A stretch of DNA of 64,000 bases, taken from a virus. Lineage: Duplodnaviria; Caudoviricetes. The translations under genes were made by a program, and so were the position numbers. The notes beneath the pieces were generated by a model that was not told the origin of the DNA, ran no database searches, and saw nothing but the letters and a program-made list of their open reading frames with translations. Below, piece after piece: positions 1 through 64,000 of the stretch. Positions within the stretch are counted from its first letter, which is position 1; each line of letters begins with the position of its first letter. Where the stretch lies: positions 1,865-65,864 of the IMG/VR virus record IMGVR_UViG_3300033067_002207. One strand, given 5' to 3'.

Positions 1-1
1 C

Positions 2-442
2 CGCGGCGAACTGACCCTGAAGGAGCAGGCCGCGACCGCGTGCTTCCTGGGGCTGACCGTGGATGTGGAATCTATCAAGGATGACCGCATGAAGATGATC
101 GCCCAACGCCTGAGGCAGGCCGCGGTGCGAAACGTCGTTGCGATGGAGTCACAGAACCAAGCCGACGACCTGGCTGAGATGCGGGCGGTCCTGGCGAGCG
201 AGGGGATCGGCGATCAGACGTCGCCCGAAATGCTGGCCGCGGTCCTGACCGAGATGGGGGTGCTGCTGGCCGGCGACCTGGGCGAGGACCGGGCGAAGCG
301 GCTGATCGTGCAGTTGCAGGAACGGATCACGATTGATACAACTGCGACCGGCACGACCATTACGCCGGACGACGAAGCCCGCATGATGGATTCAACGATC
401 CCGGCCGAACCCGACGACGAGGAGACCGACGATGATGCGTGA
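2..442 (+). CDS. Hypothetical protein, 5' truncated; possibly terminase small subunit
   Basis: Frame is open from the window start. Helical protein with an acidic C-terminus, upstream of the large terminase. Function is a positional guess only. Confidence 0.35.
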   Translation, partial: RGELTLKEQAATACFLGLTVDVESIKDDRMKMIAQRLRQAAVRNVVAMESQNQADDLAEMRAVLASEGIGDQTSPEMLAAVLTEMGVLLAGDLGEDRAKRLIVQLQERITIDTTATGTTITPDDEARMMDSTIPAEPDDEETDDDA

Positions 443-827
443 CGCGGTGCTGGTGCTGCTGGGGGCGCTGTGGCCGGTGTGGCTCGCCGTGCTGCTGGTG
501 TTCCTGGGGCTGATTCGCGACGCGGTCAGCCGGGGACCGGGGCGGCTTCGCACGCCGAGGAATGTTTCGCCGTGGGGGTGCCCGCCGTCCGCCAGCGAGT
601 TGGAGTGCGGGGTCAGCGGCACCCCGTGCGGCGATGGCCCGGTCATCTACCGCATGATCCTGGACGATGGTTCGGGCGAGGAAGACTGCCCGCGGTGCCG
701 CGAGCGGTCCAGGGAATACCTGGAGACGCTGTCCGTGGTGCGGGCGAAGCGGGCACTGCCGCGCGACCTGGGCCTGGCCTATTGTCAAGACTGCGGCGAG
801 CCGTACCAGGTGATCGCCGGACCGTGA
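432..827 (+). CDS. Membrane-anchored Cys-rich (zinc-finger-like) hypothetical protein
   Basis: Hydrophobic N-terminus (AVLVLLGALWPVWLAVLLVFLGLI) and CPRC...CQDC pairs; overlaps the upstream stop. Confidence 0.55.
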   Translation: MMRDAVLVLLGALWPVWLAVLLVFLGLIRDAVSRGPGRLRTPRNVSPWGCPPSASELECGVSGTPCGDGPVIYRMILDDGSGEEDCPRCRERSREYLETLSVVRAKRALPRDLGLAYCQDCGEPYQVIAGP

Positions 828-994
828 ATCCTATTCTGCTCATCCCGCCGCTGGTTATGTGCTGCTTGGTCATTCTGATCGCCGCCGCGGGGGAACTCTT
901 TTCTCGAAAGTCAACCAATGCGAATTCTCGCGATCAGCATGAACGACCCGACACCGGCATTCGCCGCGGCCCTGGCCGCACTGCGGTACGGTAA
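824..994 (+). CDS. Small single-TM protein
   Basis: GTG start overlapping the previous stop (GTGA); hydrophobic stretch PILLIPPLVMCCLVILIAAAG. Confidence 0.35.
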   Translation: MNPILLIPPLVMCCLVILIAAAGELFSRKSTNANSRDQHERPDTGIRRGPGRTAVR

Positions 995-1754
995 GCACAT
1001 CGTCGAGTACTCCCGATCCCGTCAGTTCGGGGCGTCGTTGCAGGGGTACAACGCCGCCTTCGTTTCCCTGGGCGACCCGGATCACCCATCAGCCCGCCGC
1101 GTAAAGCTGGCCATGGTCAAAGCCGCCATCGGATTGCCGACCTGCCTATTCCTCGACCGACCGCTGGTCGGCGGGGCCGCTCAGTTTTGGGCGTCCGGCC
1201 TGTTCTCCGAAAGCCGGACCGATACGGCCGGGGCCGTGCAGCACCGCGGCGAGATGACGCAGGCCATGCGAAGCGACTGGCGTACAACCATCGAAACGAA
1301 GCTGGCCGACTGGGAGATGGGGCTGGACGCTTCCGCGTCCGTGGTGCCGGCCTTCGACTTCCTCGGCGTCTCGAACGGCTGGGAGCCGACCGCGTTCCAC
1401 ATCACGCCGATCCCGCCGATCCAAAAGACGATCCCGCACCTGGACGCCTTCGACGACGACCTGCCCGTCGATCAGATCGCCGCGGCGTCCGTGGTCACCC
1501 GCCGCCGCGCGGTCGGCGAGTCGCGGCCGAAGTGGTCGCCGCTGCCGGTCCTGTGCGCCCGCATGCGAACGGTGTACCTGGACGACGAACCGATCGCCCC
1601 GTTCGAATACCCGCTCGACCGGGGTGATCAGAACGAACGCGATGCGGTGCATGTCAGTCAGCGTGCGGCGTACGTCGACAAGCGAACTCAGGTCGACGCC
1701 GCAGCGAAGCTGACCAAGGCGTTGAACACCGCGATCAGACGGAGCGGACGCTGA
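918..1754 (+). CDS. Hypothetical protein with a weak GT-B/Rossmann-like N-terminus
   Basis: 278-aa ORF beginning MRILAIS with alternating beta/alpha patterning; no clear catalytic motif. Confidence 0.5.
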   Translation: MRILAISMNDPTPAFAAALAALRYGKHIVEYSRSRQFGASLQGYNAAFVSLGDPDHPSARRVKLAMVKAAIGLPTCLFLDRPLVGGAAQFWASGLFSESRTDTAGAVQHRGEMTQAMRSDWRTTIETKLADWEMGLDASASVVPAFDFLGVSNGWEPTAFHITPIPPIQKTIPHLDAFDDDLPVDQIAAASVVTRRRAVGESRPKWSPLPVLCARMRTVYLDDEPIAPFEYPLDRGDQNERDAVHVSQRAAYVDKRTQVDAAAKLTKALNTAIRRSGR

Positions 1755-1884
1755 TTCCCATTGACGGGCGTGCGGCCGGTTGTTACCTTCCCCTCGTACG
1801 TCGTCGGTTTCGCCCGCCGGCGGCATCAAACAGCCTTGCCCGCCGCTTTGGTGCCGCCGGTGCGACGTTTCTGGAACATCGCTG

Positions 1885-3168
1885 ATGTTACCCCTGACGC
1901 CCGCATGGACGGACCTGCGATATCACCCCGAACAGGCCAGGCTCTGGCGAACCACGGTCCGCTTCGCCGCCGTTGACTGCGGTCGCGGGTCCGGAAAAAG
2001 CGAGATCGCCCGCCGCCGCGTCGTGCGGATGCTCAACATCAAGCGGCCCTGGTCCGACCCGGAATACTTCTACGCACTCCCGACTCAGGACCAGGCCCGC
2101 CTCAAGCACTGGGACAAGATCAAAGCCCTGATCCCCCGCCGCTGGATCAGGCACAAAGACGAAGTTCGCATGGTGATTACCACCATCTACGGCTCGAAGC
2201 TGTCCCTGATCGGCCTCGACAAACCGCACCGGGCCGAAGGTGCCCAGTACGACGGCGGCGTCATCGACGAGTCGAGCGACGTGCGGCCCAAGGTATTTGA
2301 CCTGACGTTCCGCCCGGCCCTGACCCACCGCAACGGCTGGTGCTGGCGGATCGGCGTCCCCAAACGCTACGGGGTCGGTGCCCGCGAGTTCCGCAGCGCT
2401 TGTGACGAGTGGGGAAACATGGGCCGCGAGTATGCTCACTTTCACTGGTCGTCGGCCGACATTCTGACGCCTGAGCAGATCGAATCTGAGCGGGCGGCAT
2501 TGGATGAACGCGACTTCTCTGAGCAGTACCTGGCGAACTGGGAGATGGCGTCCGGTCAGATTTACTACTCGTTCGACAAGGGGACCACGATCAAGCCGTG
2601 GATTTACCGGCCAGACCTGCCGATCTTCGTGGGCTCCGATTTCAACGTGAACCCGATGGGCTGGGTGCTGTTACAGGCTCACGGCCAGACGCTTCACGCC
2701 TTCGACGAGATCTGGCTGAAGAATACCAACACGCAGAAGACCCTCGACGAATTGCACCGGCGGTACGCGGGGCATAAGGGGGGCTGGCGGTTCTTCGGCG
2801 ATGCGTCAGGGCGGGGCCGGCGTTCGTCGGCGTCCAGCACGGATTACATGCAGATCGCGAACGACAAACGGTTCATCAATGCGACCGTGCATTACCCGGA
2901 AGCGAACCCGCCGATCGTCGATCGGTATGCGGCCGTGAACTGGGCGCTGAAGGCCGCGAACGGTCAGCAGACGCTCTTTGTGGACGGACGGTGCTTGCAT
3001 TTGCTCGAGGATTTGGAATACCTTTCCTACCGAGAAGGCACACGCGAGGCGGATACTCGCGACCCGGACGCCGGCCACATCAGCGACGGGCTGGGGTACG
3101 TCATCCACAAGCTGAAGCCGATGCGCGTCGAACGGGAGCAGCGGTCTTCAAGAGTCGCGGCGATGTGA
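1885..3168 (+). CDS. terL: Terminase large subunit
   Basis: Walker A DCGRGSGKS, Walker B GGVIDE, C-terminal RNase H-like nuclease motifs (GSDFNVNP, FFGDASG, HISDGLGY). Start placed at ATG 1885; the ORF track opens at 1780. Confidence 0.95.
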   Translation: MLPLTPAWTDLRYHPEQARLWRTTVRFAAVDCGRGSGKSEIARRRVVRMLNIKRPWSDPEYFYALPTQDQARLKHWDKIKALIPRRWIRHKDEVRMVITTIYGSKLSLIGLDKPHRAEGAQYDGGVIDESSDVRPKVFDLTFRPALTHRNGWCWRIGVPKRYGVGAREFRSACDEWGNMGREYAHFHWSSADILTPEQIESERAALDERDFSEQYLANWEMASGQIYYSFDKGTTIKPWIYRPDLPIFVGSDFNVNPMGWVLLQAHGQTLHAFDEIWLKNTNTQKTLDELHRRYAGHKGGWRFFGDASGRGRRSSASSTDYMQIANDKRFINATVHYPEANPPIVDRYAAVNWALKAANGQQTLFVDGRCLHLLEDLEYLSYREGTREADTRDPDAGHISDGLGYVIHKLKPMRVEREQRSSRVAAM

Positions 3169-3185
3169 GGGAAAGAGAGAAACTG

Positions 3186-6100
3186 ATGGCGACCCCTGAT
3201 CAGCGAGCATCCGATGCGGCGGCATGGCTGAAATCACCGGCAGGCCAGCGCGCTCAAAAGGAGCGGTCCCGGCAGGTCGCGGAACTGAAGGCCCTGATCG
3301 CCGAGGCCATGCAGATGGGCAATCGCGGCGAAGCCCGCGACCTGCAACAGCAGATGTCGAAGCTGATGCAAAAGAACCTGCGGGAGTTTGGGGCGTCGGT
3401 CACGGACACCCCGAAGGCGTGCGACACCCGCACCATCCCGGCCGGCGCGATCAGGCCCCAGGCCCGGCCATCGTACAACTCCCGCGACACCAACAGCGCC
3501 TTCACCGCGGCCGTTCAGATGTCGGCGTTCCACAAAAGGCCGATCTATATCCTCGTGACCAACCGCGGCTGGGTTATGAAGTGGGAGAAGCCCAGCATCG
3601 CGTACCGTCAGCCGGCGTTCAAACTCACGGCGACGCTGGACGGAGATCATTACACGATCGTCAAAGACGACCTGACGCCAGGCGGCTCAGGCCCGGCGAG
3701 CGGTCAGGGGGCGTCGGTCGCCGCGGCAAACGGCGGCGGGCATGTTTCCATTCGCACCGAGATTGCTGGTCATCCTGTAAAACGCACGGCGAAACAGGAT
3801 GCGGTGATCAAGCAGATTCTTAACAAGCATGGGGCGTTTTACAAAAGCACGTCTGATAAAGATGTTCTTTTTTTTGCACGGAACCCGGATGCGTTGTATC
3901 GAGATTTGAAACGAGTGGATCGTGACGTAGAGCGTTATGACGACGACGACCTGGATGCCTCAGTCGCCGCCGGCACCGCCGGCACCGCCGCACCGACGAT
4001 CGCCGCCGACGCCGTCAACCAATCCAAGTTGACCATCCAACAGGCCATGCCGCAGTTGGAGAAGCTGGGATATCAACTGAAGCGAGGCGTGTCGTCCCCT
4101 ACCGGCCCGACCAAGTATGTCTTTCTCAAGGACGGTCAGGAAGTAACGCTCGACAGCAACCAGATCAAAACCATGCTGCAAGGAAAAGGAGCATCGCAAA
4201 TGGATGGCGTCGCCGGATTGGAAGTTCCCACGCAGTTGTCCCGTCGCGCAAAATACATGCGGGCGATGCTGGCCGGCAAGCTCGGCACGCCGGGTGATCA
4301 GCCGTCCGCGGTCGCGGCGGCGGCGAATCCGGGGAACTCAGGCAGCACCCGCAAGCACATGGATCATGCGGAATACCAACGCCGGTTAAAAAGTAAGACG
4401 CCGGACGAACTGCGGTACATCATCAAAGATGCAACAGAAGCGGCGCGGGCAAACCCGCAAGGCGAGAACGCCGGCTATTATCAGGACGAGGCGTTGTACG
4501 CTCAAATGGAACTGAAAAAGCGGGGCGTCGGTGCCGCCCACATGCCGAACAACGGCTCCGTGCCGGATCGCATCTGGACCAACCGCCCGCACACCGGGAC
4601 CGCACCGCAGAAGGCGAAGGCGGCGGCGATCACCAGCAAAAACCAGGAACACGGGTTTTACAACGAGGCCCGTATAAATGGGATGGCTGACAAACTGTTG
4701 GCGTCCACCTTTAACCGGGTCGCGTCGACCCTGGTGTCACAGTTCAAACTGACACCGCAGCAGGCCCGCGACTTCCTGGATTCGCGAGACGGCCGGCACC
4801 TGGCCGACGCGATGATTACCGATGGCAACCTCGGCCCCATGCCGGCTTGGCTCGGCAGTCAGGTCAAGAGGTTTCTCAAGCAGTACGGCCCGTCGCTGTC
4901 TGCGTCGCAGGCGAAGGCGGCGGCGGCGGCGGCAACCGGCTCCGAGAACCCGCAGATGATTTCGTTCCTAAAGGCCCAGGGCTTCAAGCCCAACGGTCCC
5001 TATTGGGAATGGGAGTACCGACCTCAACCGAGATACGTCGCGACACGAATCAGCGTGATGCTTAAAAATGATTCGAGCGACGATCGCTGGTGGATCGTGT
5101 TTCCTGGTGCGACGATGACCTGGTCTGGCCACGGCCTGGATGAGTTGACAAAGAAGGTGCTGTTTCTGAAGAAGCAGTTGGTCGATGAGGACAAGCGGAG
5201 GCATCCGCAGTTGCATCCGGGCGGGGCGTCCGTCGCGGCGTCATTCAAGGTCGGCGACAAGGTGTCTTACCCTTCGCCAAATCCCGGAGACCCGCCGATG
5301 CGCGGTGTGATCAAGCGAATCGCTGACGGCCGGGCAACGCTGGTCGATTCATTGAACCCCGGAGATCACAAGACCGTCCCAGTTTCGATGCTGAAGCCGT
5401 ACCAGCCTGGCGGCAAGGAACTGCCGTTCGCGGCGGCTGGCACCAGCGTCATGGTTTCCCGCGCGCAGCATGACGCGATGATCGACGGCGACTCGGCCTG
5501 GATGAAGGCCGCCTGGCCGAAACTGAAAAGGACCTGGGGCATCGGCGGGGCGATCGTGACCGGCACCCCGCAGCAGCTTGCCGAACTGAAGGCGAAGATG
5601 CAGGCGAACCCGGTCGCGGCGAAGCCGCAGAAACCGTTCAAATTCTCAATGGATGATAAGCAGGGGCTGTTGTCCATCGTGCAGAAATACCCGAACGGGA
5701 TTTCGAACTTCCAGTTAGCCACGCTGGCAACAGGCAAAGAAGCGACAACCGGCGTTGTCAACAGCATTATGAATAAGATGCTGGAACACGTGCGGTCCGG
5801 TGCGGTACGGAAGGTCGGTGGGATGCACGGCGGGATCATTTACAAGCCCAACGGCGGTCCGAACCCGGCCGCGTCAATCGCGGCGTCCGCTCTCGACAAA
5901 GACACGATGGACGCGGTCCGTGAGTTGCAGACCGTTTGGCGAACGATCAACAAGGCGATCGCCAGCCTGCAAAACCTGAGCATCAGCACGGGCGAGGCGT
6001 CGGACGCCGTTCACAAGACAATGGCTCAAATCGAGCGCATGGCCAAGGACGTCGACTTCGCTCAGAAGCAAGTCATGCGAAGCGGCGGTAAGGGGGCGTC

Positions 6101-6299
6101 TGCGATCGCTGCCGGCATTAACCCTGGAACCCCAGAATGGACCAACGCCGTTCGATCTACGAGAGGGAAACTGCAAGATGCGGCTGTCGCTGTATCTCAG
6201 CTTGTATCCCAAGTCGACGACCAGGCGGTTAAACAGCAAGTCATAAAAGCGGATGGTCTGCTTGGATCGGTTCGTCAAATTCTGTTCAACATCCAATGA
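3186..6299 (+). CDS. Modular multi-domain protein (~1037 aa) with repeated GAS[VI]AA-type linkers; putative head-packaged polyprotein
   Basis: ATG 3186 after a purine-rich SD-like run. About 10-13 Ala-rich linkers separate 30-100 aa modules, including an SH3/KOW-like (FKVGDKV...), a winged-helix-like and several helical-bundle modules. Confidence 0.8.
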   Translation: MATPDQRASDAAAWLKSPAGQRAQKERSRQVAELKALIAEAMQMGNRGEARDLQQQMSKLMQKNLREFGASVTDTPKACDTRTIPAGAIRPQARPSYNSRDTNSAFTAAVQMSAFHKRPIYILVTNRGWVMKWEKPSIAYRQPAFKLTATLDGDHYTIVKDDLTPGGSGPASGQGASVAAANGGGHVSIRTEIAGHPVKRTAKQDAVIKQILNKHGAFYKSTSDKDVLFFARNPDALYRDLKRVDRDVERYDDDDLDASVAAGTAGTAAPTIAADAVNQSKLTIQQAMPQLEKLGYQLKRGVSSPTGPTKYVFLKDGQEVTLDSNQIKTMLQGKGASQMDGVAGLEVPTQLSRRAKYMRAMLAGKLGTPGDQPSAVAAAANPGNSGSTRKHMDHAEYQRRLKSKTPDELRYIIKDATEAARANPQGENAGYYQDEALYAQMELKKRGVGAAHMPNNGSVPDRIWTNRPHTGTAPQKAKAAAITSKNQEHGFYNEARINGMADKLLASTFNRVASTLVSQFKLTPQQARDFLDSRDGRHLADAMITDGNLGPMPAWLGSQVKRFLKQYGPSLSASQAKAAAAAATGSENPQMISFLKAQGFKPNGPYWEWEYRPQPRYVATRISVMLKNDSSDDRWWIVFPGATMTWSGHGLDELTKKVLFLKKQLVDEDKRRHPQLHPGGASVAASFKVGDKVSYPSPNPGDPPMRGVIKRIADGRATLVDSLNPGDHKTVPVSMLKPYQPGGKELPFAAAGTSVMVSRAQHDAMIDGDSAWMKAAWPKLKRTWGIGGAIVTGTPQQLAELKAKMQANPVAAKPQKPFKFSMDDKQGLLSIVQKYPNGISNFQLATLATGKEATTGVVNSIMNKMLEHVRSGAVRKVGGMHGGIIYKPNGGPNPAASIAASALDKDTMDAVRELQTVWRTINKAIASLQNLSISTGEASDAVHKTMAQIERMAKDVDFAQKQVMRSGGKGASAIAAGINPGTPEWTNAVRSTRGKLQDAAVAVSQLVSQVDDQAVKQQVIKADGLLGSVRQILFNIQ

Positions 6300-6634
6300 A
6301 AAAATCACCGCTCATCGTCGACGCCGAACGACGCCTGATCGCTCAGGCCGGCATGCCGTTCCCCATCGTAGAGCAGCCCCCGTTCAACGTGGGCCGCATC
6401 TACGAGAACGGTACGCCGTTCTCAAAGCGGGTGCCGCTCTCGCTCCTGATCGCCACGCAGCGTGACCTGGACGCCGGCAACGTGCAGGCCATGATGGCGG
6501 ATAGCGACAGCCTGGCCCCCATCCAAACCGTATGCCATCATGGCCGGCATTTCATCAATGACGGGCACCACCGGGCGGTCGCCGCCAGGTATCGGGGAGA
6601 AACGACGATCCCCGCACAAGTGGTCGAAGTCTGA
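6296..6634 (+). CDS. ParB/sulfiredoxin-like domain protein
   Basis: LIATQ...FINDGHHRAVAARYRG motif of ParB/Srx N-terminal domains; ATGA-coupled to the polyprotein. Confidence 0.75.
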   Translation: MKKSPLIVDAERRLIAQAGMPFPIVEQPPFNVGRIYENGTPFSKRVPLSLLIATQRDLDAGNVQAMMADSDSLAPIQTVCHHGRHFINDGHHRAVAARYRGETTIPAQVVEV

Positions 6635-6646
6635 AGGAGCAGGTAA

Positions 6647-8158
6647 ATGCCGCGGTTGGAAAAGACGCAAGACCAGGTTCTCAGCACGACCGGCATCGAC
6701 GGCGTGCTGGCGAAGGTGCAGCCGATCGATTGGAATAAGCGCGTCCGCAAGATGCGACGCGACCCGACGATCTCCTACCTCAGAAAACTCCTGATGGCCC
6801 CGATCCTCACATCGGACTGGACCGTCACCAGCGACGAGGGATACAAGCAGGCCGAGCAGAGCATTCACTCGGCGTTCGTACCGCGGCGGTTCGATATCAT
6901 CCGCAACGTAATCCGCGGCGAGCTAGACTTCGGCTGGCAACCGTTCGAGATGGTTTGGGATTACGATCAGGAACTCAACCAGGTTGTGCTGCGGAAGATG
7001 AAGCCGCTGCTGCAGGACATCACGGAGATACTCGTCAATCCGCACGGGGACCTGGTCGGCGTCCGCAACCGGCCGACGTACCTGTCGTCGCTGGGGTACA
7101 CCGGCCCCTGGGTCGATCTGTTCGGAAGCGAGTGCCTGGTCTTCAGTCACGACGTCGAAGGCACGAACTGGTACGGCGAGGCCGCGATGCGTGCCCAGGA
7201 AGGCCCGTACGAATCCTGGAACGAATGCGAAGCCGCGGCGAAGCGGTACGACACCAAGATCGCCGGCGCTCAGTGGGTGATCCGCTACCCGGAAGGGACC
7301 AGCACCTATAACGGGCAGGAAGACGTTGATAACTTCGTGGTCGCTCAGGACATCATGCGGAAGCTGGAGTCGTCCGGCAAAATCGCAATCCCGCAGCGGG
7401 TGCTGGATCAGGTGGAAGACCTGAACCAGGGCGTGACGGACGCGACGCGGGCCTGGGATATCGAACTGATCACCGCCAGCAGTTCGTCAGAGAGTCAGTT
7501 CGTCGGCCGGCAAAAATACCTCGACGCCCTGAAGGCGCGGGCGATCGGAATTCCTGAGCGGGCGGTGTTCGAAGGCCAGTTCGGCACCAAGGCCGAGGCC
7601 GAGGCCCACGCGGACTTCGCGATCGACAACATTCAGATGTGGCAGACGGACATCATCAATCATCTGAACAATACCGCCGTCAAATTCCTGCTGGAGATGA
7701 ATTTCGGCAAGGCTTACGAAGACCACGTGCGGCTCACCGCCTCGCCTCTCAGTGACGAGCGGAGGGCGTTCCTGCGGACGCTGTATATGGCCTACTTCCA
7801 ATCGCAGACCGGTTCCGCCGAGGAAGGCGAATCCGTCGATTGGGATGCCATCCGCGAAGAGCAAACGATCCCCACGCGGAAGGATCAGCATTCGATGGAG
7901 AAGGCGGAAAGCAAGGGCAAGGTGGATCAGCCGGGTGCCGAGGGGAATCCGGACGAGCCAGCCGCCGCGGCCTTGGGCGAGTACATGGAGGTTGGTCAGC
8001 GGGTCTGGATGAACAACCTGAAGCGTATCCGCAGTATCCTGGACGAAGTTCAGCACGGGACGATGAGCCGGCCGCTGGCTGAGCAGACGCTGCACATGAT
8101 CGGATTGCCGCCGAACCGGGTGTCCGCGATGCTGGACGCGATCGAGCCGGACGCTTAG
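6647..8158 (+). CDS. Portal protein (Mu gp29/DUF935-like)
   Basis: SD AAGGAG, 503 aa, position after terL; motifs LDFGWQPFEMVW and WYGEAAMR; C-terminal extension after an Ala-rich linker. Confidence 0.85.
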   Translation: MPRLEKTQDQVLSTTGIDGVLAKVQPIDWNKRVRKMRRDPTISYLRKLLMAPILTSDWTVTSDEGYKQAEQSIHSAFVPRRFDIIRNVIRGELDFGWQPFEMVWDYDQELNQVVLRKMKPLLQDITEILVNPHGDLVGVRNRPTYLSSLGYTGPWVDLFGSECLVFSHDVEGTNWYGEAAMRAQEGPYESWNECEAAAKRYDTKIAGAQWVIRYPEGTSTYNGQEDVDNFVVAQDIMRKLESSGKIAIPQRVLDQVEDLNQGVTDATRAWDIELITASSSSESQFVGRQKYLDALKARAIGIPERAVFEGQFGTKAEAEAHADFAIDNIQMWQTDIINHLNNTAVKFLLEMNFGKAYEDHVRLTASPLSDERRAFLRTLYMAYFQSQTGSAEEGESVDWDAIREEQTIPTRKDQHSMEKAESKGKVDQPGAEGNPDEPAAAALGEYMEVGQRVWMNNLKRIRSILDEVQHGTMSRPLAEQTLHMIGLPPNRVSAMLDAIEPDA

Positions 8159-8649
8159 AGCGTCGTAAAGCACTCTTCCGGGACCAGGATGTTGATCAGT
8201 TCGACGCGGTCGCCGAACGCCGTGGCGTTCTCTTCGATAATCTTCAGGATCACCGGCTCGCGGGTGACCGGGTTGGTCCGCACGACCGCGGCGGGAACCT
8301 GACGGAATGACCGCGTCCCCCGGCCGTCTTCGCGTTCGATCACGATGACGTTTGTCGGCTGATCATCAACCACTCGCATCGTCCCGCCGCTTGGCTCGCT
8401 GACCGCCTCAGGCTCGCGGACAGGCTCCGGTGTCGGTTCCTGGTGATGACGCCGCCAGTTCCAGATCGCCGCGGTGTATACGCACGTCAGGGCCACGGCG
8501 AGGGGCAGCAGGCCGTACATCCCCGGCCGGGTGAAGATCAGGTAAAGCCACAGGGACTGATTGGCCAGCCCGATCAACCAGCCCTGCCACATGCGGCGGG
8601 CGAGGCACGCCATCGAGAGGAACGTCGTCAGGGAAAGAATCCAGTCCAT
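8155..8649 (-). CDS. Three-TM membrane protein (PnuC-like N-terminus) with a soluble C-terminal domain
   Basis: MDWILSL...WQGWLIGLANQSLWLY...YGLLPL...WNW resembles the short PnuC-like proteins of phages. Confidence 0.55.
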   Translation of the reverse strand: MDWILSLTTFLSMACLARRMWQGWLIGLANQSLWLYLIFTRPGMYGLLPLAVALTCVYTAAIWNWRRHHQEPTPEPVREPEAVSEPSGGTMRVVDDQPTNVIVIEREDGRGTRSFRQVPAAVVRTNPVTREPVILKIIEENATAFGDRVELINILVPEECFTTL

Positions 8650-8894
8650 CAGCTTCGCTTTCGTGTCGGCGGGGAAACCATGTTGACCAGGTTCATAATC
8701 CTGGTCTCGCGGGCGATCGCGGAGATCTCCTCAGGCGTCGGGTCCGTGGTCTGACGGCAGCAGTTGTGACAGAGGCCGGATTCGGAGTCATCAGAACACG
8801 GGCGGTTGCAATCGATATTCGCACAGCGGCGCTGGGGCTGCTTGGTGATCTGCAACAGGCGGTGCATGCGGCGGTCGGATTTGTGTCGCGGCAT
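8649..8894 (-). CDS. Small Cys-rich (zinc-finger-like) protein
   Basis: CANIDC...LCHNCC; overlaps the next start; has its own promoter. Confidence 0.6.
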   Translation of the reverse strand: MPRHKSDRRMHRLLQITKQPQRRCANIDCNRPCSDDSESGLCHNCCRQTTDPTPEEISAIARETRIMNLVNMVSPPTRKRS

Positions 8895-8902
8895 GGCGAG
8901 CT

Positions 8903-8931
8903 AGAATAGCAGCCCGCCCCGGAAAGCACAA
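8903..8931 (-). promoter_or_regulatory. Sigma70-like promoter, near-leaderless
   Basis: TTGTGC-N17-TATTCT, 8 nt upstream of the ATG at 8894; no SD. Confidence 0.5.
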
Positions 8932-9015
8932 ACACCGCGACAGGCTCAGCAAACCCTGCCGCGGCGTAACAAAACGGACTGGCCGAAAACAATCCGGCCG
9001 ATCCTCGCCTGAAAA

Positions 9016-9723
9016 TCACTTGAGACCGAAGGTTCCCTTGTCGGCCTTTGCGAACCGGGCCTCGGCCCCCTTATTCGCGATCTCGCGTCCCAGGGCGGCG
9101 TACAGCGTCGCAGCCGGCGTCTTGCCGCCCGGCGACTTCCAGAGGCCGCGGGATTCCATCTCGCTGACCATCTCCTGGCAGTTCAGCGGGCGACCGACCG
9201 CCTTCAGCACCTGGGCCGCGGCGTCAAGCTGACTCAGCTTCTTAGTCGCGGCGGGGTCAGCCGCCGGTTTTGCGGCCTTCGGTGCGGCCGGATCTTTGAC
9301 CGCGGCGACCTTACCGGACTTCGGGGTCTTCGCGGCCTTCGGCGGCTTGGTGGCTTTCGCCGCGGCCTTCGCCGGCTTCTCAGCCTTCACCTTCGCGGGC
9401 TTCGCGGCCTTGGTCTTCGGGGTCTTCTTGGTAGCAGATTTTTTCGCCATCGTCAGGTCTCCTTCAGTTGAGGTTGGTGGTTCGTCGTCCGGCAGGGCCA
9501 TCACCGGCGTGCGTGCGGCCCAGGACGTTCGCTTGTTCTTCTGAGCGATAAAGGTTCGCTTTTCTCCGTCGTCGCCTTCGATCTCGACCACCGTCGCCGG
9601 CTTGTCGAGGTCGATGACTGCTCGGCTGTCCGAAACTGTGACGAGTCTGCCGGTGATCTGCAAGTCTGGCTGCAAAAATCTTGTGCCCGGTTTTAGCTGA
9701 GCGAGCGGCTGTAGCAGCGGCAT
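9016..9723 (-). CDS. Lys/Ala-rich histone-like protein with a C-terminal winged helix (HARE-HTH-like); probable internal start at 9450
   Basis: KKLSQLDAAAQVL...WKSPGGKTPAATLYAAL.REI...RF.K...G.F motif; AKPAK-rich linker; AAGGAG SD 7 nt before the internal ATG of MAKKSATKK. Confidence 0.8.
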   Translation of the reverse strand: MPLLQPLAQLKPGTRFLQPDLQITGRLVTVSDSRAVIDLDKPATVVEIEGDDGEKRTFIAQKNKRTSWAARTPVMALPDDEPPTSTEGDLTMAKKSATKKTPKTKAAKPAKVKAEKPAKAAAKATKPPKAAKTPKSGKVAAVKDPAAPKAAKPAADPAATKKLSQLDAAAQVLKAVGRPLNCQEMVSEMESRGLWKSPGGKTPAATLYAALGREIANKGAEARFAKADKGTFGLK

Positions 9724-9749
9724 GGGTTCTCCTCGTTAGGGTCAGGGGG

Positions 9750-10034
9750 TCAGTGGCTCAGTTCGTACGCGGCCTGCTTGCGGGCCAACTCGGCGAAGTT
9801 CATGTTCCGCAGGCAGTTCTCCAGGTCATTGATGGCCCAGTTCAGGAAGTCCCGCGGATTGCCGATCCCGCCCGTCGCGGGGTCGTATGCGGCGATGTCG
9901 GCGATCCGCTTGTCGATCTGAGCCGCGCATCGCCTGAGCGTTTCGGCCCGGTCGTTCAACGCCTCGATCACGGCCTTGTGCGAAAACTCGGCGTCGAGGC
10001 GTTTCATGCGAGCGGTGATTTCTTCGTCGGTCAT
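9750..10034 (-). CDS. Hypothetical helical protein (94 aa)
   Basis: ATG at 10034 preceded by a GAAAGG SD and a copy of the repeated promoter/leader. Confidence 0.7.
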   Translation of the reverse strand: MTDEEITARMKRLDAEFSHKAVIEALNDRAETLRRCAAQIDKRIADIAAYDPATGGIGNPRDFLNWAINDLENCLRNMNFAELARKQAAYELSH

Positions 10035-10070
10035 GGGTTCCCTTTCGGTTGGTGGTGATTCGTCCTCTGC

Positions 10071-10103
10071 AGTGATAACGCGGTGGGCCGCGGGTCGGAT
10101 CAC
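10071..10103 (-). promoter_or_regulatory. ECF-type promoter, copy 1
   Basis: GTGATC-N17-CGTTATCACT, with an inverted repeat CGCGG..CCGCG abutting the -10. Confidence 0.65.
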
Positions 10104-10555
10104 TGAATATCCTGCAATTCCATTTTTTCCAGCCGGCGTTCGGTCCACCGCAGGGCCGTGGCCAGCGGCCGGGGTTCCAGCCCCCAGTCCTGATACCCCC
10201 GCTTGATGCAGTCCAGGTACGATTCGCTGGGCAGCATCAGGGTACGGCGTGGCGTCATCACGTAGAACATCGCCTCGCGGCCGTCCGCGGTCAGGATCGT
10301 GCGCTTGACGTAATAACTGGGGAACCCCTCGTAGCGGTCCAAGGCCCGCTCGCACTCGGCGGTGATCTCGTACACCGCCCCGATCACGCGGCCCCTGGGG
10401 TCAGGGATCACGTCAGCGTGGGTCTTGAACACCAGCCGGAACCCCGGCAGGTCGGCCCGGCACAGGGGCTTGGCCCGCGGGCAGCGTATCTGCATTTGAT
10501 CCAGGTTCAGGTTGCTGCCGTAGGCGAAATACAGGGCGTGGTGCTTGGCGGTCAT
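10100..10555 (-). CDS. Gamma-glutamylcyclotransferase (AIG2-like) family protein
   Basis: YFAYGSNL...RC...LDRYEG.P..Y motifs. Confidence 0.92.
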   Translation of the reverse strand: MTAKHHALYFAYGSNLNLDQMQIRCPRAKPLCRADLPGFRLVFKTHADVIPDPRGRVIGAVYEITAECERALDRYEGFPSYYVKRTILTADGREAMFYVMTPRRTLMLPSESYLDCIKRGYQDWGLEPRPLATALRWTERRLEKMELQDIQ

Positions 10556-10593
10556 CGTGCGGTCCTTTCGGTTGGTGGTGATTGCTGGCCTGT

Positions 10594-10626
10594 AGTGATA
10601 ACGCAGCGGATCGCTGCGAGGTTCAC
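10594..10626 (-). promoter_or_regulatory. ECF-type promoter, copy 2
   Basis: GTGAAC-N17-CGTTATCACT with hairpin CGCAGCG-ATC-CGCTGCG. Its 20-bp leader (10564-10583) is identical to 10041-10060. Confidence 0.7.
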
Positions 10627-10633
10627 GGTTTTC

Positions 10634-10665
10634 AAAAAACCCCGGCGGCGAACCCCGCCGCCGGG
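10634..10665 (-). terminator. Intrinsic terminator after the amidoligase gene
   Basis: GC hairpin CCCGGCGGCG/CGCCGCCGGG followed by a T-run on the minus strand. Confidence 0.8.
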
Positions 10666-10677
10666 CGTCGCCGCGGC

Positions 10678-11523
10678 TTACCGGGCCGCGTCGTATTTCT
10701 GAGCGAGGCGGCGGAACTCCTTCTTGATCGCTTTGTCGTCAGCCGGGGCGAAGCCGGTCATCCCGTATTTGCGACCGCTCTTGACGTGCCCCTTGGTCCA
10801 GCCGAGGCGGTAGAACAACCGGTTGACTTCCGCTTCGCCGTGACCGGCCGTCCCGCGTTCCCAGGGTCCGGGCTTGCCGGGCTTGGCGTTGTAGTCCCAG
10901 CCGACCGACCGCTTGCTGTCCAGGGCCAACTCGACCAAGCCCAACACCATCAGCAGGTGACCGATCACTTTGGTCTTGTTGAGCGTGCCGGCGAAGGCGC
11001 GGAATTCAATCCGGTTTTTGCCTGAGGCGAGGTGCGTCAGGTTGAGCAGGTGATATCGGTTGCTGTCCAGGTGCCACTTCGCGTTGTTGGCGTTGCCGTA
11101 CTGCTTGACCGGCCGCGAAAAACGGCCTTGCTCGCGGCTGTGCGTTCCGGTCGAGGCGTAGATCGCTTTTTCATGGTTCGCGACCAGGGTGATCAGCCGG
11201 GCCAAGGCGACCGCGTCGCCGTTCCAGGTGACCGTGATGTGCAGCCCGCAACTCGGGTTCACCCGTGCGCCGCGGGCGTTCATCTTGTCGATCGCGTCCG
11301 TGACCTGAGCGATCCCCTCGTCACCGCTTAGCTTCGGGCTGACGAACTCACAGCCTTTGCGATCCGGCGTCCCGGTCTGGATGCTGCCGTCCCGTTCCGC
11401 CCGCCAGCCGGCCGGAAGCCAGGGCACCTGCCAGCCGTTGTGATAGGGGCCGATCGGGGTGTCATCGCTGCCCGGCAGGGTGGTTTCGAATTCGATCCCG
11501 AAGGTGATGTCGGCGGCGTTCAT
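10678..11523 (-). CDS. Putative amidoligase (Amidoligase_2, COOH-NH2 ligase)
   Basis: TFGIEFET, RDGSI, CEFVSPKL, NPSCGLHI, RYHLLN and RIEFRAFAGTLN motifs. Confidence 0.9.
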   Translation of the reverse strand: MNAADITFGIEFETTLPGSDDTPIGPYHNGWQVPWLPAGWRAERDGSIQTGTPDRKGCEFVSPKLSGDEGIAQVTDAIDKMNARGARVNPSCGLHITVTWNGDAVALARLITLVANHEKAIYASTGTHSREQGRFSRPVKQYGNANNAKWHLDSNRYHLLNLTHLASGKNRIEFRAFAGTLNKTKVIGHLLMVLGLVELALDSKRSVGWDYNAKPGKPGPWERGTAGHGEAEVNRLFYRLGWTKGHVKSGRKYGMTGFAPADDKAIKKEFRRLAQKYDAAR

Positions 11524-11564
11524 CGTAGGCTCCTGATTTGGTTTCGCGTTTCACTGCTGACATC

Positions 11565-11595
11565 AGGATAACGCAGTTCACTGCGAACGGTTCAC
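11565..11595 (-). promoter_or_regulatory. ECF-type promoter, copy 3
   Basis: GTGAAC-N16-CGTTATCCT with inverted repeat CGCAG..CTGCG. Confidence 0.65.
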
Positions 11596-11681
11596 GAATC
11601 CGCTGCGAATTTTTCTTTTTCTCACGCCGACGCAGTAAGCTGCGAACGTGTTTGCAGTTACGGCGAGGGAATTTTGCTGCG

Positions 11682-11710
11682 TTGACGAATTAGTCGCGGG
11701 CCGTTAGGAT
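11682..11710 (+). promoter_or_regulatory. Sigma70 promoter with GAC-N6-GTC operator
   Basis: TTGACG-N17-TAGGAT; contains TTGAC-GAATTA-GTCGC. Confidence 0.8.
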
Positions 11711-11737
11711 CACCGCCTCACCTGAAAGGGGGCGAAC

Positions 11738-12898
11738 GTGACGGAACCGGAGAAGATTGAGGGTAAGAATTGGGTCGTATGGATCGGCGAGGTGCGGCGG
11801 TGCCTGAGCATGATCCCTGACCGCAGCGTCCACACCATCGTGACCAGCCCGCCGTACTGGAACCTGCGGGACTATGGCGTCGAGGGTCAGATCGGCCTCG
11901 AAGCGACGCCGGCCGAATTCGTCGCCGTGATGGTCGACGTCTTCCGGGAGTGCCGCCGCGTGCTGCGTGACGACGGGACGTGCTGGATCAATATCGGGGA
12001 CAGCTACAACGGGCCTGGCGGGTGCGACGATCTCAAACCCAAAGACCTCTGCGGCATCCCCTGGCGGCTGGCCTTCGCGATCCAGGATGACGGCTGGTGG
12101 TTGCGTCAGGACATCATCTGGCACAAGGGAAACCCGATGCCCGAATCCGTGAACGACCGCTGCTCCAAGGCCCACGAATATATTTTTCTGCTCGCCAAAA
12201 GCGCTCGGTACTTTTACGACGCCGAGGCGGTACGCGAGCCGGGCACCCGCACCGAATGGAGTACGCAGAAGTTCAAAGGCGGCGACCTGACCAAGCATCA
12301 CAAGTCATCGATCGGACCCGAACCGGGCGATCCGAACGCCGGACGCAATCTGCGGTCGGTCTGGAAGATGAACTCCGAGGGGACCAGCGTGGCTCACTTC
12401 GCGGCGTTCCCCTCTCAGTTGCCGGCCCGCTGCATCAAGGCCGGCACCAGCGAGAAGGGTTGCTGCGAGCGGTGCGGCGCGCCGTGGGTCAGGATCATCG
12501 ACTCCGAACGGGTCGCCACGCGGCCGGGGAACAGATCGAAGGTGCATGCCGTCAGCACGCCGGGCAAGGCCGCTGACCTGAGGCACAACGGGGACAACGG
12601 CCTGATCATCGGCAACCGTGACCCGCAGCGGCACGTCAGCATCACGCGGACGGTCGGCTGGGAGCCGTCTTGCGATTGCGACGCCGGCGACCCGGTCCCC
12701 TGCACCGTGCTGGACTGCTTTTCCGGGACTGGCACCACCGGGATGGTGGCCACGGAACTCGGGCGGAAATACATCGGGTGCGAACTGAACCCGGAATACG
12801 CCCTGGGATCGTCCGTCCGCATCGAGTCATGGAAACACCGCGACGTCGCGGTCAAACCCGTCAAAGCGATACCAGGTCAGAAAGCTCTTTTCACATGA
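11738..12898 (+). CDS. DNA amino-methyltransferase (N4-C/N6-A, beta class)
   Basis: SPPYW motif IV is N-terminal to motif I DCFSGTGTT; Cys-containing insertion (CCERCG...CDC). Confidence 0.93.
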   Translation: MTEPEKIEGKNWVVWIGEVRRCLSMIPDRSVHTIVTSPPYWNLRDYGVEGQIGLEATPAEFVAVMVDVFRECRRVLRDDGTCWINIGDSYNGPGGCDDLKPKDLCGIPWRLAFAIQDDGWWLRQDIIWHKGNPMPESVNDRCSKAHEYIFLLAKSARYFYDAEAVREPGTRTEWSTQKFKGGDLTKHHKSSIGPEPGDPNAGRNLRSVWKMNSEGTSVAHFAAFPSQLPARCIKAGTSEKGCCERCGAPWVRIIDSERVATRPGNRSKVHAVSTPGKAADLRHNGDNGLIIGNRDPQRHVSITRTVGWEPSCDCDAGDPVPCTVLDCFSGTGTTGMVATELGRKYIGCELNPEYALGSSVRIESWKHRDVAVKPVKAIPGQKALFT

Positions 12899-13236
12899 AC
12901 GACGACACGCTCAAAGTACGACGCCGGGCGATGGACTATATGCACAAGATGGCCAAGCACCTGGTGAACAACGACCCCGACGTGGTCTGCAGCATTACCG
13001 CGGCCAACATCCTGGTTGGCCTGTCTACGCTATATCCCGGTCTATGGACTGAGTTCGGTCGGATCACGCAGCCGCAGTTCCGGCAATTCCACGGCCTCTG
13101 CTGTGAGTGCGGAAACGTAGAAATGCCGACCGAGGAATGCCACGGGCCGATCTGTGAGAAGTGCGAGATCGAGATGATCAACGCCGCCGAAGAGGCCGAG
13201 CGGGAGATGAACGAAGACGCGGATGGCGAAGACTAG
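12895..13236 (+). CDS. Hypothetical protein with a zinc ribbon
   Basis: ATGA-coupled start; CCECG...CEKC. Confidence 0.65.
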   Translation: MNDDTLKVRRRAMDYMHKMAKHLVNNDPDVVCSITAANILVGLSTLYPGLWTEFGRITQPQFRQFHGLCCECGNVEMPTEECHGPICEKCEIEMINAAEEAEREMNEDADGED

Positions 13237-13337
13237 CCATTGCGAAAAGTCATGTCGCCGATTGACATACGGACACGCCTGCTCGCATAATCGCCGCGAA
13301 GTCTGCGATTTATGTTTCACCCCAGGAGCGTCCAATC

Positions 13338-13637
13338 ATGGCGATCGATCTGAAAAAACTGGAAGACGTCTTGTTCGCCGACCCATTTTGGGTCGGCGTG
13401 CTGGAGCAGGCGAACGACCTGATGGACGGGGATATCGATGACCCGAAGACCGCGACCATGCTGCGGACGCTGAAGCAGCGGCTGATCGACGCGGCCATGT
13501 CGGAACTGAAAAAGGCCAGCCTGTTCGTGTGGTTCCTGTGGGGCGACAAGCTGTCGCAGCAAATCGACAAGGTGTTTGAGAAGGAGATTCAACGCCTGAT
13601 CGACGCGGCCAAGCTGCCCGCGCCGCCCGTTCTCTGA
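13338..13637 (+). CDS. Hypothetical protein
   Basis: SD CAGGAG; 99-aa helical ORF heading the membrane/peptidase cluster. Confidence 0.7.
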   Translation: MAIDLKKLEDVLFADPFWVGVLEQANDLMDGDIDDPKTATMLRTLKQRLIDAAMSELKKASLFVWFLWGDKLSQQIDKVFEKEIQRLIDAAKLPAPPVL

Positions 13638-13683
13638 TTCTGATCTCCGTACGTCCCGTTTAACTCAACATCAAGGAGATGCC

Positions 13684-14580
13684 ATGACGAACTCGTCAGA
13701 AGGATCGTCCGTTCGCCCGCCGAGCGGAGCAATCTGGTGGCTGCTGATCAGCGCAATCTTCGGCGGCGGCACGGTGCTGTCCAGCCAGACGGTGCTGCCC
13801 TGGGCCGCGAATAAAACCATTAAACCCCCGGTGGTCGCCGTGATCACCGGGCCGACGCACGTTGGCCCGGCGAAGATCGTCAAGCTGCACGGGGACGGCT
13901 CGACCGGAAGCCCGACCGTCTACAACTGGTTCACCGAAGACGGGCCGACGCCCGAACTGGCCGATGACGGAAAGAACGTGCTGGTGTCGCTCGACCGCAA
14001 CCAGACGGCCACGTACACGCTGTTTGTCAGCGATGGGACCACCGGATCGGTGGTCAAACACCGGATCACCAGCAACCCGGTGTCCGAACTGACGAAGCCC
14101 GAACCGGCTAAGCCTACGGACCCGAAGCCGGCAGACCCCAGGCCCGCTGATCCCAGGCCCGCTGATCCCAAGCCGGCCGACCCGAAGCCCACGGACCCGG
14201 TCAAGCCCGCCGATCCGCTCGCCGGCGGGCGATTCAAAGATAAGAGCGGACGTGTGATCGAGGTCGCGCGAGAAGTTTACACGGCGATTCAGTCTGTCCG
14301 TTCAGAGAACCGTGCGGCCGAATGCCGGCAGCTTGCCGCGTCAATGCAGGTCGTTCGCGATCAGATCGCAGACAAGGCGATCGACCGGCCGGCCAAGGTG
14401 GTTCCGGCGATCGTCGAGGAGTTGAAAAAACTGCCGCCCGCCTGGCGACCGGCGATCGCCCGGCTGCTGACAATCATGGAGCCGCTGGCAACGCAGACGA
14501 ATCAGCTAGACCGCGTCGAATCGTGGGACGCCTTACTGGGTGAAATTCAGGTTGGTGCCAAGGAAGGGGAGAAGTTATGA
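13684..14580 (+). CDS. Membrane-anchored exported protein with a PKD/Ig-like domain, Pro-rich repeats and a helical C-domain
   Basis: SD AAGGAG; TM segment AIWWLLISAIFGGG; LHGDGSTG...YNW...YTLFVSDG beta-sandwich pattern; (K/R)P(A/T)DP repeats. Confidence 0.75.
   Translation: MTNSSEGSSVRPPSGAIWWLLISAIFGGGTVLSSQTVLPWAANKTIKPPVVAVITGPTHVGPAKIVKLHGDGSTGSPTVYNWFTEDGPTPELADDGKNVLVSLDRNQTATYTLFVSDGTTGSVVKHRITSNPVSELTKPEPAKPTDPKPADPRPADPRPADPKPADPKPTDPVKPADPLAGGRFKDKSGRVIEVAREVYTAIQSVRSENRAAECRQLAASMQVVRDQIADKAIDRPAKVVPAIVEELKKLPPAWRPAIARLLTIMEPLATQTNQLDRVESWDALLGEIQVGAKEGEKL
14095..14220 (+). repeat. Imperfect 15-bp tandem repeat encoding (K/R)P(A/T)DP
   Basis: KPEPAKPTDPKPADPRPADPRPADPKPADPKPTDPVKPADP. 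Confidence 0.85.
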
Positions 14581-15722
14581 CGCTGTCCGAACCGGCAAAG
14601 CGAAAATGGATCGGCATCACCGCGGTCGCCGTTAGCACGGCGCTGACCGCCGTGGCGTTTTACCTGCTGATGGCTCCCAGCGGCCCGATGCTGGGCGTGC
14701 CTGATGATCACCTGGAAGTGGCCGAGGCGGCGTACGCCACTCTGCCTGAGCCGTTCATGGTCGCGGGAGAAGCGGCCGGCCAGGACAACTCCGCTAAGAA
14801 CGTGCGGCTATGGGAGGTCGTTCGCCAGGTCGCCCTGATCGGTAAACCGCTCGGTCAAGACCTGGGCTGCGGCCCCCAGCAGACGGGTGACTGCGTTTCC
14901 TGGGGCATCTGCTGCGCGCGGAATACACGGCTGTGTATCCAGGTATTCAAAGGCGAGGCGAACGGAAACTCGGCGGTGTCTTTCCCGCCGTATGATTACG
15001 GGATCGCCCGGCGTCACGCGGACCAGATGGGTCTAAGGATGCTGCCGTGCGATCGCTATGGCGGGGCGTACCCGTCCGTCGCGGCGATCGGGACCAAGAC
15101 CTGGGGCTTTCTAACGGTCAGCGACAACCCGCCGCAATACAGCGGAAGCCTGGCCCGCACGTGGGGCTGCAACGGCGTGCCCGAAAACTTCCGCACGATC
15201 GGCCGTCAACGGGCCGGCGGCGACGTCTATCCGATCCGCTCGGTCGAGGAATTACGGGACGCGATCTGCAATTCGTTCCCATGCACAATTGCTACCCGAT
15301 TCTCGCCCGGTGATCGGTACACCATTGACGGACGCGGGTGCCTTCGCTGGAATGGCCCGATGCTTGGCGGGCACCAGATGTGCGTGACGGGTTACGACGG
15401 GAGCCTGGGAGTTGGCCATGAATACTTTTTTATCCAGAACAGTCATGGGCCGAATGCGTCGGCCAGCGCGCCTCCACAGCAAGGCGAGCCGCGTGGCGGG
15501 TTCTGGATTCCGCTGAGCCTAGCACGGCAATGGCTCGTTAAAGGGGAATGCTGGGCGATGAGCGACGTCGCCGGGTTCCCAGCCGAGGATAAAATTGACT
15601 GGTCGCTGTTTGATCAGTTTAAAGTTCAGGCAATGCAAAAGGAGATCAAAGATGCGGTTCCCAATGGTCCGGTTGACAATCGCCGTGCTGAACGCGGTAC
15701 TGGCCGTCTGCTCGCTTTGTAG
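14577..15722 (+). CDS. Membrane-anchored papain-like (C1 family) cysteine peptidase
   Basis: N-terminal TM; Q-x-x-G-D-C-V-S-W-G nucleophile motif, GGHQM His and IQNSHG Asn. Confidence 0.88.
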   Translation: MTLSEPAKRKWIGITAVAVSTALTAVAFYLLMAPSGPMLGVPDDHLEVAEAAYATLPEPFMVAGEAAGQDNSAKNVRLWEVVRQVALIGKPLGQDLGCGPQQTGDCVSWGICCARNTRLCIQVFKGEANGNSAVSFPPYDYGIARRHADQMGLRMLPCDRYGGAYPSVAAIGTKTWGFLTVSDNPPQYSGSLARTWGCNGVPENFRTIGRQRAGGDVYPIRSVEELRDAICNSFPCTIATRFSPGDRYTIDGRGCLRWNGPMLGGHQMCVTGYDGSLGVGHEYFFIQNSHGPNASASAPPQQGEPRGGFWIPLSLARQWLVKGECWAMSDVAGFPAEDKIDWSLFDQFKVQAMQKEIKDAVPNGPVDNRRAERGTGRLLAL

Positions 15723-16524
15723 CGGCCAGGATTTCACGGAGATGCGGCAGATCTGCCAGGCCGATAAGCCGTGCTTCGAATCGATGCGATCTTTACTAAA
15801 CGAGCCGGTCACGGTCACGGTCGCGGCAATCGATACGTCGCCGTTCGACTTTGGCCCGATGCGGGCGCTGGCCTCCGGGGTTTGCAATTGCACCGAAGAC
15901 GGCGTCTGCACCTGCGGAGCCAGGTGTGACTGCCAGGCCAAAAAGAAGCTGCCTGACAAAACGCCCGACCCCATCGCCGAGGCGCTGAAGTCAATCTCGG
16001 AACGGCTCGATCGCATTGAAGCGTCGTCAAAGCAAAAGACGTCTGCGCACCTGACGCCTGAGCCGCCAAAAAAAATGGACGAGGTCCGAGCGAGGTATCC
16101 GGTCAACAACCGGGCGCGCTGGCACCGGTTTTCAGGAAATCATCGCGTCTCCCCGTCGCTCCAGGAGATCCGTAATCACCTGAAGCACGATCACCCGCAG
16201 CTTGACCCCGAGTGGATTGATACGCTGAATTACGAAGAATGCGAATCGGTCCATACCGACGCTCACGAAAACCGGCTGCAGCCTGAAGCACGGTTCGCCG
16301 TCAGCAAACACGCCGGCCGGCCGAAGGCAAAGCCCCCGGCGGCGTCAGAGGAGCCGAAAGCGGCGGCGATGGCCCCGAACGAGTATGCGGTCGCGATCGA
16401 CGGGCGAATGGCGAAATACCGAGCGGAAGTCAGCGAGCAAAGCGTCTGGACCTGCGGTCCTCGCGGCTGCTATTGGAAAAAGACGCCCCAGGTGAAAAGC
16501 CAGTTTGTGGAATGGATCAATTGA
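15652..16524 (+). CDS. Exported Cys-rich hypothetical protein
   Basis: SD AAGGAG before ATG 15652; signal-peptide-like N-terminus; CNCTEDGVCTCGARCDC and CGPRGC motifs. Confidence 0.65.
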   Translation: MRFPMVRLTIAVLNAVLAVCSLCSGQDFTEMRQICQADKPCFESMRSLLNEPVTVTVAAIDTSPFDFGPMRALASGVCNCTEDGVCTCGARCDCQAKKKLPDKTPDPIAEALKSISERLDRIEASSKQKTSAHLTPEPPKKMDEVRARYPVNNRARWHRFSGNHRVSPSLQEIRNHLKHDHPQLDPEWIDTLNYEECESVHTDAHENRLQPEARFAVSKHAGRPKAKPPAASEEPKAAAMAPNEYAVAIDGRMAKYRAEVSEQSVWTCGPRGCYWKKTPQVKSQFVEWIN

Positions 16525-16991
16525 ACAGCGCCATCACATACATCATTCACGGCACGGCCGCGGCGATCATCGTCGCGGTCTGCTGCTGCGCTCAGCCGGA
16601 CGTGCCGACCACCGAGCCGGCGCGCGAATTCCGCGAAGTGCCGCAACTCGGCATCACGCTCCCCTGCAAGGTGCTGTCCGTTCACGATGGAGATACTCTC
16701 AAGGTCGAATGCCGATTCACGATGGATATTAGGCTGCTCGACTGCTGGGCACCGGAGTTGAGCGGGGCTGATCGGCTCGCCGGATTCAAGAGTCGCGACA
16801 ACCTCAAGGCCATCGCCGAAGGAAAAACGGGAATCGTGTCCGTTCCGCTCACGAGCGACAACATCGGCAAGGCGACATCGATGTCGCGCGTGTTAGGCCG
16901 AGTGCTGATCAATGGAGACGACGTTGGCTATTTGCAGGTGCAGGGCGGATTCGCGACGAAGACCAAAGAGGCAAAAGAAAAACCCGAATAA
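16512..16991 (+). CDS. Thermonuclease (SNase-like) with an N-terminal signal/lipoprotein-like anchor
   Basis: VHDGDTL...IRLLDCWAPE...RVLG...GFA; hydrophobic AAAIIVAVCCC. Confidence 0.88.
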   Translation: MDQLNSAITYIIHGTAAAIIVAVCCCAQPDVPTTEPAREFREVPQLGITLPCKVLSVHDGDTLKVECRFTMDIRLLDCWAPELSGADRLAGFKSRDNLKAIAEGKTGIVSVPLTSDNIGKATSMSRVLGRVLINGDDVGYLQVQGGFATKTKEAKEKPE

Positions 16992-17072
16992 CCGCTGGAG
17001 CGGTCGCACCGACCCCGCCGTTGCATGATGCAATCGCCCGCAAGGGCCGGCGGGGTCTTGAGGAGAGGAAAC

Positions 17073-17402
17073 ATGGACAACCCGGAAGTGACCAAGTTTT
17101 GCAACGAAGGCTTGCGTCCGTGTGCCACACTGCTTGGGGCGGCATATTACGCGACCAAACAGCTTGTCGAGAGTTACGATGCTGCTGGTATGGGCGACAA
17201 GCTCGGCAATGATCCCAGCTACTCAACCATCATTGAAGATGGCTCGGCCGCGGATGGTCGCCCGGCACTTTCCGTTGGCGGCGTCAAACTGACCATCGCC
17301 AACCTGCGGGCACTGATCACGCAGCTTGAAACGACGGACGCGGGCACCGGCCTGTCGCTCGTGCAGGGCATTCTCTCAATCTCCCCGCGTTATCAGAGCT
17401 AG
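17073..17402 (+). CDS. Hypothetical protein, probably virion-associated
   Basis: SD GAGGA; directly precedes the beta-helix gene. Confidence 0.65.
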   Translation: MDNPEVTKFCNEGLRPCATLLGAAYYATKQLVESYDAAGMGDKLGNDPSYSTIIEDGSAADGRPALSVGGVKLTIANLRALITQLETTDAGTGLSLVQGILSISPRYQS

Positions 17403-17408
17403 TTCGCC

Positions 17409-18845
17409 GTGGCATACACTGAATTCTATTGTGATGCTTCTACCGGCTCGAATATCAATGCGGGCGATGGTCAAAGCGTTGTCACGTCAACCAATGGCGG
17501 TTGGAACTCTGGCACGGGCGTATTCACAGCGGCAAGCGGCACCCCATTCAGTGGTGTGTCTGTTGGGCAATTCGCGTCGGTCTATACGGACGGAGCGACC
17601 ACAACCGGATTCGTTGGCCGCGTTACCGCTGTTGGCGGCGGCGGTTCGTCTCTCACGATTTCCACGACGGTCAAGATGGGCACGGCTCCAACCACGGCAG
17701 GGAGCGGCATCTCCTGCACAACTGGCGGCGTCTGGAAAGGGCCAAACGGAACGGAAGGCTGGCCACTCACAACAGATATCTCGGCACTGGTCAACACGTC
17801 AAACAATCCGCCGCGAGTCAACCTCAAGAACACGGCAACGTATTCAATCACCGCTGCGATGACGGTCGCCACGAACGGCAACCGAACATATCAGGGCTAT
17901 GCAACCACAGTCGGCGACGGCGGCAAGGCGATTATTGACGGTGGAACGAGTGGGGCAAGCTACCAACTGCTGACGGTGACAGCGGTATTCACGAGCTTCA
18001 TCGACCTAATTTTTCAGAACAACGGAGCGACCGGTTCGGCCAGTGGTGTCGGGGCAACCGTGAGTCGCGTGAAGTTTGTTCGCTGCGTTGTCCACGACGT
18101 TCGCGGCAACGGTTTTGATTTCACGTCCAACGCCACAGACACACAACAAATCGAGTGCGAAGCGTACTTATGCAACGCTTCCAATACCGCAGGAAAAGCC
18201 GGTTTTGGTACTGCGGGATTCCTGATGAACTGCATCTCGCATGACAACGCGGGTAGCAACACGGCGGGCTTCATTACAAACCTGATGTCGAACTTCGTCA
18301 ACTGCATTGCGGACAGTAACGGCGGCAGGGGATTTTCCATAACGTCGGCAGCTAACTGCTCCATCGCAAATTGCGATTCGTACAACAACGCAGGTGATGG
18401 TTTTGCTTTGATTACAAACGATGTTGAAGCATCCATCTTCAACTCAAATGCAGTGAAAAACGGCGGATATGGTTTCAATTTCGCTGGTACGCGAAAGACG
18501 GGCTACCTCTGGAATTGTGCGGTTGGTGCCGGTACGCAAGCCAACACTAGCGGCGGGGTGAACGATGGGGCTGGAAACAATGCCCATCTCTCCAACGTCG
18601 GCCAAGTGACCTATGCCAACGACGCAACACCGTGGAATGATCCAGCCAGCGGTGATTTCCGTATTACGCTGGCCGCAGCGAAGAACGCCGGCCGTGGAGC
18701 GTTCACGCAGACGCAGGCGAGCTACACCGGCACAGTCGAGTATCCAGACATCGGGGCGGCTCAACACATTGACAGCGGTAGCGGTGGTGTCCCCGCAATG
18801 GTGCCGCTCGTGTACGAAGGCCAAGAAGGGATGCTGGCGATCTAA
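17409..18845 (+). CDS. Right-handed parallel beta-helix (pectin lyase-like) spike/fibre protein
   Basis: Repeating NC.a.dN...GF pattern (NCISHDN, NCIADSNGGRGF, NCDSYNNAGDGF); Asn/Gly/Thr-rich; visibly lower GC. Confidence 0.8.
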   Translation: MAYTEFYCDASTGSNINAGDGQSVVTSTNGGWNSGTGVFTAASGTPFSGVSVGQFASVYTDGATTTGFVGRVTAVGGGGSSLTISTTVKMGTAPTTAGSGISCTTGGVWKGPNGTEGWPLTTDISALVNTSNNPPRVNLKNTATYSITAAMTVATNGNRTYQGYATTVGDGGKAIIDGGTSGASYQLLTVTAVFTSFIDLIFQNNGATGSASGVGATVSRVKFVRCVVHDVRGNGFDFTSNATDTQQIECEAYLCNASNTAGKAGFGTAGFLMNCISHDNAGSNTAGFITNLMSNFVNCIADSNGGRGFSITSAANCSIANCDSYNNAGDGFALITNDVEASIFNSNAVKNGGYGFNFAGTRKTGYLWNCAVGAGTQANTSGGVNDGAGNNAHLSNVGQVTYANDATPWNDPASGDFRITLAAAKNAGRGAFTQTQASYTGTVEYPDIGAAQHIDSGSGGVPAMVPLVYEGQEGMLAI

Positions 18846-20248
18846 TGGCGAACTCACTTTCCCACGCTGCTCTGCCGTACCCGATCCGCAAGGCCCGGTT
18901 TTCCATCGAGGCTGCGTTCGTGACGTCTGCCGGCGTGCTGACCGATCCGACCACGCCGGACACCGAACTCTCGACGGACGGCGGGGCGTCGTTCACCGAC
19001 GCCGCCGAGGAGATCACCACGGGCGGCGGCAACGGGGTCGGATATCTGACGCTGACCGGGGCCGAAATGGACAACCCGGCCATCGCAGTTGCGCTCAAGT
19101 CGGCGAACTGCGTCACTCGCGCGCGGGTACTGATCCCGCGGGCGCTGGCCCTGATCGGCTCCGGGACGCTGTCGGCCGGCTCCGCGGGCGGCGGCACGCT
19201 GGGCACGCTGTTGGCCTACGACGTGACTGGCTGTTTTCTCCGCACGACGGGTGGAACGGGCGGCGGGGGCACTGGCGGGGCAAACAACCAAGCCCGCAAA
19301 ATAGCCACATACAACACCTCGACCGGGGCGTTCACCGTCTCGCCGAATTGGGAAACGACTCCGGACAACACGACGACGTATGACGTGCTGCTGCCGGAAG
19401 GCGTCACGCTGGGTATGTTGCAGGCGATCAACCCGGCGACGCCCGGCCGCAAGCCAGTTGTCGACGCGAACGGGCTGATTGACGCGACCGCAGTGAAAGT
19501 CGGACCGAGCGGGTCGGCGACGGCTCAAACGGCCGGCGATTTGTCGTCGCAGCTTACAACGATCGCGGGATACGTGGACACCGAAGTCGCCGCGATCCTG
19601 GCGGCGGTTGATACCGAGGTCGCGGCGATCAAGGTGAAAACGGATTCGCTGACGTTCACGGTCGCCAACCAGGTCGATGTCAACGTAACCAACTGGAAGG
19701 GCAGCACGGCTCCGGCGATGACCGGGGACGCCTTCGCTCGCCTGGGTGCGCCTGCAGGCGCGAGCATTGCGGCGGATATCGCGGCTCTTAATAACCTGAG
19801 CCAATCAGACATTCGCACCGCCCTGGGGATGGCATCCGCCAACCTCGACACGCAGCTTGCCGCGATCGCTGGATACATCGACACTGAAGTGGCGGCGATT
19901 CTGGCCGCGGTCGATACCGAGGTTGCGGCGATCAAGGTGAAAACGGACCAGATGGTCTTCACGAACGCGGGCCGGGTCGACGCTTCACTGCAGGCTGCGG
20001 CCGATGTGGTCACGGCCGTGTGCAACAAGCTGGCGGATCACGTTCGCCGTCGTACGCAGGCCAACGTCGAGGCGTCTGCCTTTGGCGATGCCCTAGACAA
20101 GAGCAGTCTCTACGGTATGATCCAGCAATTGCAGAATTCGACGATGCTGGCCGGCACGTTGACGGTCAAGAAAACAGACGGAACCACACTGGGGACGCTG
20201 ACGTTCACGTCGGACGCCGCGGCAGACCCTGTCACAGGAGTATCGTGA
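18845..20248 (+). CDS. Fibre-like structural protein with coiled-coil repeats
   Basis: Gly/Thr-rich beta region, then two copies of QL.AIAGY.DTEVAAILAAVDTEVAAIKVKTD. Confidence 0.7.
   Translation: MANSLSHAALPYPIRKARFSIEAAFVTSAGVLTDPTTPDTELSTDGGASFTDAAEEITTGGGNGVGYLTLTGAEMDNPAIAVALKSANCVTRARVLIPRALALIGSGTLSAGSAGGGTLGTLLAYDVTGCFLRTTGGTGGGGTGGANNQARKIATYNTSTGAFTVSPNWETTPDNTTTYDVLLPEGVTLGMLQAINPATPGRKPVVDANGLIDATAVKVGPSGSATAQTAGDLSSQLTTIAGYVDTEVAAILAAVDTEVAAIKVKTDSLTFTVANQVDVNVTNWKGSTAPAMTGDAFARLGAPAGASIAADIAALNNLSQSDIRTALGMASANLDTQLAAIAGYIDTEVAAILAAVDTEVAAIKVKTDQMVFTNAGRVDASLQAAADVVTAVCNKLADHVRRRTQANVEASAFGDALDKSSLYGMIQQLQNSTMLAGTLTVKKTDGTTLGTLTFTSDAAADPVTGVS
19550..19948 (+). repeat. Internal ~96-bp direct repeat (19550-19645 and 19853-19948)
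   Basis: Copies are 303 bp apart; each holds two 11-residue DTEVAAI units, with synonymous differences between copies. Confidence 0.85.
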
Positions 20249-20475
20249 TGTCGCTGGATGACCTGAAGAAACAGCGTGGCGAAACGGACGCGAAGTTAGT
20301 GGAAGTCATGTCCGGCATCCAGGAGCGGACGGCCAAGGCCCGCGAATTGAATGCCCTGAACTACAAGGCGATCGACCTGAGCCGCGATCTCCGCGGCAAG
20401 CTGGCGGAAATGGACGCGGCGATCGCCGCCGAGGAGTCGCGGATCGCCGCCGAGGCCGCGTCGAAGACTGAATAA
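20248..20475 (+). CDS. Small coiled-coil protein (possible fibre chaperone)
   Basis: SD CAGGAG; start overlaps the upstream stop; heptad-like composition. Confidence 0.6.
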   Translation: MSLDDLKKQRGETDAKLVEVMSGIQERTAKARELNALNYKAIDLSRDLRGKLAEMDAAIAAEESRIAAEAASKTE

Positions 20476-20684
20476 TGAACGGGTTTTACGACTACCTGCG
20501 GATGGGGCTGGGCTGGTGGAATTCACCAACCGCCCCTGCCCCTGTAGACGGATCGATCCTGGTAGCGGCGGTGGATAGCGTGCCGGCCATCACGATGGCG
20601 GATTACACCGTGCCGACGATCGTGCTGGATGACTTCTCGATCGATTCAGCCGGAATCGATGTTGGCATGGTGGAGATGGTATGA
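20475..20684 (+). CDS. Hypothetical protein
   Basis: TAATG coupling upstream and ATGA coupling downstream. Confidence 0.6.
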   Translation: MNGFYDYLRMGLGWWNSPTAPAPVDGSILVAAVDSVPAITMADYTVPTIVLDDFSIDSAGIDVGMVEMV

Positions 20685-20830
20685 TCCCGGTCAAGCTGAC
20701 AGCCGCACTAAACGCCGGTCGCCGGGGATCGCTGATTCCGGTGTTTTGCCGAAAATGTGGTAAGCAGATCAAACAAACCAAAGGCGGTCCTTGCCTGCGC
20801 GAGGTCTGCGGGGGGTGCATGAAGAAATGA
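20681..20830 (+). CDS. 49-aa zinc-ribbon protein (not in the ORF track)
   Basis: MIPVKLTAALNAGRRGSLIPVFCRKCGKQIKQTKGGPCLREVCGGCMKK; ATGA overlaps at both ends. Confidence 0.65.
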   Translation: MIPVKLTAALNAGRRGSLIPVFCRKCGKQIKQTKGGPCLREVCGGCMKK

Positions 20831-21633
20831 CGCTCGGACGCCGCAACCCCATCTATATCGGCAACGACAATGTGTTCCGCACACGCGGGATCAAGAATTC
20901 GTTGACGAATGAGTTCATCAACGACGCCACCGTCGAACTGACGCTGAACGACCTGGACGGGAACGAGATCAGCGGACAAACCTGGCCGCTGACGCTGACC
21001 TACATCGCCGGCACGAACGGCGAATACCAGGGAACGATCGACGACGCGATCGACGTCGAAGACGGCCAGACCGGCGAGGCGGTGCTGGAGATCTCCGGGG
21101 ACAGCCTCACGGCGACCCTGACGCTGGCGGTGGTGTTCAGCGAACGGTCGGACCCGTCGCTGGCGTGGACATCCCGCAGCGAGATCGAACTGATGTTCGG
21201 CCGCGAAAGCGTGTCGCAGTGGGCTGACCTGGACAGCACGCAGGACGCGGACCTGATCAGCGAACGCATCCAGTGGGCCGTGGATCACGCCACGGACGAC
21301 GCCCGCACACGGCTGACCGGGAGCCCCGTCAACCTGTCGAAGCTGACCGACGCCCCGCTGAAGCTGCGTCTGGAGACGACCCGGCTGGCCGGCGTCATCC
21401 TGTACGAATCGCGGGGCGTGGTAGACACGTCCGACGAGGAAGGCCGGCACCGGCTCAAATATCACCAGGACCGCGCGAACCAGTTCTTTCAGCGGGTGCG
21501 GGCCGGGCTGATCCGGTTGACCCCGCAAACGACCAACGCCCCTGGAGTGATCACCGACACCGACACTTCGACCACCTGCACCGACGATGATTATTTCCTG
21601 GTGGGCACCAAAGAATGTCCGTGGAACATCTGA
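20827..21633 (+). CDS. Fusion of an Ig/BppU-like beta domain to a Mu gp36 (DUF1320)-like head-tail adaptor
   Basis: All-beta N-half (IYIGNDN...ATVELTL...GEYQGTI); C-half WTSRSEIELMFG...IQWAVDHATDDARTRL. Confidence 0.7.
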   Translation: MTLGRRNPIYIGNDNVFRTRGIKNSLTNEFINDATVELTLNDLDGNEISGQTWPLTLTYIAGTNGEYQGTIDDAIDVEDGQTGEAVLEISGDSLTATLTLAVVFSERSDPSLAWTSRSEIELMFGRESVSQWADLDSTQDADLISERIQWAVDHATDDARTRLTGSPVNLSKLTDAPLKLRLETTRLAGVILYESRGVVDTSDEEGRHRLKYHQDRANQFFQRVRAGLIRLTPQTTNAPGVITDTDTSTTCTDDDYFLVGTKECPWNI

Positions 21634-22478
21634 TCGCCGCCCGGCCCGGCCCGCTTGATCTGAACCGCGAATTGCGGGCGATCGACCGGGCCGCGGACCG
21701 ACGCATCGCTCTGATCGGAAGGCGGCTCGAGCAAATGGCATCGAGCCAGATCCTGGCCGGCCGCGCACTGGACCTGTCGCCGATCGATCAAATGGTCGAC
21801 GACCTGGTCGTCGACGTGATGATCGCCTCGCACCTGAAAGCGATGGACCTGGTCCGTCCGACCTACGCCCTGGCCCGCAGCGAGATCGACAAGGCGCTAA
21901 GCCGGGCACCCAAGCACGTGCGCGATGCCCTGCGGGAGTTGTATGGATCGATCGCCCGATCGGTGTCGGACAAGCCGATGTCAAAAGTTCGTGAAGCGTT
22001 GATGCAAGACGCGCAGAACGTGGCCCTGGGTCGGTCCGCACGCCGGCAGTCAATTCGTGCGGCGCTGAAGTCAGCCGGCATCGCGATGGAAGACTCGCCG
22101 GTGTTGCGCACGGTGATGCGGACACAAGGGTCAATCGCTTTCAATGCCGCGGCGTGGAGCAGCAGCAAGAACCCGAACGTGTGGGGTTATCAATACATCA
22201 CCGCCGGCGACGAACGGGTGCGGCAGACGCACCGGGCGTTTGAGCCGCGGGGAATTGGAGTGCGGTATCCGGTTGACGACCCGTTCTGGCTCAGGTACGC
22301 CCCGCCAAACGGCTGGAACTGCCGTTGCGGCCTGAGGCCGATCTTCCGGGGCGACCGTGACGCCAGAAAACGCGAGTTTCCCGGCACGCCTGACGTGCCG
22401 GCGTCGTTCCAGTTCAATCCCGGCTTGATCTTTCAGGCACCGGAAAAAAGCAAAAAAAAGAAACGGAGCGCACGCTGA
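21615..22478 (+). CDS. Phage head morphogenesis protein (MuF/gp7 family)
   Basis: YQYITAGDERVRQTH...PPNGWNCRC motif. Confidence 0.92.
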   Translation: MSVEHLIAARPGPLDLNRELRAIDRAADRRIALIGRRLEQMASSQILAGRALDLSPIDQMVDDLVVDVMIASHLKAMDLVRPTYALARSEIDKALSRAPKHVRDALRELYGSIARSVSDKPMSKVREALMQDAQNVALGRSARRQSIRAALKSAGIAMEDSPVLRTVMRTQGSIAFNAAAWSSSKNPNVWGYQYITAGDERVRQTHRAFEPRGIGVRYPVDDPFWLRYAPPNGWNCRCGLRPIFRGDRDARKREFPGTPDVPASFQFNPGLIFQAPEKSKKKKRSAR

Positions 22479-22481
22479 CTC

Positions 22482-22511
22482 TTGACGGGATGTTTTTTGA
22501 TGGCATAGATT
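22482..22511 (+). promoter_or_regulatory. Sigma70-like promoter giving a leaderless protease/capsid transcript
   Basis: TTGACG-N18-TAGATT, then 7 nt to the ATG at 22519; no SD. Confidence 0.6.
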
Positions 22512-22518
22512 CGCCGCC

Positions 22519-23733
22519 ATGAACCTCGCGGTCAGCTATCTTCCGAAGAAACCTATCATCCTGTCCGGCAGCACGGCCTCGCCGTTCCAGTCGGTCGGGA
22601 ATGACCCTACGCTGTACCGGAAAGAGTTAATTTACCCATCGGACAAGTTCGCCAAGCGGAACCAGGACGACGGGTCGATCGACTTCACGCTGCCCGTGAC
22701 CGAGGCTACGTTGGATCACTGGGCCAGCCAGTTCGCCAAGATGAAGGCGGCGGGCGTGGAAGTGCCGCTGGTGGTCGAACACACCGAAGACCCGGAAGAG
22801 CGTCGCGGTACGGTGGTCGACATTCGCAAAGAATACAATCCGCAGCGCGGAATGCCGTCGCTGTTCATGTACGGCCGGTTTCGCGACCCCGAAGCCGCGG
22901 AACTAGCCAAGACGTCCCAGGTAAGCCTCTACGCCAAGCCGAAGTTTTACGACGGCGTCGGCAACGAGTACGAGTACCCGATCACGCACGTTGCGATGAC
23001 GGACTACCCGCTGATCCCGGCCCTGGGCGGATGGGAAATCGTGCCGGAAAAGGGGCAGTCGGCGGCGTCCAACAAAGTCATCGCCGCGTCCTTGGTGTTG
23101 TCAGATGCAGCCGAACCAACTCAGGACCAATCCATGAATCCAATGCAAGCACTCGCCCAGGAGATGGGCATCGCGTTCCCCCCGGGCGCGGATGACGAGA
23201 CGATCAAGTCGCTGATCATGCAGGCGTGGGACGCCGAAGCCCCGGCCGAAGAAGGGTTTGAAAGCCCCGAAGAGGAAGGTCTCGAAGACCCCATGATGAC
23301 GGACGAGATGGGTGGCGACGACATGCTGGGCGATGATGGCATGGGCGACGCGGACCCGTCGCTGGACGATCCGTCGCTGGAAGAAGACCCGCTGGTCGCC
23401 CCCGCTGGCGCATCCATCGCGGCTTCGCTGGGACCGGCGGTCAAGGCGACCGTCGATGCTCGCCGGATGCAGTTGGAAGCCCTGGTCGTCGCCCGCAAGA
23501 TCACGCCGGCCGAGCGGGACCATTACGTCAAGACCCTGGCCAATCCCGGCCGCGTCAAGTTCGCCCTGTCGTCGGGCGGCGTGGGCGACGGCTTTTCCGA
23601 TATCGTGGCCTCGCTGAACGCCCGCGGAGCCTCTTACCCGGCCGGGGAAAAGACCCCGGTCCAGCACGGCGACGGTGGCAGCGTGCCGGCGATCGTGCGG
23701 GACGCTGAGCGGCGTCGGAAGGCGAGCGGCTGA
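22519..23733 (+). CDS. Prohead protease/scaffold (Mu gpI-like)
   Basis: VPLVVEH, QVSLY and HVAMTDYP motifs; acidic linker; helical scaffold-like C-terminus; lies upstream of the decoration and capsid genes. Confidence 0.8.
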   Translation: MNLAVSYLPKKPIILSGSTASPFQSVGNDPTLYRKELIYPSDKFAKRNQDDGSIDFTLPVTEATLDHWASQFAKMKAAGVEVPLVVEHTEDPEERRGTVVDIRKEYNPQRGMPSLFMYGRFRDPEAAELAKTSQVSLYAKPKFYDGVGNEYEYPITHVAMTDYPLIPALGGWEIVPEKGQSAASNKVIAASLVLSDAAEPTQDQSMNPMQALAQEMGIAFPPGADDETIKSLIMQAWDAEAPAEEGFESPEEEGLEDPMMTDEMGGDDMLGDDGMGDADPSLDDPSLEEDPLVAPAGASIAASLGPAVKATVDARRMQLEALVVARKITPAERDHYVKTLANPGRVKFALSSGGVGDGFSDIVASLNARGASYPAGEKTPVQHGDGGSVPAIVRDAERRRKASG

Positions 23734-23805
23734 TCCTGGCCAGCGGTTGATCGATCACGTGTGTTTTGAATTTCCAATTTCAGATTTTCGAGTCGGGAGT
23801 GAATT

Positions 23806-24246
23806 ATGACGGTTCCTGTGAAGACTGAGCGAGCCAGGGTTTATGATTTCGTCAAGCGGTTCGACAGCAAGGAATATTGCTTCGACGCCGTGACGATCAA
23901 GAACACGGCTGGCGTCGCGCTCGATGCCGGGGCCATCCTGCCCGGCACCCCGCTGCTGTACAACACCGATCACTACGAACTGGTCGCGGCCGGCTCGGTG
24001 TCCGGCATGGACGCCTTTTTCGCGGACGATCAGCCGTCCGAGGAATTGGCCATCGCGGCGACCAGCACGAAGAAATATCAGATTCTCAAGCGCGGCCCGG
24101 CGATTGTGAATCTCGATCAAATCCCGGCCGACCTGTACACCGGGGCGGCGTTTAACCTGACCACCGTGGCAGACGCGATTGCGGCCTTCAATCCGCCGAT
24201 CGAGGTCTTCCGCGAACCGGAAACGTCGACCACGCAGACGACCTGA
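23806..24246 (+). CDS. Head decoration protein (lambda gpD-like)
   Basis: Position before the capsid gene; PGTPL...RGPAIVN pattern; Thr-rich C-terminus ETSTTQTT. Confidence 0.75.
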   Translation: MTVPVKTERARVYDFVKRFDSKEYCFDAVTIKNTAGVALDAGAILPGTPLLYNTDHYELVAAGSVSGMDAFFADDQPSEELAIAATSTKKYQILKRGPAIVNLDQIPADLYTGAAFNLTTVADAIAAFNPPIEVFREPETSTTQTT

Positions 24247-24284
24247 TTTTTCGCAAACCGCGTCGCTGTTGAAATTCCTGGAGC

Positions 24285-24311
24285 GCGGGCCAACTGGACG
24301 GCCCGCTTTTT
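24285..24311 (+). terminator. Intrinsic terminator-like hairpin between the decoration and capsid genes
   Basis: GCGGGCC-N8-GGCCCGC-TTTTT. Confidence 0.6.
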
Positions 24312-24338
24312 ACAAAGCAAATTCTGACGGAGAGAACC

Positions 24339-25400
24339 ATGTCTTTGGCCGACATTTTCAATGGCGACGCGTTCACGATGCACAATCTGACCGCGTCGAT
24401 CGACAAGCTGCCCTATGTGCCGGGCCGCGTCGAGGAACTGACGCTGTTCACCAACAAGCCGACCACGACCCGCACGGCGTACATCGAAGAACGCCAGGGG
24501 CAACTGGCGCTCCTGCCGGTGAAATCCCGCGGCGAGATGCCATCCAGCACCAGCGGCCAGAACCCCCGCAAGATGCGGCCGTTCGAGGTTCCGCACGTGC
24601 CGCAGCATCGGACCATCCTGGCCGAATCGCTGGAAGGCAAGCGGGCCTTCGGCAGTGAGACGGAGACCGAGGTCTACGCCACACTCGTCAACGACGAGTT
24701 GGCGGAAATGAAGGTCTGGCACGAAGTCACCCACGAATGGCACCGGCTCGGTGCCCTGAAGGGGATCGTGCTGGACGCCGACGCCTCGACCGTCGTCTAC
24801 AACTTTTTTACCGAATTCGGGCTGTCTCAAACGCAGCTTGATTTCAACAAATACGACGGCGGCACGTATGACGCCGCCGATCCGGCGATCCATTTTCGCA
24901 CGCTCTGCACGTCCTGGATTCGGTCGATCCGCGACGCTTTGGGTGCGACCCCGTTCAAGGGCGTCCACGCGTTGTGCGGGGACAACTATTTCGACGCCCT
25001 GATCGAACACGCCACGGTTCGCGGGGCGTACAAAAACTACACCGCGGCTCAGGAAGCCCTGGGCGGGCAGAAGGCTGGCGAAGGCCAGGTCTTCAGCTTC
25101 GGCGGCATCGACTTCGAAAACTACCGCGGCTCGATCGGAGACGTGGACTTCGTCGACACCGACGAAGCGGTGATCTTCCCCAAGGGGGCACCGAACGTCT
25201 TCCTCGAAATCCCGGCCCCGGCGACGTTTATCGAAACGATCAACACCCGCGGCCAGATGCTGTACGCCAAGCAGAAGGTGATGGACTGGGATTTGGGCGT
25301 CGAACTCTTCACGCAATCCAACGTGCTTTACATCTGCACGCGGCCCGGCTGCTTGATCAAGAGCCTGCTCACCAACACCGCCCCTGGCACCGGTTCGTAA
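24339..25400 (+). CDS. Major capsid protein (lambda gpE / Phage_cap_E-like)
   Basis: MSLADIFNGDAFT...LTASID.LPYVP; T.EWHRLGALKGIVLDAD; ELFTQSNVLYICTRP; ends in PGTGS. Confidence 0.93.
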   Translation: MSLADIFNGDAFTMHNLTASIDKLPYVPGRVEELTLFTNKPTTTRTAYIEERQGQLALLPVKSRGEMPSSTSGQNPRKMRPFEVPHVPQHRTILAESLEGKRAFGSETETEVYATLVNDELAEMKVWHEVTHEWHRLGALKGIVLDADASTVVYNFFTEFGLSQTQLDFNKYDGGTYDAADPAIHFRTLCTSWIRSIRDALGATPFKGVHALCGDNYFDALIEHATVRGAYKNYTAAQEALGGQKAGEGQVFSFGGIDFENYRGSIGDVDFVDTDEAVIFPKGAPNVFLEIPAPATFIETINTRGQMLYAKQKVMDWDLGVELFTQSNVLYICTRPGCLIKSLLTNTAPGTGS

Positions 25401-25891
25401 TGTCGGGATTGAAGGCAACTTTCGGCGTTCGTCTCCGGGGCTTAAAATCCCTGCGGGACGGACGCCGTCAGTCTTCCGAGTTGCGTGCGGCAGCGGCGCT
25501 GATCAATCAGGATATCTCCGGGTTCATCTTCAAGCGGTATCAATTGTTTTCACGAGGCGGTGGGGACTGGCCCCCGCTGGCAGAATCCACCAAGCGGCGA
25601 AAGAAGTCTCGCCGCATCTTGTACGAAACAGGGGATTTTGAACGAGGGCTGAAGCAGGGGCTGGATCAGCGACTATCGTGGAACGGCTCCTGGTTGGTCC
25701 TGACCTATACGCTAAAGGCCAGGCGGCGACACAAGCCGTCGAAACTGACCATCCGGGAGTTGCAGGAAATTCACCAGCGCGGGCTGGGAAACAATTTGCC
25801 AAAGCGGGCGACGATGGTGCGACCGGATCGCACGACGATGGAAAAGGTGAAGCGGCGGCTTGTGGCGGCAATTAAAAAAAGAGCAAGATGA
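25400..25891 (+). CDS. Virion morphogenesis / tail completion protein (Mu gpG-like)
   Basis: TAATG coupling; GDWPPLAEST..RK...RILYETG; HQRG...NLPKR. Confidence 0.75.
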   Translation: MSGLKATFGVRLRGLKSLRDGRRQSSELRAAAALINQDISGFIFKRYQLFSRGGGDWPPLAESTKRRKKSRRILYETGDFERGLKQGLDQRLSWNGSWLVLTYTLKARRRHKPSKLTIRELQEIHQRGLGNNLPKRATMVRPDRTTMEKVKRRLVAAIKKRAR

Positions 25892-26415
25892 TCGACCCGT
25901 TCACCCAAGTCTACGACGCCCTGTGGAGTCTCGCCGAGACGCCGCGGGTAACGTCGTTGGTGCGGGTCGGCAATCGCATCAAGCTGGACAGCACCCCGCC
26001 CACGGCCGGCCTGAAGGATCAGATCAGCCAGGCTGACGTCCCGGAGATGGTGCTGGCCCTGACGGCAACCACGGGCAACTGGCTGGGGACGTCATCGTCA
26101 TCCAGTTTCGTGAGGCAATACCAATGGCAGATCTCGACGGGCGATCTGAAGCCGTCGAAGCTGCTGGCGCTCGAATGGGCGCTCAATTGTGCGATGGTCA
26201 ACTGGACCGAGGCGCTGGCGGCGCTGACCTGGTACGGCGAACCGTTTGTCAAACGGACGCAACTGGTCAGCGCTGAGCATGGAGAATCTGACCCGGAAAG
26301 AAACCGCGGGATTCGCGGCTGGTCGGCGTTGTGGACGGCGGAAGTGGAAATGCACTTTCGCACGAGGGATATGCTGGCGTATAACCTGGGAACTGGAACG
26401 GGGAGTGGAACATGA
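25888..26415 (+). CDS. Putative tail terminator
   Basis: Position between the gpG-like and tube genes; beta-rich C-half; ends in GTGTGSGT. Confidence 0.6.
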   Translation: MIDPFTQVYDALWSLAETPRVTSLVRVGNRIKLDSTPPTAGLKDQISQADVPEMVLALTATTGNWLGTSSSSSFVRQYQWQISTGDLKPSKLLALEWALNCAMVNWTEALAALTWYGEPFVKRTQLVSAEHGESDPERNRGIRGWSALWTAEVEMHFRTRDMLAYNLGTGTGSGT

Positions 26416-26951
26416 CCGCAATCAACCCGCTGATCAAAGACGCAATGCGACGGGCCGGGCAGCAGCCGCCGGCGAACGGGGAAGTTCGCATCGGGGACGG
26501 CACCACCGTGGTGCAATGCTCAGTGGGGGCCAGTTCCGCCCCGCTCTCGCCGGCCGACCGGCAACTTCGCATGAACGTGCGAAACTTCCTGATGACGGCC
26601 ACGCTCGACGAACTGAAGAAAGAACTGGCCATCTCCAAGCAGCGTGGTGACGCCAAGCGGGCGCAATTCATCCAGGAGATGATCGACGAAGAAGGGGTCG
26701 GGGCGTCGATGAAGCCCGGCAAGGCCGTGGGATGTGCGAACGGCGGCGTGACGGCCGGCACCAGTGGTGTGGCTCCTCAGGATGCCAACCGCATCCTGGC
26801 CGAACTGAAAAAGCTCGATGCCGCGATCAGGGCGATCCAGAAAATCCAAGACCCCGACCGGGCTCCCGCGACGAACGACTATCGCCAGGCGTTCTACAAA
26901 ATGACGGATGGATTTTGGGCCATGAAGGATGTGCTGGGCGCGGCGTTCTGA
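26412..26951 (+). CDS. Small modular protein with GAS linkers (relative of the polyprotein)
   Basis: VGASSA and GVGASM linkers; ELKKELAISKQRGD module aligns with polyprotein module 1. Confidence 0.7.
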   Translation: MTAINPLIKDAMRRAGQQPPANGEVRIGDGTTVVQCSVGASSAPLSPADRQLRMNVRNFLMTATLDELKKELAISKQRGDAKRAQFIQEMIDEEGVGASMKPGKAVGCANGGVTAGTSGVAPQDANRILAELKKLDAAIRAIQKIQDPDRAPATNDYRQAFYKMTDGFWAMKDVLGAAF

Positions 26952-26986
26952 CTCAACCTTTTTGTGAATCAATCGGAGTGTAAATC

Positions 26987-27889
26987 ATGGGTGGTCCTTA
27001 CAGCGGCGTGGCGGGTTCGGTCAACGGGATCAGTACGGTCCAGGATTGGTCGATCACGGACGGGCATACGCCTCAGGAGTACTCGGCCTCGAACACCTTA
27101 TTCGGCATGGGCGCGGTGCCGGGCATTGAGTTTTGGGAAGGCGGATACAACCACTATGGGCACACGCCCGTAGTGCTGCCCGGTCAGCAGTTCTACTTCA
27201 TCGGGTACGGTGCCCCGCTCAACAACGTGTCCGGCAGCGGCTGGCGCTACGCCGGGTCCGCGTTGTGCAACCAGGCGGTGATCAACTGGAACTGGGCGTC
27301 CGGTGCGATTATTGCCGTGCAGGAATCGTTCAAGGGTCACCTGGACCTGGTCGAGCAAGGCGACACGGGCAGTCAGATTCTCGATGAATCGATCCCGACC
27401 GTCCCAAAAATCGCCTGCACGAAGATCGAATACTCGCTCGACGACAGCACGTTCGTCGAATGGGATAACCTGGTTTCGGCGTCGCTGACGCTGACCAACG
27501 AACTGCAGGATTACATCAATTCGTCCACGGTCGTCGACGACGCCGGCACGTGCCGCATCTGGACCGGGCGTCGCCGGGGCCGCTACAACTGGACGCTGGC
27601 CGTGACTGAGCAGGATGTTCGCCGCGACCTGTTCAGCAAGGGGCAGGTGCTGATGTTGCGACTGTACGTCACCAGTTCGCTTTACTACGAACTCAAATGG
27701 GGCATGATGCGGGACGTCACGGGCATCCAGGTCAATCGTCAGACCGGGGCCATCGTCCAGCAAACCGTCAACTTCAGCATGTGCGGCATGGACACGGACG
27801 CCGGCAGCTACGCTGCCGCAACTGGGCACGTCTTGATGCCTGGCGGCGAACAATGGTGGCCGCTGACGGGCACCGGCACCGGAACGTAA
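26987..27889 (+). CDS. Tail tube protein, apparently two tandem tube domains
   Basis: VQDWSIT...S..T...G...WEG pattern repeated in the second half (LVSASLT...SST...G...W); ends in TGTGTGT; precedes chaperone and tape measure. Confidence 0.75.
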   Translation: MGGPYSGVAGSVNGISTVQDWSITDGHTPQEYSASNTLFGMGAVPGIEFWEGGYNHYGHTPVVLPGQQFYFIGYGAPLNNVSGSGWRYAGSALCNQAVINWNWASGAIIAVQESFKGHLDLVEQGDTGSQILDESIPTVPKIACTKIEYSLDDSTFVEWDNLVSASLTLTNELQDYINSSTVVDDAGTCRIWTGRRRGRYNWTLAVTEQDVRRDLFSKGQVLMLRLYVTSSLYYELKWGMMRDVTGIQVNRQTGAIVQQTVNFSMCGMDTDAGSYAAATGHVLMPGGEQWWPLTGTGTGT

Positions 27890-27900
27890 GCGAGGAACCG

Positions 27901-28170
27901 ATGGAATCACGCAGGTCGCGTTACATGGCCAGCCTGGCGGCTCAGCGGTCGCCGGGCTGTTCAACTGCCGTTGCTGCCGGTATTCTGGCGCAGGAAAGCC
28001 CGGAGTTTTCCCAGCAGGTCGCTCAGCTTACCCAGGCCGTGCAACAGGCCGTCAGCCTGGCCCAACAGTTGCGGTCTAAGGCTGCGGGGCGTGGGACCGG
28101 CTCGGTGATCCGTGACCGGATCGAAGGCCCGCTGACGGACGCCTTGGGAGTTCTCCGGCGGTTCAATTAA
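27901..28170 (+). CDS. Small modular protein (relative of the polyprotein)
   Basis: SD GAGGA; MESRRSRYMASLA...STAVAAG followed by a helical hairpin. Confidence 0.7.
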   Translation: MESRRSRYMASLAAQRSPGCSTAVAAGILAQESPEFSQQVAQLTQAVQQAVSLAQQLRSKAAGRGTGSVIRDRIEGPLTDALGVLRRFN

Positions 28171-28184
28171 CCAAGGAGAAACCC

Positions 28185-28809
28185 GTGCCGCAGATGTCAG
28201 CCGCTCCAGCCCCGATCGAACTGGGCGGCGTCACTTACCGCATGTCGCCGCTCGACGACGCGGACTATGACGAACTCACCAACTGGCTCAAATCCGAGAT
28301 CATCAACACCGCCCGCTGCGCGATCACGTCGGATATGTCCGACGACGAGCGACGTGAGATAATGGCGGCGGCGATGGCCGAGGCCGCTCCCATCCGGTTC
28401 GGAGAGCTAAACTCCAAGCCGTACCTGAAGAGCATCTACGCGTTCTCCCGGATGATCTGGCAGGGGCTGATCAAACTGCACCCGCGGGTTCAGTTAGCGG
28501 ACGTGCGAGCGGCCCTGGCGGGGAACGCCGTTGCGATCCAAGAGGCCAGCCGGGTCTTTATGGAGATCAATTCCCAAAAACACCGAGGAGCCGGCGAAGA
28601 CGCCGGCCAAGAACCCCGCGGGCCGCGTGCTGACCAGGGAAGAAGTGTACCGGCAACTGGCGAAGCTGTACCGCTACACGCCAGAGGCCATTCGCCGAAT
28701 GACGCCTTACCAGCAGTTCCAACTGCTTACCCCTGACGCACAAGAAGAAATTATCGAGTTTGACTCAAAAGAGATGCTGCAATCATGGATGGCGAGTCGT
28801 TTAAAATAG
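28185..28809 (+). CDS. Tail assembly chaperone pair (G, 28185-28736; G-T via frameshift to 28809)
   Basis: SD AAGGAG; IELGGVTY.MSPL...DYDEL; overlapping second frame encodes Y..LAKLY.YTP..I..MT.YQ, typical of the gpT-like part; directly upstream of the tape measure. Confidence 0.75.
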
Positions 28810-30830
28810 AAACGGACTTCGGGGCGATCGACGAAATGGTCGCCCGCTCGATCGAGAAGTTCGGGCAACTGGCCGTCGACGCGATCGACGCGATGAACCA
28901 GATCAACGACTTCGTCATCGACGAGATGACCGTCGCGTTCCAGGCCGGCATGGAATCGATCGCCAAGACGTTTGACTGGATGAGCGAGCAAGCGACTAAA
29001 GCGTTTGGGGCGATCACCACCGCCGCCTCGGCAACCTGGGCCGCGATCACCGGGGGGCTGTCGGCCATCCCCGGCATGATCACCGGGGCGTTCTCCGCGG
29101 TCCTTTCACCGATCAAGACGGTGTTTAACGGCATCTGGTCGGCGGCAAAGACGGTTACAGGCTGGATCACCGGGGCGTTCAGCACGGTCGCGGGATTCAT
29201 CAGCAACACGTTCTCCGGGGCTTACGGGGTCGTCAAAGAAATGCTGCCCCTGGCGGGCGTGGGATTCTTTGCCGGCTTGTCGGCGGGGTTCAAAGAATTA
29301 ACCGCCAGCGAGCAGGCGTTTACCCGCGTGTCGGCGGCGGTCAAATCGACTGGCCAGGTCGCCGGATTCACCGCCGAGCAGCTTGCCGAGATGGCCAGCC
29401 AGATGGAATCCAACACCCGCTTCGGCGACGACGTCGCCCAGCAGGCTCAGGCCGTCGCGCTGCAGTTCAAGAACGTGCGCGGGAACGTGTTTGCGGACGC
29501 CCTGAAGGTGAGTGCGGACGCCGCGATCAATTGGGGCATGGACCTGACCGCGGCCACAGAGAAGGTGACGTCGGCGTTGGACGACCCGCTGGCGGGCTTC
29601 CAGAAGCTCGCCCGCGAGGGAACGAAGTTTTCCGAAGCGGAAAAAAGACAGATCGAGACAATGGTCCAATTCGGGAACGTGGCTGGCGCTCAGCGAATCA
29701 TCCTGAATCGGCTGTCTGATCAGGTCGGCGGGGCGGCGACGGCTGACGCGAAGACGTTCAGCGGAGCGATGGCTCAGGTCAACAACGCGATGGGCGACGC
29801 CTGGAAAGCGATCGCCGGTGCCCTGACGCCGGCTGTGCAAGCGCTCGGCGACTGGTTCCTGCGCGGCGCAAAAGTCATGGAGTCGTGGGGGCCGGGCCTG
29901 AAGACGCTGATCGAGGAAACCATGAACTGGGCGACGCAGTCGTCCGGCTTCCTGTCCGACTGGGCCGAGAAGGCTCAGGAGTACTTCATGGTTGCGTTTG
30001 ATTTCGCGATCGACGCGGCGACCAAAGCGTTCACATTCATCGAAACGGCGCTGGGCGACATGCCGGGGTTCATGGAGGCGGCGAAAGCAAAGTTCAATCT
30101 TTATTGGGAGCAAATCAGCCAGTTCATTCGCCAAACATGGGAAACCATCGACGTCAGCCTGCGAAACATTTGGGACGACCTGGTGCAGTACATGATGTCG
30201 AAATTCTCAACCTTCACGAATTACATGGCGAACAAGATCGCCAACATGCCGGGGTTCGCGGACTGGTTTGGGGTCAGCCAAGAAGACCTGAACGAGACGC
30301 TGCGGGAAATGCAGGGAGCGGGAATGCCGGGCCGCGGGCCTCGGGCGACGGCCAAAGGGCAGACGGACGAGGAGAAGGCCCGCCTGGCGGAACTTCGCGA
30401 AGCGGCCGACGCCGCAGGAAATGCCTTCGGTGCCAAGTTCGGGGAAAACTTCGAAAAGAATAAGGCGATCGTCGATGCGTTCCGCGTTCGCATTCAAAAG
30501 CTATTTGGGCTGGAAGGCGAATCGCTGGACATGGCTGCAAAAAAGAGCGCGGAAGAATTCGTGTTAAACAAAGAAGGTAAAGACGCAGAGGAAAAAAGCA
30601 GCGCCGGTCAATTCGAAGACCTGCTGTCGTTGCAGAAGCGGATCACCGGAGCGGCGGCGGCGAAGTCGCCTGAAGCCAAAGCGACGGAGACGCAGACGGG
30701 CATCCTGGTTAGTCAGTTTAAGGCGATGATGCAGCAGTCTGATAAGAACACCAAAGAACTCAAGGGTGCCATCGATCAGACCACGAAGGCGGTGGATGAG
30801 CAGCCGGCCGCGGCGGTTGCGGCCCCGTAA
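28785..30830 (+). CDS. Tape measure protein
   Basis: 681-aa Ala-rich helical protein with 11-residue W/F-spaced repeats and an E.A..RV.A..KSTG...G.T..QL..MA motif. Confidence 0.9.
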   Translation: MDGESFKIETDFGAIDEMVARSIEKFGQLAVDAIDAMNQINDFVIDEMTVAFQAGMESIAKTFDWMSEQATKAFGAITTAASATWAAITGGLSAIPGMITGAFSAVLSPIKTVFNGIWSAAKTVTGWITGAFSTVAGFISNTFSGAYGVVKEMLPLAGVGFFAGLSAGFKELTASEQAFTRVSAAVKSTGQVAGFTAEQLAEMASQMESNTRFGDDVAQQAQAVALQFKNVRGNVFADALKVSADAAINWGMDLTAATEKVTSALDDPLAGFQKLAREGTKFSEAEKRQIETMVQFGNVAGAQRIILNRLSDQVGGAATADAKTFSGAMAQVNNAMGDAWKAIAGALTPAVQALGDWFLRGAKVMESWGPGLKTLIEETMNWATQSSGFLSDWAEKAQEYFMVAFDFAIDAATKAFTFIETALGDMPGFMEAAKAKFNLYWEQISQFIRQTWETIDVSLRNIWDDLVQYMMSKFSTFTNYMANKIANMPGFADWFGVSQEDLNETLREMQGAGMPGRGPRATAKGQTDEEKARLAELREAADAAGNAFGAKFGENFEKNKAIVDAFRVRIQKLFGLEGESLDMAAKKSAEEFVLNKEGKDAEEKSSAGQFEDLLSLQKRITGAAAAKSPEAKATETQTGILVSQFKAMMQQSDKNTKELKGAIDQTTKAVDEQPAAAVAAP

Positions 30831-30839
30831 GGAGACGAG

Positions 30840-31676
30840 ATGACCACCTGGACCTCTGGCGGGTCTCCATCGTGCGCCGAAGAAGCCGGCAGCATGAAGG
30901 AAGACTTCGACGACGAACACGGCCTGATGAAGGCGTCGGTGACGTTGCGGTGCGCTTATGCGGATCGGCACGCGCTGGTCGCAAACATTGTTGGCAATCG
31001 CCGCCCCTGGCCGAAGGGATCGCCGGGTCCGGTTCCGCTGGCGTCGACGGCCAGTATCGTGCCCGTGATGACGCCGGGGCTCGCCTCAGGCGACGAACTG
31101 ATTGTCTACGGCGAGTCGCTGGTCACGATCAATTACAACACCAAGATCGTCGATCAATTCTCTGAGTCGATCGAGCCGACCAGTGAATTTCTGACGCTCG
31201 ACCACCGCTGGTTTCGCTGGTCGCCGTACAGCGGACCGATCGGGATTCAGGTCGGCACCGGGAGCGGGGCCGATACGATCGTGTTCACGGACTACGACCC
31301 GCTTCGTGAAGAGGAGGCCCCCGGCCGACAGATGCGTGGGATCAACTTCGTGCGGACCGACTTCAACCAGGTCACGGTGCCGCAGGAGATCGTTGACTAC
31401 ACTGGATGCGTGAACTCCGACACCGTCACCTGGTCGTTGCTGGGCCTGACGTCTGATCCGGAGACGCTGCTCTACCTGCCGCCTTCGATTACGACCAAGG
31501 TCGATTCCTCGAACACGCGGAAGTTCGACATCACCAAGAAGTTCAATTACAACCCGAACGGGTTTAATAAGTACTTCCGTGCGGCGACCGGGAATTTCCA
31601 GTACATCTACGTGGCCGGCACGACCACGATCTTCAAAAGTTATCCGCCAGCCGTGTTCGCGGGGGTTTTGCTGTGA
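30840..31676 (+). CDS. Tail tip protein (distal tail-like)
   Basis: First gene after the tape measure; beta-rich; SD AAGGAG. Confidence 0.6.
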   Translation: MTTWTSGGSPSCAEEAGSMKEDFDDEHGLMKASVTLRCAYADRHALVANIVGNRRPWPKGSPGPVPLASTASIVPVMTPGLASGDELIVYGESLVTINYNTKIVDQFSESIEPTSEFLTLDHRWFRWSPYSGPIGIQVGTGSGADTIVFTDYDPLREEEAPGRQMRGINFVRTDFNQVTVPQEIVDYTGCVNSDTVTWSLLGLTSDPETLLYLPPSITTKVDSSNTRKFDITKKFNYNPNGFNKYFRAATGNFQYIYVAGTTTIFKSYPPAVFAGVLL

Positions 31677-32653
31677 GTGACCGCAACCACGACCTGATCG
31701 CCCGCATCCAGGCCGGCGACCCGATCAGCGCCAGCCAGTTGCTGAACAAGCTGGTTGACGCCGCGAACCGCCAGGACGCCCGCCAGGTGCTGCGGGGGGT
31801 CGATGCGGGGCATTGGCTCCGTTGTGTCTCGACCGTTGACGCTCCCGCCTGGTCTATCCTGGGGATCGACGACGTCGAGATCAATTATGACGGTTTGACA
31901 CTGCAGCTTTCTCAGGCAACAGAAAACCACGATCTGTTTGCGGCCAACGAGGGATATCGACTGACCGCCAACGACAAGGGTTGGTGCAAGCTGATCAACG
32001 AGACGCACCCGGTGATGGTCGACTGCCTGGCCCCCGCCGTCGCGTATCTTAGCGACCTGACGATCGGTGGATTTTCGGTCACGCTGGGCGATAGCGGGAC
32101 TGGCACGGGCACCGGCACGGGATCAAGCGGCACCATTACGCCGCCCGGCCGCTTGTGGGCGCTATCGCCCCGCGACCTGGAGCTACGCTGCGCCGTGATG
32201 GGGAGCCGCACCACCACCACGCTGCGTGCGGCGGTGTTCCTGCTGGCCGGCCCCGATCCGGTGATCGGCGGCGGAATCTCGCCGCCGGCCATTCTCGCGG
32301 ATTGCTACATGGTCCCGGATGGGATCACCCCCGTTTTCTCCACAACCTATCCGGTTTATTTCAACCTGTTGAACGGCGTTGTCATTCCCTACAGCGACTA
32401 TGCGGGCGTCACCAGTGCGACGACTGTTACGGCGCTGAAGCTCGGCAACCAGTGGGTCGCCATCGCAGGCGGCTTAACGGGCCTGAGCGGCACAAAGAGC
32501 AGCGGCGGCATCACATCGGTTTACGGCTCAGAGGTCTCGGCGTCTAACTGGTGCAACGCGATCATCCCTAACGGGGCGTCTGTTATCGCGGTAATGATCA
32601 ACGAATCAATGATGATCATCGGCGACTGCTGCTACACGGGCACGGGAAGTTAA
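31673..32653 (+). CDS. Tail tip structural protein
   Basis: GTGA coupling; internal SGTGTGTGTGSSGT; ends in CCYTGTGS. Confidence 0.65.
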   Translation: MSDRNHDLIARIQAGDPISASQLLNKLVDAANRQDARQVLRGVDAGHWLRCVSTVDAPAWSILGIDDVEINYDGLTLQLSQATENHDLFAANEGYRLTANDKGWCKLINETHPVMVDCLAPAVAYLSDLTIGGFSVTLGDSGTGTGTGTGSSGTITPPGRLWALSPRDLELRCAVMGSRTTTTLRAAVFLLAGPDPVIGGGISPPAILADCYMVPDGITPVFSTTYPVYFNLLNGVVIPYSDYAGVTSATTVTALKLGNQWVAIAGGLTGLSGTKSSGGITSVYGSEVSASNWCNAIIPNGASVIAVMINESMMIIGDCCYTGTGS

Positions 32654-32661
32654 AAAGCATC

Positions 32662-34554
32662 ATGCCGCTGCTGTCTCAAAAAAACTGCGGCTGCACCTGC
32701 CGCAATCTAACGGAATGGGGGCCGACCGCGGACGGCCTGCCCGTCAGTTCCTGCCCGAACTGCGCCTCGGCCGGCACGTACAACGTCGGAACCGGATCGG
32801 CGTACGTCAACGGCGGTCCGTGCGAGATGATCGCCATCTTCGACTGTCCGATCAATTACGACGGGCTGGAAACCCGCATCCTCGGTGGTGGCAGCATCTT
32901 TACCAACATCGTGCCGCTGATCAAAGATAAGCTGGTCGTCGAGGACTGCCGGTACACGCTCAGGAAGCTGGCGACGGATCAGGGAACGGGGAGCCTGGTT
33001 GACGCGACGGGCACCGGCACGGGCGGCGGGACTGATTTTTTAGGATGGGGAATCGGCGACTGTGATATCGACTTCATTGTCGGAAAAATTCTCAACCGCG
33101 CCTATCGGCGGCTGTTCAACGCGGAGTGTAAGCACCCGAACATCGACGGCGTGCCGCAATGGCCGCAGTTCTTTCCGGGGGTGTGGGGCGGAACCGGCAG
33201 CGTCGATTATTATTACGACACACCGCGATTCGGCTGCAAGCTGGTGCCCAACCCGTATATTTCACAAGCCCCGCCGCTCGGCTGTGGTTGGTACGACCTG
33301 ATTGGCATGGTACTTTGCGGGCCGGACGCCGGCCTGTGCGCGGACTTCGCGTTCGGTCAGGGAACCGAGAATTATTCACAGTATGTCCAGGTTTTGGAAC
33401 GATACACCCGAATCACGTGGGAACTGGATTTCAGCGGGGCACCCAGCGCGACACTGACTGGCCGCACCGACAGCGGCATCGAGATTGTTTTCTCGACCAG
33501 TAGCTGGGTCTGCGGCGCGCGCAACACGCTGACGATGACCACGTCGCCGGCTCCGTCCTGGACCGCGGCCCGTAAGGTGTGCATCGTGCCGGGCGAGACC
33601 GGCTTTACAACGCCCTGCACCGACAAAGAGGACGTGACGGCGTGCTGCGACCCTGGCGTGGCTCAGGGGCAATATTACTACAACTCCCCCGGCTGCGCGT
33701 TACCGACGATTGGATTCTGTGCGGATCGGTACGCCTCGCTGGACGCGACGCCGGCCCCTGATTGGGTCAAAGCGTTGCAGGGAAGCCTGAGCGCAAGCTG
33801 CGGGGTGTTTTACGATTCCACGACCTATGACGGAAATTGTGCCAAGCCGCCCCCGTTGTCCTGCCCGACCGGGAACGGGCCGGTTGTGATTCAAGGAACC
33901 TGGGACGGGGCTTACAGCGGGTTCACGATCCACCTGCTGACCTGGTGCGACGCCGGGGTGTGGAAAAGCTCGATGTTCTGCGAGGGGATCGTACTGATCT
34001 CAGGCAACGCTGGGTTTGCAACTGTGCAAACCGCGATGTGCCTGAACGTCAACTGCACGATGGTGATGTGCCATCCGGTGTTTGGCTATACCTGGGTCTG
34101 CGATGCGCCGGGGACATACACTATCCCAGGCACCGGAAGCGGCACGGGCAGCGTAGATTGCGTGACTCGCGCTCCATGCTGCTGCACGCCGGAAAGCAGC
34201 GGAACGATTGACACGGAGTGCTGTCCCGACAACCTGCTAAACGGGACGCTGTATATTGACGTGACCCATTCCACGCTCGGATTTCTCGGAACGATCACCG
34301 TCACCCATACGGGCGTGGAGTGGGAAGGGAGCGGCGTTTTTTCTGGATGCACACTGACAATCAACGCTCTAAAGTGCGTGACATCTGGTGGCGCGCATTG
34401 GGATTTGGACTACGGAACCGGAGGCGGTCCATACTTCGTTTCCGCGTCCAGCGAATCATGCGACCCGTTTGCGTTGACGTTTACCGGAGACGCACGCCCA
34501 GGCGGGTCGACCTGTTTTCCGGCAGGCACGCTGACATTTGATGTATCTGCTTGA
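32662..34554 (+). CDS. Very Cys-rich tail fibre / receptor-binding candidate
   Basis: About 39 Cys in 630 aa by hand count; several GTGS/GTGT stretches; 3' part lower in GC. Confidence 0.7.
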   Translation: MPLLSQKNCGCTCRNLTEWGPTADGLPVSSCPNCASAGTYNVGTGSAYVNGGPCEMIAIFDCPINYDGLETRILGGGSIFTNIVPLIKDKLVVEDCRYTLRKLATDQGTGSLVDATGTGTGGGTDFLGWGIGDCDIDFIVGKILNRAYRRLFNAECKHPNIDGVPQWPQFFPGVWGGTGSVDYYYDTPRFGCKLVPNPYISQAPPLGCGWYDLIGMVLCGPDAGLCADFAFGQGTENYSQYVQVLERYTRITWELDFSGAPSATLTGRTDSGIEIVFSTSSWVCGARNTLTMTTSPAPSWTAARKVCIVPGETGFTTPCTDKEDVTACCDPGVAQGQYYYNSPGCALPTIGFCADRYASLDATPAPDWVKALQGSLSASCGVFYDSTTYDGNCAKPPPLSCPTGNGPVVIQGTWDGAYSGFTIHLLTWCDAGVWKSSMFCEGIVLISGNAGFATVQTAMCLNVNCTMVMCHPVFGYTWVCDAPGTYTIPGTGSGTGSVDCVTRAPCCCTPESSGTIDTECCPDNLLNGTLYIDVTHSTLGFLGTITVTHTGVEWEGSGVFSGCTLTINALKCVTSGGAHWDLDYGTGGGPYFVSASSESCDPFALTFTGDARPGGSTCFPAGTLTFDVSA

Positions 34555-34800
34555 TCACGGCAACAGCATCGGATTGCAACCACAGTCTCGATATCCAGCC
34601 TCGTAGCTAAACTTCGCTTGTTGAGAAACCATCCCAGCCGCGTTTCGATATCCTTCTCTGACACCGCCATCTTTGGCGGTGGTCAACTTGGAAGCGATGG
34701 CAAAATCCAAGCCGAACCACCAGAACCCGGAGACGACCGCCGCCGTCGCGATGTGAGATAAACCGTAAGCAACCATCTGCGAGCGATAGGTTATCATCAT
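34555..34800 (-). CDS. Possible small antisense membrane protein
   Basis: Fills the gap between two + strand genes exactly; hydrophobic segment IATAAVVSGFWWFGLDFAIA. Confidence 0.35.
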   Translation of the reverse strand: MMITYRSQMVAYGLSHIATAAVVSGFWWFGLDFAIASKLTTAKDGGVREGYRNAAGMVSQQAKFSYEAGYRDCGCNPMLLP

Positions 34801-36058
34801 GCTCTTTCCTGAATGCGAACAGTTCCGCGGGCGAAAAAAACAGATCTGCCGAGGCGAGGCTGGCGTCGAGCTATCCAATCAGTGGCGTTCAAAACGCTGG
34901 GGGCTTCCTCCGATCGCGCTGACCGCCGGCGGCGGGACCGTCCCGTCAAACCCCAGCGACCCAACCTCATTACCCACAATCGTTATCCCGCCCCAGCCGG
35001 TCAGTCAAGCGCTGTTCCGCGGGCCGGGGACGGTTTTGAAGGATATCTTCGCCGAACTGGGCCAGACATACGCTCCTGACGCAACCTGCCCGTGCGCCGA
35101 GACCGCGGCCCTGATGGATTCCCTGGGACCGGAAGGCTGCGAACAACACGCCGCGGTGCTGACGGAGCGGCTGCTGGCATCGGCCGCGACGCTGACGGCG
35201 GTGGAAACAGCCCGCCTCGCTTGGCGCGCCCTGATAAAAGGATATGCTTTTGATCTGTCTGCGGCGGGCCTGCTCAGGCTGGCCATCAAGCGATCCCGCG
35301 AAGAGCGGGACAAACATCAGGCAAAGGCGACGACAATGCGATGGTCCTACGGTGTGACGACGACCCTGGAGCGGCGGCATACGCTGCTGCCGAAGACGCT
35401 GGCGTCGCTGGCCGCAGCCGGATTCGACGATCCGCTGATCGGCGTCGACGGTTGTGATCAGTGCGAAACGTACCGCGAACTCGGCCGCATGTTCACGACC
35501 CGCAAATACCTGGGCAACAATTTTGCCAACTGGTTTCTGACCGCACTCGAGGTGTACCTGCGAGACCCGTTCGCCGAACGGTACGCCATGTTCGAGGATG
35601 ACTTCCTGATCTCGGCCGGGGCGAAGGCGTACCTGGAGCAAACCACCGGCGACCCGCGGGCGTACTACAACCTCTTTACTCGACCCGAGACGCAGCAGCG
35701 GGTCAAGCCGGATTACACGGGCTGGTTCTTGACCAACCAGGAAGGTTTTGGAGCCGTGGCCCTGGTCTTCAGTCAGACGGCGTTTCGCGCTCTGCTCTGC
35801 GAGCCGGGGATGCTGCTGCATCCCAAGAACCAGCAGATGAACCCGAACAAGAAGTTCGGACAGTTGGCCCGCGGCAAGGAGTACGTCGACGGCTGCATCG
35901 TCAGCGCATTGTCGCATCACGGCATCCTGGAATTCTGTCATTCGCCCAGCATCGTGCAGCACGTCGGCATGGACAGTTCGTCCGGACATCGCCAGTATCC
36001 TCAGGCGACGACGTTCCGGGGCGAGGAATTTGACCTGCGATCGCTTTTGAAAGCCTGA
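34799..36058 (+). CDS. Cys-motif N-terminal domain fused to a GT-A-like glycosyltransferase domain
   Basis: N-terminal C..F...KQIC and CPC...MDSLGPEGC; C-half WSYGVTT..R, AMFEDD and SPSIVQHVG. Confidence 0.7.
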   Translation: MLFPECEQFRGRKKQICRGEAGVELSNQWRSKRWGLPPIALTAGGGTVPSNPSDPTSLPTIVIPPQPVSQALFRGPGTVLKDIFAELGQTYAPDATCPCAETAALMDSLGPEGCEQHAAVLTERLLASAATLTAVETARLAWRALIKGYAFDLSAAGLLRLAIKRSREERDKHQAKATTMRWSYGVTTTLERRHTLLPKTLASLAAAGFDDPLIGVDGCDQCETYRELGRMFTTRKYLGNNFANWFLTALEVYLRDPFAERYAMFEDDFLISAGAKAYLEQTTGDPRAYYNLFTRPETQQRVKPDYTGWFLTNQEGFGAVALVFSQTAFRALLCEPGMLLHPKNQQMNPNKKFGQLARGKEYVDGCIVSALSHHGILEFCHSPSIVQHVGMDSSSGHRQYPQATTFRGEEFDLRSLLKA

Positions 36059-36060
36059 CC

Positions 36061-36879
36061 GTGATCGACGAAAACGTGCTGATCCCGAAGGCGTCGAAGT
36101 GGCGATTGGGAGACGAAGCCCCCCGGCTCCCCGTGGAGCGGCTGAAAGACATCCACCGCGGCCAGGACATCTATGTGATTGGCTCCGCGGCCAGCATGAA
36201 CCACGTGCGGCCGAGCTTCTTTGAGAACAAGGTCGCGATCAGTGTGAACTACGCCTATCGGCAGTTCCCCTGTGAATGGGTCGTCACCAAAGACTTGTGC
36301 CAGACGGAGTACAACGAGGTCGGGCATCGCCTGATCACGTCTGATTATCTGTGGGGCATCTACCGCGAAAAGCAGCAGGTATTTTACGGCCAGGAACCGT
36401 ACTTCGTGTTCACCCACGTCGACAACCTGACCGATGAGATCGACCTGGACGTGATCGGGTCAGAGAAGATCTTCGTGGGCAAGTCGTCGCTGACCAGCGC
36501 CATGCACGTGGCCGCTCACATGGGGGCGGCAAACATCATCCTGTGCGGCGTCGATGGCGGCACGCTGGACGGAGAACTGCAATACCACGATTATTACAAC
36601 CGGGTAAAAGACCCCGCGGGGATCGAGACATATCACAAGTTCGTCGCCTCGATCATGTGGCAAACGCGGGCAGTCCGGGATAGGCTGCATGCCGTCTACG
36701 GATGCAACGTGTATTCGCTCAACCCGTTTATCGGCTTTGACCTGGAAGGCCACAAATATGAACGTCCTGATCCCGGCCAAGGGGACGTCCCGCAGGATTC
36801 CCCTGAAAAACCTGCAGCCGCTGGGGGCGATGCCGCTGCTCGGCTGGGCGATCTGGAAAGCCCGCCGCTGGCTTCCTGA
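36061..36879 (+). CDS. Maf / DUF115 (MptE-like) family protein
   Basis: LKDIHRGQDIYVIGSAAS...ISVN...SAMHVAAHMGAANIILCGVD signature. Confidence 0.8.
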   Translation: MIDENVLIPKASKWRLGDEAPRLPVERLKDIHRGQDIYVIGSAASMNHVRPSFFENKVAISVNYAYRQFPCEWVVTKDLCQTEYNEVGHRLITSDYLWGIYREKQQVFYGQEPYFVFTHVDNLTDEIDLDVIGSEKIFVGKSSLTSAMHVAAHMGAANIILCGVDGGTLDGELQYHDYYNRVKDPAGIETYHKFVASIMWQTRAVRDRLHAVYGCNVYSLNPFIGFDLEGHKYERPDPGQGDVPQDSPEKPAAAGGDAAARLGDLESPPLAS

Positions 36880-37381
36880 GGCGGTGATCCACGTGGCGAC
36901 CGAGCATCCGGAGATCGGCCGCTATGCGATGGACCAGGGCTGCACGCTCTTTCCGCTGACCGCCGCGGACATCGCGGATCAGCGAGACGCAGCGGGGCCG
37001 CTGACCGACTTCCTGGCGGCGACCGTCGCCCGGCCGGTGATCTCGCTCGACTGCTCGTTTCCATTTCTGCTGCGCAGCGAACTAAACGCCGCCCTGAGCG
37101 ATCCCCGCGACTTTGTCCGGCCGGTGCTGCGCCGGACGCTGCACCTGGAGTCGTACGGTAACACGCTGTCGCAGGACATCCCGGAGCAGGCGGCGCTGCA
37201 GAGCAATTACCTGGTCGCCCGCCGTTGGGAGCCGGTGCGGTCCGAGGAATGGCTCGACCCAAAGCACACGCTGCCGGTCAGTTGGCTGTCATCGATCAAT
37301 ATTGATACGCCGCAGGATTTACAGCACGCCCGCTGGATTGCACAATTCATCCGCCCCGAACACCTGGACGATACGTTATGA
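36758..37381 (+). CDS. Acylneuraminate cytidylyltransferase-like (NeuA/PseF/KdsB family) protein
   Basis: LIPAKGTSRRIPLKNL..LG and INIDTPQD motifs. Confidence 0.85.
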   Translation: MNVLIPAKGTSRRIPLKNLQPLGAMPLLGWAIWKARRWLPEAVIHVATEHPEIGRYAMDQGCTLFPLTAADIADQRDAAGPLTDFLAATVARPVISLDCSFPFLLRSELNAALSDPRDFVRPVLRRTLHLESYGNTLSQDIPEQAALQSNYLVARRWEPVRSEEWLDPKHTLPVSWLSSINIDTPQDLQHARWIAQFIRPEHLDDTL

Positions 37382-38355
37382 ACGAATCCGAATGCCTCGC
37401 CAAAATGAAAGCCCCCGGCGATCGCCGGGGGAACTGCTCAGGCCCGTGGTGCGGCGGGGTCATGCAAATCTGGATCACCCGTGCGTGCGACCGGGCGTGC
37501 TTCGGCTGCACCCAGGGCTCCAATCTGGCCGGTGCGCCGGGGCGAATGACGCCCGATCAGTTTCGCACGGCGGTGCGCTCGGTCGCGGATTATTACGGCG
37601 TGGTCGGTGTGTTTGGGGGGAACCCCGCGTTGCACCGCGAGTTCGAGGAAATCTGCGCGATTCTGACGGAGTACATCCCGTTCGAACGCCGCGGCCTGTG
37701 GTGTAACAATCCCCTGGGCAAGGGGGCCATCATGCGGAAGACGTTCAACCCGGCCGTGTCCAACCTGAACGTGCATCTGGACCGGGCGGCGTACGACGAG
37801 TTTAAGCGGGACTGGCCTGAATCCAACCCGTTCGGCCTGACGGAAGACAGCCGGCACAGCCCGGTCCACGGCTCGATGGTGGACCTGGGCATCCCTGAGG
37901 ACGAACGCTGGGAGCGGATCAGCCGCTGCGACATCAACCAGCGGTGGTCGGCGATGATCGGGGTGTTCCGCGGCGAGGTGCGGGCCTGGTTCTGTGAGGT
38001 CGCCGGCGCGCAAGCGATGCTCAAGCAGCACGACCCGGAGTATCCGACGACGGGCATGCTGGTCGAGGAGACGTACGACACGCGGGCATATCATGGACCC
38101 GGCCCCTGGTGGCAGCGGCCGATGTCCGAATTCGCGGGCCAGGTCCGGCAGCATTGCCATAACTGCCTGGTGCCGCTGAAGGGGTACGGGGAACTGGCCT
38201 GCTCGGAAAGCGGGTCGGAGCAAACGACGCAAAGCTACGCGGACGTGTTCAAGCCGAAGCGGCCGGGGCGTCCGGTGCAGATCGTGCAGTTGATGTCCGA
38301 ACTAGGCCGGCCGCTGGAACGAACGACCGATTACATCCAAAACTCGGCAAAATGA
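37378..38355 (+). CDS. Radical SAM protein
   Basis: ITRACDRACFGC (CxxxCxxC) and FGGNP; further Cys later in the protein. Confidence 0.85.
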   Translation: MNESECLAKMKAPGDRRGNCSGPWCGGVMQIWITRACDRACFGCTQGSNLAGAPGRMTPDQFRTAVRSVADYYGVVGVFGGNPALHREFEEICAILTEYIPFERRGLWCNNPLGKGAIMRKTFNPAVSNLNVHLDRAAYDEFKRDWPESNPFGLTEDSRHSPVHGSMVDLGIPEDERWERISRCDINQRWSAMIGVFRGEVRAWFCEVAGAQAMLKQHDPEYPTTGMLVEETYDTRAYHGPGPWWQRPMSEFAGQVRQHCHNCLVPLKGYGELACSESGSEQTTQSYADVFKPKRPGRPVQIVQLMSELGRPLERTTDYIQNSAK

Positions 38356-38558
38356 TTCAAACGGTGTTCGGCAAAAATCTCGTTCGCCTCAGAAAGGCGA
38401 GGGGGCTGAGCAGAAAGCAATTGGCGGCGCTCGCGTCGGTGCCGTACGGGACGGTCGCCAATGTCGAAGGCGAAGCGGGGATGAACCCCTCTTGGGAAAC
38501 GGCCTGCCGCCTGGCCCTCGCTTTGAATGTCACAGATATCCGGGAATTTCAAAAATGA
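38352..38558 (+). CDS. XRE-family HTH protein
   Basis: FGKNLVRLRKARGLSRKQLA...TVANVEG...NPSW...LALAL; ATGA-coupled on both sides. Confidence 0.9.
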   Translation: MIQTVFGKNLVRLRKARGLSRKQLAALASVPYGTVANVEGEAGMNPSWETACRLALALNVTDIREFQK

Positions 38559-40054
38559 ACGTCTGGACCTACTGGGAAGGCAAGCAGCCGCCGTACATCA
38601 CCGACTGCCTGGCCACGGTTCGCCGCCACACCCAGGCCGACTGCCTGTATCGGCACATCGAGCCGGCGAACTTCGACAAGTTCATCCCTGACGGCCTGCT
38701 GCACCCGCGTTGGCGTTCCATCCCGCAACTGGGCATAAAGAGCGACTGTGTCCGCGTCGCGGCCCTGGCGCAACACGGTGGCCTGTACGTTGATGCCGAC
38801 ACGGTCATGCTGCGGTCCCCGGTGGGGGTGATCCCCGAAGACCGGGACTGTGCGTACATGACCTGGACCCGCCGCCCGCGGCGGGTGATCGCGGGGTATA
38901 TCTACATGCGGCCGGGAAGCCCCGTGGCCCAGCGGTGGCTGGAAAACGTGAACCGGTTCCTGGCTGACGGGAAGATGGGCTGGACCGACCTGGGCGAGCG
39001 GTGCCTGACGCCGGCCGTCGACGCTGAGCCGGACGCCTCAACGGCGATCCCCCTCGACACGTTCCTGCCGGTGGAGGTCGATCGCGAGGTCGAGCGGTTC
39101 TTCGCGAACGACGATTTCCGGTCGCTGGTCAAGCCGCACACAATCGCCTTCGGCCTGAATCACTCCTGGATGACCAGCCGGCAACCGGGGGCGATGCTGG
39201 CGACGCCGGAACGGATGAAAAACAGCCGCCTGATGATTCACCAGGTGTTGACCGAGGCCCGCAAGACGCTCGCGGCACAACCGAAGATCACGGTTTGTTG
39301 CGTGACCTATCGCCGGCCGCACCTGCTGGCCAAGCTGATTCACTCCTTCGAGAACCAGGACTACCCGAACCGGGAATTGCTGATCCTGGACGACTCGGGC
39401 GAACTGGCCGAGGCGTCGGGGCCGCGCTGGCGGATCATTTCATCGGATGAGCGGTCGCCGACGCTGGGGGCCAAACGCAACCGCCTGGCCCGTCTCGTCA
39501 GCCTTGATACGGCCGCGATCGTCCCCTGGGATGACGACGACCTGGCGACGCCTTGGGCGCTCTCCGCGATTGCGGCCGGCCTGAGCCGCGGCGAATGGGT
39601 GCGGCCGTCGCTGGCGTTGGTCCCGTCCGGCGACGGAAAGACGTTCTGGCCGGTCGAGACCTGGGCGTTGCCTGACAAAAGCGACAAGGCGTTTCATCCG
39701 GCCTGGGGATACACGGTCGGAGCATTTTGGGCCGCGGGCGGATATCCCGAAGACGCCTCGCTCGGCGAAGACCTGGTGCTGGCCCGCCGCCTGCGTGACC
39801 TGGGCGTCGCCGAGGCTGACCCGATGACGATGGGGTTTGCGCCCTACTATCTGTTCGGCCCGTGGGACAACGAACACTTTTCTTACCGGCACAAGGACTA
39901 CGCCACGTGGCCCGCTCAGTTCCAGGCCAGCGGCCCACGCAGCGTGACGGTCAGCCCGGTCGTTCACGGCCTGGTGCTGCATCAACAACACATTCGCCCT
40001 GGAGCGATCAAGCGGCCGTTCCAGAATAACTGGTGGGGCGACGACGTCCGCTAA
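38555..40054 (+). CDS. Bifunctional glycosyltransferase (GT32/capsular-synthesis-like DxD domain plus GT2-like domain)
   Basis: VWTYWEG...GGLYVDAD in the N-half; ITVCCVTYRRP...ELLILDD...WDDDD in the C-half. Confidence 0.88.
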   Translation: MNVWTYWEGKQPPYITDCLATVRRHTQADCLYRHIEPANFDKFIPDGLLHPRWRSIPQLGIKSDCVRVAALAQHGGLYVDADTVMLRSPVGVIPEDRDCAYMTWTRRPRRVIAGYIYMRPGSPVAQRWLENVNRFLADGKMGWTDLGERCLTPAVDAEPDASTAIPLDTFLPVEVDREVERFFANDDFRSLVKPHTIAFGLNHSWMTSRQPGAMLATPERMKNSRLMIHQVLTEARKTLAAQPKITVCCVTYRRPHLLAKLIHSFENQDYPNRELLILDDSGELAEASGPRWRIISSDERSPTLGAKRNRLARLVSLDTAAIVPWDDDDLATPWALSAIAAGLSRGEWVRPSLALVPSGDGKTFWPVETWALPDKSDKAFHPAWGYTVGAFWAAGGYPEDASLGEDLVLARRLRDLGVAEADPMTMGFAPYYLFGPWDNEHFSYRHKDYATWPAQFQASGPRSVTVSPVVHGLVLHQQHIRPGAIKRPFQNNWWGDDVR

Positions 40055-40069
40055 CGTAAGGAGAACGCC

Positions 40070-40789
40070 GTGGAAGACAAATACGCTGCCGAGCGGAAGT
40101 TTTGGGCCGAGGAATTCGACCGCTACCTGATCTGGTACGAAGGCCGCATCCCGGAATTCTACGGCGTGCCGGCTCCGCACCCGAAGGCCCGCATTACGCG
40201 GTACGGCGACATGCGGCTGAACGCCTTGGAGACCTGGATCAACGCGGACCGCTGGCGGTACTGCAAACACCTGTTTATCGAGCCGACGTACTTCAACGGC
40301 AAGAACGTCCTGGAGATCGGACCTGGGCCGCTGGGGCTGGCGCGCTGGTTTGTCGGGGCCGCGTTGCAAGGCATCGAACCACTGGTAGATTTTTACGCCT
40401 CGGTGGGATACCCGGTGTTCGATCAGCCGATCAGCTACTCGCGAGACCGGATCGAGGATTCCATAATCCCAACCGGCAGCATGGACACCATTATCAGTGT
40501 GAACGCGATCGACCACGTGGATGACTTCGAAGCCGCGGCCCGTCAGATTCAAAGAATCTTGCGGCCGGGCGGGGAGATCCGTCTCGAGACGCATTATCAC
40601 GAGGCGACCACGACGGAGCCGTGCGTGCTGACGGATGAGCGGGTACGGGCGGCGTTTGACCAGGTGCCGCTCAAGAAGCTGGCCGAATCGCCGTCGTCGC
40701 TGTTCTACCCGCGCGGCACGCACCCGGAATCGGACCGCTTCGTGGTCTGGTCGAACAAGGATTACCTTTACACCGGATGGGCTTACTGA
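40070..40789 (+). CDS. Class I SAM-dependent methyltransferase
   Basis: VLEIGPGP motif I; NAIDHVDD...RILRPGG. Confidence 0.9.
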   Translation: MEDKYAAERKFWAEEFDRYLIWYEGRIPEFYGVPAPHPKARITRYGDMRLNALETWINADRWRYCKHLFIEPTYFNGKNVLEIGPGPLGLARWFVGAALQGIEPLVDFYASVGYPVFDQPISYSRDRIEDSIIPTGSMDTIISVNAIDHVDDFEAAARQIQRILRPGGEIRLETHYHEATTTEPCVLTDERVRAAFDQVPLKKLAESPSSLFYPRGTHPESDRFVVWSNKDYLYTGWAY

Positions 40790-40790
40790 A

Positions 40791-41453
40791 ATGGAAATCA
40801 CCGCGCAAACCGTCTCGGTCGATTACGCCCCACAACTGGCCATGTGCCTGCCTCGCTGGAAAGCGACGTGCGCCCGCGTGCTGGTGGTCACGGCCGAACG
40901 GGATACGGAGACTCGCCTCCTGTGCGAACGCCTCGAAGTCGAGACGCTGCTGACGGACGTGTTTTGGCGGCACGGGGCCAAGTTCAACAAGGGGGCGGCG
41001 ATCGCCGAGGGGTTCAATCACCTGCAGCCGGCCGGCTGGCACCTGTTCTTTGACGCCGACATTCTGCCGCCGCCGAACTGGACCGAGCAACTCAAGCGAT
41101 GGAATCTACGGGAATGCTGCCTGTACGGTTCCGACCGCTACCTGGAGACCGGGGCATTGATTCGTGAGGGGGAATTGGCGGGGTGCTTCCACCTGGCCCA
41201 CGCTTCAGCAAAGGGGATGCAGGTGCGGCCGATCGTGGATACGTTCTGGACGCACGCCGGGAATTACGATAGCAACTTCCAGGCCCGCTGGAACCAGCAC
41301 GAGCGGGTCAAGCTGCCGCTCAAGCTGACGCACCTGGGAAATCCGTTCCGCAACTGGTGCGGCGTCGGCAATGATCAGGGGATGAACGATTTGTTCTCAG
41401 AGCGTCGCCGGCGAGCCGGCTGGCAGCACGAGCGGATCACGGAATCGGACTAG
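40791..41453 (+). CDS. GT-A-like glycosyltransferase
   Basis: VSVDY...VLVVT...FNKGAAI...LFFDADIL. Confidence 0.75.
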   Translation: MEITAQTVSVDYAPQLAMCLPRWKATCARVLVVTAERDTETRLLCERLEVETLLTDVFWRHGAKFNKGAAIAEGFNHLQPAGWHLFFDADILPPPNWTEQLKRWNLRECCLYGSDRYLETGALIREGELAGCFHLAHASAKGMQVRPIVDTFWTHAGNYDSNFQARWNQHERVKLPLKLTHLGNPFRNWCGVGNDQGMNDLFSERRRRAGWQHERITESD

Positions 41454-41632
41454 GCGTGATTTTCAATTTGGCGATCGGATTCAAGGTTTGAGAAAACATG
41501 CGGCGACTGATTCCGCCCCGCTTTTCACAGACCAGGACCGACTCGTGAACGCGAAACTCTTTGTCGGAATGCACAAACATTGTCTCGCCGCTATTCAGCA
41601 AAATGCAAAAGGTATAGCGACATCCGTGCCCG

Positions 41633-41830
41633 TCAGTCAGGGAGCAGTCTATCGTTTCGGCAAGCCCATCTACCCAGGATGACGTTTTCCACGGACGGCC
41701 CTGAGTCTCTGAACCACCGCACGTAGGCGATGACCCGCCCCTCTTTTGTGGACACATCCGGGTTTGCCCACTCCAACAATGAAAAGCAGATCAGCAGCAT
41801 CCCATTCAAAGCAACGACTTTTCCTATCAT
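41633..41830 (-). CDS. Hypothetical protein
   Basis: ATGA-coupled to the VRR-NUC stop; AT-richer segment. Confidence 0.35.
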   Translation of the reverse strand: MIGKVVALNGMLLICFSLLEWANPDVSTKEGRVIAYVRWFRDSGPSVENVILGRWACRNDRLLPD

Positions 41831-42180
41831 CGCGTTCTATCCTTGATCACAACCGGGTTCCCGTATTCTGACAGGCGCAGCACGTCGACCTGCCGCACGA
41901 TCTCAATAAACTCTTCGCGGGAATGAGCGCAGCCGATGACCGCCCCAGCCTTGGCCCATTGCTCAGCCCGATGCCGCTGCAGCTTAGTGTAATCTTCGCC
42001 CGGCTGCTTCAGTTCGACGACCACCATGATGCGTCGATAGCAGACGACGATGTCGCTTTCTCCGGACCGCTGGCGGGCCTGACCAGCCAGCTTCAGGGCG
42101 TGAATCGCCACTCCCGCCTGCTCCTGATCCTTGACCCAGCCCAGGCACTTCTCCTTGATCTTGCCTTCTGGCGTCGACAT
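41827..42180 (-). CDS. VRR-NUC domain nuclease
   Basis: E..I...C...GESDI...VELKQPG...LQ motif. Confidence 0.85.
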   Translation of the reverse strand: MSTPEGKIKEKCLGWVKDQEQAGVAIHALKLAGQARQRSGESDIVVCYRRIMVVVELKQPGEDYTKLQRHRAEQWAKAGAVIGCAHSREEFIEIVRQVDVLRLSEYGNPVVIKDRTR

Positions 42181-42189
42181 CGCGGTCTC

Positions 42190-43140
42190 CTAAATTGCGG
42201 GCTGGGGGTATTCCTGGACTCGCAGGTCGGCGGGCCATTCCGCCGGGTCGCCGCCTTTGGGGTCGCGGAGTCGCCATTCCTGCGGAGTCATCGACTTTCC
42301 ATTGACTGGCAACGTCCCTATCTGCTTCACGAACACCGGCACCCCAGCCGCCTGGGCCTGATCCTTCAGCGATCTGATCCAGGCCACGTCGCATGGGCGG
42401 GCGTGGGGGCCGCTCTCGCCGCCGATGATCAGCCAGTCGATGCCGGCGAACTGCATCCGGCCAACGTCTTCAATGAGCGGTTCCACGCTGATGAATCGCA
42501 CCGGGCAGAGATCAGCACAGCCGTAAAGATGGTCGATGTTGCGAAGATCGGATTTGCAGGCGATCGACGTGCCGAGCCAGACGTTGTGCCTAAATCTCGT
42601 TTCCACAGCAAAATCAGCAACGCACGTTCCTGGTCGATCCGGAATCATTTTTTGAATGTTCTCCGGCCGCTTGGTCAGCAGCAGCCAATCCAGGTGCGGC
42701 GTGGCGTCGATCAGGGCGAAGAGATCGCGGCGGATGTCGTCGAGCACGACATTCTCTTGTTCCGGCTTCTCGCGGCAGACCGAGCAAAACGCCCGCTGTG
42801 GCTCGCGGTGTCCGCACTGCGGGCACTTACCGATGATCTTCCCGTTGTGATCGATGACGACGTCCGGCCAGTCCTCAAACACATCGGCGAGCGACGCACA
42901 GAACACCCTCGCCCGCACGCCGGCCCGCTCGGCGTCGCGGTTCCACTTCAGCGGCTCTTTCCAGTAACTCGGCGATGCCAGCACCCGCGTACCGTGATCA
43001 CCCCACACGCCCAGCGTGCCGGGGTTCCGTTTGCTCAGCGCGTCCGCGTAGCAGTTGGCACAGCCCGCGGCGACTTTCGTGCAGCCGCGGATATGATTGA
43101 ACGTGTGATGACACCATTGGATTTTCGTGTTCTCAGCCAT
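42190..43140 (-). CDS. DUF5131 (Gp37/Gp68-like) protein
   Basis: TKIQWCHHTFN...GCTKV..GCANCYA; VFCASLAD.FE; LLLTKRPEN; W.IIGGESG; zinc-ribbon insertion. Confidence 0.92.
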   Translation of the reverse strand: MAENTKIQWCHHTFNHIRGCTKVAAGCANCYADALSKRNPGTLGVWGDHGTRVLASPSYWKEPLKWNRDAERAGVRARVFCASLADVFEDWPDVVIDHNGKIIGKCPQCGHREPQRAFCSVCREKPEQENVVLDDIRRDLFALIDATPHLDWLLLTKRPENIQKMIPDRPGTCVADFAVETRFRHNVWLGTSIACKSDLRNIDHLYGCADLCPVRFISVEPLIEDVGRMQFAGIDWLIIGGESGPHARPCDVAWIRSLKDQAQAAGVPVFVKQIGTLPVNGKSMTPQEWRLRDPKGGDPAEWPADLRVQEYPQPAI

Positions 43141-43537
43141 TGTTTTTCCTTCGCTTTCGGTCGTGTTCTCGCCGGCATTCGCGGCACTGCCGACAGCCGT
43201 TCTTCTTGATGATCGTGTTCGCTTTCGTGAACCGATGACCCCTGATGCAATGCGTCTGCTTCACCTTCGGACAATCTCGATGCGAGTGGCATTTCGAGCA
43301 AACGACTTGAACCGTCAGGTGGTGTTTCGCGGCATATCCTTTGTGATGATCGTATTCGTGCCGGCGATCACTCCCTAAATGTCCGCAGTCTGCACAATGG
43401 ATCGTGTTTGGATCAGGCAGTCGCCCGTTCTTCACTTCAAGATTGACGCGGTATCTCGCTTGGATTTTATCTCCATCGCGAGGCGGTGCTGGCGTCGGTC
43501 CTGGTCTCCCGGTGATCTTGTTTACTCCGTAGGGCAT
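43133..43537 (-). CDS. HNH-like endonuclease with a C-terminal zinc domain
   Basis: CADCG...YDHH.GY...VCSKCH; THCIRGH...CRECRR. Confidence 0.75.
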   Translation of the reverse strand: MPYGVNKITGRPGPTPAPPRDGDKIQARYRVNLEVKNGRLPDPNTIHCADCGHLGSDRRHEYDHHKGYAAKHHLTVQVVCSKCHSHRDCPKVKQTHCIRGHRFTKANTIIKKNGCRQCRECRREHDRKRRKNNG

Positions 43538-43896
43538 GAAACGGCTCCTTCCCCCTGACTCATTGCCCACTCCCGCCAGCGGTCGTTATCACGCAGCACG
43601 TCGTCAGGCGGCTGCGCATCGTGCGTCTTATACTGCAGCATCTTCAGCCACTCGCCGACCCGGCGACGGGTCTTCGCATCTACCCGGTCGATGTGCAGGC
43701 TGGTGTATCCATCGAGAACGCCGACAATCACCGCCTCGTCCGCGGCCGGCACATCGTCAAGCTGATCCAGTGCATCCCATTCGCCGGCGACTGACCGCAC
43801 AAACCGCAGGTACTTCGGCGTGCGGCTCAGCAGCAGCGGCGGTCCGAACTCCGGGAAGTCAAGCACCACGCGGTTTTGATAGCGGTCGCAGATCAT
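43522..43896 (-). CDS. Hypothetical protein
   Basis: Compact ORF in the leftward operon (PLLLSRTPKYLRFV...WDALDQ). Confidence 0.7.
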   Translation of the reverse strand: MICDRYQNRVVLDFPEFGPPLLLSRTPKYLRFVRSVAGEWDALDQLDDVPAADEAVIVGVLDGYTSLHIDRVDAKTRRRVGEWLKMLQYKTHDAQPPDDVLRDNDRWREWAMSQGEGAVSCPTE

Positions 43897-44120
43897 GGTT
43901 TGTCCGTGACATCAGAGTAAATGCGTACGGACTCCACGGTGAAGTCGCGAACCACCGCCACGGACAGGGAGTCGCCGACCAAGCGTTTAAACTGGTTGAT
44001 AAACAGGTGCCCGGTTTTCAGGTTAATAATCGCCTGGTTCCCATTCCAACCCGGCATCGCCAGGATCAGGTCGCCACGGCCAGCAGATCCTCGTTTTCCG
44101 GGTCGCCCTGAGTGCCGCAT
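43893..44120 (-). CDS. Hypothetical protein
   Basis: Coupled ORF in the operon. Confidence 0.45.
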   Translation of the reverse strand: MRHSGRPGKRGSAGRGDLILAMPGWNGNQAIINLKTGHLFINQFKRLVGDSLSVAVVRDFTVESVRIYSDVTDKP

Positions 44121-44230
44121 GCCACTACGCGAAAGACGCCGTCCAGCACGGTACTGCCGATCGCGTATCGCTTCGCCTCAGGCTTTTTTACAACGTCCAC
44201 AATCACGATTCTCTCCTTTGAAACCCCCGA

Positions 44231-45214
44231 TCAGAAAATCCGATCAATCAATTGCAGCAGGTACGCCCGGTCGACGCGGCCGTCGTCTTTCTTTTTCAGG
44301 GCATCAATGATCTCCTGAAAATACGCTGCGTCCACGCCGGTCATCTGATCCTCCAGCACCGTCATGTCGCACAGGTCCAGGTCATTCAGGTGCATGGCCA
44401 TCTTGACGAACTGACCGGCGTTGATGGTCCAGCCCCGCTGGATAAACTTCCGCGTGCGAATGATCGAGCAAAGCGGATATCTCGAACCGACGTAGCGAAG
44501 CTCGCGGGCCAGCAGGGCTTCCAGTGCCTTGGGCCTCAGTTCCAGGCGACCGTCCCAGCTTGACCAGTAGCAGGTGCAATGCACGAAATCGTAATTCTCG
44601 TGAATCGCGTCCGGCTCGCCGTAGAACCGGGTCACAAGCTGAATCCCGTCGCTCAGGGTGATCGCGTTCGACGTCAGGAAGATCGGCCGAAACTTTTCCT
44701 TTTTCTTTTCTTCCTGCTCATCGGGCGGCGGCACCAGAGCGGCGGCGCATGCCTCGACGTATTCTGACGCCGAGGTCGACTCGGGGTCAGGATTGCATTC
44801 AAAGTACTGGTACGTGTCCGGCGTCGTCTCGCTCGCCACGCCCGCGGATTTGACTACGATCTTCACGCGAAAATCCGTGTCGATCAGGCCGTTCTCCCAC
44901 GGCTGATCCAGCGGCTTCCCGTTGCCGTCAGCCAGGTAGATCGAAAACTCGCGGCCCGGATGGCCCTGAAATTTCGCCGGCGGGTTCTCTTTAAATTTCT
45001 TGACGTAGTATCCGGCGACCGCGACCGTGGTCTTCCAGTCCCGAAAGTACAGGTCGAAGTCATTCACCTTCTCGCCGAGCAGCATACTGGCAATCGCCCC
45101 GCCCGTGATGATCGTGTTCTCCGCGGCCAGCTTGCGGACCGCCTCGTCGGTGATCGTCTTTAGCCAGGCATCTAGCTTGTGCCGGCACACGCTTTTGATC
45201 GTTTTCGCCTTCAT
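44231..45214 (-). CDS. Nucleotidyltransferase-like protein (Pol beta superfamily)
   Basis: IITGGAIAS...NDFDLYF (GG...DxD) and later YDFVHC; SD GAAAGG. Confidence 0.75.
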   Translation of the reverse strand: MKAKTIKSVCRHKLDAWLKTITDEAVRKLAAENTIITGGAIASMLLGEKVNDFDLYFRDWKTTVAVAGYYVKKFKENPPAKFQGHPGREFSIYLADGNGKPLDQPWENGLIDTDFRVKIVVKSAGVASETTPDTYQYFECNPDPESTSASEYVEACAAALVPPPDEQEEKKKEKFRPIFLTSNAITLSDGIQLVTRFYGEPDAIHENYDFVHCTCYWSSWDGRLELRPKALEALLARELRYVGSRYPLCSIIRTRKFIQRGWTINAGQFVKMAMHLNDLDLCDMTVLEDQMTGVDAAYFQEIIDALKKKDDGRVDRAYLLQLIDRIF

Positions 45215-45258
45215 CGGGACGCCTTTCAGAATGGGGAATCGCAGCAAAACTCAGGCAC

Positions 45259-45287
45259 ACTATGATCGGCCGCGACGATTTTGTCAA
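45259..45287 (-). promoter_or_regulatory. Sigma70 promoter with operator
   Basis: TTGACA-N17-CATAGT; contains TTGAC-AAAATC-GTCGC. Confidence 0.75.
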
Positions 45288-45646
45288 CGGAGAGTTGATC
45301 TGCAGCCCCTGACGATCTCACGAATGGCTTTCATTAGTTTGATCGAGTCATCAACAGATATTTCTCCGCGATCAACTCCCGGAGAACTTCGGAACCAGAT
45401 TCCGCTATGATGATCCGCTTTAATGCTTCCAGAAATCAGCACGCTGCGAGGGTCAATCAAAAGCCGAGCCATAGCGGCGTCATGCTGCTGGCAAGTCATG
45501 TCGATATGCAGCGTCCAGCTATTTGTGAGGAATACATTTCCCCATGAATCGCGTCCAGACGACCGGACAACAGCAATCGATTCAGTACACATTTTGTCGC
45601 TTAGTTCGCTCACCATTTGACCTGCCAGATGTGCGTCGGGAACCAC
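45284..45646 (-). CDS. Hypothetical protein
   Basis: AT-richer ORF filling the operon gap. Confidence 0.4.
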   Translation of the reverse strand: MVPDAHLAGQMVSELSDKMCTESIAVVRSSGRDSWGNVFLTNSWTLHIDMTCQQHDAAMARLLIDPRSVLISGSIKADHHSGIWFRSSPGVDRGEISVDDSIKLMKAIREIVRGCRSTLR

Positions 45647-46122
45647 CCGCCGTCAGCCCGGTCGAACAGCCTCACCAGATCAGGCACGGTGTCGCGGACC
45701 CATTCCGCCAGAGGCACCACGCCGCAGTTACAGTCAAATACCAGGTCATCTCCCTCATCCTTCCAGGAGACGATGTAGTGGGTCATCCGATATCCCCACG
45801 CCGGCGACGCACCGGGCTGCGTCCAGGGGCCGGTCCATTGCACCCGCACGATCGCCGGCTGATCGGCAAACATCGCCGGCACGGCCCCGCTGCCGGGCGG
45901 GCAGCGGATCAGCACGTTCGGCACGTTCAGGGCATTTAACGCCTGCTGCATCATCGTTGGGTTCGTGAACCGCTTCTCCTCAAACCCAGGGATCACCCCG
46001 CGGACGTGATCGATGTGCCGCTGCAAGGCAAACGCCAGGGAGTGCGGACCGCAGTTCGCCCCCCAGGCGTCGTAAGCCGTAAGTGAGGCCTGGCGGTCAA
46101 ACGGGCAGGTCAGGCTTACCAT
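45610..46122 (-). CDS. Putative C39-like cysteine peptidase
   Basis: NCGPHSL (Cys), THYIV (His) and LVFD (Asp) spacing of papain-like C39 peptidases. Confidence 0.5.
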   Translation of the reverse strand: MVSLTCPFDRQASLTAYDAWGANCGPHSLAFALQRHIDHVRGVIPGFEEKRFTNPTMMQQALNALNVPNVLIRCPPGSGAVPAMFADQPAIVRVQWTGPWTQPGASPAWGYRMTHYIVSWKDEGDDLVFDCNCGVVPLAEWVRDTVPDLVRLFDRADGGWFPTHIWQVKW

Positions 46123-46393
46123 CGATCCGCTTCCTCTCTTGATCAGCGACGGGCCGCAGGCGGGTCACCATTGGTCCGTCAAACGCGACGCCGGGTTCGA
46201 TCACGCCCTTCGCGTTCATCAGCATGGTCTCCGGGACGTCGCACTCCTGGTACGCCCCGTGGCACCGTACAATGAAACGAAACTTGCGAAACAGCGGGTC
46301 GTAATCGCACCGGACAAAATCCACGGGCCGATGGCATACCGCGCACCACGGCTTGACGTTGCAGTTCTCAGCGAGCGAATGCTTGTCGCTCAT
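46097..46393 (-). CDS. Hypothetical protein
   Basis: CAVC..VRCH; coupled ORF. Confidence 0.55.
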   Translation of the reverse strand: MSDKHSLAENCNVKPWCAVCHRPVDFVRCDYDPLFRKFRFIVRCHGAYQECDVPETMLMNAKGVIEPGVAFDGPMVTRLRPVADQERKRIDGKPDLPV

Positions 46394-46677
46394 TTTTCTA
46401 CCTGATCGTTCATCTTTACGACTTCCATAGGCACGCCAGCCTGCTGCGCAGCCCTGTTCAAAACCAGATTAAATACATTGTGCAGCAACCAGGACAACCC
46501 GGTCGCGTGGTCTTCCGTAATTTCCGGCTGTACCTTTCGCCATGTTTCGGTCGTCATCATAATCGCGATGACCAGCAGTGCCTGGACGGTTCGTTCAGGG
46601 GAATTTTCCCAGTCTGGAGTAAATACCTTCTCCGATATCTCGTTTGCCAGTTCCATGATTCGTTCTTGTTCCGTCAT
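46390..46677 (-). CDS. Hypothetical protein
   Basis: SD AAAGG before ATG 46677; coupled to the next gene. Confidence 0.6.
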   Translation of the reverse strand: MTEQERIMELANEISEKVFTPDWENSPERTVQALLVIAIMMTTETWRKVQPEITEDHATGLSWLLHNVFNLVLNRAAQQAGVPMEVVKMNDQVEK

Positions 46678-46688
46678 CGGCTCGCCTT

Positions 46689-48362
46689 TCAAACAGGGAT
46701 ATCCATCTGGTGCAGGCACCGCTCTCGCAGTACGATCAGCTTCTGCCCGCTGCGGGTGACGCCCACATAAGCGACACGCCGCTCTTCGTTCGCCGTCTCC
46801 TCAAATTCCATCGACCGGGTGCATTGCCGGCTGGTGGTCGTCAGCAGCACCACGTTCGGGGCTTCCGCCCCCTTCACGCTGTGGATCGTGCCGGCCTGGA
46901 CCTGAATATCCAGCACCGCCTCGTGACCCCACCGCTGCCACGCCTCGCGAAACTCCTGGCCGTTATCCACCAGGGACGCCCACTCGCCGCGGCGGATCAG
47001 ATCGCACAACAGCGGCGTCGCCCCCCACTCGACCAAATGCTCGGTGTCGGTCAGGTCATCGCTCGCTCGCTCTTGCCGCTTCCATTCGGCCTTGGCCCCG
47101 TGGATCAGCAATTCGCCCTGCTCAATCTTCGACGGCAGGTACTTCAGCGCCGCGGTCCACTCGCCGGCGCTCATTACCTTGTCGCTCTCCAGGCTGATCA
47201 GGCCCAAAAGCGCGGACCGCTTCGTCGGTGCGGCCCAGCGGCCCCCCATACCGCGGGTCGGCACCCAGGGGACGCCCGCGGCGTCGAGCTTCCGCACCAT
47301 GCGTTTGACGTGGGCATTGGACCGGGCGATGACCAGCCACGGCTCGCGGGGATCAACCTCGTTGGCCCAGCCCCCGTCGAATAGCTCGACCGCGACTTCG
47401 CCTTCCTCGTCCCGCGGCAAGATCTCGCGGTCCCAATAGTCGGTGCAATCCTTCAGGATGGTTTCCCCAAGCTGCTGGATCACCCGCGGGCAGCGGAACG
47501 ACTGCCGCAGCACCCGCTCTTTGCCTTCGCTGATCGGCCACGACATCATGTGTCGGGAACTGCTCCCCCCGAACGAGTAAATCGACTGAAAGGGATCACC
47601 GGCGACATACACAACGTCGGCTGACTCAGCCAGCCGCCGCGCGCAGCGATCGAGGAGCGCCGAGGCGTCCTGCCATTCGTCGAAGAACCACAGCCTGAGG
47701 TCGGGGGCTTCCCCTTCGCACCGGGCGGTCAGGTCGTGACCGCCGATGGCAAACCGGACGCCGGAAAACCGTCCCAGCAAGTCGGAGAAATCAACCCGGC
47801 CGTCCAGCCGCTTCATCTGCTCGTAAGTCTCGACGGTATGCAGCGTCAAATCCCAGTCCGGCAGAAACTCGTTGATGGCGGTCGCCGCGGCCCAGGTCTG
47901 TTCGAGCGGCTCCAGCTTGGCACGGGCGACGTCCCACAGGGCCAGGGCGTTGGCCTCGTCGCTGGCCGCTTCCCGCACGGCGTTCGGCTCCTCGTCGCCT
48001 TCTCCCACCTCGGCCGCGTCCTGGGAAATGCCCAGGGCGTCGGCGATCCACTTCCGGGATTCTTTGTCATCCGTCAGCAGGGCCTTGCCGGCCGCAAGCT
48101 GCTTGTACGCGATCGAGTGAACCGTGCGAAACCATCCGTTGTTTTCCAGTTGCGACTTGGGCTCGCCGGAAATCATCGCGGCCCGTTCCGCGGCCTCAGA
48201 GCGGGCCGCGCGGGTGAAGGAGCAGTATCCGACCTGGTACGGATTGACGGACCGCTCCTCGATCCACTTCCCCAGGATGCCGAGGCGACCGGAGCGGTCG
48301 CCGATCATGTGCGACGTCTTGCCGACGCCGGCCCCGCCAATGATGCGGCAGATGGTCGTCAT
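46689..48362 (-). CDS. SF1 (UvrD/Rep-like) helicase
   Basis: GGAGVGKT Walker A, FFDEWQD, GDPFQSIY, QSFRCP, TIHSVKGAE and YVGVTRS. Confidence 0.93.
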   Translation of the reverse strand: MTTICRIIGGAGVGKTSHMIGDRSGRLGILGKWIEERSVNPYQVGYCSFTRAARSEAAERAAMISGEPKSQLENNGWFRTVHSIAYKQLAAGKALLTDDKESRKWIADALGISQDAAEVGEGDEEPNAVREAASDEANALALWDVARAKLEPLEQTWAAATAINEFLPDWDLTLHTVETYEQMKRLDGRVDFSDLLGRFSGVRFAIGGHDLTARCEGEAPDLRLWFFDEWQDASALLDRCARRLAESADVVYVAGDPFQSIYSFGGSSSRHMMSWPISEGKERVLRQSFRCPRVIQQLGETILKDCTDYWDREILPRDEEGEVAVELFDGGWANEVDPREPWLVIARSNAHVKRMVRKLDAAGVPWVPTRGMGGRWAAPTKRSALLGLISLESDKVMSAGEWTAALKYLPSKIEQGELLIHGAKAEWKRQERASDDLTDTEHLVEWGATPLLCDLIRRGEWASLVDNGQEFREAWQRWGHEAVLDIQVQAGTIHSVKGAEAPNVVLLTTTSRQCTRSMEFEETANEERRVAYVGVTRSGQKLIVLRERCLHQMDIPV

Positions 48363-48616
48363 CAGTTACTCCTTCCCGACAAGCCGTCCAGGTTGCGGTC
48401 CAGCCGTTCAAACGCGGGGCGGTGGTCTTTTCCGGGAGCCATCGGCTCGTCTGACAGCAGGCGGTCCACCGTTCTGCAATCCTTCCCGTCCGCGACCCAC
48501 ACCAGGGCGTTGACGACGCCCATGATCAACGTCTTCTGGATCTCCGTCAGGCCCGGCGTCAGCATGCGCCGAGCCAGCTTCTTGCGGGCATCCTCGATCT
48601 GAGCGGGGGACTTCAT
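48362..48616 (-). CDS. Hypothetical protein
   Basis: SD CAGGAG; coupled to the helicase start. Confidence 0.65.
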   Translation of the reverse strand: MKSPAQIEDARKKLARRMLTPGLTEIQKTLIMGVVNALVWVADGKDCRTVDRLLSDEPMAPGKDHRPAFERLDRNLDGLSGRSN

Positions 48617-48631
48617 GGCTGGCTCCTGGTG

Positions 48632-48680
48632 AAACAAAAAACCTCGCGGCCGGCCCGGCAAAGGGAGATCGGCCGCGAGG
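48632..48680 (-). terminator. Intrinsic terminator
   Basis: CCTCGCGGCCG...CGGCCGCGAGG followed by TTTTTT on the minus strand. Confidence 0.7.
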
Positions 48681-48850
48681 CTGAAATCGGCGCGGGATGG
48701 ACCGCACCGGATCATGTTCACGTTGGGCCTTTGCCGGGCACGGGGGCATCATGCCGTGGCCGGGGAGCCGCGTCAAGCCCAAGGCGCCCCCGTCAGGGGC
48801 GGCGGTAATGCGGTAGTTTCAAACTACCGCCCCCGTCAGCCCGTTCGCCG

Positions 48851-48920
48851 TTTCCCGAAGTTTCCCGAAGTTGCCCGAAGTTTCCCGATGTCGTCGGTTG
48901 TCGTCGGTTGTCGTCGGTTG
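48851..48920. repeat. Two abutting 10-bp tandem arrays
   Basis: TTTCCCGAAG x4 (imperfect) at 48851-48890, then TCGTCGGTTG x3 at 48891-48920. Confidence 0.9.
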
Positions 48921-49128
48921 TCGCTCAGCGTTTTGAACGCCTTGCTATCGTTCCCTGGGAACGACGGGAACGAATAGATCGGTCCCCTGGGGACCGCGGG
49001 GACCGCCCTGAGCCGGTCAGCTTCAGCCGCCACGCCTTTTGTGGCAAAACCACGCAATTTGTGGCGCGCCCCGTCAGGCGTCGCCGGCCGCTTCCTGAAC
49101 CCGTCAGCCAGGCTTCGGCCAATACTCA

Positions 49129-49383
49129 AACGCGCAAACCGCGCGCAAACGCCTTTTTTAGACCCGTTTGCGCTGGTTATCATCGCTCAGGATCAAGACT
49201 TACGTCGAGCGCGCAAACGCGCAAACGCAAACGCCAATTTTCACAATTCTCGTCTCGCCCCAAAAACCGGTTTGCGCGTTTGCGCACTGTATAGAACTCA
49301 CGACCCCGTAAAGACTTCGGCGCGCAAACGACCCCAAAACAGGCGTTTGCGCGCGGCCCAAAGCGGCTTGCGCGTTTGCGCGC
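49129..49383. repeat. GCGCAAAC iteron-like cluster (putative replication origin)
   Basis: About 6 forward (G)CAAAC and 5 reverse GTTTGC(G) copies in a non-coding, AT-richer gap just downstream of the prim-pol gene. Confidence 0.75.
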
Positions 49384-49497
49384 CGGATGGTAATCCGGGA
49401 AGGATGGGAAAAAGAAAATCCGCCCGGCTGTGTGACCGGGCGGCAATCAGGCTGGTGGGTGACCGATTCCTGCGTCGCCTGACGCACCAGGATCGCG

Positions 49498-51123
49498 TCA
49501 GGCGGTGGCCAGGGCGGTGGTCGCCGTATCGGGCGGGAGTTCGGCCAGCTTCTCAATACGGGCCAAATGATCGGGGTTCAGGATCGTGTAGCGGAGCCGG
49601 CCTGACCCGCTCGGCGGGTGAAGCCTGGAATCCTTCGGGGTGATCCCGATCGTACGGCTCAGGATCTGGAGTTCCGCCGTGGTCACCTTTCGAAGCGTCA
49701 GTTCCTCTTCCCACATCTTGGTCCAACGGACCCAAATCGTCCCGTCCGGCTGCTGGACCGGGACGCCGCGGTGATCCGGCTTCTCGGCCTTTCGTGCCTT
49801 CTGGAGCTTCTCGGTCAGCATCTCGATCAGCATGGTCTGCCGCTTCCACTCAGCGCTGACCTGTTCCAGCTTGGCCCGGTCCAGCAATTTGGCCTTCAGG
49901 CCGCGGGTCGGTTCGATCTCATCCTTCTTCGACCCCTTCGAACCGTTCCAGAGCGCCTGCCAGGCCCCCGGCCGGTCGTCGACGATGATTGTCTTCGTTG
50001 ATTCGAAGATCGCCTGAGCCACGGCCCCGGCGTCGCGGTACTGCGCCGCGGTCAGCCGAATCTGTTTGTCTTCCCCCAACAACTGATCCCAGGCCGGCAC
50101 CCGCAAATAATACCAGGGTGGTTCGCCGAGCAGGACCGTCAGTTCCCAGGTGCCGGGGTGCCATTCGCCCTCACGCCACTCCAGCCCGTGCATCGCCAGG
50201 TTCGGGCCTGACGCCTCGCGAACTGCCGACGTCTCGCGTTCGATGAACTGGCGGGCTGAGTCAACCGCCGTCTGAACTTCCGAATCATCCAGCGGCGGCA
50301 CGCACTTGGCCCGGTTCCACGCCCACATCTGCTGGTAGATTTGCGATTGCGTGCCGGGGTCGTGGAATGACTTCGGGCCGCGGACTGTCGAATACAGCCG
50401 CCACATGTGGCAGGCTTCTTTGTAGATCGTGTCGTTGCGGCCGTCCGTCGTCTGAACGATCTGGTCCTGGTTGTACAGCTTCAGCCGGTCCGACTTCGGC
50501 CGCGGGGCCAGCGGCATGTTTTCGCCAAACAGGTTCCACAGCCTGGCGACCATATCATCCGTGATCTCGCCCAACTCCGCTTCATCAGGGCTGATCAACC
50601 ATTTGTATTGCAGGTCGCCGCGGTGCGACGGCGGGAAGACGGACTGCTGACCCTTCGCCCCATAGCCGGTCAGCACGTCCAGGGAGCCGATCTTAAACCG
50701 GGCCTTGTCAGGGTTCGGCAGGTCGGGACGCCACTTGAACAGCCGGTGCTTGCCGCGGCGGGACTGGTACGTCGGCACGACCGGGGGCTTGCCGTCAAAC
50801 AGCCTCAGGTACGTCTGGTCGGCTTCTTCTGAATCGCAGTCAAAATCGATCAGGCCCGACACCTCGCCCATCACGACGCCCAGGTTCGACGTCGGCCAGC
50901 GGCTCCACCAACTGAGGATCATCTCCTCGTCGGTCGTGGCCTTGGTTTCCCATTCGGACAGCCGGGGGTGTTTGCCGGCCGAGCCTTCGTGGCCGGGCTC
51001 GCGGGCGTTCGAGCATTCGCAATTGCCGTTCTTATGCGTCCCGTACAGCGGGACGACTCGCCAGCCGCGGGCGGCGTAGTCCAGGGCGGATCGTAGCACG
51101 GCGTCGTCAATCACAGCGGCCAT
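49498..51123 (-). CDS. Bifunctional DNA primase/polymerase (prim-pol) with a PriCT-like region
   Basis: ALDYAARGWRVVPL...C.C...GKHP...NLGV..G...FDCD...GKHRLF...SVFPPS; GRND..Y; no P-loop helicase domain. Confidence 0.9.
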   Translation of the reverse strand: MAAVIDDAVLRSALDYAARGWRVVPLYGTHKNGNCECSNAREPGHEGSAGKHPRLSEWETKATTDEEMILSWWSRWPTSNLGVVMGEVSGLIDFDCDSEEADQTYLRLFDGKPPVVPTYQSRRGKHRLFKWRPDLPNPDKARFKIGSLDVLTGYGAKGQQSVFPPSHRGDLQYKWLISPDEAELGEITDDMVARLWNLFGENMPLAPRPKSDRLKLYNQDQIVQTTDGRNDTIYKEACHMWRLYSTVRGPKSFHDPGTQSQIYQQMWAWNRAKCVPPLDDSEVQTAVDSARQFIERETSAVREASGPNLAMHGLEWREGEWHPGTWELTVLLGEPPWYYLRVPAWDQLLGEDKQIRLTAAQYRDAGAVAQAIFESTKTIIVDDRPGAWQALWNGSKGSKKDEIEPTRGLKAKLLDRAKLEQVSAEWKRQTMLIEMLTEKLQKARKAEKPDHRGVPVQQPDGTIWVRWTKMWEEELTLRKVTTAELQILSRTIGITPKDSRLHPPSGSGRLRYTILNPDHLARIEKLAELPPDTATTALATA

Positions 51124-51150
51124 TATCGGCTCCACGATCGGGGGTTCGTG

Positions 51151-51184
51151 AAAACCGGCGGCGCGGCCTCCGTGCCACGCCGCC
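51151..51184 (-). terminator. Intrinsic terminator-like hairpin after the SSB-like gene
   Basis: GGCGGCGTGGC/GCCGCGCCGCC hairpin followed by GGTTTT. Confidence 0.55.
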
Positions 51185-51198
51185 CTGCCTCAAACAGA

Positions 51199-52026
51199 CT
51201 AGGTCGCTTCGCCGATATCGGCTGACGAAGAGGCCCGATCCGCGGCCTTCTCGATCTGACCGCCAATCACGCGGGCGTAATTGAGAACCACCTTCGCCTG
51301 CTCAGGCGGTAAGGCAGCGACGAACTCAGGCACGATCTTTGAGAACTTGATGCCGTCGTCGCTCTTGTCGGCCGCGAGCGAGAACCGGCACACCGCCCCG
51401 GAAAACCGGACCGGAAGCCGCGTCTGGAACTGCAGCATATCCTTCAGCGATGACGGCGGGCACTTGATCACCCAGGGCATGATCTCGCCGGGCACCAGGA
51501 TGGCCAGCATCTTGTTCTCCCGGCACGCCTGACCCTTCCGCGGCTTGCCGTCCGGCCCCTTCGCGGTGCCAAACTGAGCCATCGGGCACTTGGCGCATTC
51601 CCCGCCCGGCCCCGGCGTCTTCGACTGGGCATTAGGGACACCCGTCTCCATGTCAGCCGAACTGCAGTCAGGCGGGTTCGACGACGGATTCGGGTCAAGC
51701 CACAACGCCCGCCGCCGGCTGATCCCGACCACGATCCCCTCGATCGACTTCATGGATTGCGCCCCGTTGACGGTCGGCACTTCCCAGGATGTGATGCCGC
51801 CCGAAGGCACCTTAACGATCGTGAGGTCGAAAGAACTGATCGCCTGGCCGGCGAGGTTCTCTTTGAAGATCTCGACCGCTTCCTCGCCGTTGGCGATGAT
51901 CGGGTACTGCTCGGCGGCAGTGGTAATCATCGGATACTTGCTGACGCCGTTGTTGGTCGTCGTCAGCCCGGTCGATCCGCCCGCCGGTGCAGCGGGGGCC
52001 GGTGTTGCAGCAGATTCTTTCGCCAT
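51199..52026 (-). CDS. Putative ssDNA-binding protein
   Basis: VKVPSGG...IEGIVV...PDCSS.D...CAKCP..QFGT..G.ACRE; acidic C-terminus; sits in the replication cluster. Confidence 0.55.
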   Translation of the reverse strand: MAKESAATPAPAAPAGGSTGLTTTNNGVSKYPMITTAAEQYPIIANGEEAVEIFKENLAGQAISSFDLTIVKVPSGGITSWEVPTVNGAQSMKSIEGIVVGISRRRALWLDPNPSSNPPDCSSADMETGVPNAQSKTPGPGGECAKCPMAQFGTAKGPDGKPRKGQACRENKMLAILVPGEIMPWVIKCPPSSLKDMLQFQTRLPVRFSGAVCRFSLAADKSDDGIKFSKIVPEFVAALPPEQAKVVLNYARVIGGQIEKAADRASSSADIGEAT

Positions 52027-52100
52027 GATCCTTGTCCTTTGAACTGAGAACTGAGAACAGAAACAGAAAACCAGGCACGCTGCCTGGTGAAAACCTGACG

Positions 52101-52817
52101 TTAGCGCCGCGTGGCGTTGATCACATCTTTCGAGCCGATATTCAGAAGCGGGGCGAGCCGGTCCAGCCGCTCGCGGGCCTGATTCGCTTGCTCGACCATT
52201 TCCGGCGGGACCGTGACTCCCTGCTCGACCTGCTTGTCAACCTGGTCCCGCAGGGTCATCTGCTCGACGACCCAAGCCTTCAGCGTCGACGGCGAGTACC
52301 CGTCCCGCACCATCTGGCCGAGACCGATCTCCTGCATCACGTCGCAGATCGTCTGCGTTTCGATGCCTTTGCCTTTGCTGACGTAGCGGTTCGTTTTGAT
52401 GAACACGGTCAGCTTGTCGCAGCGGATGCTGTGCGCCCCGGCCGCGGCAAAGTCTTCCAGGATATTCGGCTGCATTGCCGCAATGCGGAACTTCGTTTCT
52501 TTGAGCCGGTCTTCGAGTGACCGCCGTTCTTCTTCCAGGGCGACGTACCGCTTCAGGCGGTCGGCGGCGGTGCCGCTCAGGTCATCCAGGGTCGCATCGG
52601 CTTCCGGGGCTTCGCTGGGAAGCGGGCCGTACCAATCGCCGCTGTGGGATTCGATGGCGTCATCGGCCAGATCGTCTTCGTCCACGTAGCGGGTGCCAAT
52701 CCCGTCCTCGCCGTGGAACACCCACCAACCAGGTCCGCTGGGATACTTCAGCGGCCGGGGGCCGCGGCGGTTTTCCGTGACCGCCTGCTGTAACTGATCG
52801 TCTAGCGTCGTCGTCAT
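52101..52817 (-). CDS. Hypothetical replication-cluster protein (coiled coil)
   Basis: Coiled-coil central region; adjacent to the SSB-like gene. Confidence 0.6.
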   Translation of the reverse strand: MTTTLDDQLQQAVTENRRGPRPLKYPSGPGWWVFHGEDGIGTRYVDEDDLADDAIESHSGDWYGPLPSEAPEADATLDDLSGTAADRLKRYVALEEERRSLEDRLKETKFRIAAMQPNILEDFAAAGAHSIRCDKLTVFIKTNRYVSKGKGIETQTICDVMQEIGLGQMVRDGYSPSTLKAWVVEQMTLRDQVDKQVEQGVTVPPEMVEQANQARERLDRLAPLLNIGSKDVINATRR

Positions 52818-52978
52818 CGCGCACTCGCCTTTCTCAGAGGAACATCAAACAGTGACCGGCACCTTGCCGGCAATTGACTCGTGATCGTCCGCGGACCGAT
52901 CTGGTCTAACATCAGCCATCGCCCTGACCGGGGGTCGACCAGAGCGGTCGATCACACTACCCGGCTGCGACGGATTCG

Positions 52979-54367
52979 TCAACTCGGCCTCTGACCAGCC
53001 TGCATTTTGAGGTATGCGAAGACGCTGTCCACAACCTCTTGGCGTTGGCCGAGCGTTCCGTACACCGCCCGGTCGATCGTGTTCTCAGCCACGATGCGGT
53101 AAAAGTGGCATGTCCGGCTTTGGCCCGGCCGGTGAATTCTCTTTAAACTTTGTTCCATCAACGCCCCGTTAAAGCAGGGCGAATAATAGATGCCGTAACA
53201 GGCCCGCGTCAGGTCGATGCCGACGCCGCCCGACTGCAGTTGCACCCCCATCAGGTCTACCCAGTCCGGCATTTTCGAATGCTCGGTCAGGTCCGTGCGA
53301 TCGCCTGAGATTTCTCCGTACCGCCGTCCAAATCGTTCCGCGACCCGCCGCGCGACGGCCAGGTCGTGCTTGTACCAGGAGAACACCACGACCGGGTCGC
53401 CGGGGGCGATGTCCTCCAGCAGGCCCATCAGCATGTTCTCTTTGGCGTCATCGACGTCCTGGATCACCTCGTCTTCCGTCTTCACGAACCCGGAGCAGAT
53501 CTGCTGCAGCCGGATGATTTTCACCAGGGCGTTCGCCGCGGTCACCACGCCGGCCTCGACCTCGGTGATCAACTCGCGTTCCATCTCGTCGTACAGCCGC
53601 TGGGCTTTCTGGCTGAGTTCGCAGGTAATCGTGGTGTCGGTGTATTCGGGCAGTTCCGGCCCGCCCAGCCCGTCGTCGTAAAAACTGATCGATGAAAACT
53701 TCTCGTTGAATTCTTCCTCGTTCAACCAGTCCTGGACCTTACCGGGAAACAGGGCGTGCATCTTGGCGAACCGCGTGCGGAATTCGACATAGTTCATCCC
53801 GAAGACGCGAGGGTCCAGAAAGCGGAACTGACTAAAGGCGTCGAGCTTCGAATGCGGCAGCGGGGTGCCGCTCAGCCCCAGCTTGCGTTTGCCGACGAAG
53901 CCCAGCTTTCCGAACATCTTACCCGTCGCCCCGGTGGGGTCTTTCGCCCGGTGAATCTCGTCGGCGATAATCAAATCCCACAATCGCTTCAGCATGAAGT
54001 TCTGGAAGTCAGGGCGAATCGCGGTTTCGTAATTGACCACGATCGCGACCGGCTGGCCCATCGCCTGGCCCATGATCAAAGCGTCGGTCGCCCGGCGAAT
54101 CTTCGCCTTGGTATCGTCGGATTTCTTGTTCAGCACGACGACGTTGGTTTTGATCGACGAGTGGTACTCAAACTCGCGGGGCCAGACGCCCATCGCCGTG
54201 GCCGGCACAATGATCAGGATGGACCGGGCCTGCATCGCCTCGGCAACCTTGATGGCGACCAGGCTCTTGCCGCGGCCCATCTTCAGCGGCAACAAGCAGC
54301 CGCGGTGCTGCATCGCAAACTCAAACGCTTTTACCTGGTGCGGCCACGGTTTTGTTTTCCCGGTCAT
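52979..54367 (-). CDS. SF2 (SNF2-like) helicase
   Basis: MGRGKS, ADEIH, GLSGTP, SGGVGIDL and RIHRPGQ. Confidence 0.93.
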   Translation of the reverse strand: MTGKTKPWPHQVKAFEFAMQHRGCLLPLKMGRGKSLVAIKVAEAMQARSILIIVPATAMGVWPREFEYHSSIKTNVVVLNKKSDDTKAKIRRATDALIMGQAMGQPVAIVVNYETAIRPDFQNFMLKRLWDLIIADEIHRAKDPTGATGKMFGKLGFVGKRKLGLSGTPLPHSKLDAFSQFRFLDPRVFGMNYVEFRTRFAKMHALFPGKVQDWLNEEEFNEKFSSISFYDDGLGGPELPEYTDTTITCELSQKAQRLYDEMERELITEVEAGVVTAANALVKIIRLQQICSGFVKTEDEVIQDVDDAKENMLMGLLEDIAPGDPVVVFSWYKHDLAVARRVAERFGRRYGEISGDRTDLTEHSKMPDWVDLMGVQLQSGGVGIDLTRACYGIYYSPCFNGALMEQSLKRIHRPGQSRTCHFYRIVAENTIDRAVYGTLGQRQEVVDSVFAYLKMQAGQRPS

Positions 54368-54651
54368 CGCTTCTCCTGGCGTCCAGCGGTGCGAATCGGC
54401 GTGACGGTCACGGGGGCGGGAACGTACTCGCTGACCACCAGCGGCGAGGTCCGCTCGCGGTTCAGCACGACGACGCCGTTTTCGTCGGTGATGTGACGCC
54501 TGAGGAACCCCGTAGCGGTATCCACCGCCAGCACGTGAGCGTGCGTCCGGCCGTCGGCGTCGATCACATCCGCCGCCGAATGGACCGCCTCAAACGGCGG
54601 GTGAAACTTCTGCAGGTCATCGTCCAGGACGCCCCAATGGTAGCGGGCCAT
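54364..54651 (-). CDS. Hypothetical protein
   Basis: SD AAGGA before ATG 54651; coupled to the helicase. Confidence 0.65.
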   Translation of the reverse strand: MARYHWGVLDDDLQKFHPPFEAVHSAADVIDADGRTHAHVLAVDTATGFLRRHITDENGVVVLNRERTSPLVVSEYVPAPVTVTPIRTAGRQEKR

Positions 54652-54652
54652 A

Positions 54653-54991
54653 TCAGTTTCCTTCGTGAGCCGTTTGGGATGTGATGTAATCGTGCAGCAG
54701 GTTGTTGATCTTGATATACAGGTCGTGCGCGTCTTGACTGGACTGATCGCTGGTTTTGTGCGGCAGCTTCGCGCGAACGAGATGAGTCTCCAAGCGAGCA
54801 ATCGCGGCCAGGATCAGCCCCTCGATGATCGCCTGACTGGTGTACCCGAGTTGCCGCGGCAACCCGCAGATTACCTGGTTGAATAGCTCCGCAACCTGCG
54901 TTTCGGATTTGAAATCGATGTTGGATAGGCCGACCAGAATGTCGGTGACGTGAATGGGGATGGCGTCAGGGGGGATCTGCGGTTCATCCAT
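54653..54991 (-). CDS. Hypothetical protein
   Basis: ATG 54991 downstream of the tRNA-like element. Confidence 0.6.
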   Translation of the reverse strand: MDEPQIPPDAIPIHVTDILVGLSNIDFKSETQVAELFNQVICGLPRQLGYTSQAIIEGLILAAIARLETHLVRAKLPHKTSDQSSQDAHDLYIKINNLLHDYITSQTAHEGN

Positions 54992-55031
54992 CGCGGTCTG
55001 CTTTCTAACGGGGGAATAGAGACGGGGGAAG

Positions 55032-55101
55032 GGCAGGGGGCTGGACTCGAACCAGCATCGCGGCATTTGAGACCCGCAGCCTACCGTTGGCAGACCCCCG
55101 C
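55032..55101 (-). tRNA. Atypical tRNA or tRNA-like element; anticodon CAA in a short-variable-arm body
   Basis: GCGGGGG/CCCCTGC acceptor stem, GCC-AACGGTA-GGC D arm, GCTGG-TTCGAGT-CCAGC T arm, loop CTCAAAT; irregular anticodon stem; no encoded CCA. Confidence 0.7.
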
Positions 55102-55152
55102 CATCGGCCGCGACCTGAGATTCCCCCTTCAGGCCGCGGCCCGCGTTGCGGC

Positions 55153-55944
55153 TCACGGGGAGCCGGCGAACACGTTCTCTTCGCTCGCGCCGAGCATGCT
55201 GATCAGCCGCGCGCGGAGCAGTTCGATGGCGTCACACTGAGCCAGGTCCAACTGACCGGGGAACGGCCGGACGATGATCTTCTCCTGCTCGGTATCGACC
55301 ACCACCGAGCATTCGACGGTCACCTCGCCCGGCATCTGCTCACTGAGCGACGGGAACGGCTCGAAGGAGATCGACAGTTCGGGCGGGATGTCGCCGGCCG
55401 CGTTCACCTCGGACGACCGCTCACGGGCCAGCGTCGACCTGACCGTGCCGACCACCGCATCCGTCTTTGAGGTTTGCTCGAAGTGCAGCTTCGAGATCAC
55501 CGACTCAAAATTCTCCGGGGCGATCCCTGCGGCTCGCAGGTCGTGCCGCAGGGCCAGCACCAGCCCCTTCTGATCACTCGGCAGCTTCGCCAAGGTTTCA
55601 AAGATCGGCGACGGCTTGAGCGGCAGCACCAATCGGTTCTGACGATCTCCGTAGTCTTCCGAGACGCTGCCGTCGTCCAGGATCACCACGACCTGCGTCA
55701 GGCTGATCCAGACGCTGGCCGAGGGGGAATCCTGAGTGTACCGCGAATAAGCGCCGACCAGGCTTTGCAGCGTGGTCAGGGTGTGCGCTCGCGGCTTCAG
55801 GTTCAGGTCGAACTTCTCTACCGCACCGAGCTTCGGGTTCCAGACGTACGCCGTCGATGGATCGTGCGGGTCGAGCGGCAGTCGCTCCGGGGTCATCCCG
55901 GAGACCGCCATTTGGGTCAATTCTTGCAACGCATCTTGGAGCAT
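55153..55944 (-). CDS. Hypothetical protein (weakly YfdQ/DUF2303-like)
   Basis: PRAHTLTTLQSL..Y...L.L..S..F pattern. Confidence 0.55.
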   Translation of the reverse strand: MLQDALQELTQMAVSGMTPERLPLDPHDPSTAYVWNPKLGAVEKFDLNLKPRAHTLTTLQSLVGAYSRYTQDSPSASVWISLTQVVVILDDGSVSEDYGDRQNRLVLPLKPSPIFETLAKLPSDQKGLVLALRHDLRAAGIAPENFESVISKLHFEQTSKTDAVVGTVRSTLARERSSEVNAAGDIPPELSISFEPFPSLSEQMPGEVTVECSVVVDTEQEKIIVRPFPGQLDLAQCDAIELLRARLISMLGASEENVFAGSP

Positions 55945-56005
55945 GGTTCTTTGCTTTCAAACGGGGAACGGGGAATTGAAAAATGAAATCGTGATCCTGA
56001 GCAGT

Positions 56006-56383
56006 TCAGGAACGGTTCGGCGGCGTTGGCGGCGGCGGTGAATCATCCTGGTGGAAGCCCATCGTCCGCTGGTTCGGGTTATCCGGGGCTTCCGGCTGGA
56101 ACGCCAGCCCGCCGTCAGCCGGCCGCATGGCGACCACCACGGACTGCGACGGCATACTCTTCTTGAGATCGAACGTCACATCGACCCGCGCCAGGTCGCG
56201 TCCGTCAATCATCGGCTTCAGGGAGATCTTCAAATTGACGTCGCGGGCCGTGGTCAGGGCCGGCCGCGATTCGCAGTCCAGGTAGCACTGGTGAATCGCC
56301 TTGTTGATGGCGATCGCCAGTTCGCCGTAATCGATCTGGTCGATCTCCTCGATCTTGAACAGCCGCAGGTTGGGGTCAGTCAT
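56006..56383 (-). CDS. Hypothetical protein
   Basis: Coupled to csrA; partner of the downstream gene. Confidence 0.7.
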   Translation of the reverse strand: MTDPNLRLFKIEEIDQIDYGELAIAINKAIHQCYLDCESRPALTTARDVNLKISLKPMIDGRDLARVDVTFDLKKSMPSQSVVVAMRPADGGLAFQPEAPDNPNQRTMGFHQDDSPPPPTPPNRS

Positions 56384-56553
56384 GGCTTCTCCGGAAAAGA
56401 ACGAGACGGCGGAACGGCCGGCCCCCGAACGATCGGGATCGATGTATCAGCCGTGACGCCCAGCTTCACTTTGCCCGCCGAGACGGACAATACCTTCACG
56501 CGCGTTTCGCCGATCAGAATCTCTTCGTCGATCTTCCTGGTCAACACCAACAT
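56380..56553 (-). CDS. csrA: Carbon storage regulator (CsrA/RsmA) homologue
   Basis: MLVLTRKIDEEILIG...VKVLSV..GKVKLGV.A...IPIVR; SD GGAG. Confidence 0.92.
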   Translation of the reverse strand: MLVLTRKIDEEILIGETRVKVLSVSAGKVKLGVTADTSIPIVRGPAVPPSRSFPEKP

Positions 56554-56607
56554 GTTCGCGTCTCCAATCAAGGCCTCCGTGCCGCTGCGAAATGCGAGCG
56601 GTCGCGG

Positions 56608-56636
56608 ATGGTAAGGGGACGCGACAAATTTGTCAA
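56608..56636 (-). promoter_or_regulatory. Sigma70 promoter with operator, driving the csrA/replication operon
   Basis: TTGACA-N17-TACCAT; perfect palindrome GACAAATTTGTC over the -35. Confidence 0.8.
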
Positions 56637-56918
56637 TCAGGCTTTTGCGGATTTGCGGGGCGGGGCTGACTCAGGCCGGGCGAAAAGGGACTCGACGGTC
56701 ACGTTCAACGCGTTGGAGACGTTGATGATCAGCGAGGCCGATGGGTCCGAATGACCGTACACGATCCGCTGCAGGCTGCGATAACACAGGCCCGTGGTCT
56801 TCGCGAGCGAGCGGGCTGACAGCCCGCGTTCCTCAAACAGGCGGCGCAGGTTGCCGGCCAGGGTCTCGCGGACTTCGTCGCGGGTCATCGGGCGGAATTC
56901 GGGGGGCTTGGTCTTCAT
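56637..56918 (-). CDS. XRE-family repressor
   Basis: LAGNLRRLFEERGLSARSLA...LQRI..G.SDP.A..I..VS.AL.V..E.L; next to divergent promoters. Confidence 0.88.
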   Translation of the reverse strand: MKTKPPEFRPMTRDEVRETLAGNLRRLFEERGLSARSLAKTTGLCYRSLQRIVYGHSDPSASLIINVSNALNVTVESLFARPESAPPRKSAKA

Positions 56919-56925
56919 GCCGGAA

Positions 56926-56954
56926 ATCCTAATTCGCCGCGACGGATTCGTCAA
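56926..56954 (-). promoter_or_regulatory. Sigma70 promoter with operator; leaderless repressor mRNA
   Basis: TTGACG-N17-TAGGAT-N7-ATG; contains TTGAC-GAATCC-GTCGC. Confidence 0.75.
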
Positions 56955-56976
56955 CCAGAATCAGCCAACAGCGGCG

Positions 56977-57006
56977 TTGACAAATTAGTCGCACAGCCGC
57001 TACCGT
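56977..57006 (+). promoter_or_regulatory. Rightward sigma70 promoter with operator
   Basis: TTGACA-N18-TACCGT; contains TTGAC-AAATTA-GTCGC. Confidence 0.7.
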
Positions 57007-57035
57007 GGGCCTTTCTGAAAATTGTGGGTGTTTCG

Positions 57036-57068
57036 GTGATCCGCCCGGCCTGACGCCGCGTTATCACC
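57036..57068 (+). promoter_or_regulatory. ECF-type promoter, copy 4
   Basis: GTGATC-N17-CGTTATCACC, followed by an ACCAACC-AGGAG leader like copies 1 and 2. Confidence 0.65.
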
Positions 57069-57112
57069 GGCACGCCGACCGCGGGGGCCGGCGACACCAA
57101 CCAGGAGCGACC

Positions 57113-57349
57113 ATGAACCAGTTACAGCGAAGCAGCGAGGCACGCCAGCGGCACGAATCGGTGCGGGAAATCGCCACGATCTTGTCCAAGCTGCTGCCGG
57201 AACAGACGATGGCCGATCTGATGAACTGCCTTTTATGCTGCAATTACGAAGAAGCGTTAAGCGACGCCGAGGCGGAAACTGGGTCGCGGTTGTTCGATTT
57301 GCTGACGGAGATGCGGCCTGACGCGGTGTCGGTCGCGGTGCGAGGGTAG
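57113..57349 (+). CDS. Hypothetical protein
   Basis: SD CAGGAG before ATG 57113. Confidence 0.7.
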   Translation: MNQLQRSSEARQRHESVREIATILSKLLPEQTMADLMNCLLCCNYEEALSDAEAETGSRLFDLLTEMRPDAVSVAVRG

Positions 57350-57370
57350 CGGTTAAGAAAGGACCGAATC

Positions 57371-57874
57371 ATGGGTTTGGCGATCACGGCGTACAGCGGG
57401 CTGGCAAAGCGTTCCTCGGCTCACGAAGAAGCGAGCGGCGACCCGCGGGTCGAGTTTTACATCAACGAGGATTTCCCTGACCGGAACCTGCCGATCGAGG
57501 AAGGTGAAAAGTACGGGTTCGACGACCGCTACGATTTCCACGTCGGTCCGTATTCTTACTACAACCAGTTTCGCGAGGCGGTGGCGAAGCTGGCGGGATA
57601 CCCGGCGGTGCCGTCTGACCGGCACGGGGTCGTCGAGCAGCGTCACGACGTCGGTGCCTGGGCCGCGCAAGAGGGGCCGCTGTGGGAACTGATCAACTTC
57701 TCGGACTGCAGCGGGGTCATCGGCAGCGTGGCGGCGGCGAAGCTGATCCAGGATTTTGACCGGCTGGCCGACCGCGTCGGCGAACTGAACGACGAAGATT
57801 ACCAGCACCTGTTCGGGGAGTTCCGAACGGCATTTCAGATGGCGGCGAACGGCGGGGCGGTGGTCTTTCACTGA
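57371..57874 (+). CDS. Hypothetical protein
   Basis: SD AAAGGA; MGL.I.AY...WELINFSDCSGVIG pattern. Confidence 0.75.
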   Translation: MGLAITAYSGLAKRSSAHEEASGDPRVEFYINEDFPDRNLPIEEGEKYGFDDRYDFHVGPYSYYNQFREAVAKLAGYPAVPSDRHGVVEQRHDVGAWAAQEGPLWELINFSDCSGVIGSVAAAKLIQDFDRLADRVGELNDEDYQHLFGEFRTAFQMAANGGAVVFH

Positions 57875-57884
57875 GGAGCCAAGG

Positions 57885-58442
57885 ATGACTCGCAAGCGTA
57901 AGCAGCAGAAGCGAAAGCATTATCGGGTGACGCCGCAACACGCCAAGCTGGCGATCGGGGCGAGGTGTGATCACCCCCGCCCTGAGTGCGGGGCCGGCAT
58001 GTACCTGATGCCTTCGCGGTACGGGCTGTTCTACGGGTGCCAGAATTATCCGAAATGCCGCGGTTCGCACGGGGCGCACCAGCACACCGGCCAGCCCCTG
58101 GGCGTCCCGGCTAACGCCGCGACGAAGCAGCTACGGATCAGGCTGCACGAGGTGTTCGATCCGTTGTGGAAGACGGGCGGGATGACCCGCAACGACGCTT
58201 ACGCCAGCCTGGCTCGGCTGCTGGGCATCTCACGGGCGAAGTGCCACATCGGCATGTTCAGCGAGGCCCAGTGCCGCCTCGCACTTCATTTGTTGCAAAG
58301 GAAACCAGGCGATGTTGGAACGGGATCGGGAGTACTCCTGGAGAACGGAATGGATGGGCTGGGCGATCCGGTATCAGCGGCGTCCGGCCAGCAATCTGTG
58401 GGGCCGCTTCGGCGGTGGATGGCAGTGGAAGGTGGGGATTGA
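57885..58442 (+). CDS. Zinc-finger protein (DUF3268-like with a topoisomerase-type zinc ribbon)
   Basis: CGAGM...FYGC..YPKC...PLG..A...R...H..FDPLW...R..AY..LA..LG...CHIG.F...C. Confidence 0.75.
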   Translation: MTRKRKQQKRKHYRVTPQHAKLAIGARCDHPRPECGAGMYLMPSRYGLFYGCQNYPKCRGSHGAHQHTGQPLGVPANAATKQLRIRLHEVFDPLWKTGGMTRNDAYASLARLLGISRAKCHIGMFSEAQCRLALHLLQRKPGDVGTGSGVLLENGMDGLGDPVSAASGQQSVGPLRRWMAVEGGD

Positions 58443-58566
58443 TGTCGGCGGTCAGTCCGTGATCTTCAACCTGCTGGTTGCGACACTGCGGATTGATCCG
58501 GCGAAGACCCCCGGCCCGGTCGGGCGGCACCTGGCTCAGCTACGGCAAGAATGGGGGATCGAATGA
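58312..58566 (+). CDS. Hypothetical protein
   Basis: Trp/Gly-rich (SNLWGRFGGGWQWKVG); ATGA-coupled downstream; overlaps the tail of the previous ORF. Confidence 0.6.
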   Translation: MLERDREYSWRTEWMGWAIRYQRRPASNLWGRFGGGWQWKVGIDVGGQSVIFNLLVATLRIDPAKTPGPVGRHLAQLRQEWGIE

Positions 58567-58889
58567 AAGCGACAAGACCACATTTGGAGTTTGCCGGCCT
58601 CCAGGACGAGGCCCTGATCCTGGCGCTCTTGCCCGGCGTCCATAGCAAGATCACCGAGCAGTTTGCCCTGATCCGCAACGGCGGGCTTCCGTTTTATCAC
58701 CGCCGCGGGGTCGACCCGCACATGATCGGGCTGGTGCATCGGGCCGAAAACGTGCTGAACCGGTTGCGGAATCAGGGCCGCGTCGAATGTCACGAGAGGT
58801 TGACCGCCACAGGCAGGTGCTGCCGGCGGGAATGGAAGCGAACCGAAACGACTGCAGGTCAGGCCCAACAGGAAAAGGAGGGGACATGA
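58563..58889 (+). CDS. Hypothetical protein
   Basis: Coupled ORF. Confidence 0.55.
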   Translation: MKATRPHLEFAGLQDEALILALLPGVHSKITEQFALIRNGGLPFYHRRGVDPHMIGLVHRAENVLNRLRNQGRVECHERLTATGRCCRREWKRTETTAGQAQQEKEGT

Positions 58890-59194
58890 TCTGGTTAAGA
58901 CATTGGGATGACAACGGGCAATATTGCCTGACCGGCCAGGACGGCGTTTTTCAGATTTTGAGCCACACGCGGTACGGGCCGACGCCTTGCGATTTCATAA
59001 ACACCGTGGCGTGCGATCAGAACCTGGCGAATTACTACCTTGATTACGGCGAGATCGCGGCTGGCCTGAAGCGGCTGGCCGCGGCGGAAGCGGCGAAAGC
59101 GACGGAAGCGGCGAAAGCGACGGAAGCGGCGAAAGCGGATTATGGAAAACCGCCTTGGTGGAAGCGGGTTTTTTTGTTTTTGAGTGAACTGTAA
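58886..59194 (+). CDS. Hypothetical protein with EAAKAT repeats and a PWWKRV-type amphipathic tail
   Basis: SD AAGGAGG; 18-bp tandem repeat. Confidence 0.7.
   Translation: MIWLRHWDDNGQYCLTGQDGVFQILSHTRYGPTPCDFINTVACDQNLANYYLDYGEIAAGLKRLAAAEAAKATEAAKATEAAKADYGKPPWWKRVFLFLSEL
59087..59137 (+). repeat. 18-bp tandem repeat, about 3 copies
   Basis: GAAGCGGCGAAAGCGACG, encoding EAAKAT. Confidence 0.9.
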
Positions 59195-59205
59195 AGGAGA
59201 AACCA

Positions 59206-59577
59206 ATGATCCTGGTGTTTGAACTGACGATGGCCAACTGCCCGTCCTGGAACGGGCGTTGGTCAGGTGAGGACCGCGGGCATTACCTGTTCAAGAACTT
59301 CATGGGGGCCAAAGGCGGCATGCGGGCGGCGAAGCTGATCGCCGATGGGCCGTACCGATACCAGTGGGACGACGGCTGGGCCGCGCTGATCAGCGTTCGC
59401 GAAGTGGACGCCGATGAGGCCCGCCGCCTGAGGAGCCGCAACGCGGGCTTCTGCGGGTACGACTGGATGGTCGAGACGATCGTGCTGTACGGCCAGCCGC
59501 TGGCCGCTCACCAGATCAAACCGTTTGTGGAACAGCGGCGGCTGCAACTTTTGGAGAACAAAAATGTCAGAAGCTAA
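59206..59577 (+). CDS. Hypothetical protein
   Basis: SD AAGGAG; LVFELTM..CPSWNGRWSGE. Confidence 0.75.
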   Translation: MILVFELTMANCPSWNGRWSGEDRGHYLFKNFMGAKGGMRAAKLIADGPYRYQWDDGWAALISVREVDADEARRLRSRNAGFCGYDWMVETIVLYGQPLAAHQIKPFVEQRRLQLLENKNVRS

Positions 59578-59983
59578 GATCAGGTCGTTTCAGTGTGCCT
59601 GCGATGCAGAGTTGCCGTATCCTAAACCAGGGGCGTTTCGGAATTGCGACAATTGTGGCCGCAGGTATCGGCACGAATGCCAAGTCCGCGAGGGGGTCAC
59701 CTGGGGTCGCATCGTGGAGGCCCGCGGCCCGTGGGGAATTCCTGATGGCTGGAACAATATCAGCACCGCCCCGCACAAGAAGTTCTTGTTGCTGCTGTGC
59801 GAGTCGCAGACGGTCAACCTGCCGTTCGTGGTGCTGACCGGAAAGCTGGACCCGGATTATCGTCCGTTTTGGGTAGACGAGCGGGGCGACGGCCTGAGCG
59901 ACGGCGGGTACAAGCCGATTGCGTATCGCTACCTGTCAGACCTGAACGTCCCGCAAAGCCGGATAGAAAGGACCGCCAAGTGA
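59564..59983 (+). CDS. Zinc ribbon plus DUF551-like protein
   Basis: CAC...CDNCG; WNNISTAP...W pattern; SD GGAG. Confidence 0.6.
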   Translation: MSEAKIRSFQCACDAELPYPKPGAFRNCDNCGRRYRHECQVREGVTWGRIVEARGPWGIPDGWNNISTAPHKKFLLLLCESQTVNLPFVVLTGKLDPDYRPFWVDERGDGLSDGGYKPIAYRYLSDLNVPQSRIERTAK

Positions 59984-60291
59984 TCACTCAAGAAACCGCC
60001 GGCCGCATTTGGAACTGCTATCGAGAGATTGCAGTTGGCGAAAAGCTGCTGGAAGATATGACCGAATCAGAGCGCGAGTACGACCAGGACGTGAGGCGTT
60101 CGTCCCTGAAGGATGCGTTCGGTCATCGCCGGCATTTGACCCTGGGCGTCCCGTCCTCTGACTCATCAAGCCGGATTCTTGATGTCGCCCCGGCGCTTGC
60201 CAGATCCGTGATCAACGCCCACATCGCCAACAAGCGGGCCGAGCTTGCGGAAGCGAACGAGCAGGCACGGATTGAACTGGGGGCCAAATGA
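59980..60291 (+). CDS. Hypothetical protein
   Basis: GTG start coupled to the upstream stop; SD AAAGGA. Confidence 0.7.
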   Translation: MITQETAGRIWNCYREIAVGEKLLEDMTESEREYDQDVRRSSLKDAFGHRRHLTLGVPSSDSSSRILDVAPALARSVINAHIANKRAELAEANEQARIELGAK

Positions 60292-60689
60292 CCTATCAAC
60301 CACACCCGCTGCGTATCCAGCGGAAGCGAACACGGGGCTGGCGGATGCCTGACGGGGCGGTGTACGTCGGCCGGCCGAGTCGGTGGGGGAACCCATTTCG
60401 GCCAGCGGTGAACGACACGGTGGAGTACGCCGTAGCGGCGTTTCGGGCACTGCTAACATTCGATCATCAGTGGTTCCGGTCGCACGGCGGATACACAGAT
60501 TACGCCGGGTTCATCATGTCCTATGTGCTTCTAGACGAGGATGACGTCTGGGAATTACTGGAGCCGCTTCGTGGCAAACAGCTTGCCTGCTGGTGCCCGC
60601 TGACCCGCCCGTGCCACGCCGACGTGTTGTGCGAACTGGCGAACCGGCCCCGTAAACCTAGACGCAGCAAACACCTGCGAAAAGCATAA
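60288..60689 (+). CDS. DUF4326 domain protein
   Basis: RIQRKR..GWR.P.GAVYVGRPSRWGNPF...LRGKQLACWC....CHADVL. Confidence 0.92.
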   Translation: MTYQPHPLRIQRKRTRGWRMPDGAVYVGRPSRWGNPFRPAVNDTVEYAVAAFRALLTFDHQWFRSHGGYTDYAGFIMSYVLLDEDDVWELLEPLRGKQLACWCPLTRPCHADVLCELANRPRKPRRSKHLRKA

Positions 60690-60704
60690 AACCTGTTGGT
60701 TTTC

Positions 60705-60735
60705 GTGAACCGCGGGGCCGGGGCTGCGTTTTGCT
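60705..60735 (+). promoter_or_regulatory. ECF-type promoter, copy 5 (degenerate)
   Basis: GTGAAC-N16-CGTTTTGCT with CGCGG..CTGCG flanks. Confidence 0.45.
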
Positions 60736-60775
60736 GGTATAGGACGACAAAACCCCTGACCTGAAAGGCACAGCG

Positions 60776-61510
60776 ATGATCACCGAAACCAAACGCCCCG
60801 CCGAGCAGCGATATCACAAGTGGGAAGACGCCGGCCTGGGGGCCGGACCCTACCGCTTCCTGGACGTCTTCAGCATCCCCTCGCCGCCTGACGCATCCGC
60901 GATCGGTGCGGTCGAAGCGTACAACGCCGCCCTGACCGACCTCGCTCACAAGCAGCGGTCCTTGGGCGTGACCGGGGGAAGCTGCCAGGTCTGCGGGATG
61001 CCGCTGACGCACAACTATGTGTTCCAAAACGCGGCCGGACAGCGGTTCGTAGTGGGCTGCGATTGTGCGGACCGGGCCGGCGAGATGACCAGCGCCGCCG
61101 AGCAGGCGTTCAAACGGTCCCAGGCCGCGAAGCAAGCCGCCGAGACTCGCGCCCGCTGGAACGCTCAGCTTGACGCCCTGGGTGCGGACGGGTTCGTCAG
61201 CCTGAACCAGGTGCGGTCAGACGCCCGCCGCCTCGCCCAAGCCGAATGGCAGCGGGCACAGGCTCAGATGGCGGTCGAGGCCGCTCAGCAAAACCTCTGG
61301 CTGATCCAAGCCCTGGACGGGATGAGCGGTTCCTTCGCCCCCGCGATGGTCGAACGGCTCAGCACCCATTACCTGAGCGAGCAGCACTTCACGCCGCGGC
61401 AGATCTCCGCGATGGCAAACATCTACGGCAAGCTGCATGGGCGGGCCGGCAGCAAAAAGTACAACGCCGCGGTCGATGAGTTCTACCAGAAGGCAGGAAT
61501 CGAAGGCTGA
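60776..61510 (+). CDS. Hypothetical protein with a zinc ribbon
   Basis: SD GAAAGG; CQVCG...VGCDCA. Confidence 0.75.
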   Translation: MITETKRPAEQRYHKWEDAGLGAGPYRFLDVFSIPSPPDASAIGAVEAYNAALTDLAHKQRSLGVTGGSCQVCGMPLTHNYVFQNAAGQRFVVGCDCADRAGEMTSAAEQAFKRSQAAKQAAETRARWNAQLDALGADGFVSLNQVRSDARRLAQAEWQRAQAQMAVEAAQQNLWLIQALDGMSGSFAPAMVERLSTHYLSEQHFTPRQISAMANIYGKLHGRAGSKKYNAAVDEFYQKAGIEG

Positions 61511-61544
61511 TCACCGGCACCACCTGACCCGAAAGGACCCACCA

Positions 61545-62213
61545 ATGACGCACACGCACAGAGGCCACTGTCAGGCGTGCGGACGCCTGCAAGCCGTCAC
61601 GAACGAACATCACGGCTTCCCCCCGCGACTCGCCAAGCACGGCTATAAGGTCGCCGGATTTGGATACTTTTTCGGCACCTGCCGCGGCAGCGGGCACCAG
61701 CCGATCGAGCGGGATCACAGCCTGCTGGAGCAGATCGCCGTCAGCCTGACGGAATACGCCGACAGCCACGACCGCCTCGCCGCCGACTTCGAGGCTGGGC
61801 GCCGGACGCCAGACACCGTCCCCACCGGCCGGTTTGTGTACGTCGATCGCAAAGCGACGCCTGAGCGGTGCCCCTGGGCCGAGGCCGATCAATACGCCCA
61901 GGTTCAGGAAGTCAAGCGAATGGTCTGGCAGTATCAGTCCCAGGCGAAGCAGGCCCGCCAGCACCGCCAGATGCTGCTCGAACTGAAGGATCAACTGAGC
62001 GGCAAGCCGCTCACGGCCAACCCCGACCTGACCAAGCCCGCCCCGCTGACGGTCGAGCGGGGGATGTCCTGGGTCGCCGGCAACCGGACCTTCCGGGTCG
62101 TACGCTGCGAAGGCCGGCACGTGATCGTGGTGGCCGATGAGCAGCCGGGCCGCAACTGGCGGATGAGCCTGCAGATGGTTCGCAACCGGCTCAAGCAGGC
62201 CGCTCAGGGCTGA
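61545..62213 (+). CDS. Hypothetical protein with a zinc-binding N-terminus
   Basis: SD GAAAGG; H.GHCQACGR...HGY....GYF.G.C.GS. Confidence 0.75.
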   Translation: MTHTHRGHCQACGRLQAVTNEHHGFPPRLAKHGYKVAGFGYFFGTCRGSGHQPIERDHSLLEQIAVSLTEYADSHDRLAADFEAGRRTPDTVPTGRFVYVDRKATPERCPWAEADQYAQVQEVKRMVWQYQSQAKQARQHRQMLLELKDQLSGKPLTANPDLTKPAPLTVERGMSWVAGNRTFRVVRCEGRHVIVVADEQPGRNWRMSLQMVRNRLKQAAQG

Positions 62214-63457
62214 CTGCCGGTCCCCAGCGGGACGGCCGGCACCCGCACCGCTTTCCGCCCGGTGAACTTCTCCCACCGGGTGACGCTCAGGTCGACGTAC
62301 TGCGGCGACAACTCACAGGCGAAACACCGCCGCCCTAACTGCTCGCAGGCGATCAGCGTGGTGCCTGACCCCAGGAACGGATCGTATACCGCGTCGTCTT
62401 TCCCCCCGTGATTTCGGATCGGGCGGGCCATGCATTCGACCGGCTTCTGCGTGGAGTGGATCGTCTTGCCGTCGTCCACGTTCCCCTGCGTCCGGTGCAT
62501 GTTGGGGATGTCCCAAATCGTCGACTGCTTCCGGTCGCCGCACCATTTCGCGGACCCGCCCGGCCGCACGGCGTACCACAGCGGTTCGTGCTGCCAGTGG
62601 TAGTGGCCGCGGCTGATCACCAGCGACTTCTTCGCCCAAATCAACTGGCTCCGCGGCTCGAACCCCGCCGCCCGCAGGTGACTGACCACGTCGCCGGCGT
62701 ACCGGCCGGCGTGCCACACGTACGCGACGTGGCCGGGGAATAGCTGGTACGTCGGCGTCCAGTCCACCTGGCCGTCGTTCTCAACCGTGCCTTCCGCCCG
62801 CGTCTGCCACTCCTTGTTCAGGCCGGCGTTCAACCGCCACTCGGGGTCATAGTCGACCCCGTACGGCGGGTCGGTCACCATCAGGAACGGGACCGCGTCG
62901 CCCAGGAGTTCCGTCACCACCGTGGCCCTGGTCGAGTCGCCACAAATAATCTTATGGTCCCCGCAAATCCAGATGTCGCCAAGCTGGGTGACCGGCTCGG
63001 CGGGCGGTTCCGGCACCTCATCCTCGATCGCCGCGGTCGGCTGACCGAACGACGCCCCCGCCTGACGGGCGAGGTCTTTCAGCATCTTGTGGACGGCCTC
63101 GTTGTCGAACGACACCTTCGGCAGGATCAGGTCGAGCTTCTCCGCGTCCGACTTCGCCAGCGCCGCCAGCGGGTCGAAGGTGGCCAGAACCTTCAGCGCT
63201 TCTTCGTCGCTCAGGTTGCACACCAGGCACGGCACCTCGGCGTCGCCTGACGTCTCGGCCCGCAGATGGCCGTCGACGATTTCGTACTGATCGTCCCCCA
63301 CCGGCCGCACCAGCAGGGCGTCGACGAACCCGATCTCGTTCAGCACGCCCCGCAACGCCTGAGCCTGGTTCTCCGGGTGCTTCCGCCAGTTCTGCGGGTG
63401 CGGCCTCAGGCTGCTGGCCTTCAACCGAACGAGCTTCTCAATGCGATCTCGGATCAT
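62204..63457 (-). CDS. ParB-like domain fused to a DNA adenine methyltransferase
   Basis: LRPHPQNWRKH...IVDGHLR; VTDPPY; HSTQKP; YDPFLGSGTTLIA. Confidence 0.93.
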   Translation of the reverse strand: MIRDRIEKLVRLKASSLRPHPQNWRKHPENQAQALRGVLNEIGFVDALLVRPVGDDQYEIVDGHLRAETSGDAEVPCLVCNLSDEEALKVLATFDPLAALAKSDAEKLDLILPKVSFDNEAVHKMLKDLARQAGASFGQPTAAIEDEVPEPPAEPVTQLGDIWICGDHKIICGDSTRATVVTELLGDAVPFLMVTDPPYGVDYDPEWRLNAGLNKEWQTRAEGTVENDGQVDWTPTYQLFPGHVAYVWHAGRYAGDVVSHLRAAGFEPRSQLIWAKKSLVISRGHYHWQHEPLWYAVRPGGSAKWCGDRKQSTIWDIPNMHRTQGNVDDGKTIHSTQKPVECMARPIRNHGGKDDAVYDPFLGSGTTLIACEQLGRRCFACELSPQYVDLSVTRWEKFTGRKAVRVPAVPLGTGSQP

Positions 63458-63520
63458 AAAGCACCGCTGCCTCGCTGGGGATGGGTCAGCGAGGCAGCGT
63501 ATGGAACCGCAGGTCAGGCG

Positions 63521-64000
63521 TCAAGAGCCGGTGCCGCGGGCCGCGAGCATCGCGTCGGCCATCCCGTACCGAACCTGCCAGTACAACCGGAACCGCTCGG
63601 CTTGCGGCAGGCCGTTCCACCAATCGTCAAACTGCATCTTTATGGTGACGCCGCCCCCTTCGTCATCAGGGGCGAGGACGGCGAAGCTGTAGGCGTCCTT
63701 GATGGTCAGTCCCGCCGCGGACATGATCTCCACGCGCCCCGGCTGATCGACGTGGATCGCCGCGTAGTCCCGCAGGCTGATCGCCGGCCCGCAGCCGCAA
63801 ACCGGCCCGCAGCAGTCTGGTGTGCCTTCCTTCGCCGCAGGCAGGCCGGCCGCGGGCGGGTCAGCGGGCACCGTCTCATTCTTGCGGGCCAGCAGCCGGA
63901 AGCGTTCGGCAAGGAACCACAGGCCCATGCCGCCCAGCCGGACCGATCTCTGTGCAATCGCGGTTACCTCGTATCGGCATCCCGTCTTCAGCGAATGTTT
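63521..64000 (-). CDS. Hypothetical protein, 5' truncated
   Basis: Frame is open to the window end; SLRDYAA...Y.MADAMLAAR motif; ends in GTGS. Confidence 0.65.
   Translation of the reverse strand, partial: KHSLKTGCRYEVTAIAQRSVRLGGMGLWFLAERFRLLARKNETVPADPPAAGLPAAKEGTPDCCGPVCGCGPAISLRDYAAIHVDQPGRVEIMSAAGLTIKDAYSFAVLAPDDEGGGVTIKMQFDDWWNGLPQAERFRLYWQVRYGMADAMLAARGTGS

Follow-up and report, generated by a model that had tools for sequence, protein, structure and literature searches.

The DNA analyzed here (the window, 64,000 nucleotides) comes from an uncultured, tailed phage of 66 kb, the tail genes of which are of siphovirus type and the head module of Mu type, and contains at 3186-6299(+) a single open frame that translates to 1037 aa (P0001). 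The initial annotation had placed this gene between terL and the portal gene, and the identities of both neighbors were confirmed. The gene starts 17 nt past the TerL stop, behind a purine-rich ribosome binding site, and overlaps the following gene by ATGA. The order of the head genes (portal, MuF, protease-scaffold, capsid) is Mu-like, although Mu itself is not known to carry an extra gene separating terminase from portal.

1780-3168, +: large terminase (TerL), context
3186-6299, +: polyprotein gene P0001, 1037 aa, 112 kDa, pI 9.8, about 11 modules
6296-6634, +: 112-aa ParB/sulfiredoxin-like protein with a DGHHR motif, translationally coupled to P0001
6647-8158, +: Mu-type portal, context
21615-22478, +: MuF-like minor head protein, context
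22519-23733, +: predicted prohead protease-scaffold fusion (P0003), from fold, family, and gene position
24339-25400, +: lambda gpE-type major capsid protein lacking the N-terminal delta domain, context

Modular structure of the gene product

Modules were delimited by HMMER matches to small stand-alone proteins, and their borders coincide with the repeated linkers. P0001 returned 270 matches (E<1e-3); among the 150 listed, nearly all are single-module proteins of 54-160 aa, with spans at aa 7-74, 278-332, 387-450, 481-570, 742-823, 820-887, and 971-1037. The ends of these matches fall at linkers, independently confirming the beads-on-a-string modularity proposed in the initial annotation, and two units named there as stand-alone small proteins (DHAEY..TPDELRYII and FLDSRDGRH) do occur as such among the matches. 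The predicted pieces are 6.5-16 kDa and mostly basic (pI mostly 8-10).

Aside from aa 481-545, which match phrog_8020 (function unknown), P0001, its homolog P0002, and P0004 have no match in Pfam, PHROGs, or NCBIfam; in Pfam, no domain was found in the three at E<0.1 apart from noise. The regions originally described as SH3/KOW-like and winged-helix-like have no match among Pfam, PHROG, or NCBIfam models and are poorly modeled by single-sequence AlphaFold. Searches of P0001 with Pfam, PHROG, and hhalign against the protease family revealed no protease-like module, and hhalign of P0001 with the protease/scaffold family recovered no domain in common. An ESM Atlas search with two modules returned nothing usable. 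The single-sequence AlphaFold model of P0001 (pLDDT 46, pTM 0.28), which serves solely as a map of confident islands, is at most a weak test of whether the chain lacks an integrated fold; the linkers lie in its low-confidence, probably flexible segments. Foldseek searches of PDB and BFVD with this model recovered just meaningless matches of low TM score, the targets being long helical or disordered proteins, and no module is therefore given a fold label. None of these searches assigned a function to any module.

Linker motifs and the prohead protease

All 12 linker strings listed in the initial annotation were found where it had placed them. Eight fit the pattern Φ-[SA]-A-[SAG] and two (aa 70 and 450) the looser Φ-G-A-[SA], while KGASQ and KAKAAA fall outside the motif, which counts against a reading of the linkers as cleavage sites. 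Those that fit are given below, with arrows marking predicted scissile bonds.

3387-3398, +: weak site F68-G-A70↓S71, end of module 1, where the matches to aa 7-74 stop
3711-3728, +: ASVAAA, predicted cut after A180
3957-3974, +: ASVAAG, predicted cut after A262
4305-4322, +: SAVAAA, predicted cut after A378
4527-4538, +: weak site V448-G-A450↓A451, end of the DHAEY module
4893-4907, +: SLSAS, predicted cut after A573, end of the FLDSRDGRH module (phrog_8020)
5226-5243, +: ASVAAS, predicted cut after A685
5427-5438, +: FAAA, predicted cut after A750 (FAAS in the homolog P0002)
5871-5888, +: ASIAAS, predicted cut after A900; same hexapeptide in the protease/scaffold protein
6099-6116, +: SAIAAG, predicted cut after A976, ahead of the last module

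The motif [AS][ILVM][SA]A[SAG] occurs seven times in P0001, as compared with 0.29 expected from 20,000 composition-preserving shuffles of the protein, none of which reached seven; this is not a chance occurrence. The rest of the window contains the motif six times in about 18,400 ORF residues, one of them in the protease/scaffold gene. A similar string, ..GASIAAD.. in the ORF at 18845-20248, was rejected as chance, as it lies in a repeat-rich, fiber-like protein and has Asp at P1'. In the portal, the string ..AAVAALGEY.., with Leu at P1', is kept in four relatives and absent in two (G001 and L013).

P0003 comprises a protease domain (aa 20-165), an acidic linker (aa 241-296), and a helical scaffold-like domain (aa 298-404). 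An AlphaFold model of aa 19-166, built from an 18-sequence alignment, superimposes on T4 gp21 (5jbl_B; Z 8.8, rmsd 3.1, 119 aa) and on the VZV, PRV, HSV, and HCMV proteases (Z 8.0-5); the best Foldseek matches are mostly assemblins, at weak E values of about 1e-2. At the sequence level, neither P0003 nor the profile of its family matched any PDB entry. Residues H88, S136, and H157 are invariant in the 18 sequences, in the order expected for a putative His-Ser-His triad. P0003 itself falls below the thresholds for PF10123 (Mu-like_Pro, the Mu gpI/gpZ family) and phrog_328, unlike its homologs P0169 and P0167 (E 1e-58 and 1e-61; 41%-42% identity), which pass the PF10123 cut-off, and P0169 also matches phrog_328, "head maturation protease". 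The surrounding head cluster (MuF, protease-scaffold, a 146-aa ORF, and the gpE-type capsid protein) has the same order in L016. The modeled fold is that of a prohead protease, and a Mu gpI-type, assemblin-fold serine protease is the best explanation for P0003; its C-terminal region, judged by where it lies and by the helices predicted there, is taken to be a scaffold domain. Three elements of this protein bear on the linkers and on the neighboring genes:

23077-23091, +: junction site 1, V-I-A-A↓S191, in a disordered segment just past the protease domain
23410-23427, +: junction site 2, ASIAA↓S303, separating the acidic linker from the scaffold-like helices
23686-23730, +: scaffold C-terminal tail ..IVRDAERR.., a predicted terminal helix

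At junction 1, A190 and S191 are invariant in 18 relatives; at junction 2, Φ-[SA]-A-S is kept in most. Both motifs are exposed and lie in or beside low-pLDDT segments, at the two points where enzymes of this type release themselves. In the tail, R399 is invariant, and D395 and A396 are nearly so. Because the same motif is conserved at both junctions of P0003, the linkers of P0001 appear to be copies of the protease site. However, P1' is Ser in just three of the eight core P0001 sites (Ala or Gly in the others), as compared with always Ser in the protease's own sites, which counts against this identification.

The site consensus of herpesvirus assemblins is (V/L/I)-x-A↓S, and the junction motif of the P0003 family obeys this rule (Φ-x-A↓S), sharing the aliphatic P3, Ala at P1, and Ser at P1'. 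The fusion layout is also alike: herpesvirus pUL26 is a protease-scaffold fusion with R- and M-sites that cleaves itself past the protease domain and within the scaffold, the C-terminus of which binds capsid (PMC4498786), and a herpesvirus protease substrate reads ..Asn-Ala-Ser-Ser.. (PMC13486704). The shared site preference may be convergent or ancestral. However, no herpesvirus substrates are known beyond protease and scaffold, and there is no cargo array.

Two further explanations of the linkers seem very improbable. Since V-A-A and I-A-A resemble A-x-A signal-peptidase sites, another enzyme (host signal-peptidase-like or periplasmic) could cut them; however, no signal peptides or hydrophobic segments precede the linker sites in P0001. 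Alternatively, the linkers could mainly be DNA recombination joints for cassettes, as modules clearly shuffle and short imperfect repeats of 12-20 nt occur at some linkers, but these repeats are just 75%-88% identical, and synonymous codons vary among the linkers, which points to selection on the peptide. Both explanations leave the match to the protease junctions, and the co-variation with them described below, unaccounted for.

Relatives and candidate targeting peptides

A polyprotein occupies the same slot in seven uncultured relatives (L001, G001/L005, L011, L012, L013, L014, and L009). The linker motif is enriched 4-5-fold in these proteins, while module content differs and is mosaic; conserved linkers joining variable modules were the pattern that the initial annotation had suggested looking for among homologs. 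No cultured relative was found: tblastn of P0001, portal, and protease against 50,697 cultured phage records returned no match, nor did megablast with the first 20 kb, and the portal was likewise not detected when GTDB genomes were scanned.

A linker variant, S-Φ-[KR]-[ALG]-[SAG], occurs eight times in the polyprotein of L014 (0.24 expected), three times in L009, and not at all in eight others. The L014 protease, encoded on the same contig, alone reads AVKGS in place of AIAAS at the junction. These sequences suggest that K/R at P2 of the linkers co-varies with the protease's own junction in one clear lineage, L014; L009 provides the polyprotein side only. Additionally, P2 is Ser in linkers and in junction 2 alike in G001 and L013.

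Flexible Ala/Ser-rich linkers are also found in proteins that are not cleaved, which counts against cleavage here. P0001 could be an uncleaved, multidomain "polyvalent" protein, acting or delivered as one 112-kDa chain with the motifs as flexible hinges. Its linkers do lie in probably flexible segments; polyvalent phage proteins of 2-15 domains are encoded close to virion genes, and packaging without processing occurs among them, as for the N4 virion RNA polymerase (PMC5512222). However, generic hinges need no fixed Φ-x-A-S/A/G register and have no reason to match two conserved protease-family junctions, or to carry K/R at P2 in just the lineage whose protease junction has K; split arrays in some relatives and stand-alone leader-plus-site modules also count against this reading. 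We therefore consider an uncleaved chain unlikely.

The array is split into separate genes in some relatives, and single modules also occur as stand-alone genes with a leader and site; physical linkage of the modules is therefore not required. The polyprotein gene is absent from two more distant relatives, although both retain this portal and one of them this protease type as well; the gene is therefore accessory. Most contexts of the stand-alone homologs are contigs of 1-2 kb and are little informative, and many of these homologs have no recognizable leader, which counts against a role as cargo. Cleavage by the prohead protease would also be compatible with a disposable helper of assembly, serving as auxiliary scaffold, core, or filler, the fragments of which leave before DNA packaging. 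The gene is located in the head module, and such removal is the established fate of scaffold and core proteins in T4, HK97, and herpesviruses (see PMC4498786). This role nevertheless seems quite unlikely: content is hypervariable and mosaic among phages with portals 55%-58% identical, two relatives keep the portal without the gene, and modules recur as free small proteins, one near-identical module lying in a differently placed gene of another phage. Variable, dispensable, and recurring modules therefore suit accessory genes better than an assembly core. Additionally, the pieces are apparently folded domains of 6-16 kDa, which would be large for escape through capsid pores.

Further elements in P0001 and in small genes downstream may direct proteins to the capsid:

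4239-4277, +: basic element SRRAKYMR.., aa 352-364 of P0001, candidate capsid-targeting peptide
26412-26951, +: small cargo-like gene P0297, with a DAxRR-type leader, then VGAS/SAP, then a module
27901-28170, +: small gene P0298, which opens with the basic element and runs straight into ASLAA↓Q

The SRRAKYMR element, a candidate targeting peptide, is present in most related polyproteins, and split versions carry it at the N-terminus; P0001, however, lacks an N-terminal leader and its own element is internal, which counts against this role. A second candidate, the peptide "DAERR", is common to the scaffold tail, the neighboring ParB-like gene, and the gene at 26412-26951; at its N-terminus (..PLIVDAERR..), the ParB-like protein is similar to the tail that ends the protease/scaffold family. 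The P0297 module is 88% identical to a module in a related phage's polyprotein, as compared with about 55% identity for core genes; a context look-up identified P0054 as its positional homolog. A candidate leader followed by the motif is found in P0298, P0297, the split ORFs of G001 and L013, and L009.

A putative cargo polyprotein and its known counterparts

It is reasonably probable, in our assessment, that P0001 is a cargo polyprotein in which about 11 small, mostly basic, unrelated modules are joined by recognition sites of the maturation protease, and that many small proteins are probably released from it by cleavage within the capsid. The cleavage by the prohead protease proposed in the initial annotation has gained strong indirect support from the predicted protease fold, the shared junction motif, the relatives, and the co-variation. 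P0001 would be made late, together with terminase and portal, and drawn into the assembling procapsid, possibly via the basic SRRAKYMR element; P0003, once active, would cut it at 8-10 linkers, and the 6-16 kDa pieces would remain with the DNA and exit through the tail upon infection. That the pieces would be packaged and injected, and may act in anti-defense or host takeover, is suggested by analogy with T4 and phiKZ, by their small size and basic character, and by the candidate targeting peptides. More doubtfully, a clade of ~65 kb uncultured phages may carry an exchangeable cargo array that is loaded, released by the protease, and injected, with protease specificity and linkers co-evolving; as part of this tentative reading, any small protein flanked by a protease site could join the polyprotein or follow one of the two leaders.

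P0001 is likened, as a variant, to T4-type packaged internal proteins and to polyvalent proteins. T4 IPI is an injected anti-restriction factor. The T4 system (IPI/IPII/IPIII and Alt, with a capsid-targeting sequence cut by the protease gp21, whose fold P0003 appears to share) likewise has small basic proteins encoded together with head genes, and a leader is followed directly by a protease site, as are the candidate leaders here in P0298, P0297, and the split ORFs. However, T4 has one gene and one N-terminal leader per cargo and the site [L/I]-x-E, as compared with up to about 11-15 predicted cargos in one chain and the site Φ-x-A↓S/A/G in this phage. Pfam, PHROG, and NCBIfam gave no homology of P0001 to T4 internal proteins or Alt; the resemblance is therefore functional and not one of family membership. 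PMC5694885, PMC7411985, and PMC10052503 describe many head-internal proteins of phiKZ-like jumbo phages (ejection and inner-body proteins; SPN3US gp245, phiKZ gp175 substrates) that are trimmed by the prohead protease at a short motif and ejected. Those are individual large proteins that lose propeptides at a motif ending in Glu in 240-kb myoviruses, unlike a polyprotein predicted to be dissected into many modules in a 66-kb phage.

Polyvalent proteins of phages and conjugative elements combine unrelated domains per chain, are mosaic, and are encoded near portal/MuF genes, with proteolytic release after delivery proposed (Iyer et al., 2017; PMC5512222). P0001 likewise has multiple unrelated domains, is mosaic, and lies in the neighborhood of portal/MuF virion genes; the small ParB-like gene beside it adds to the likeness, as DdrB-type ParB domains have been described among polyvalent proteins (PMC5512222). 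However, these proteins have recognizable enzymatic domains, and self-processing by an embedded zincin-like (MPTase) peptidase has been proposed (PMC5512222), whereas Pfam searches found no peptidase, LPD, or effector domain in P0001, and its linkers match the capsid-maturation protease. The Dar proteins of P1 (DarA, DarB, Hdf, and DdrB, the last ParB-like) are head-packaged, processed anti-restriction proteins according to PMC5512222, PMC9024508, and PMC12810830; they differ in being separate large proteins with an ordered incorporation pathway, and no homology of this phage's proteins to them was detected. RNA-virus polyproteins embed their protease, whereas Pfam, PHROG, and hhalign searches found none in P0001 and the candidate protease gene lies 16 kb away. 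An incomplete search of the literature did not turn up any phage polyprotein described as being of this type.

Packaging of protease-processed proteins into the head is well established for T4 and jumbo phages, where each cargo is a separate gene. If the cargo polyprotein reading of P0001 is true, phages use genuine polyproteins with multiple sites, which the capsid protease processes in trans, and exchange cargo sets as cassettes; the protease-scaffold gene then reveals the cleavage motif, making virion cargo predictable from sequence alone. The leader peptides and sites described here are concrete candidates for loading foreign proteins into capsids, and dozens of small protein families without a known function become candidates for the first proteins that a host meets on infection. 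Should the wider cargo array also be real, it would constitute a general, programmable system of multi-protein delivery in phages that have genomes of ordinary size and tail genes of siphovirus type, and would hold a large reservoir of early effectors without assigned function.

The polyprotein gene and its modules

The 1037-aa polyprotein P0001 is encoded in one uninterrupted frame of 1037 codons, starting 17 nt past the stop of the large terminase gene and preceded by a purine-rich ribosome-binding stretch. At its 3′ end, an ATGA overlap joins it to a 112-codon gene, which is followed in turn by a Mu-type portal gene.

Genes of the window bearing on the polyprotein
1780-3168, large terminase
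3186-6299, plus strand, P0001 polyprotein, open frame
6296-6634, ParB/sulfiredoxin-like gene of 112 codons
6647-8158, Mu-type portal
21615-22478, MuF
22519-23733, P0003, putative prohead protease with scaffold-like region
24339-25400, capsid protein, lambda gpE-type

A tape-measure gene is also present in the window, and the IMG/VR record behind it (65,864 bp) is ~95% complete. P0001, the portal, and the protease returned zero matches in 50,697 cultured phage records, so metagenomes are the only known source of the clade. Some 13 kb of other genes, some on the minus strand, interrupt the head module between portal and MuF/protease/capsid (8155-21600); relatives carry different insertions between portal and MuF, including amidoligase/GGACT/HARE-HTH genes (L001) and radical SAM and methyltransferase genes (L012). 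One 467-aa protein in the window (18845-20248), encoded after a beta-helix protein (17409-18845), contains an internally duplicated block, ..IAGY[VI]DTEVAAILAAVDTEVAAIKVKTD.., and, encoded between portal and MuF, it resembles a fibre or spike module.

The initial annotation described P0001 as beads on a string, and HMMER matches to single segments bear this out. A scan of P0001 against 1.84 billion cluster representatives identified 270 matches at E<1e-3; among the 150 listed, nearly all are proteins of 54-160 aa that cover one segment only. The segments matched by such small proteins are aa 7-74, 278-332, 387-450 (more than 100 proteins), 481-570 (which also matches phrog_8020), 742-823, 820-887, and 971-1037, and match ends on P0001 coincide with the linker strings of the initial annotation. 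Single-sequence AlphaFold returned a poor model (pLDDT 46, pTM 0.28) in which an integrated fold is absent; the edges of its confident islands (aa 11-69, 281-333, 391-448, 905-965, and 980-1037) touch linkers. Neither an embedded peptidase nor known domains were found in P0001. Predicted digestion at ten sites would yield eleven pieces of 6.5-16 kDa, nearly all of computed basic charge; the pI of the whole protein is 9.8.

Eight linkers share the core Φ-[S/A]-A-[S/A/G], with P1 at aa 180, 262, 378, 573, 685, 750, 900, and 976, and a looser version, Φ-G-A-S/A, is found twice, at aa 70 and 450. These copies uphold the repeated linkers of the initial annotation, whereas two of its strings, KGASQ and KAKAAA, fall outside the motif. 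The pattern [AS][ILVM][SA]A[SAG] occurs seven times in P0001 against 0.29 expected from composition-preserving shuffles, a count reached in 0 of 20,000, and its density is ~20-fold above that of the remaining ORFs of the window. Linker copies use different synonymous codons, and the DNA repeats underlying them span just 12-20 nt at 75-88% identity; these features indicate that selection is acting at the level of the linker peptide.

Polyproteins in related phages

Relatives were recovered from a single sequence homologue of P0001 and then from portal homologues. The arrangement of terminase, polyprotein, (ParB-like gene), and portal recurs in another seven contigs of uncultured phages; their portals share 55-58% identity with that of the window.

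Polyproteins between terminase and portal in related contigs
L001 (68.6 kb), P0002, 1263 aa
G001/L005 (66.2 kb, complete), 401 + 346 aa
L011 (67.0 kb), P0004, 515 aa
L012, 454 aa
L013 (64.6 kb), 529 + 240 aa
L014 (64.9 kb), 877 + 146 aa
L009, about 530 + 201 aa

The more distant L010 (858-3082) and L015 (1-2132), which belong to the same portal family, carry the portal gene directly after the terminase gene and have no polyprotein, which makes the gene an accessory one. In G001 (L005 7043-9279) and L013 (5337-7653), the array is broken up into two ORFs that overlap and are read in different frames; they may be separate genes or reflect a programmed frameshift.

The expectation that linkers would be conserved while modules vary held up. 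Polyprotein content is mosaic, any pair sharing just one or two modules, at different positions, in all-against-all BLAST, while six of these phages show 4-5-fold enrichment of the core motif in their main polyprotein ORFs (observed count matched in at most 46 of 5000 shuffles each). The 240-aa ORF of L013 and the ORFs of L009 and L014 are not enriched. A polyprotein of another lineage, the 609-aa P0049 (JGI 3300075153, 2-kb contig), contains two FLDSRDGRH modules and three copies of a different linker, ..AAGRKE[ND]RDQ..; it may follow the same principle with a second linker dialect.

The candidate partner protease and its junctions

Though P0003 itself has no direct Pfam or PHROG match, PF10123 (Mu-like prophage I protein) matches its homologues at 41-42% identity above the cut-off, one homologue matches phrog_328 ("head maturation protease"), and some are MuF fusions. 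An AlphaFold model built on an 18-sequence alignment predicts, from N- to C-terminus, a β-rich domain with high confidence (aa 20-165), disorder at 165-204, two helices, a second disordered stretch of highly acidic composition (241-298), and finally a helical domain. The best structural match to the modelled N-domain is the T4 prohead protease gp21 (5jbl_B, Z 8.8, rmsd 3.1 Å, 119 residues), followed by the VZV, PRV, HSV, and HCMV proteases (Z 8.0-5); the top Foldseek hits are also mostly herpesvirus proteases, with weak E-values. Residues H88, S136, and H157 are invariant in the 18-sequence alignment. Three lines—the PF10123 and phrog_328 matches of homologues, the predicted layout, and the gp21-like N-domain—thus identify P0003 as a probable prohead protease with a helical C-terminal fusion partner. 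We term that region scaffold-like because of where it lies and its predicted helices, not on the basis of homology.

Sequences between the domains vary across this family, but two short motifs there are conspicuous. Junction 1, directly past the protease domain, reads x-I-A-A-S with invariant Ala-Ser (I188-A-A|S191 in P0003); junction 2, at the border of the acidic stretch and the C-terminal helices, is Φ-[S/A]-A-S in most of the 18 sequences (I300-A-A|S303). Both lie within or border low-confidence segments of the model. P0170, the protease of the L015 phage, departs from these junctions, with AAAAS and a different second site. The assemblin site consensus is (V/L/I)-x-A|S, and the P0003 junctions fit this rule of aliphatic P3, Ala P1, and Ser P1′. 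They are also placed where herpesvirus protease–scaffold fusions release themselves; in those fusions an R-site follows the protease, and the scaffold C-terminus binds capsid protein (PMC4498786). The HCMV protease substrate contains ..Asn-Ala-Ser-Ser.. (PMC13486704). The linker motif of P0001 matches the conserved P0003 junctions, the hexapeptide ASIAAS spanning junction 2 occurring verbatim in the polyprotein, so the linkers copy the sites at which the protease presumably processes itself.

Linkers and junctions also vary together. In the L014 polyprotein, the core motif is not enriched (2 against 1.7 expected), while S-Φ-[K/R]-[A/L/G]-[S/A/G] occurs eight times against 0.24 expected (reached in 0 of 5000 shuffles); elsewhere this second pattern occurs three times in L009 and in none of eight other polyprotein ORFs. 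The protease on the same contig, P0162, has A-V-K-G-S in place of A-I-A-A-S at junction 1, the sole case among 18. In G001 and L013, P2 is Ser in almost all linkers (ISAA, VSAA, MSAA) and junction 2 is P-V-S-A-S; in the window phage, P2 is Ala both in the P0001 linkers and in junction 2. This co-variation is the strongest argument that one enzyme reads linkers and junctions, strong but not conclusive since it rests on one clear lineage.

Two further strings were considered as protease sites. The portal string ..AAVAALGEY.. (window 7900-8000, before a C-terminal extension) is conserved in four relatives but has Leu at P1′, is absent in G001 and L013, and was not convincing; GASIAAD in the fibre- or spike-like protein was judged to be chance.

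Candidate targeting peptides and a proposed role

A basic element, S-[RK]-[RK]-x-[RK]-[YF]-[ML]-[RK], is found in the polyproteins of the window, L001, L009 (near the N-terminus of the upstream ORF), L011, L012, and L014. In six-frame translations of the window and those loci, its only occurrence outside polyproteins is at the start of an 89-aa gene product (27901-28170), which begins with SRRSRYM followed immediately by ASLAA|Q. This gene sits at the usual place of tail-assembly chaperones, and its product may be either cargo or a chaperone. In the split arrays (G001, L013), the downstream ORF opens with a looser form outside the strict pattern, followed by a site.

A second peptide, ..Φ-Φ-x-D-A-E-R-R.., ends the last helix of the scaffold-like part of P0003 and is conserved family-wide. 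The same peptide, as ..DAExR.., forms the N-terminus of the 112-aa protein encoded at 6296-6634 (D-A-E-x-R invariant in five orthologues), and P0049, an unrelated metagenomic polyprotein, carries two copies, as NPLLADAERR, at its C-terminus. The 112-aa protein is ParB/sulfiredoxin-like (DGHHR motif; phrog_26754, E 0.005), the sole PDB match of its family profile being a weak one to sulfiredoxin (E 0.075), and orthologues occupy the same position in L001, L011, L013, and G001. A DAERR-type peptide is also N-terminal in the product of 26412-26951, located among head-tail and tail genes: this DAxRR-type leader is followed by VGA|S and a module that shares 88% identity with aa 855-910 of the L001 polyprotein. 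The core genes of these two phages are only about 55% identical, which gives the module the appearance of a recently transferred cassette. P0054, the positional homologue of the gene, retains the leader but carries the last module of P0001 instead; modules thus pass between the array and small genes that bear a leader. We infer that the basic and DAERR peptides direct encapsidation, on the model of the T4 capsid-targeting sequence and the HK97 protease's C-terminal tail.

From gene position and translational coupling, the polyprotein would be co-expressed late with terminase and portal. It would then enter the procapsid. The Mu gpI-type protease would cut 8-10 linkers, a step that the sequence comparisons support indirectly; by analogy, the small basic pieces may stay with the DNA and subsequently be ejected. 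In how it would work, the system can be likened to T4 internal proteins and the ejection proteins of jumbo phages; the polyvalent proteins of Iyer et al. (PMC5512222) are also similar to it, though P0001 is not a member of any of these groups by sequence. What sets it apart from all three is that many cargos are strung on sites of a trans-acting maturation protease; literature searches did not find a description of such a cargo array. That the pieces act as early effectors is speculative, because recognisable function is absent from all modules. Three observations speak for an accessory, conflict-type role rather than one in assembly: module content is mosaic and exchanged rapidly, some relatives lack the gene, and the modules occur widely as free small proteins.

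Follow-up and report, generated by a model that had tools for sequence, protein, structure and literature searches.

The virion genes of an uncultured 66-kb phage, whose host probably belongs to the Planctomycetota, encode proteins that carry short Gly-Thr repeats, and the question raised by this locus is whether these tags are glycosylation sites of the virion and which phage enzyme would recognise them. The window, which is the whole stretch of 64,000 nucleotides that was analysed, encodes the following proteins with a tag or a Thr-rich end:

23806–24246, forward strand: decoration-like head protein; ends ETSTTQTT, which is Thr-rich and not a GTG[ST] tag
24339–25400, forward strand: major capsid protein of the lambda E family; C-terminal APGTGS, with GTGS at 25386–25397
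25888–26415, forward strand: 175-aa connector or neck protein; C-terminal LGTGTGSGT at 26389–26412
26987–27889, forward strand: tail tube protein with a duplicated tube fold; C-terminal TGTGTGT at 27866–27886, the protein ending LTGTGTGT
27901–28170, forward strand: tail assembly chaperone-like ORF, a role suggested by position alone; one internal GTGS at 28093–28104
30840–31676, forward strand: distal-tail (Dit-position) protein; one internal GTGSG at 31254–31268
31673–32653, forward strand: Cys-rich tail-tip protein; internal (GT)4GS at 32096–32125, which reads GTGTGTGTGS, and C-terminal YTGTGS at 32639–32650
32662–34554, forward strand: Cys-rich fibre or receptor-binding protein; six internal GTG[ST] copies at 32788, 32983, 33010, 33190, 34129 and 34141
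62204–63457, reverse strand: ParB/DNA-methyltransferase fusion, non-structural; ends GTGSQP
63521–63928, reverse strand: 135-aa ORF; ends GTGS

The capsid protein matched PHROG 29 at 5.5e-54, and PF03864 was present on all capsid homologues. Family searches found no match for the protein at 25888–26415, which a sequence-only reading of this DNA had called a terminator. The AF2 model of the tail tube had a pLDDT of 90.7, with residues 297–300 below 50, and the tag on this protein is predicted to be disordered. Foldseek with the tube model retrieved the tail tubes of T5 (pb6) and DT57C at E values of 1e-10 to 7e-10, and also P74-26, and this modelled, pb6-like duplicated fold verifies the earlier assignment as tail tube. 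The consensus of the tags was (T)-G-T-G-[T/S], in runs of 2 to 4 GT units. The sequence-only reading had described Gly-Thr/Ser tags on the capsid and tail proteins, and every feature that it named was recovered in place: the PGTGS end of the capsid protein, GTGTGSGT on the connector, TGTGTGT on the tail tube, the TGTGS end and internal run of the tip protein, the single internal copies in the ORFs starting at 27901 and 30840, and the TSTTQTT end of the decoration protein. The five or more copies that it had noted in the fibre protein were counted as six, and the two non-structural ORFs that it had entered as a caveat do end in GTGS and GTGSQP.

An enrichment of the tags is established. GTG[ST] occurred 21 times in the approximately 80 predicted proteins, compared with a mean of 1.13 (SD 1.06, maximum 6) in 5000 within-protein shuffles, and is not explained by composition. 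Between 24000 and 34600, the nine called ORFs contained 17 copies versus 0.47 expected. Six proteins had the motif within their last 8 residues, versus 0.018 expected and a shuffle maximum of 1. GTGS was the commonest tetrapeptide of the window's proteome (13 observed versus 0.47 expected). The codons were found to differ among copies, as had been claimed, and also when homologous tags were compared between relatives. The differences include TCN/AGY switches at serine, and the constraint therefore acts on the peptide. Conservation at the peptide level is likewise established, and the tags are under purifying selection at this level, as the same positions are kept with different codons in relatives with 54–65% capsid identity. 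The tail-tip homologue of the relative L095 was tagged at both of the window's positions, its fibre had five GTG[ST] copies at matching positions, and its Dit-position homologue, a protein present in all relatives, kept a motif copy at residues 140–142. The exposed fibre-like proteins at 17409–20248 carried no tag and the two non-structural proteins did, which counts against reading the tags as a sequon.

Directly 3' of the late tail genes, and in the same orientation, lies an operon with the following genes:

34799–36058, forward strand: p419, a 419-aa candidate tag-directed transferase; first gene of the operon, directly after the fibre gene
36061–36879, forward strand: Maf/MptE-like (DUF115) protein, a possible nonulosonic-acid transferase; PF01973 at 3.8e-5
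36689–37381, forward strand: cytidylyltransferase resembling PseF or KdsB, with its true start probably near 36758; PF02348 at 8.7e-9
37378–38355, forward strand: radical-SAM enzyme; PF04055 at 1.1e-6 and a weak BtrN match
38492–40054, forward strand: two-domain glycosyltransferase, Caps_synth/Gly_transf_sug followed by GT2 (Pfam)
40070–40789, forward strand: SAM-dependent methyltransferase (Pfam)
40635–41453, forward strand: 272-aa protein with weakly GT2-like homologues, present in tagged and untagged relatives

It had been proposed that a shared tag directs the enzymes at 34799–41453. Comparison of tags and operon genes across relatives gave a mixed result: the tags tracked 34799–36058 but not the whole operon. 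The tagged phage G002 (complete, 66 kb) lacked the Maf-like, cytidylyltransferase, GT32/GT2 and 40070 methyltransferase genes, while the untagged G001 and G003 carried the radical-SAM gene, the 272-aa GT-A-like gene and GT2 genes. Homologues of the Maf-like gene and of the adjoining cytidylyltransferase gene were present in L095 and were not found in G001–G003 or in the examined parts of other relatives. The two-domain glycosyltransferase was full-length in L095 and matched partially in G001 and G003. The radical-SAM gene, the best conserved of the module, had homologues in G001, G002, G003, L006 and L008 and was kept across the capsid clade, tagged or untagged. Only p419 was present in every tagged phage compared and absent from untagged relatives; for the tagged L097 and L098, the comparison reached from the fibre gene into the first part of p419.

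The tail of the capsid protein gave the same picture. Its core stops near "...CTRPxxLIK", and the tail past that point varies by lineage. G[ST]G[ST] was present in the capsid tail of 7/7 p419-positive phages of the capsid family (G000, L095, L097, L098, G002/L007, L019/L349 and L115), versus 1 of about 28 p419-negative loci, each counted only where its sequence extended 9.9 kb or more downstream from the capsid gene. This co-occurrence of gene and tag is established, and it represents 2–3 phylogenetically independent contrasts, with which a sign test cannot reach significance. G001 and G003, which are complete or nearly so, had neither p419 nor a motif in the fibres. Connector homologues ended in GTGTGS, GTGS or GTGSA in tagged relatives and in DSNSEV or QNSGA in untagged ones, and tube homologues of untagged relatives stopped at WWPVPQS. 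Capsid, connector and tube changed together, carrying either another shared tag, (APTTT)n or DDDLIS, or none. The TQTT-type tail of the decoration protein was kept in relatives with and without p419 and therefore falls outside the pairing of GTG[ST] with this gene. The earlier interpretation is thus partly supported: the data do connect the tags with a phage glycosyltransferase gene, but through p419 and not through the operon as a whole.

p419 had no sequence match in Pfam, PHROG, NCBIfam or PDB. Its AF2 model (pLDDT 84) predicts a helical domain at residues 1–177, which contains a conserved Cys motif, and a GT-A glycosyltransferase domain at residues 178–419. VIA-align gave a Z of 18.3 to POMGnT1 (5ggi_B; 216 aligned residues, 3.2 A rmsd), in agreement with Foldseek, a Z of 17.2 to GnT-I (1foa), and a Z of about 13–14.6 to ppGalNAc-T2. 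Residues D267, D268, D364, E378 and H388 were invariant among 33 homologues, so the DxD-type metal/nucleotide-sugar motif and the C-terminal His are intact, with putative spatial roles. p419 therefore resembles the GT13 enzymes (POMGnT1, 5ggi and 5ggf; GnT-I) in its GT-A fold, its DxD-type acidic pair and its C-terminal His. It differs from them in an identity of only 10–14% with no sequence-level match, and in the N-terminal Cys-motif helical domain, which has no GT13 counterpart. None of the 33 members matched a Pfam glycosyltransferase family, so they are not sequence members of GT13/Pfam GNT-I, and some Atlas structural neighbours of p419 carry PF03071 in 16–54% of their members. POMGnT1 acts on O-glycosylated peptides, and GT13 enzymes extend mannose that is already attached rather than glycosylating bare peptide; the GT13 likeness of p419 counts against reading the tags as a sequon.

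The pairing was then considered beyond the capsid family. In 80 p419 loci of IMG/VR, the two genes directly upstream of p419 contained 278 motifs in 56.7 k aa versus 16 expected, which is 4.9 per 1000 aa versus about 0.3 expected by composition. The density was 0.45 per 1000 aa elsewhere in these loci and 0.20 in control loci. In 26 of the 80, both upstream genes lacked the motif, which weighs against the sequon reading, as do the motif-free surroundings of distant p419 homologues in Planctomycetota genomes. Many loci encoded proteins of approximately 310 aa with similar "...C..GTGT" endings upstream of p419-like genes. The 54 proteins with at least three motifs fell into 21 unrelated BLAST clusters, and phmmer with the window's tip and fibre proteins gave no homologue of either in the p419-anchored loci, so the motif was not inherited with one fibre family. 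The association failed when it was searched from the opposite side. Among 48 IMG/VR records with a GTGTGTG[ST] ORF, a p419-like gene was present in one, and in 0/6 of those at least 90% complete, so (GT)n runs are widespread without this enzyme.

The 47 records with a run and no p419-like gene would be expected if the Gly-Thr runs were unmodified flexible hydrophilic linkers or tails, serving for example as spacers between fibre domains or as loose ends that help the proteins to stay soluble or to assemble; the p419 link would then only reflect common descent of a tip/fibre/p419 module. The internal run of the tip protein does resemble an interdomain linker, and the capsid tree offers only its few independent contrasts. 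However, four different proteins carry the motif at their very C-terminal end, where linkers would be pointless, the joint switching or loss of tags on capsid, connector and tube is hard to place, the p419-adjacent motif proteins are too diverse for one inherited module, and the motif was missing from homologous and analogous proteins of close relatives that lack p419. We consider the linker explanation unlikely.

The operon, including p419, may instead modify phage DNA or the host envelope, for superinfection exclusion or receptor masking, and have nothing to do with the tags. DNA glucosylation and serotype conversion are the best-known activities of phage glycosyltransferases (reviewed in PMC12619734), and Planctomycetota chromosomes encode distant p419 homologues with no GTG[ST] motifs nearby. 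Against this, the operon follows the late tail genes in the same orientation, no hydroxymethylase or other base-modification gene was present among ten ORFs scanned between 42190 and 55944, the replication module showed no enzyme of DNA hypermodification, and the presence of p419 would be left without a reason to predict tags in neighbouring proteins. This explanation is very unlikely in our view. It is highly improbable that the tags are read by another factor while p419 acts elsewhere (whether they evade proteolysis or C-terminal degradation, or are bound by an assembly chaperone, phosphorylated by a kinase or cross-linked by the radical-SAM enzyme), since, despite relatives' tags such as DDDLIS or NDQIS that look unlike glycosylation sites, the GTGS ends on two non-structural proteins and a radical-SAM gene as the best conserved of the module, that gene is present irrespective of tags, no protease, kinase or ligase gene tracks them, and the sole gene that does encodes a GT-A enzyme with intact catalytic residues.

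On balance, we lean slightly towards the tags being a sequon for virion O-glycosylation. In this phage, the Gly-Thr repeats would be acceptor tags, on disordered C-terminal tails in the capsid, connector and tail tube proteins, both C-terminal and internal in the tip protein, and internal in the fibre protein, and the virion proteins would be O-glycosylated inside the infected cell. p419 would be transcribed along with the late genes, right after the fibre gene, and would recognise the tags and add or extend a sugar on their Thr or Ser. In this phage and L095, the downstream enzymes (the GT32-like/GT2 fusion, the GT-A-like protein, the Maf-like transferase with the CMP-sugar synthetase, the methyltransferase and the radical-SAM enzyme) may then elaborate the glycan, giving a coat across head, tail and fibres. 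The attachment of sugar is itself inferred, as are the acceptor residue, the type of sugar and the step, initiation or extension, that p419 would catalyse.

Virion O-glycosylation has reportedly been found in Che8, Corndog and Myrna. According to PMC12619734 and PMC11256854, which describe the work of Freeman et al. (2023, Cell Host Microbe 31:1216), phage-encoded glycosyltransferases of mycobacteriophages add glycans to the C-terminal ends of the capsid and tail-tube subunits. Comparison with these C-terminal glycans is apt, and the virion of the window's phage is probably coated with sugar as in some mycobacteriophages. The phage likewise encodes glycosyltransferases (p419 with its GT-A fold, the GT2 and Gly_transf_sug protein and the 272-aa protein with GT2-like homologues), and Ser/Thr-bearing C-terminal tails, the putative attachment sites, are conserved on its capsid and tube. 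In contrast to the mycobacteriophage system, the putative glycosylation tag is a defined Gly-Thr repeat, the proposed targets are wider and include the connector, tip, fibre and internal sites, and the host is probably a member of the Planctomycetota instead of the Actinobacteria. No homologue of p419 was found by tblastn (E 1e-3) in 50,697 deposited phage genomes, and the enzyme family therefore differs from the mycobacteriophage one. The tags and p419 are somewhat better described as a variant of known virion O-glycosylation, with a different enzyme family, than otherwise.

In Maf systems, the Ser/Thr residues of a surface polymer are O-glycosylated while its subunits are still in the cytoplasm and unassembled. 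As in the Maf flagellin system, which uses CMP-pseudaminic or CMP-legionaminic acid, the window's DUF115-like gene adjoins a PseF/KdsB-like cytidylyltransferase gene. Unlike in that system, the matches fall below curated cut-offs (24 bits versus a gathering cut-off of 34.6 for PF01973; TIGR03584 PseF at 1.5e-7, far under its cut-off), and no nonulosonic-acid synthase or aminotransferase was present in the ORFs scanned, which cover part of the genome. Matches of the Maf-like gene to PHROG 4603 "alpha-2,3-sialyltransferase" (1e-5) and to MptE-like Atlas neighbours are leads only. The pair is absent from the tagged G002 and therefore cannot define the tag. The ppGalNAc-transferases and the GtfA/GtfB system of serine-rich-repeat adhesins also act on low-complexity Ser/Thr-rich acceptors, and the (APTTT)n tails found in relatives resemble mucins, while the fold match of p419 to mucin-type enzymes is a general one. 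The defined G-T-G-[ST] unit of the window's tags is not shared by these systems.

It is possible, though doubtful, that a modular code of tags and writers exists, in which phages of one capsid lineage swap tag sets ((GT)n, (APTTT)n, GSGS or DDDLIS) and every tag has a separate transferase; p419 would serve (GT)n, and a GT2-like 481-aa protein would serve (APTTT)n. The swapped tag set would cover the capsid, the connector, the tail tube and sometimes the tail tip. If this is true, phages of Planctomycetota and neighbouring phyla would choose their surface coat by pairs of tag and writer, and a short cytoplasmic glycosylation tag could be portable to engineered proteins.

The Gly-Thr tags that the sequence-only reading had listed, and had taken as a candidate O-glycosylation sequon for the enzymes of one operon, were each found in place. 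The late region of the window (bases 1865-65864 of a 65,864-bp virus record; G+C, 62%) and the operon are arranged from left to right as follows.

Start of the late region: Mu-F-like head protein, then protease/scaffold
23806-24246: decoration-like protein
24339-25400: lambda-E-type major capsid protein (PHROG 29 at 5.5e-54)
Between the capsid and tail tube genes: two or three small connector proteins
26987-27889: tail tube protein, 300 aa, role checked by fold
Between the tube and tape measure genes: chaperones
28785-30830: tape measure protein
30840-31676: Dit-position protein
31673-32653 and 32662-34554: two Cys-rich tip/fibre proteins
34799-41453: enzyme operon in the same orientation as the late genes; its first gene (34799-36058) encodes a 419-aa protein, p419

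The AlphaFold model of the tail tube protein (pLDDT 90.7, falling below 50 in the final four residues, which lie inside the tag) matched the duplicated tube proteins of T5 (pb6), DT57C and P74-26 (Foldseek E 1e-10 to 2e-7). As modelled, this duplicated two-domain fold implies trimeric and not hexameric tube rings.

Among the 80 predicted proteins of the window, GTG[ST] occurred 21 times, compared with a mean of 1.13 and a maximum of 6 in 5000 within-protein shuffles, which upheld the tag as an enriched motif. Seventeen of the 21 copies were located in ORFs called between 24000 and 34600 (0.47 expected), and six proteins carried the motif within their last eight residues (0.018 expected). GTGS was the commonest tetrapeptide of the window proteome. 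Codon choice varied among tag copies and among the homologous tags of relatives, in which Ser codons switched between TCN and AGY, and therefore the constraint acts on the peptide and not on the DNA. A DNA-level motif or repeat was ruled out, since the codons were unlike at each position. Ribosome-binding sites for downstream genes were also ruled out as a general cause because most copies lack such a stretch: it was GGGAG-like within the tag DNA only at the end of the connector gene and, more weakly, of the tip gene, and was absent from the internal copies, the capsid tag and the tube tag. Two non-structural proteins of the window also end in the tag.

62204-63457, minus strand: ParB/DNA-methyltransferase fusion, ending in GTGSQP
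63521-63928, minus strand: adjoining 135-aa ORF, ending in GTGS

These two tagged proteins weigh against the glycan reading: they may speak against a role confined to the virion, although they may also be packaged, or be modified by chance as bystanders.

The tail tube protein as sole query found no IMG/VR relatives, and the capsid alignment was used instead. The capsid protein search gave a graded series of homologues, and flanking DNA was retrieved for many of them. Capsid homologues shared a common core to near '...CTRPxxLIK', followed by a variable tail. In four related phages (loci L095/L001, L097, L098 and G002/L007; capsid identity, 54-65%), the capsid, the 175-aa connector and the tube ended in G[ST]G[ST]-type tags, with deviations in the L095 tube (TGTGA) and the L097 connector (GAGT). 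In L095, the internal tag copies of the tip and fibre proteins fell at residues matching those of the window proteins. In the equally close relatives G001/L004 and G003/L009, the tube stopped at WWPVPQS, the connector ended in DSNSEV or QNSGA, and no tag motif was found in the fibres. Repeats of (A/V)APTTT ended the capsid, connector and tube in L099 (10001-13085) and, independently, in L418 (5308-8586), and GSGS ended the capsid and tube in L044, of which only 5.8 kb is known. An acidic ending was common to the capsid and to the tip protein after the Dit-position gene in L006 (6383-7462 and 12715-13500, PSDDDLIS with PCPDDDLIS) and L419 (10001-11089 and 16299-17099, PSDDDLIS with PCPNDQIS); the DDDLIS/NDQIS ending does not resemble a glycosylation site. 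That a tag switches in concert across unrelated proteins is an argument that they have one tag reader in common.

Other conserved endings were observed. The decoration-like protein of the window has a Thr-rich tail (…TQTT) kept in most relatives, p419-positive and p419-negative, so it counts as a separate conserved tail. A C-terminal '-G-L-[IVY]-S' ending (SGLIS, GLVIS, SGLYS, GLVS) recurred on capsids of p419-negative relatives (the G001 capsid, L004:9998-11071, and capsids P0032, P0034, P0040, P0042 and P0046) and also closed two proteins in a p419 locus that is unrelated (L119:1625-2386 and 6561-6881); hydrophobic-hydrophobic-Ser is the ending of many capsids of the family. A radical-SAM gene directly followed the acidic-ended protein in L006 and L419, and L099 carried a weakly GT2-like 481-aa gene (19312-20757) after the tail genes and no p419.

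The proposed pairing of the tags with the operon at 34799-41453 failed for the operon as a whole and held for its first gene. L095 had homologues of four operon genes, namely the Maf-like gene (36061-36879), the cytidylyltransferase gene (36689-37381), the full-length GT32/GT2 fusion and the 40070 methyltransferase, and none of the four was found in the complete tagged relative G002. The Maf-like protein as query had no match in five related records. The radical-SAM gene and the 272-aa GT-A-like gene were found in both tagged and untagged relatives. Homologues of p419 were located immediately downstream of the fibre gene in L095, L097, L098, G002/L007, L019/L349 and L115, and no homologue was found anywhere in G001, G003, L099, L006 or L008, nor in the partial records of L010, L044, L021, L067 and L028, whose incompleteness makes this negative uninformative. 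All seven p419-positive phages, the window phage included, had G[ST]G[ST] in the capsid tail, compared with one of about 28 p419-negative loci extending at least 9.9 kb past the capsid (L026, GSGSGSA). A metagenome scan with the capsid alignment returned mostly short contigs; the informative loci gained from it were just one tagged and 13 untagged. When the tails were left out of the capsid tree, p419-positive rows formed three well-supported groups with untagged rows between them, giving only two to three independent contrasts, all concordant, which are too few for a sign test or independent-pairs test to reach significance.

An IMG/VR scan with the p419 alignment found 80 loci in varied phages with G+C of 0.32 to 0.65. 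Among the 56,724 residues encoded by the two genes immediately upstream of each p419-like gene, 278 G[ST]G[ST] motifs were counted, a density of 4.9 per 1000 aa, where composition predicts 16 motifs; the density was 0.45 and 0.20 per 1000 aa in other genes of the same loci and in capsid-anchored control loci, respectively. At least three motifs were present in the two upstream genes of 37 loci, and none in 26. The 54 motif-rich proteins fell into 21 BLAST clusters, and phmmer found no homologue of the window tip or fibre protein in these loci. The pooled tag unit was (T)-G-T-G-[T/S], in runs of 2-4 units, the first of which strongly preferred Thr (169 T vs 16 S).

In the reverse test, starting from DNA encoding GTGTGTG[ST], a p419-like gene was found in only one of 48 whole records; the six near-complete records all lacked it. 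Gly-Thr runs thus occur widely where p419 is absent, and this result counts against an exclusive pairing of the two; in p419-less phages the runs are either read by other enzymes or plain linkers. Some phage ORFs in IMG/VR, on mostly fragmentary records without a p419-like gene, had 34 to 110 overlapping G[ST]G[ST] motifs (L252:3-3962, minus strand; L293:2327-3955; L225:2-1021, minus strand; L181:2635-4260, minus strand).

Neither p419 alone nor its 33-member profile had a sequence match in Pfam, PHROG, NCBIfam or PDB, and no relative was found among 50,697 deposited phage genomes. Its model (pLDDT 84) has two domains, an N-terminal helical one bearing a conserved Cys motif and then a GT-A domain at residues 178-419. 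D267, D268, D364, E378 and H388 were invariant. The best structural matches were POMGnT1 (Z 18.3, 216 residues, 3.2 A) and GnT-I (Z 17.2), above a general GT-A background of Z 13-14.6 that included ppGalNAc-T2, mimivirus R699 and LH3. ESM Atlas neighbours were almost all viral, some with GNT-I or GT25 labels. POMGnT1 and GnT-I extend a sugar and do not start on bare peptide, which counts against the glycan reading of the tags. The tags are real and are selected as peptides. On balance, sequences and models tip slightly towards acceptor sites for a phage-made glycan as their best explanation, with p419 as the putative tag-linked transferase and the other operon genes as lineage-specific elaboration.

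In species genomes, p419-like genes were overwhelmingly from Planctomycetota MAGs; bins of Opitutaceae, Caulobacter, Dehalococcoidia and Gemmatimonadota contributed single cases, and one capsid homologue carried a Phycisphaerales label. A planctomycete is the likely host of the window phage, judging from these assignments. Planctomycetota genomes, together with a few MAGs from other phyla, contained distant p419-like GT-A genes (22-36% identity; loci L299-L336), and several of these genes lay on contigs 170 kb to 3.7 Mb long (e.g., L315, L326 and L331 on 0.8-3.7 Mb). Near the distant homologues no Gly-Thr motifs or motif enrichment were found, which counts against the pairing with the tags; these genes may represent the cellular source of the phage enzyme.

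Some actinobacteriophages are the only phages known to have glycosylated particles. Freeman et al. reportedly found, in 2023, little evidence of virion glycosylation in the wider phage population. A literature search for a Gly-Thr sequon or phage glycoproteomics returned nothing relevant. The known precedent is in mycobacteriophages, whose capsid and tube subunits are O-glycosylated at their C-termini (PMC12619734, PMC11256854). The reading proposed for the window phage shares with it a glycan on the C-termini of capsid and tube, but the enzyme family, tag, target range and probable host all differ, the host phylum being other than that of actinobacteriophages. The phage group supplies a defined peptide tag and a previously unannotated putative transferase family that predicts it, and its tag-swapped and untagged relatives are natural comparisons. 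Confirmation of the chemistry would show virion glycan coats to be widespread among environmental phages and would account for the glycosyltransferase clusters beside the tail genes of so many uncultured phages. It would also provide glycoengineering and phage surface design with a sequon for O-glycosylation in the bacterial cytoplasm that is short and can be tested.

The 467-aa fibre-like protein of the window (18845-20248) has poly-Gly/Thr stretches, no GTG[ST] motif, and an internal duplication in which the stretch '…YVDTEVAAILAAVDTEVAAIKVKTD…' is present twice. In the operon, the listed ORFs overlap by about 190 nt (Maf-like and cytidylyltransferase, 36061-37381) and about 155 nt (methyltransferase and 272-aa gene, 40070-41453); the downstream gene of each pair probably starts internally, e.g., near 36758.
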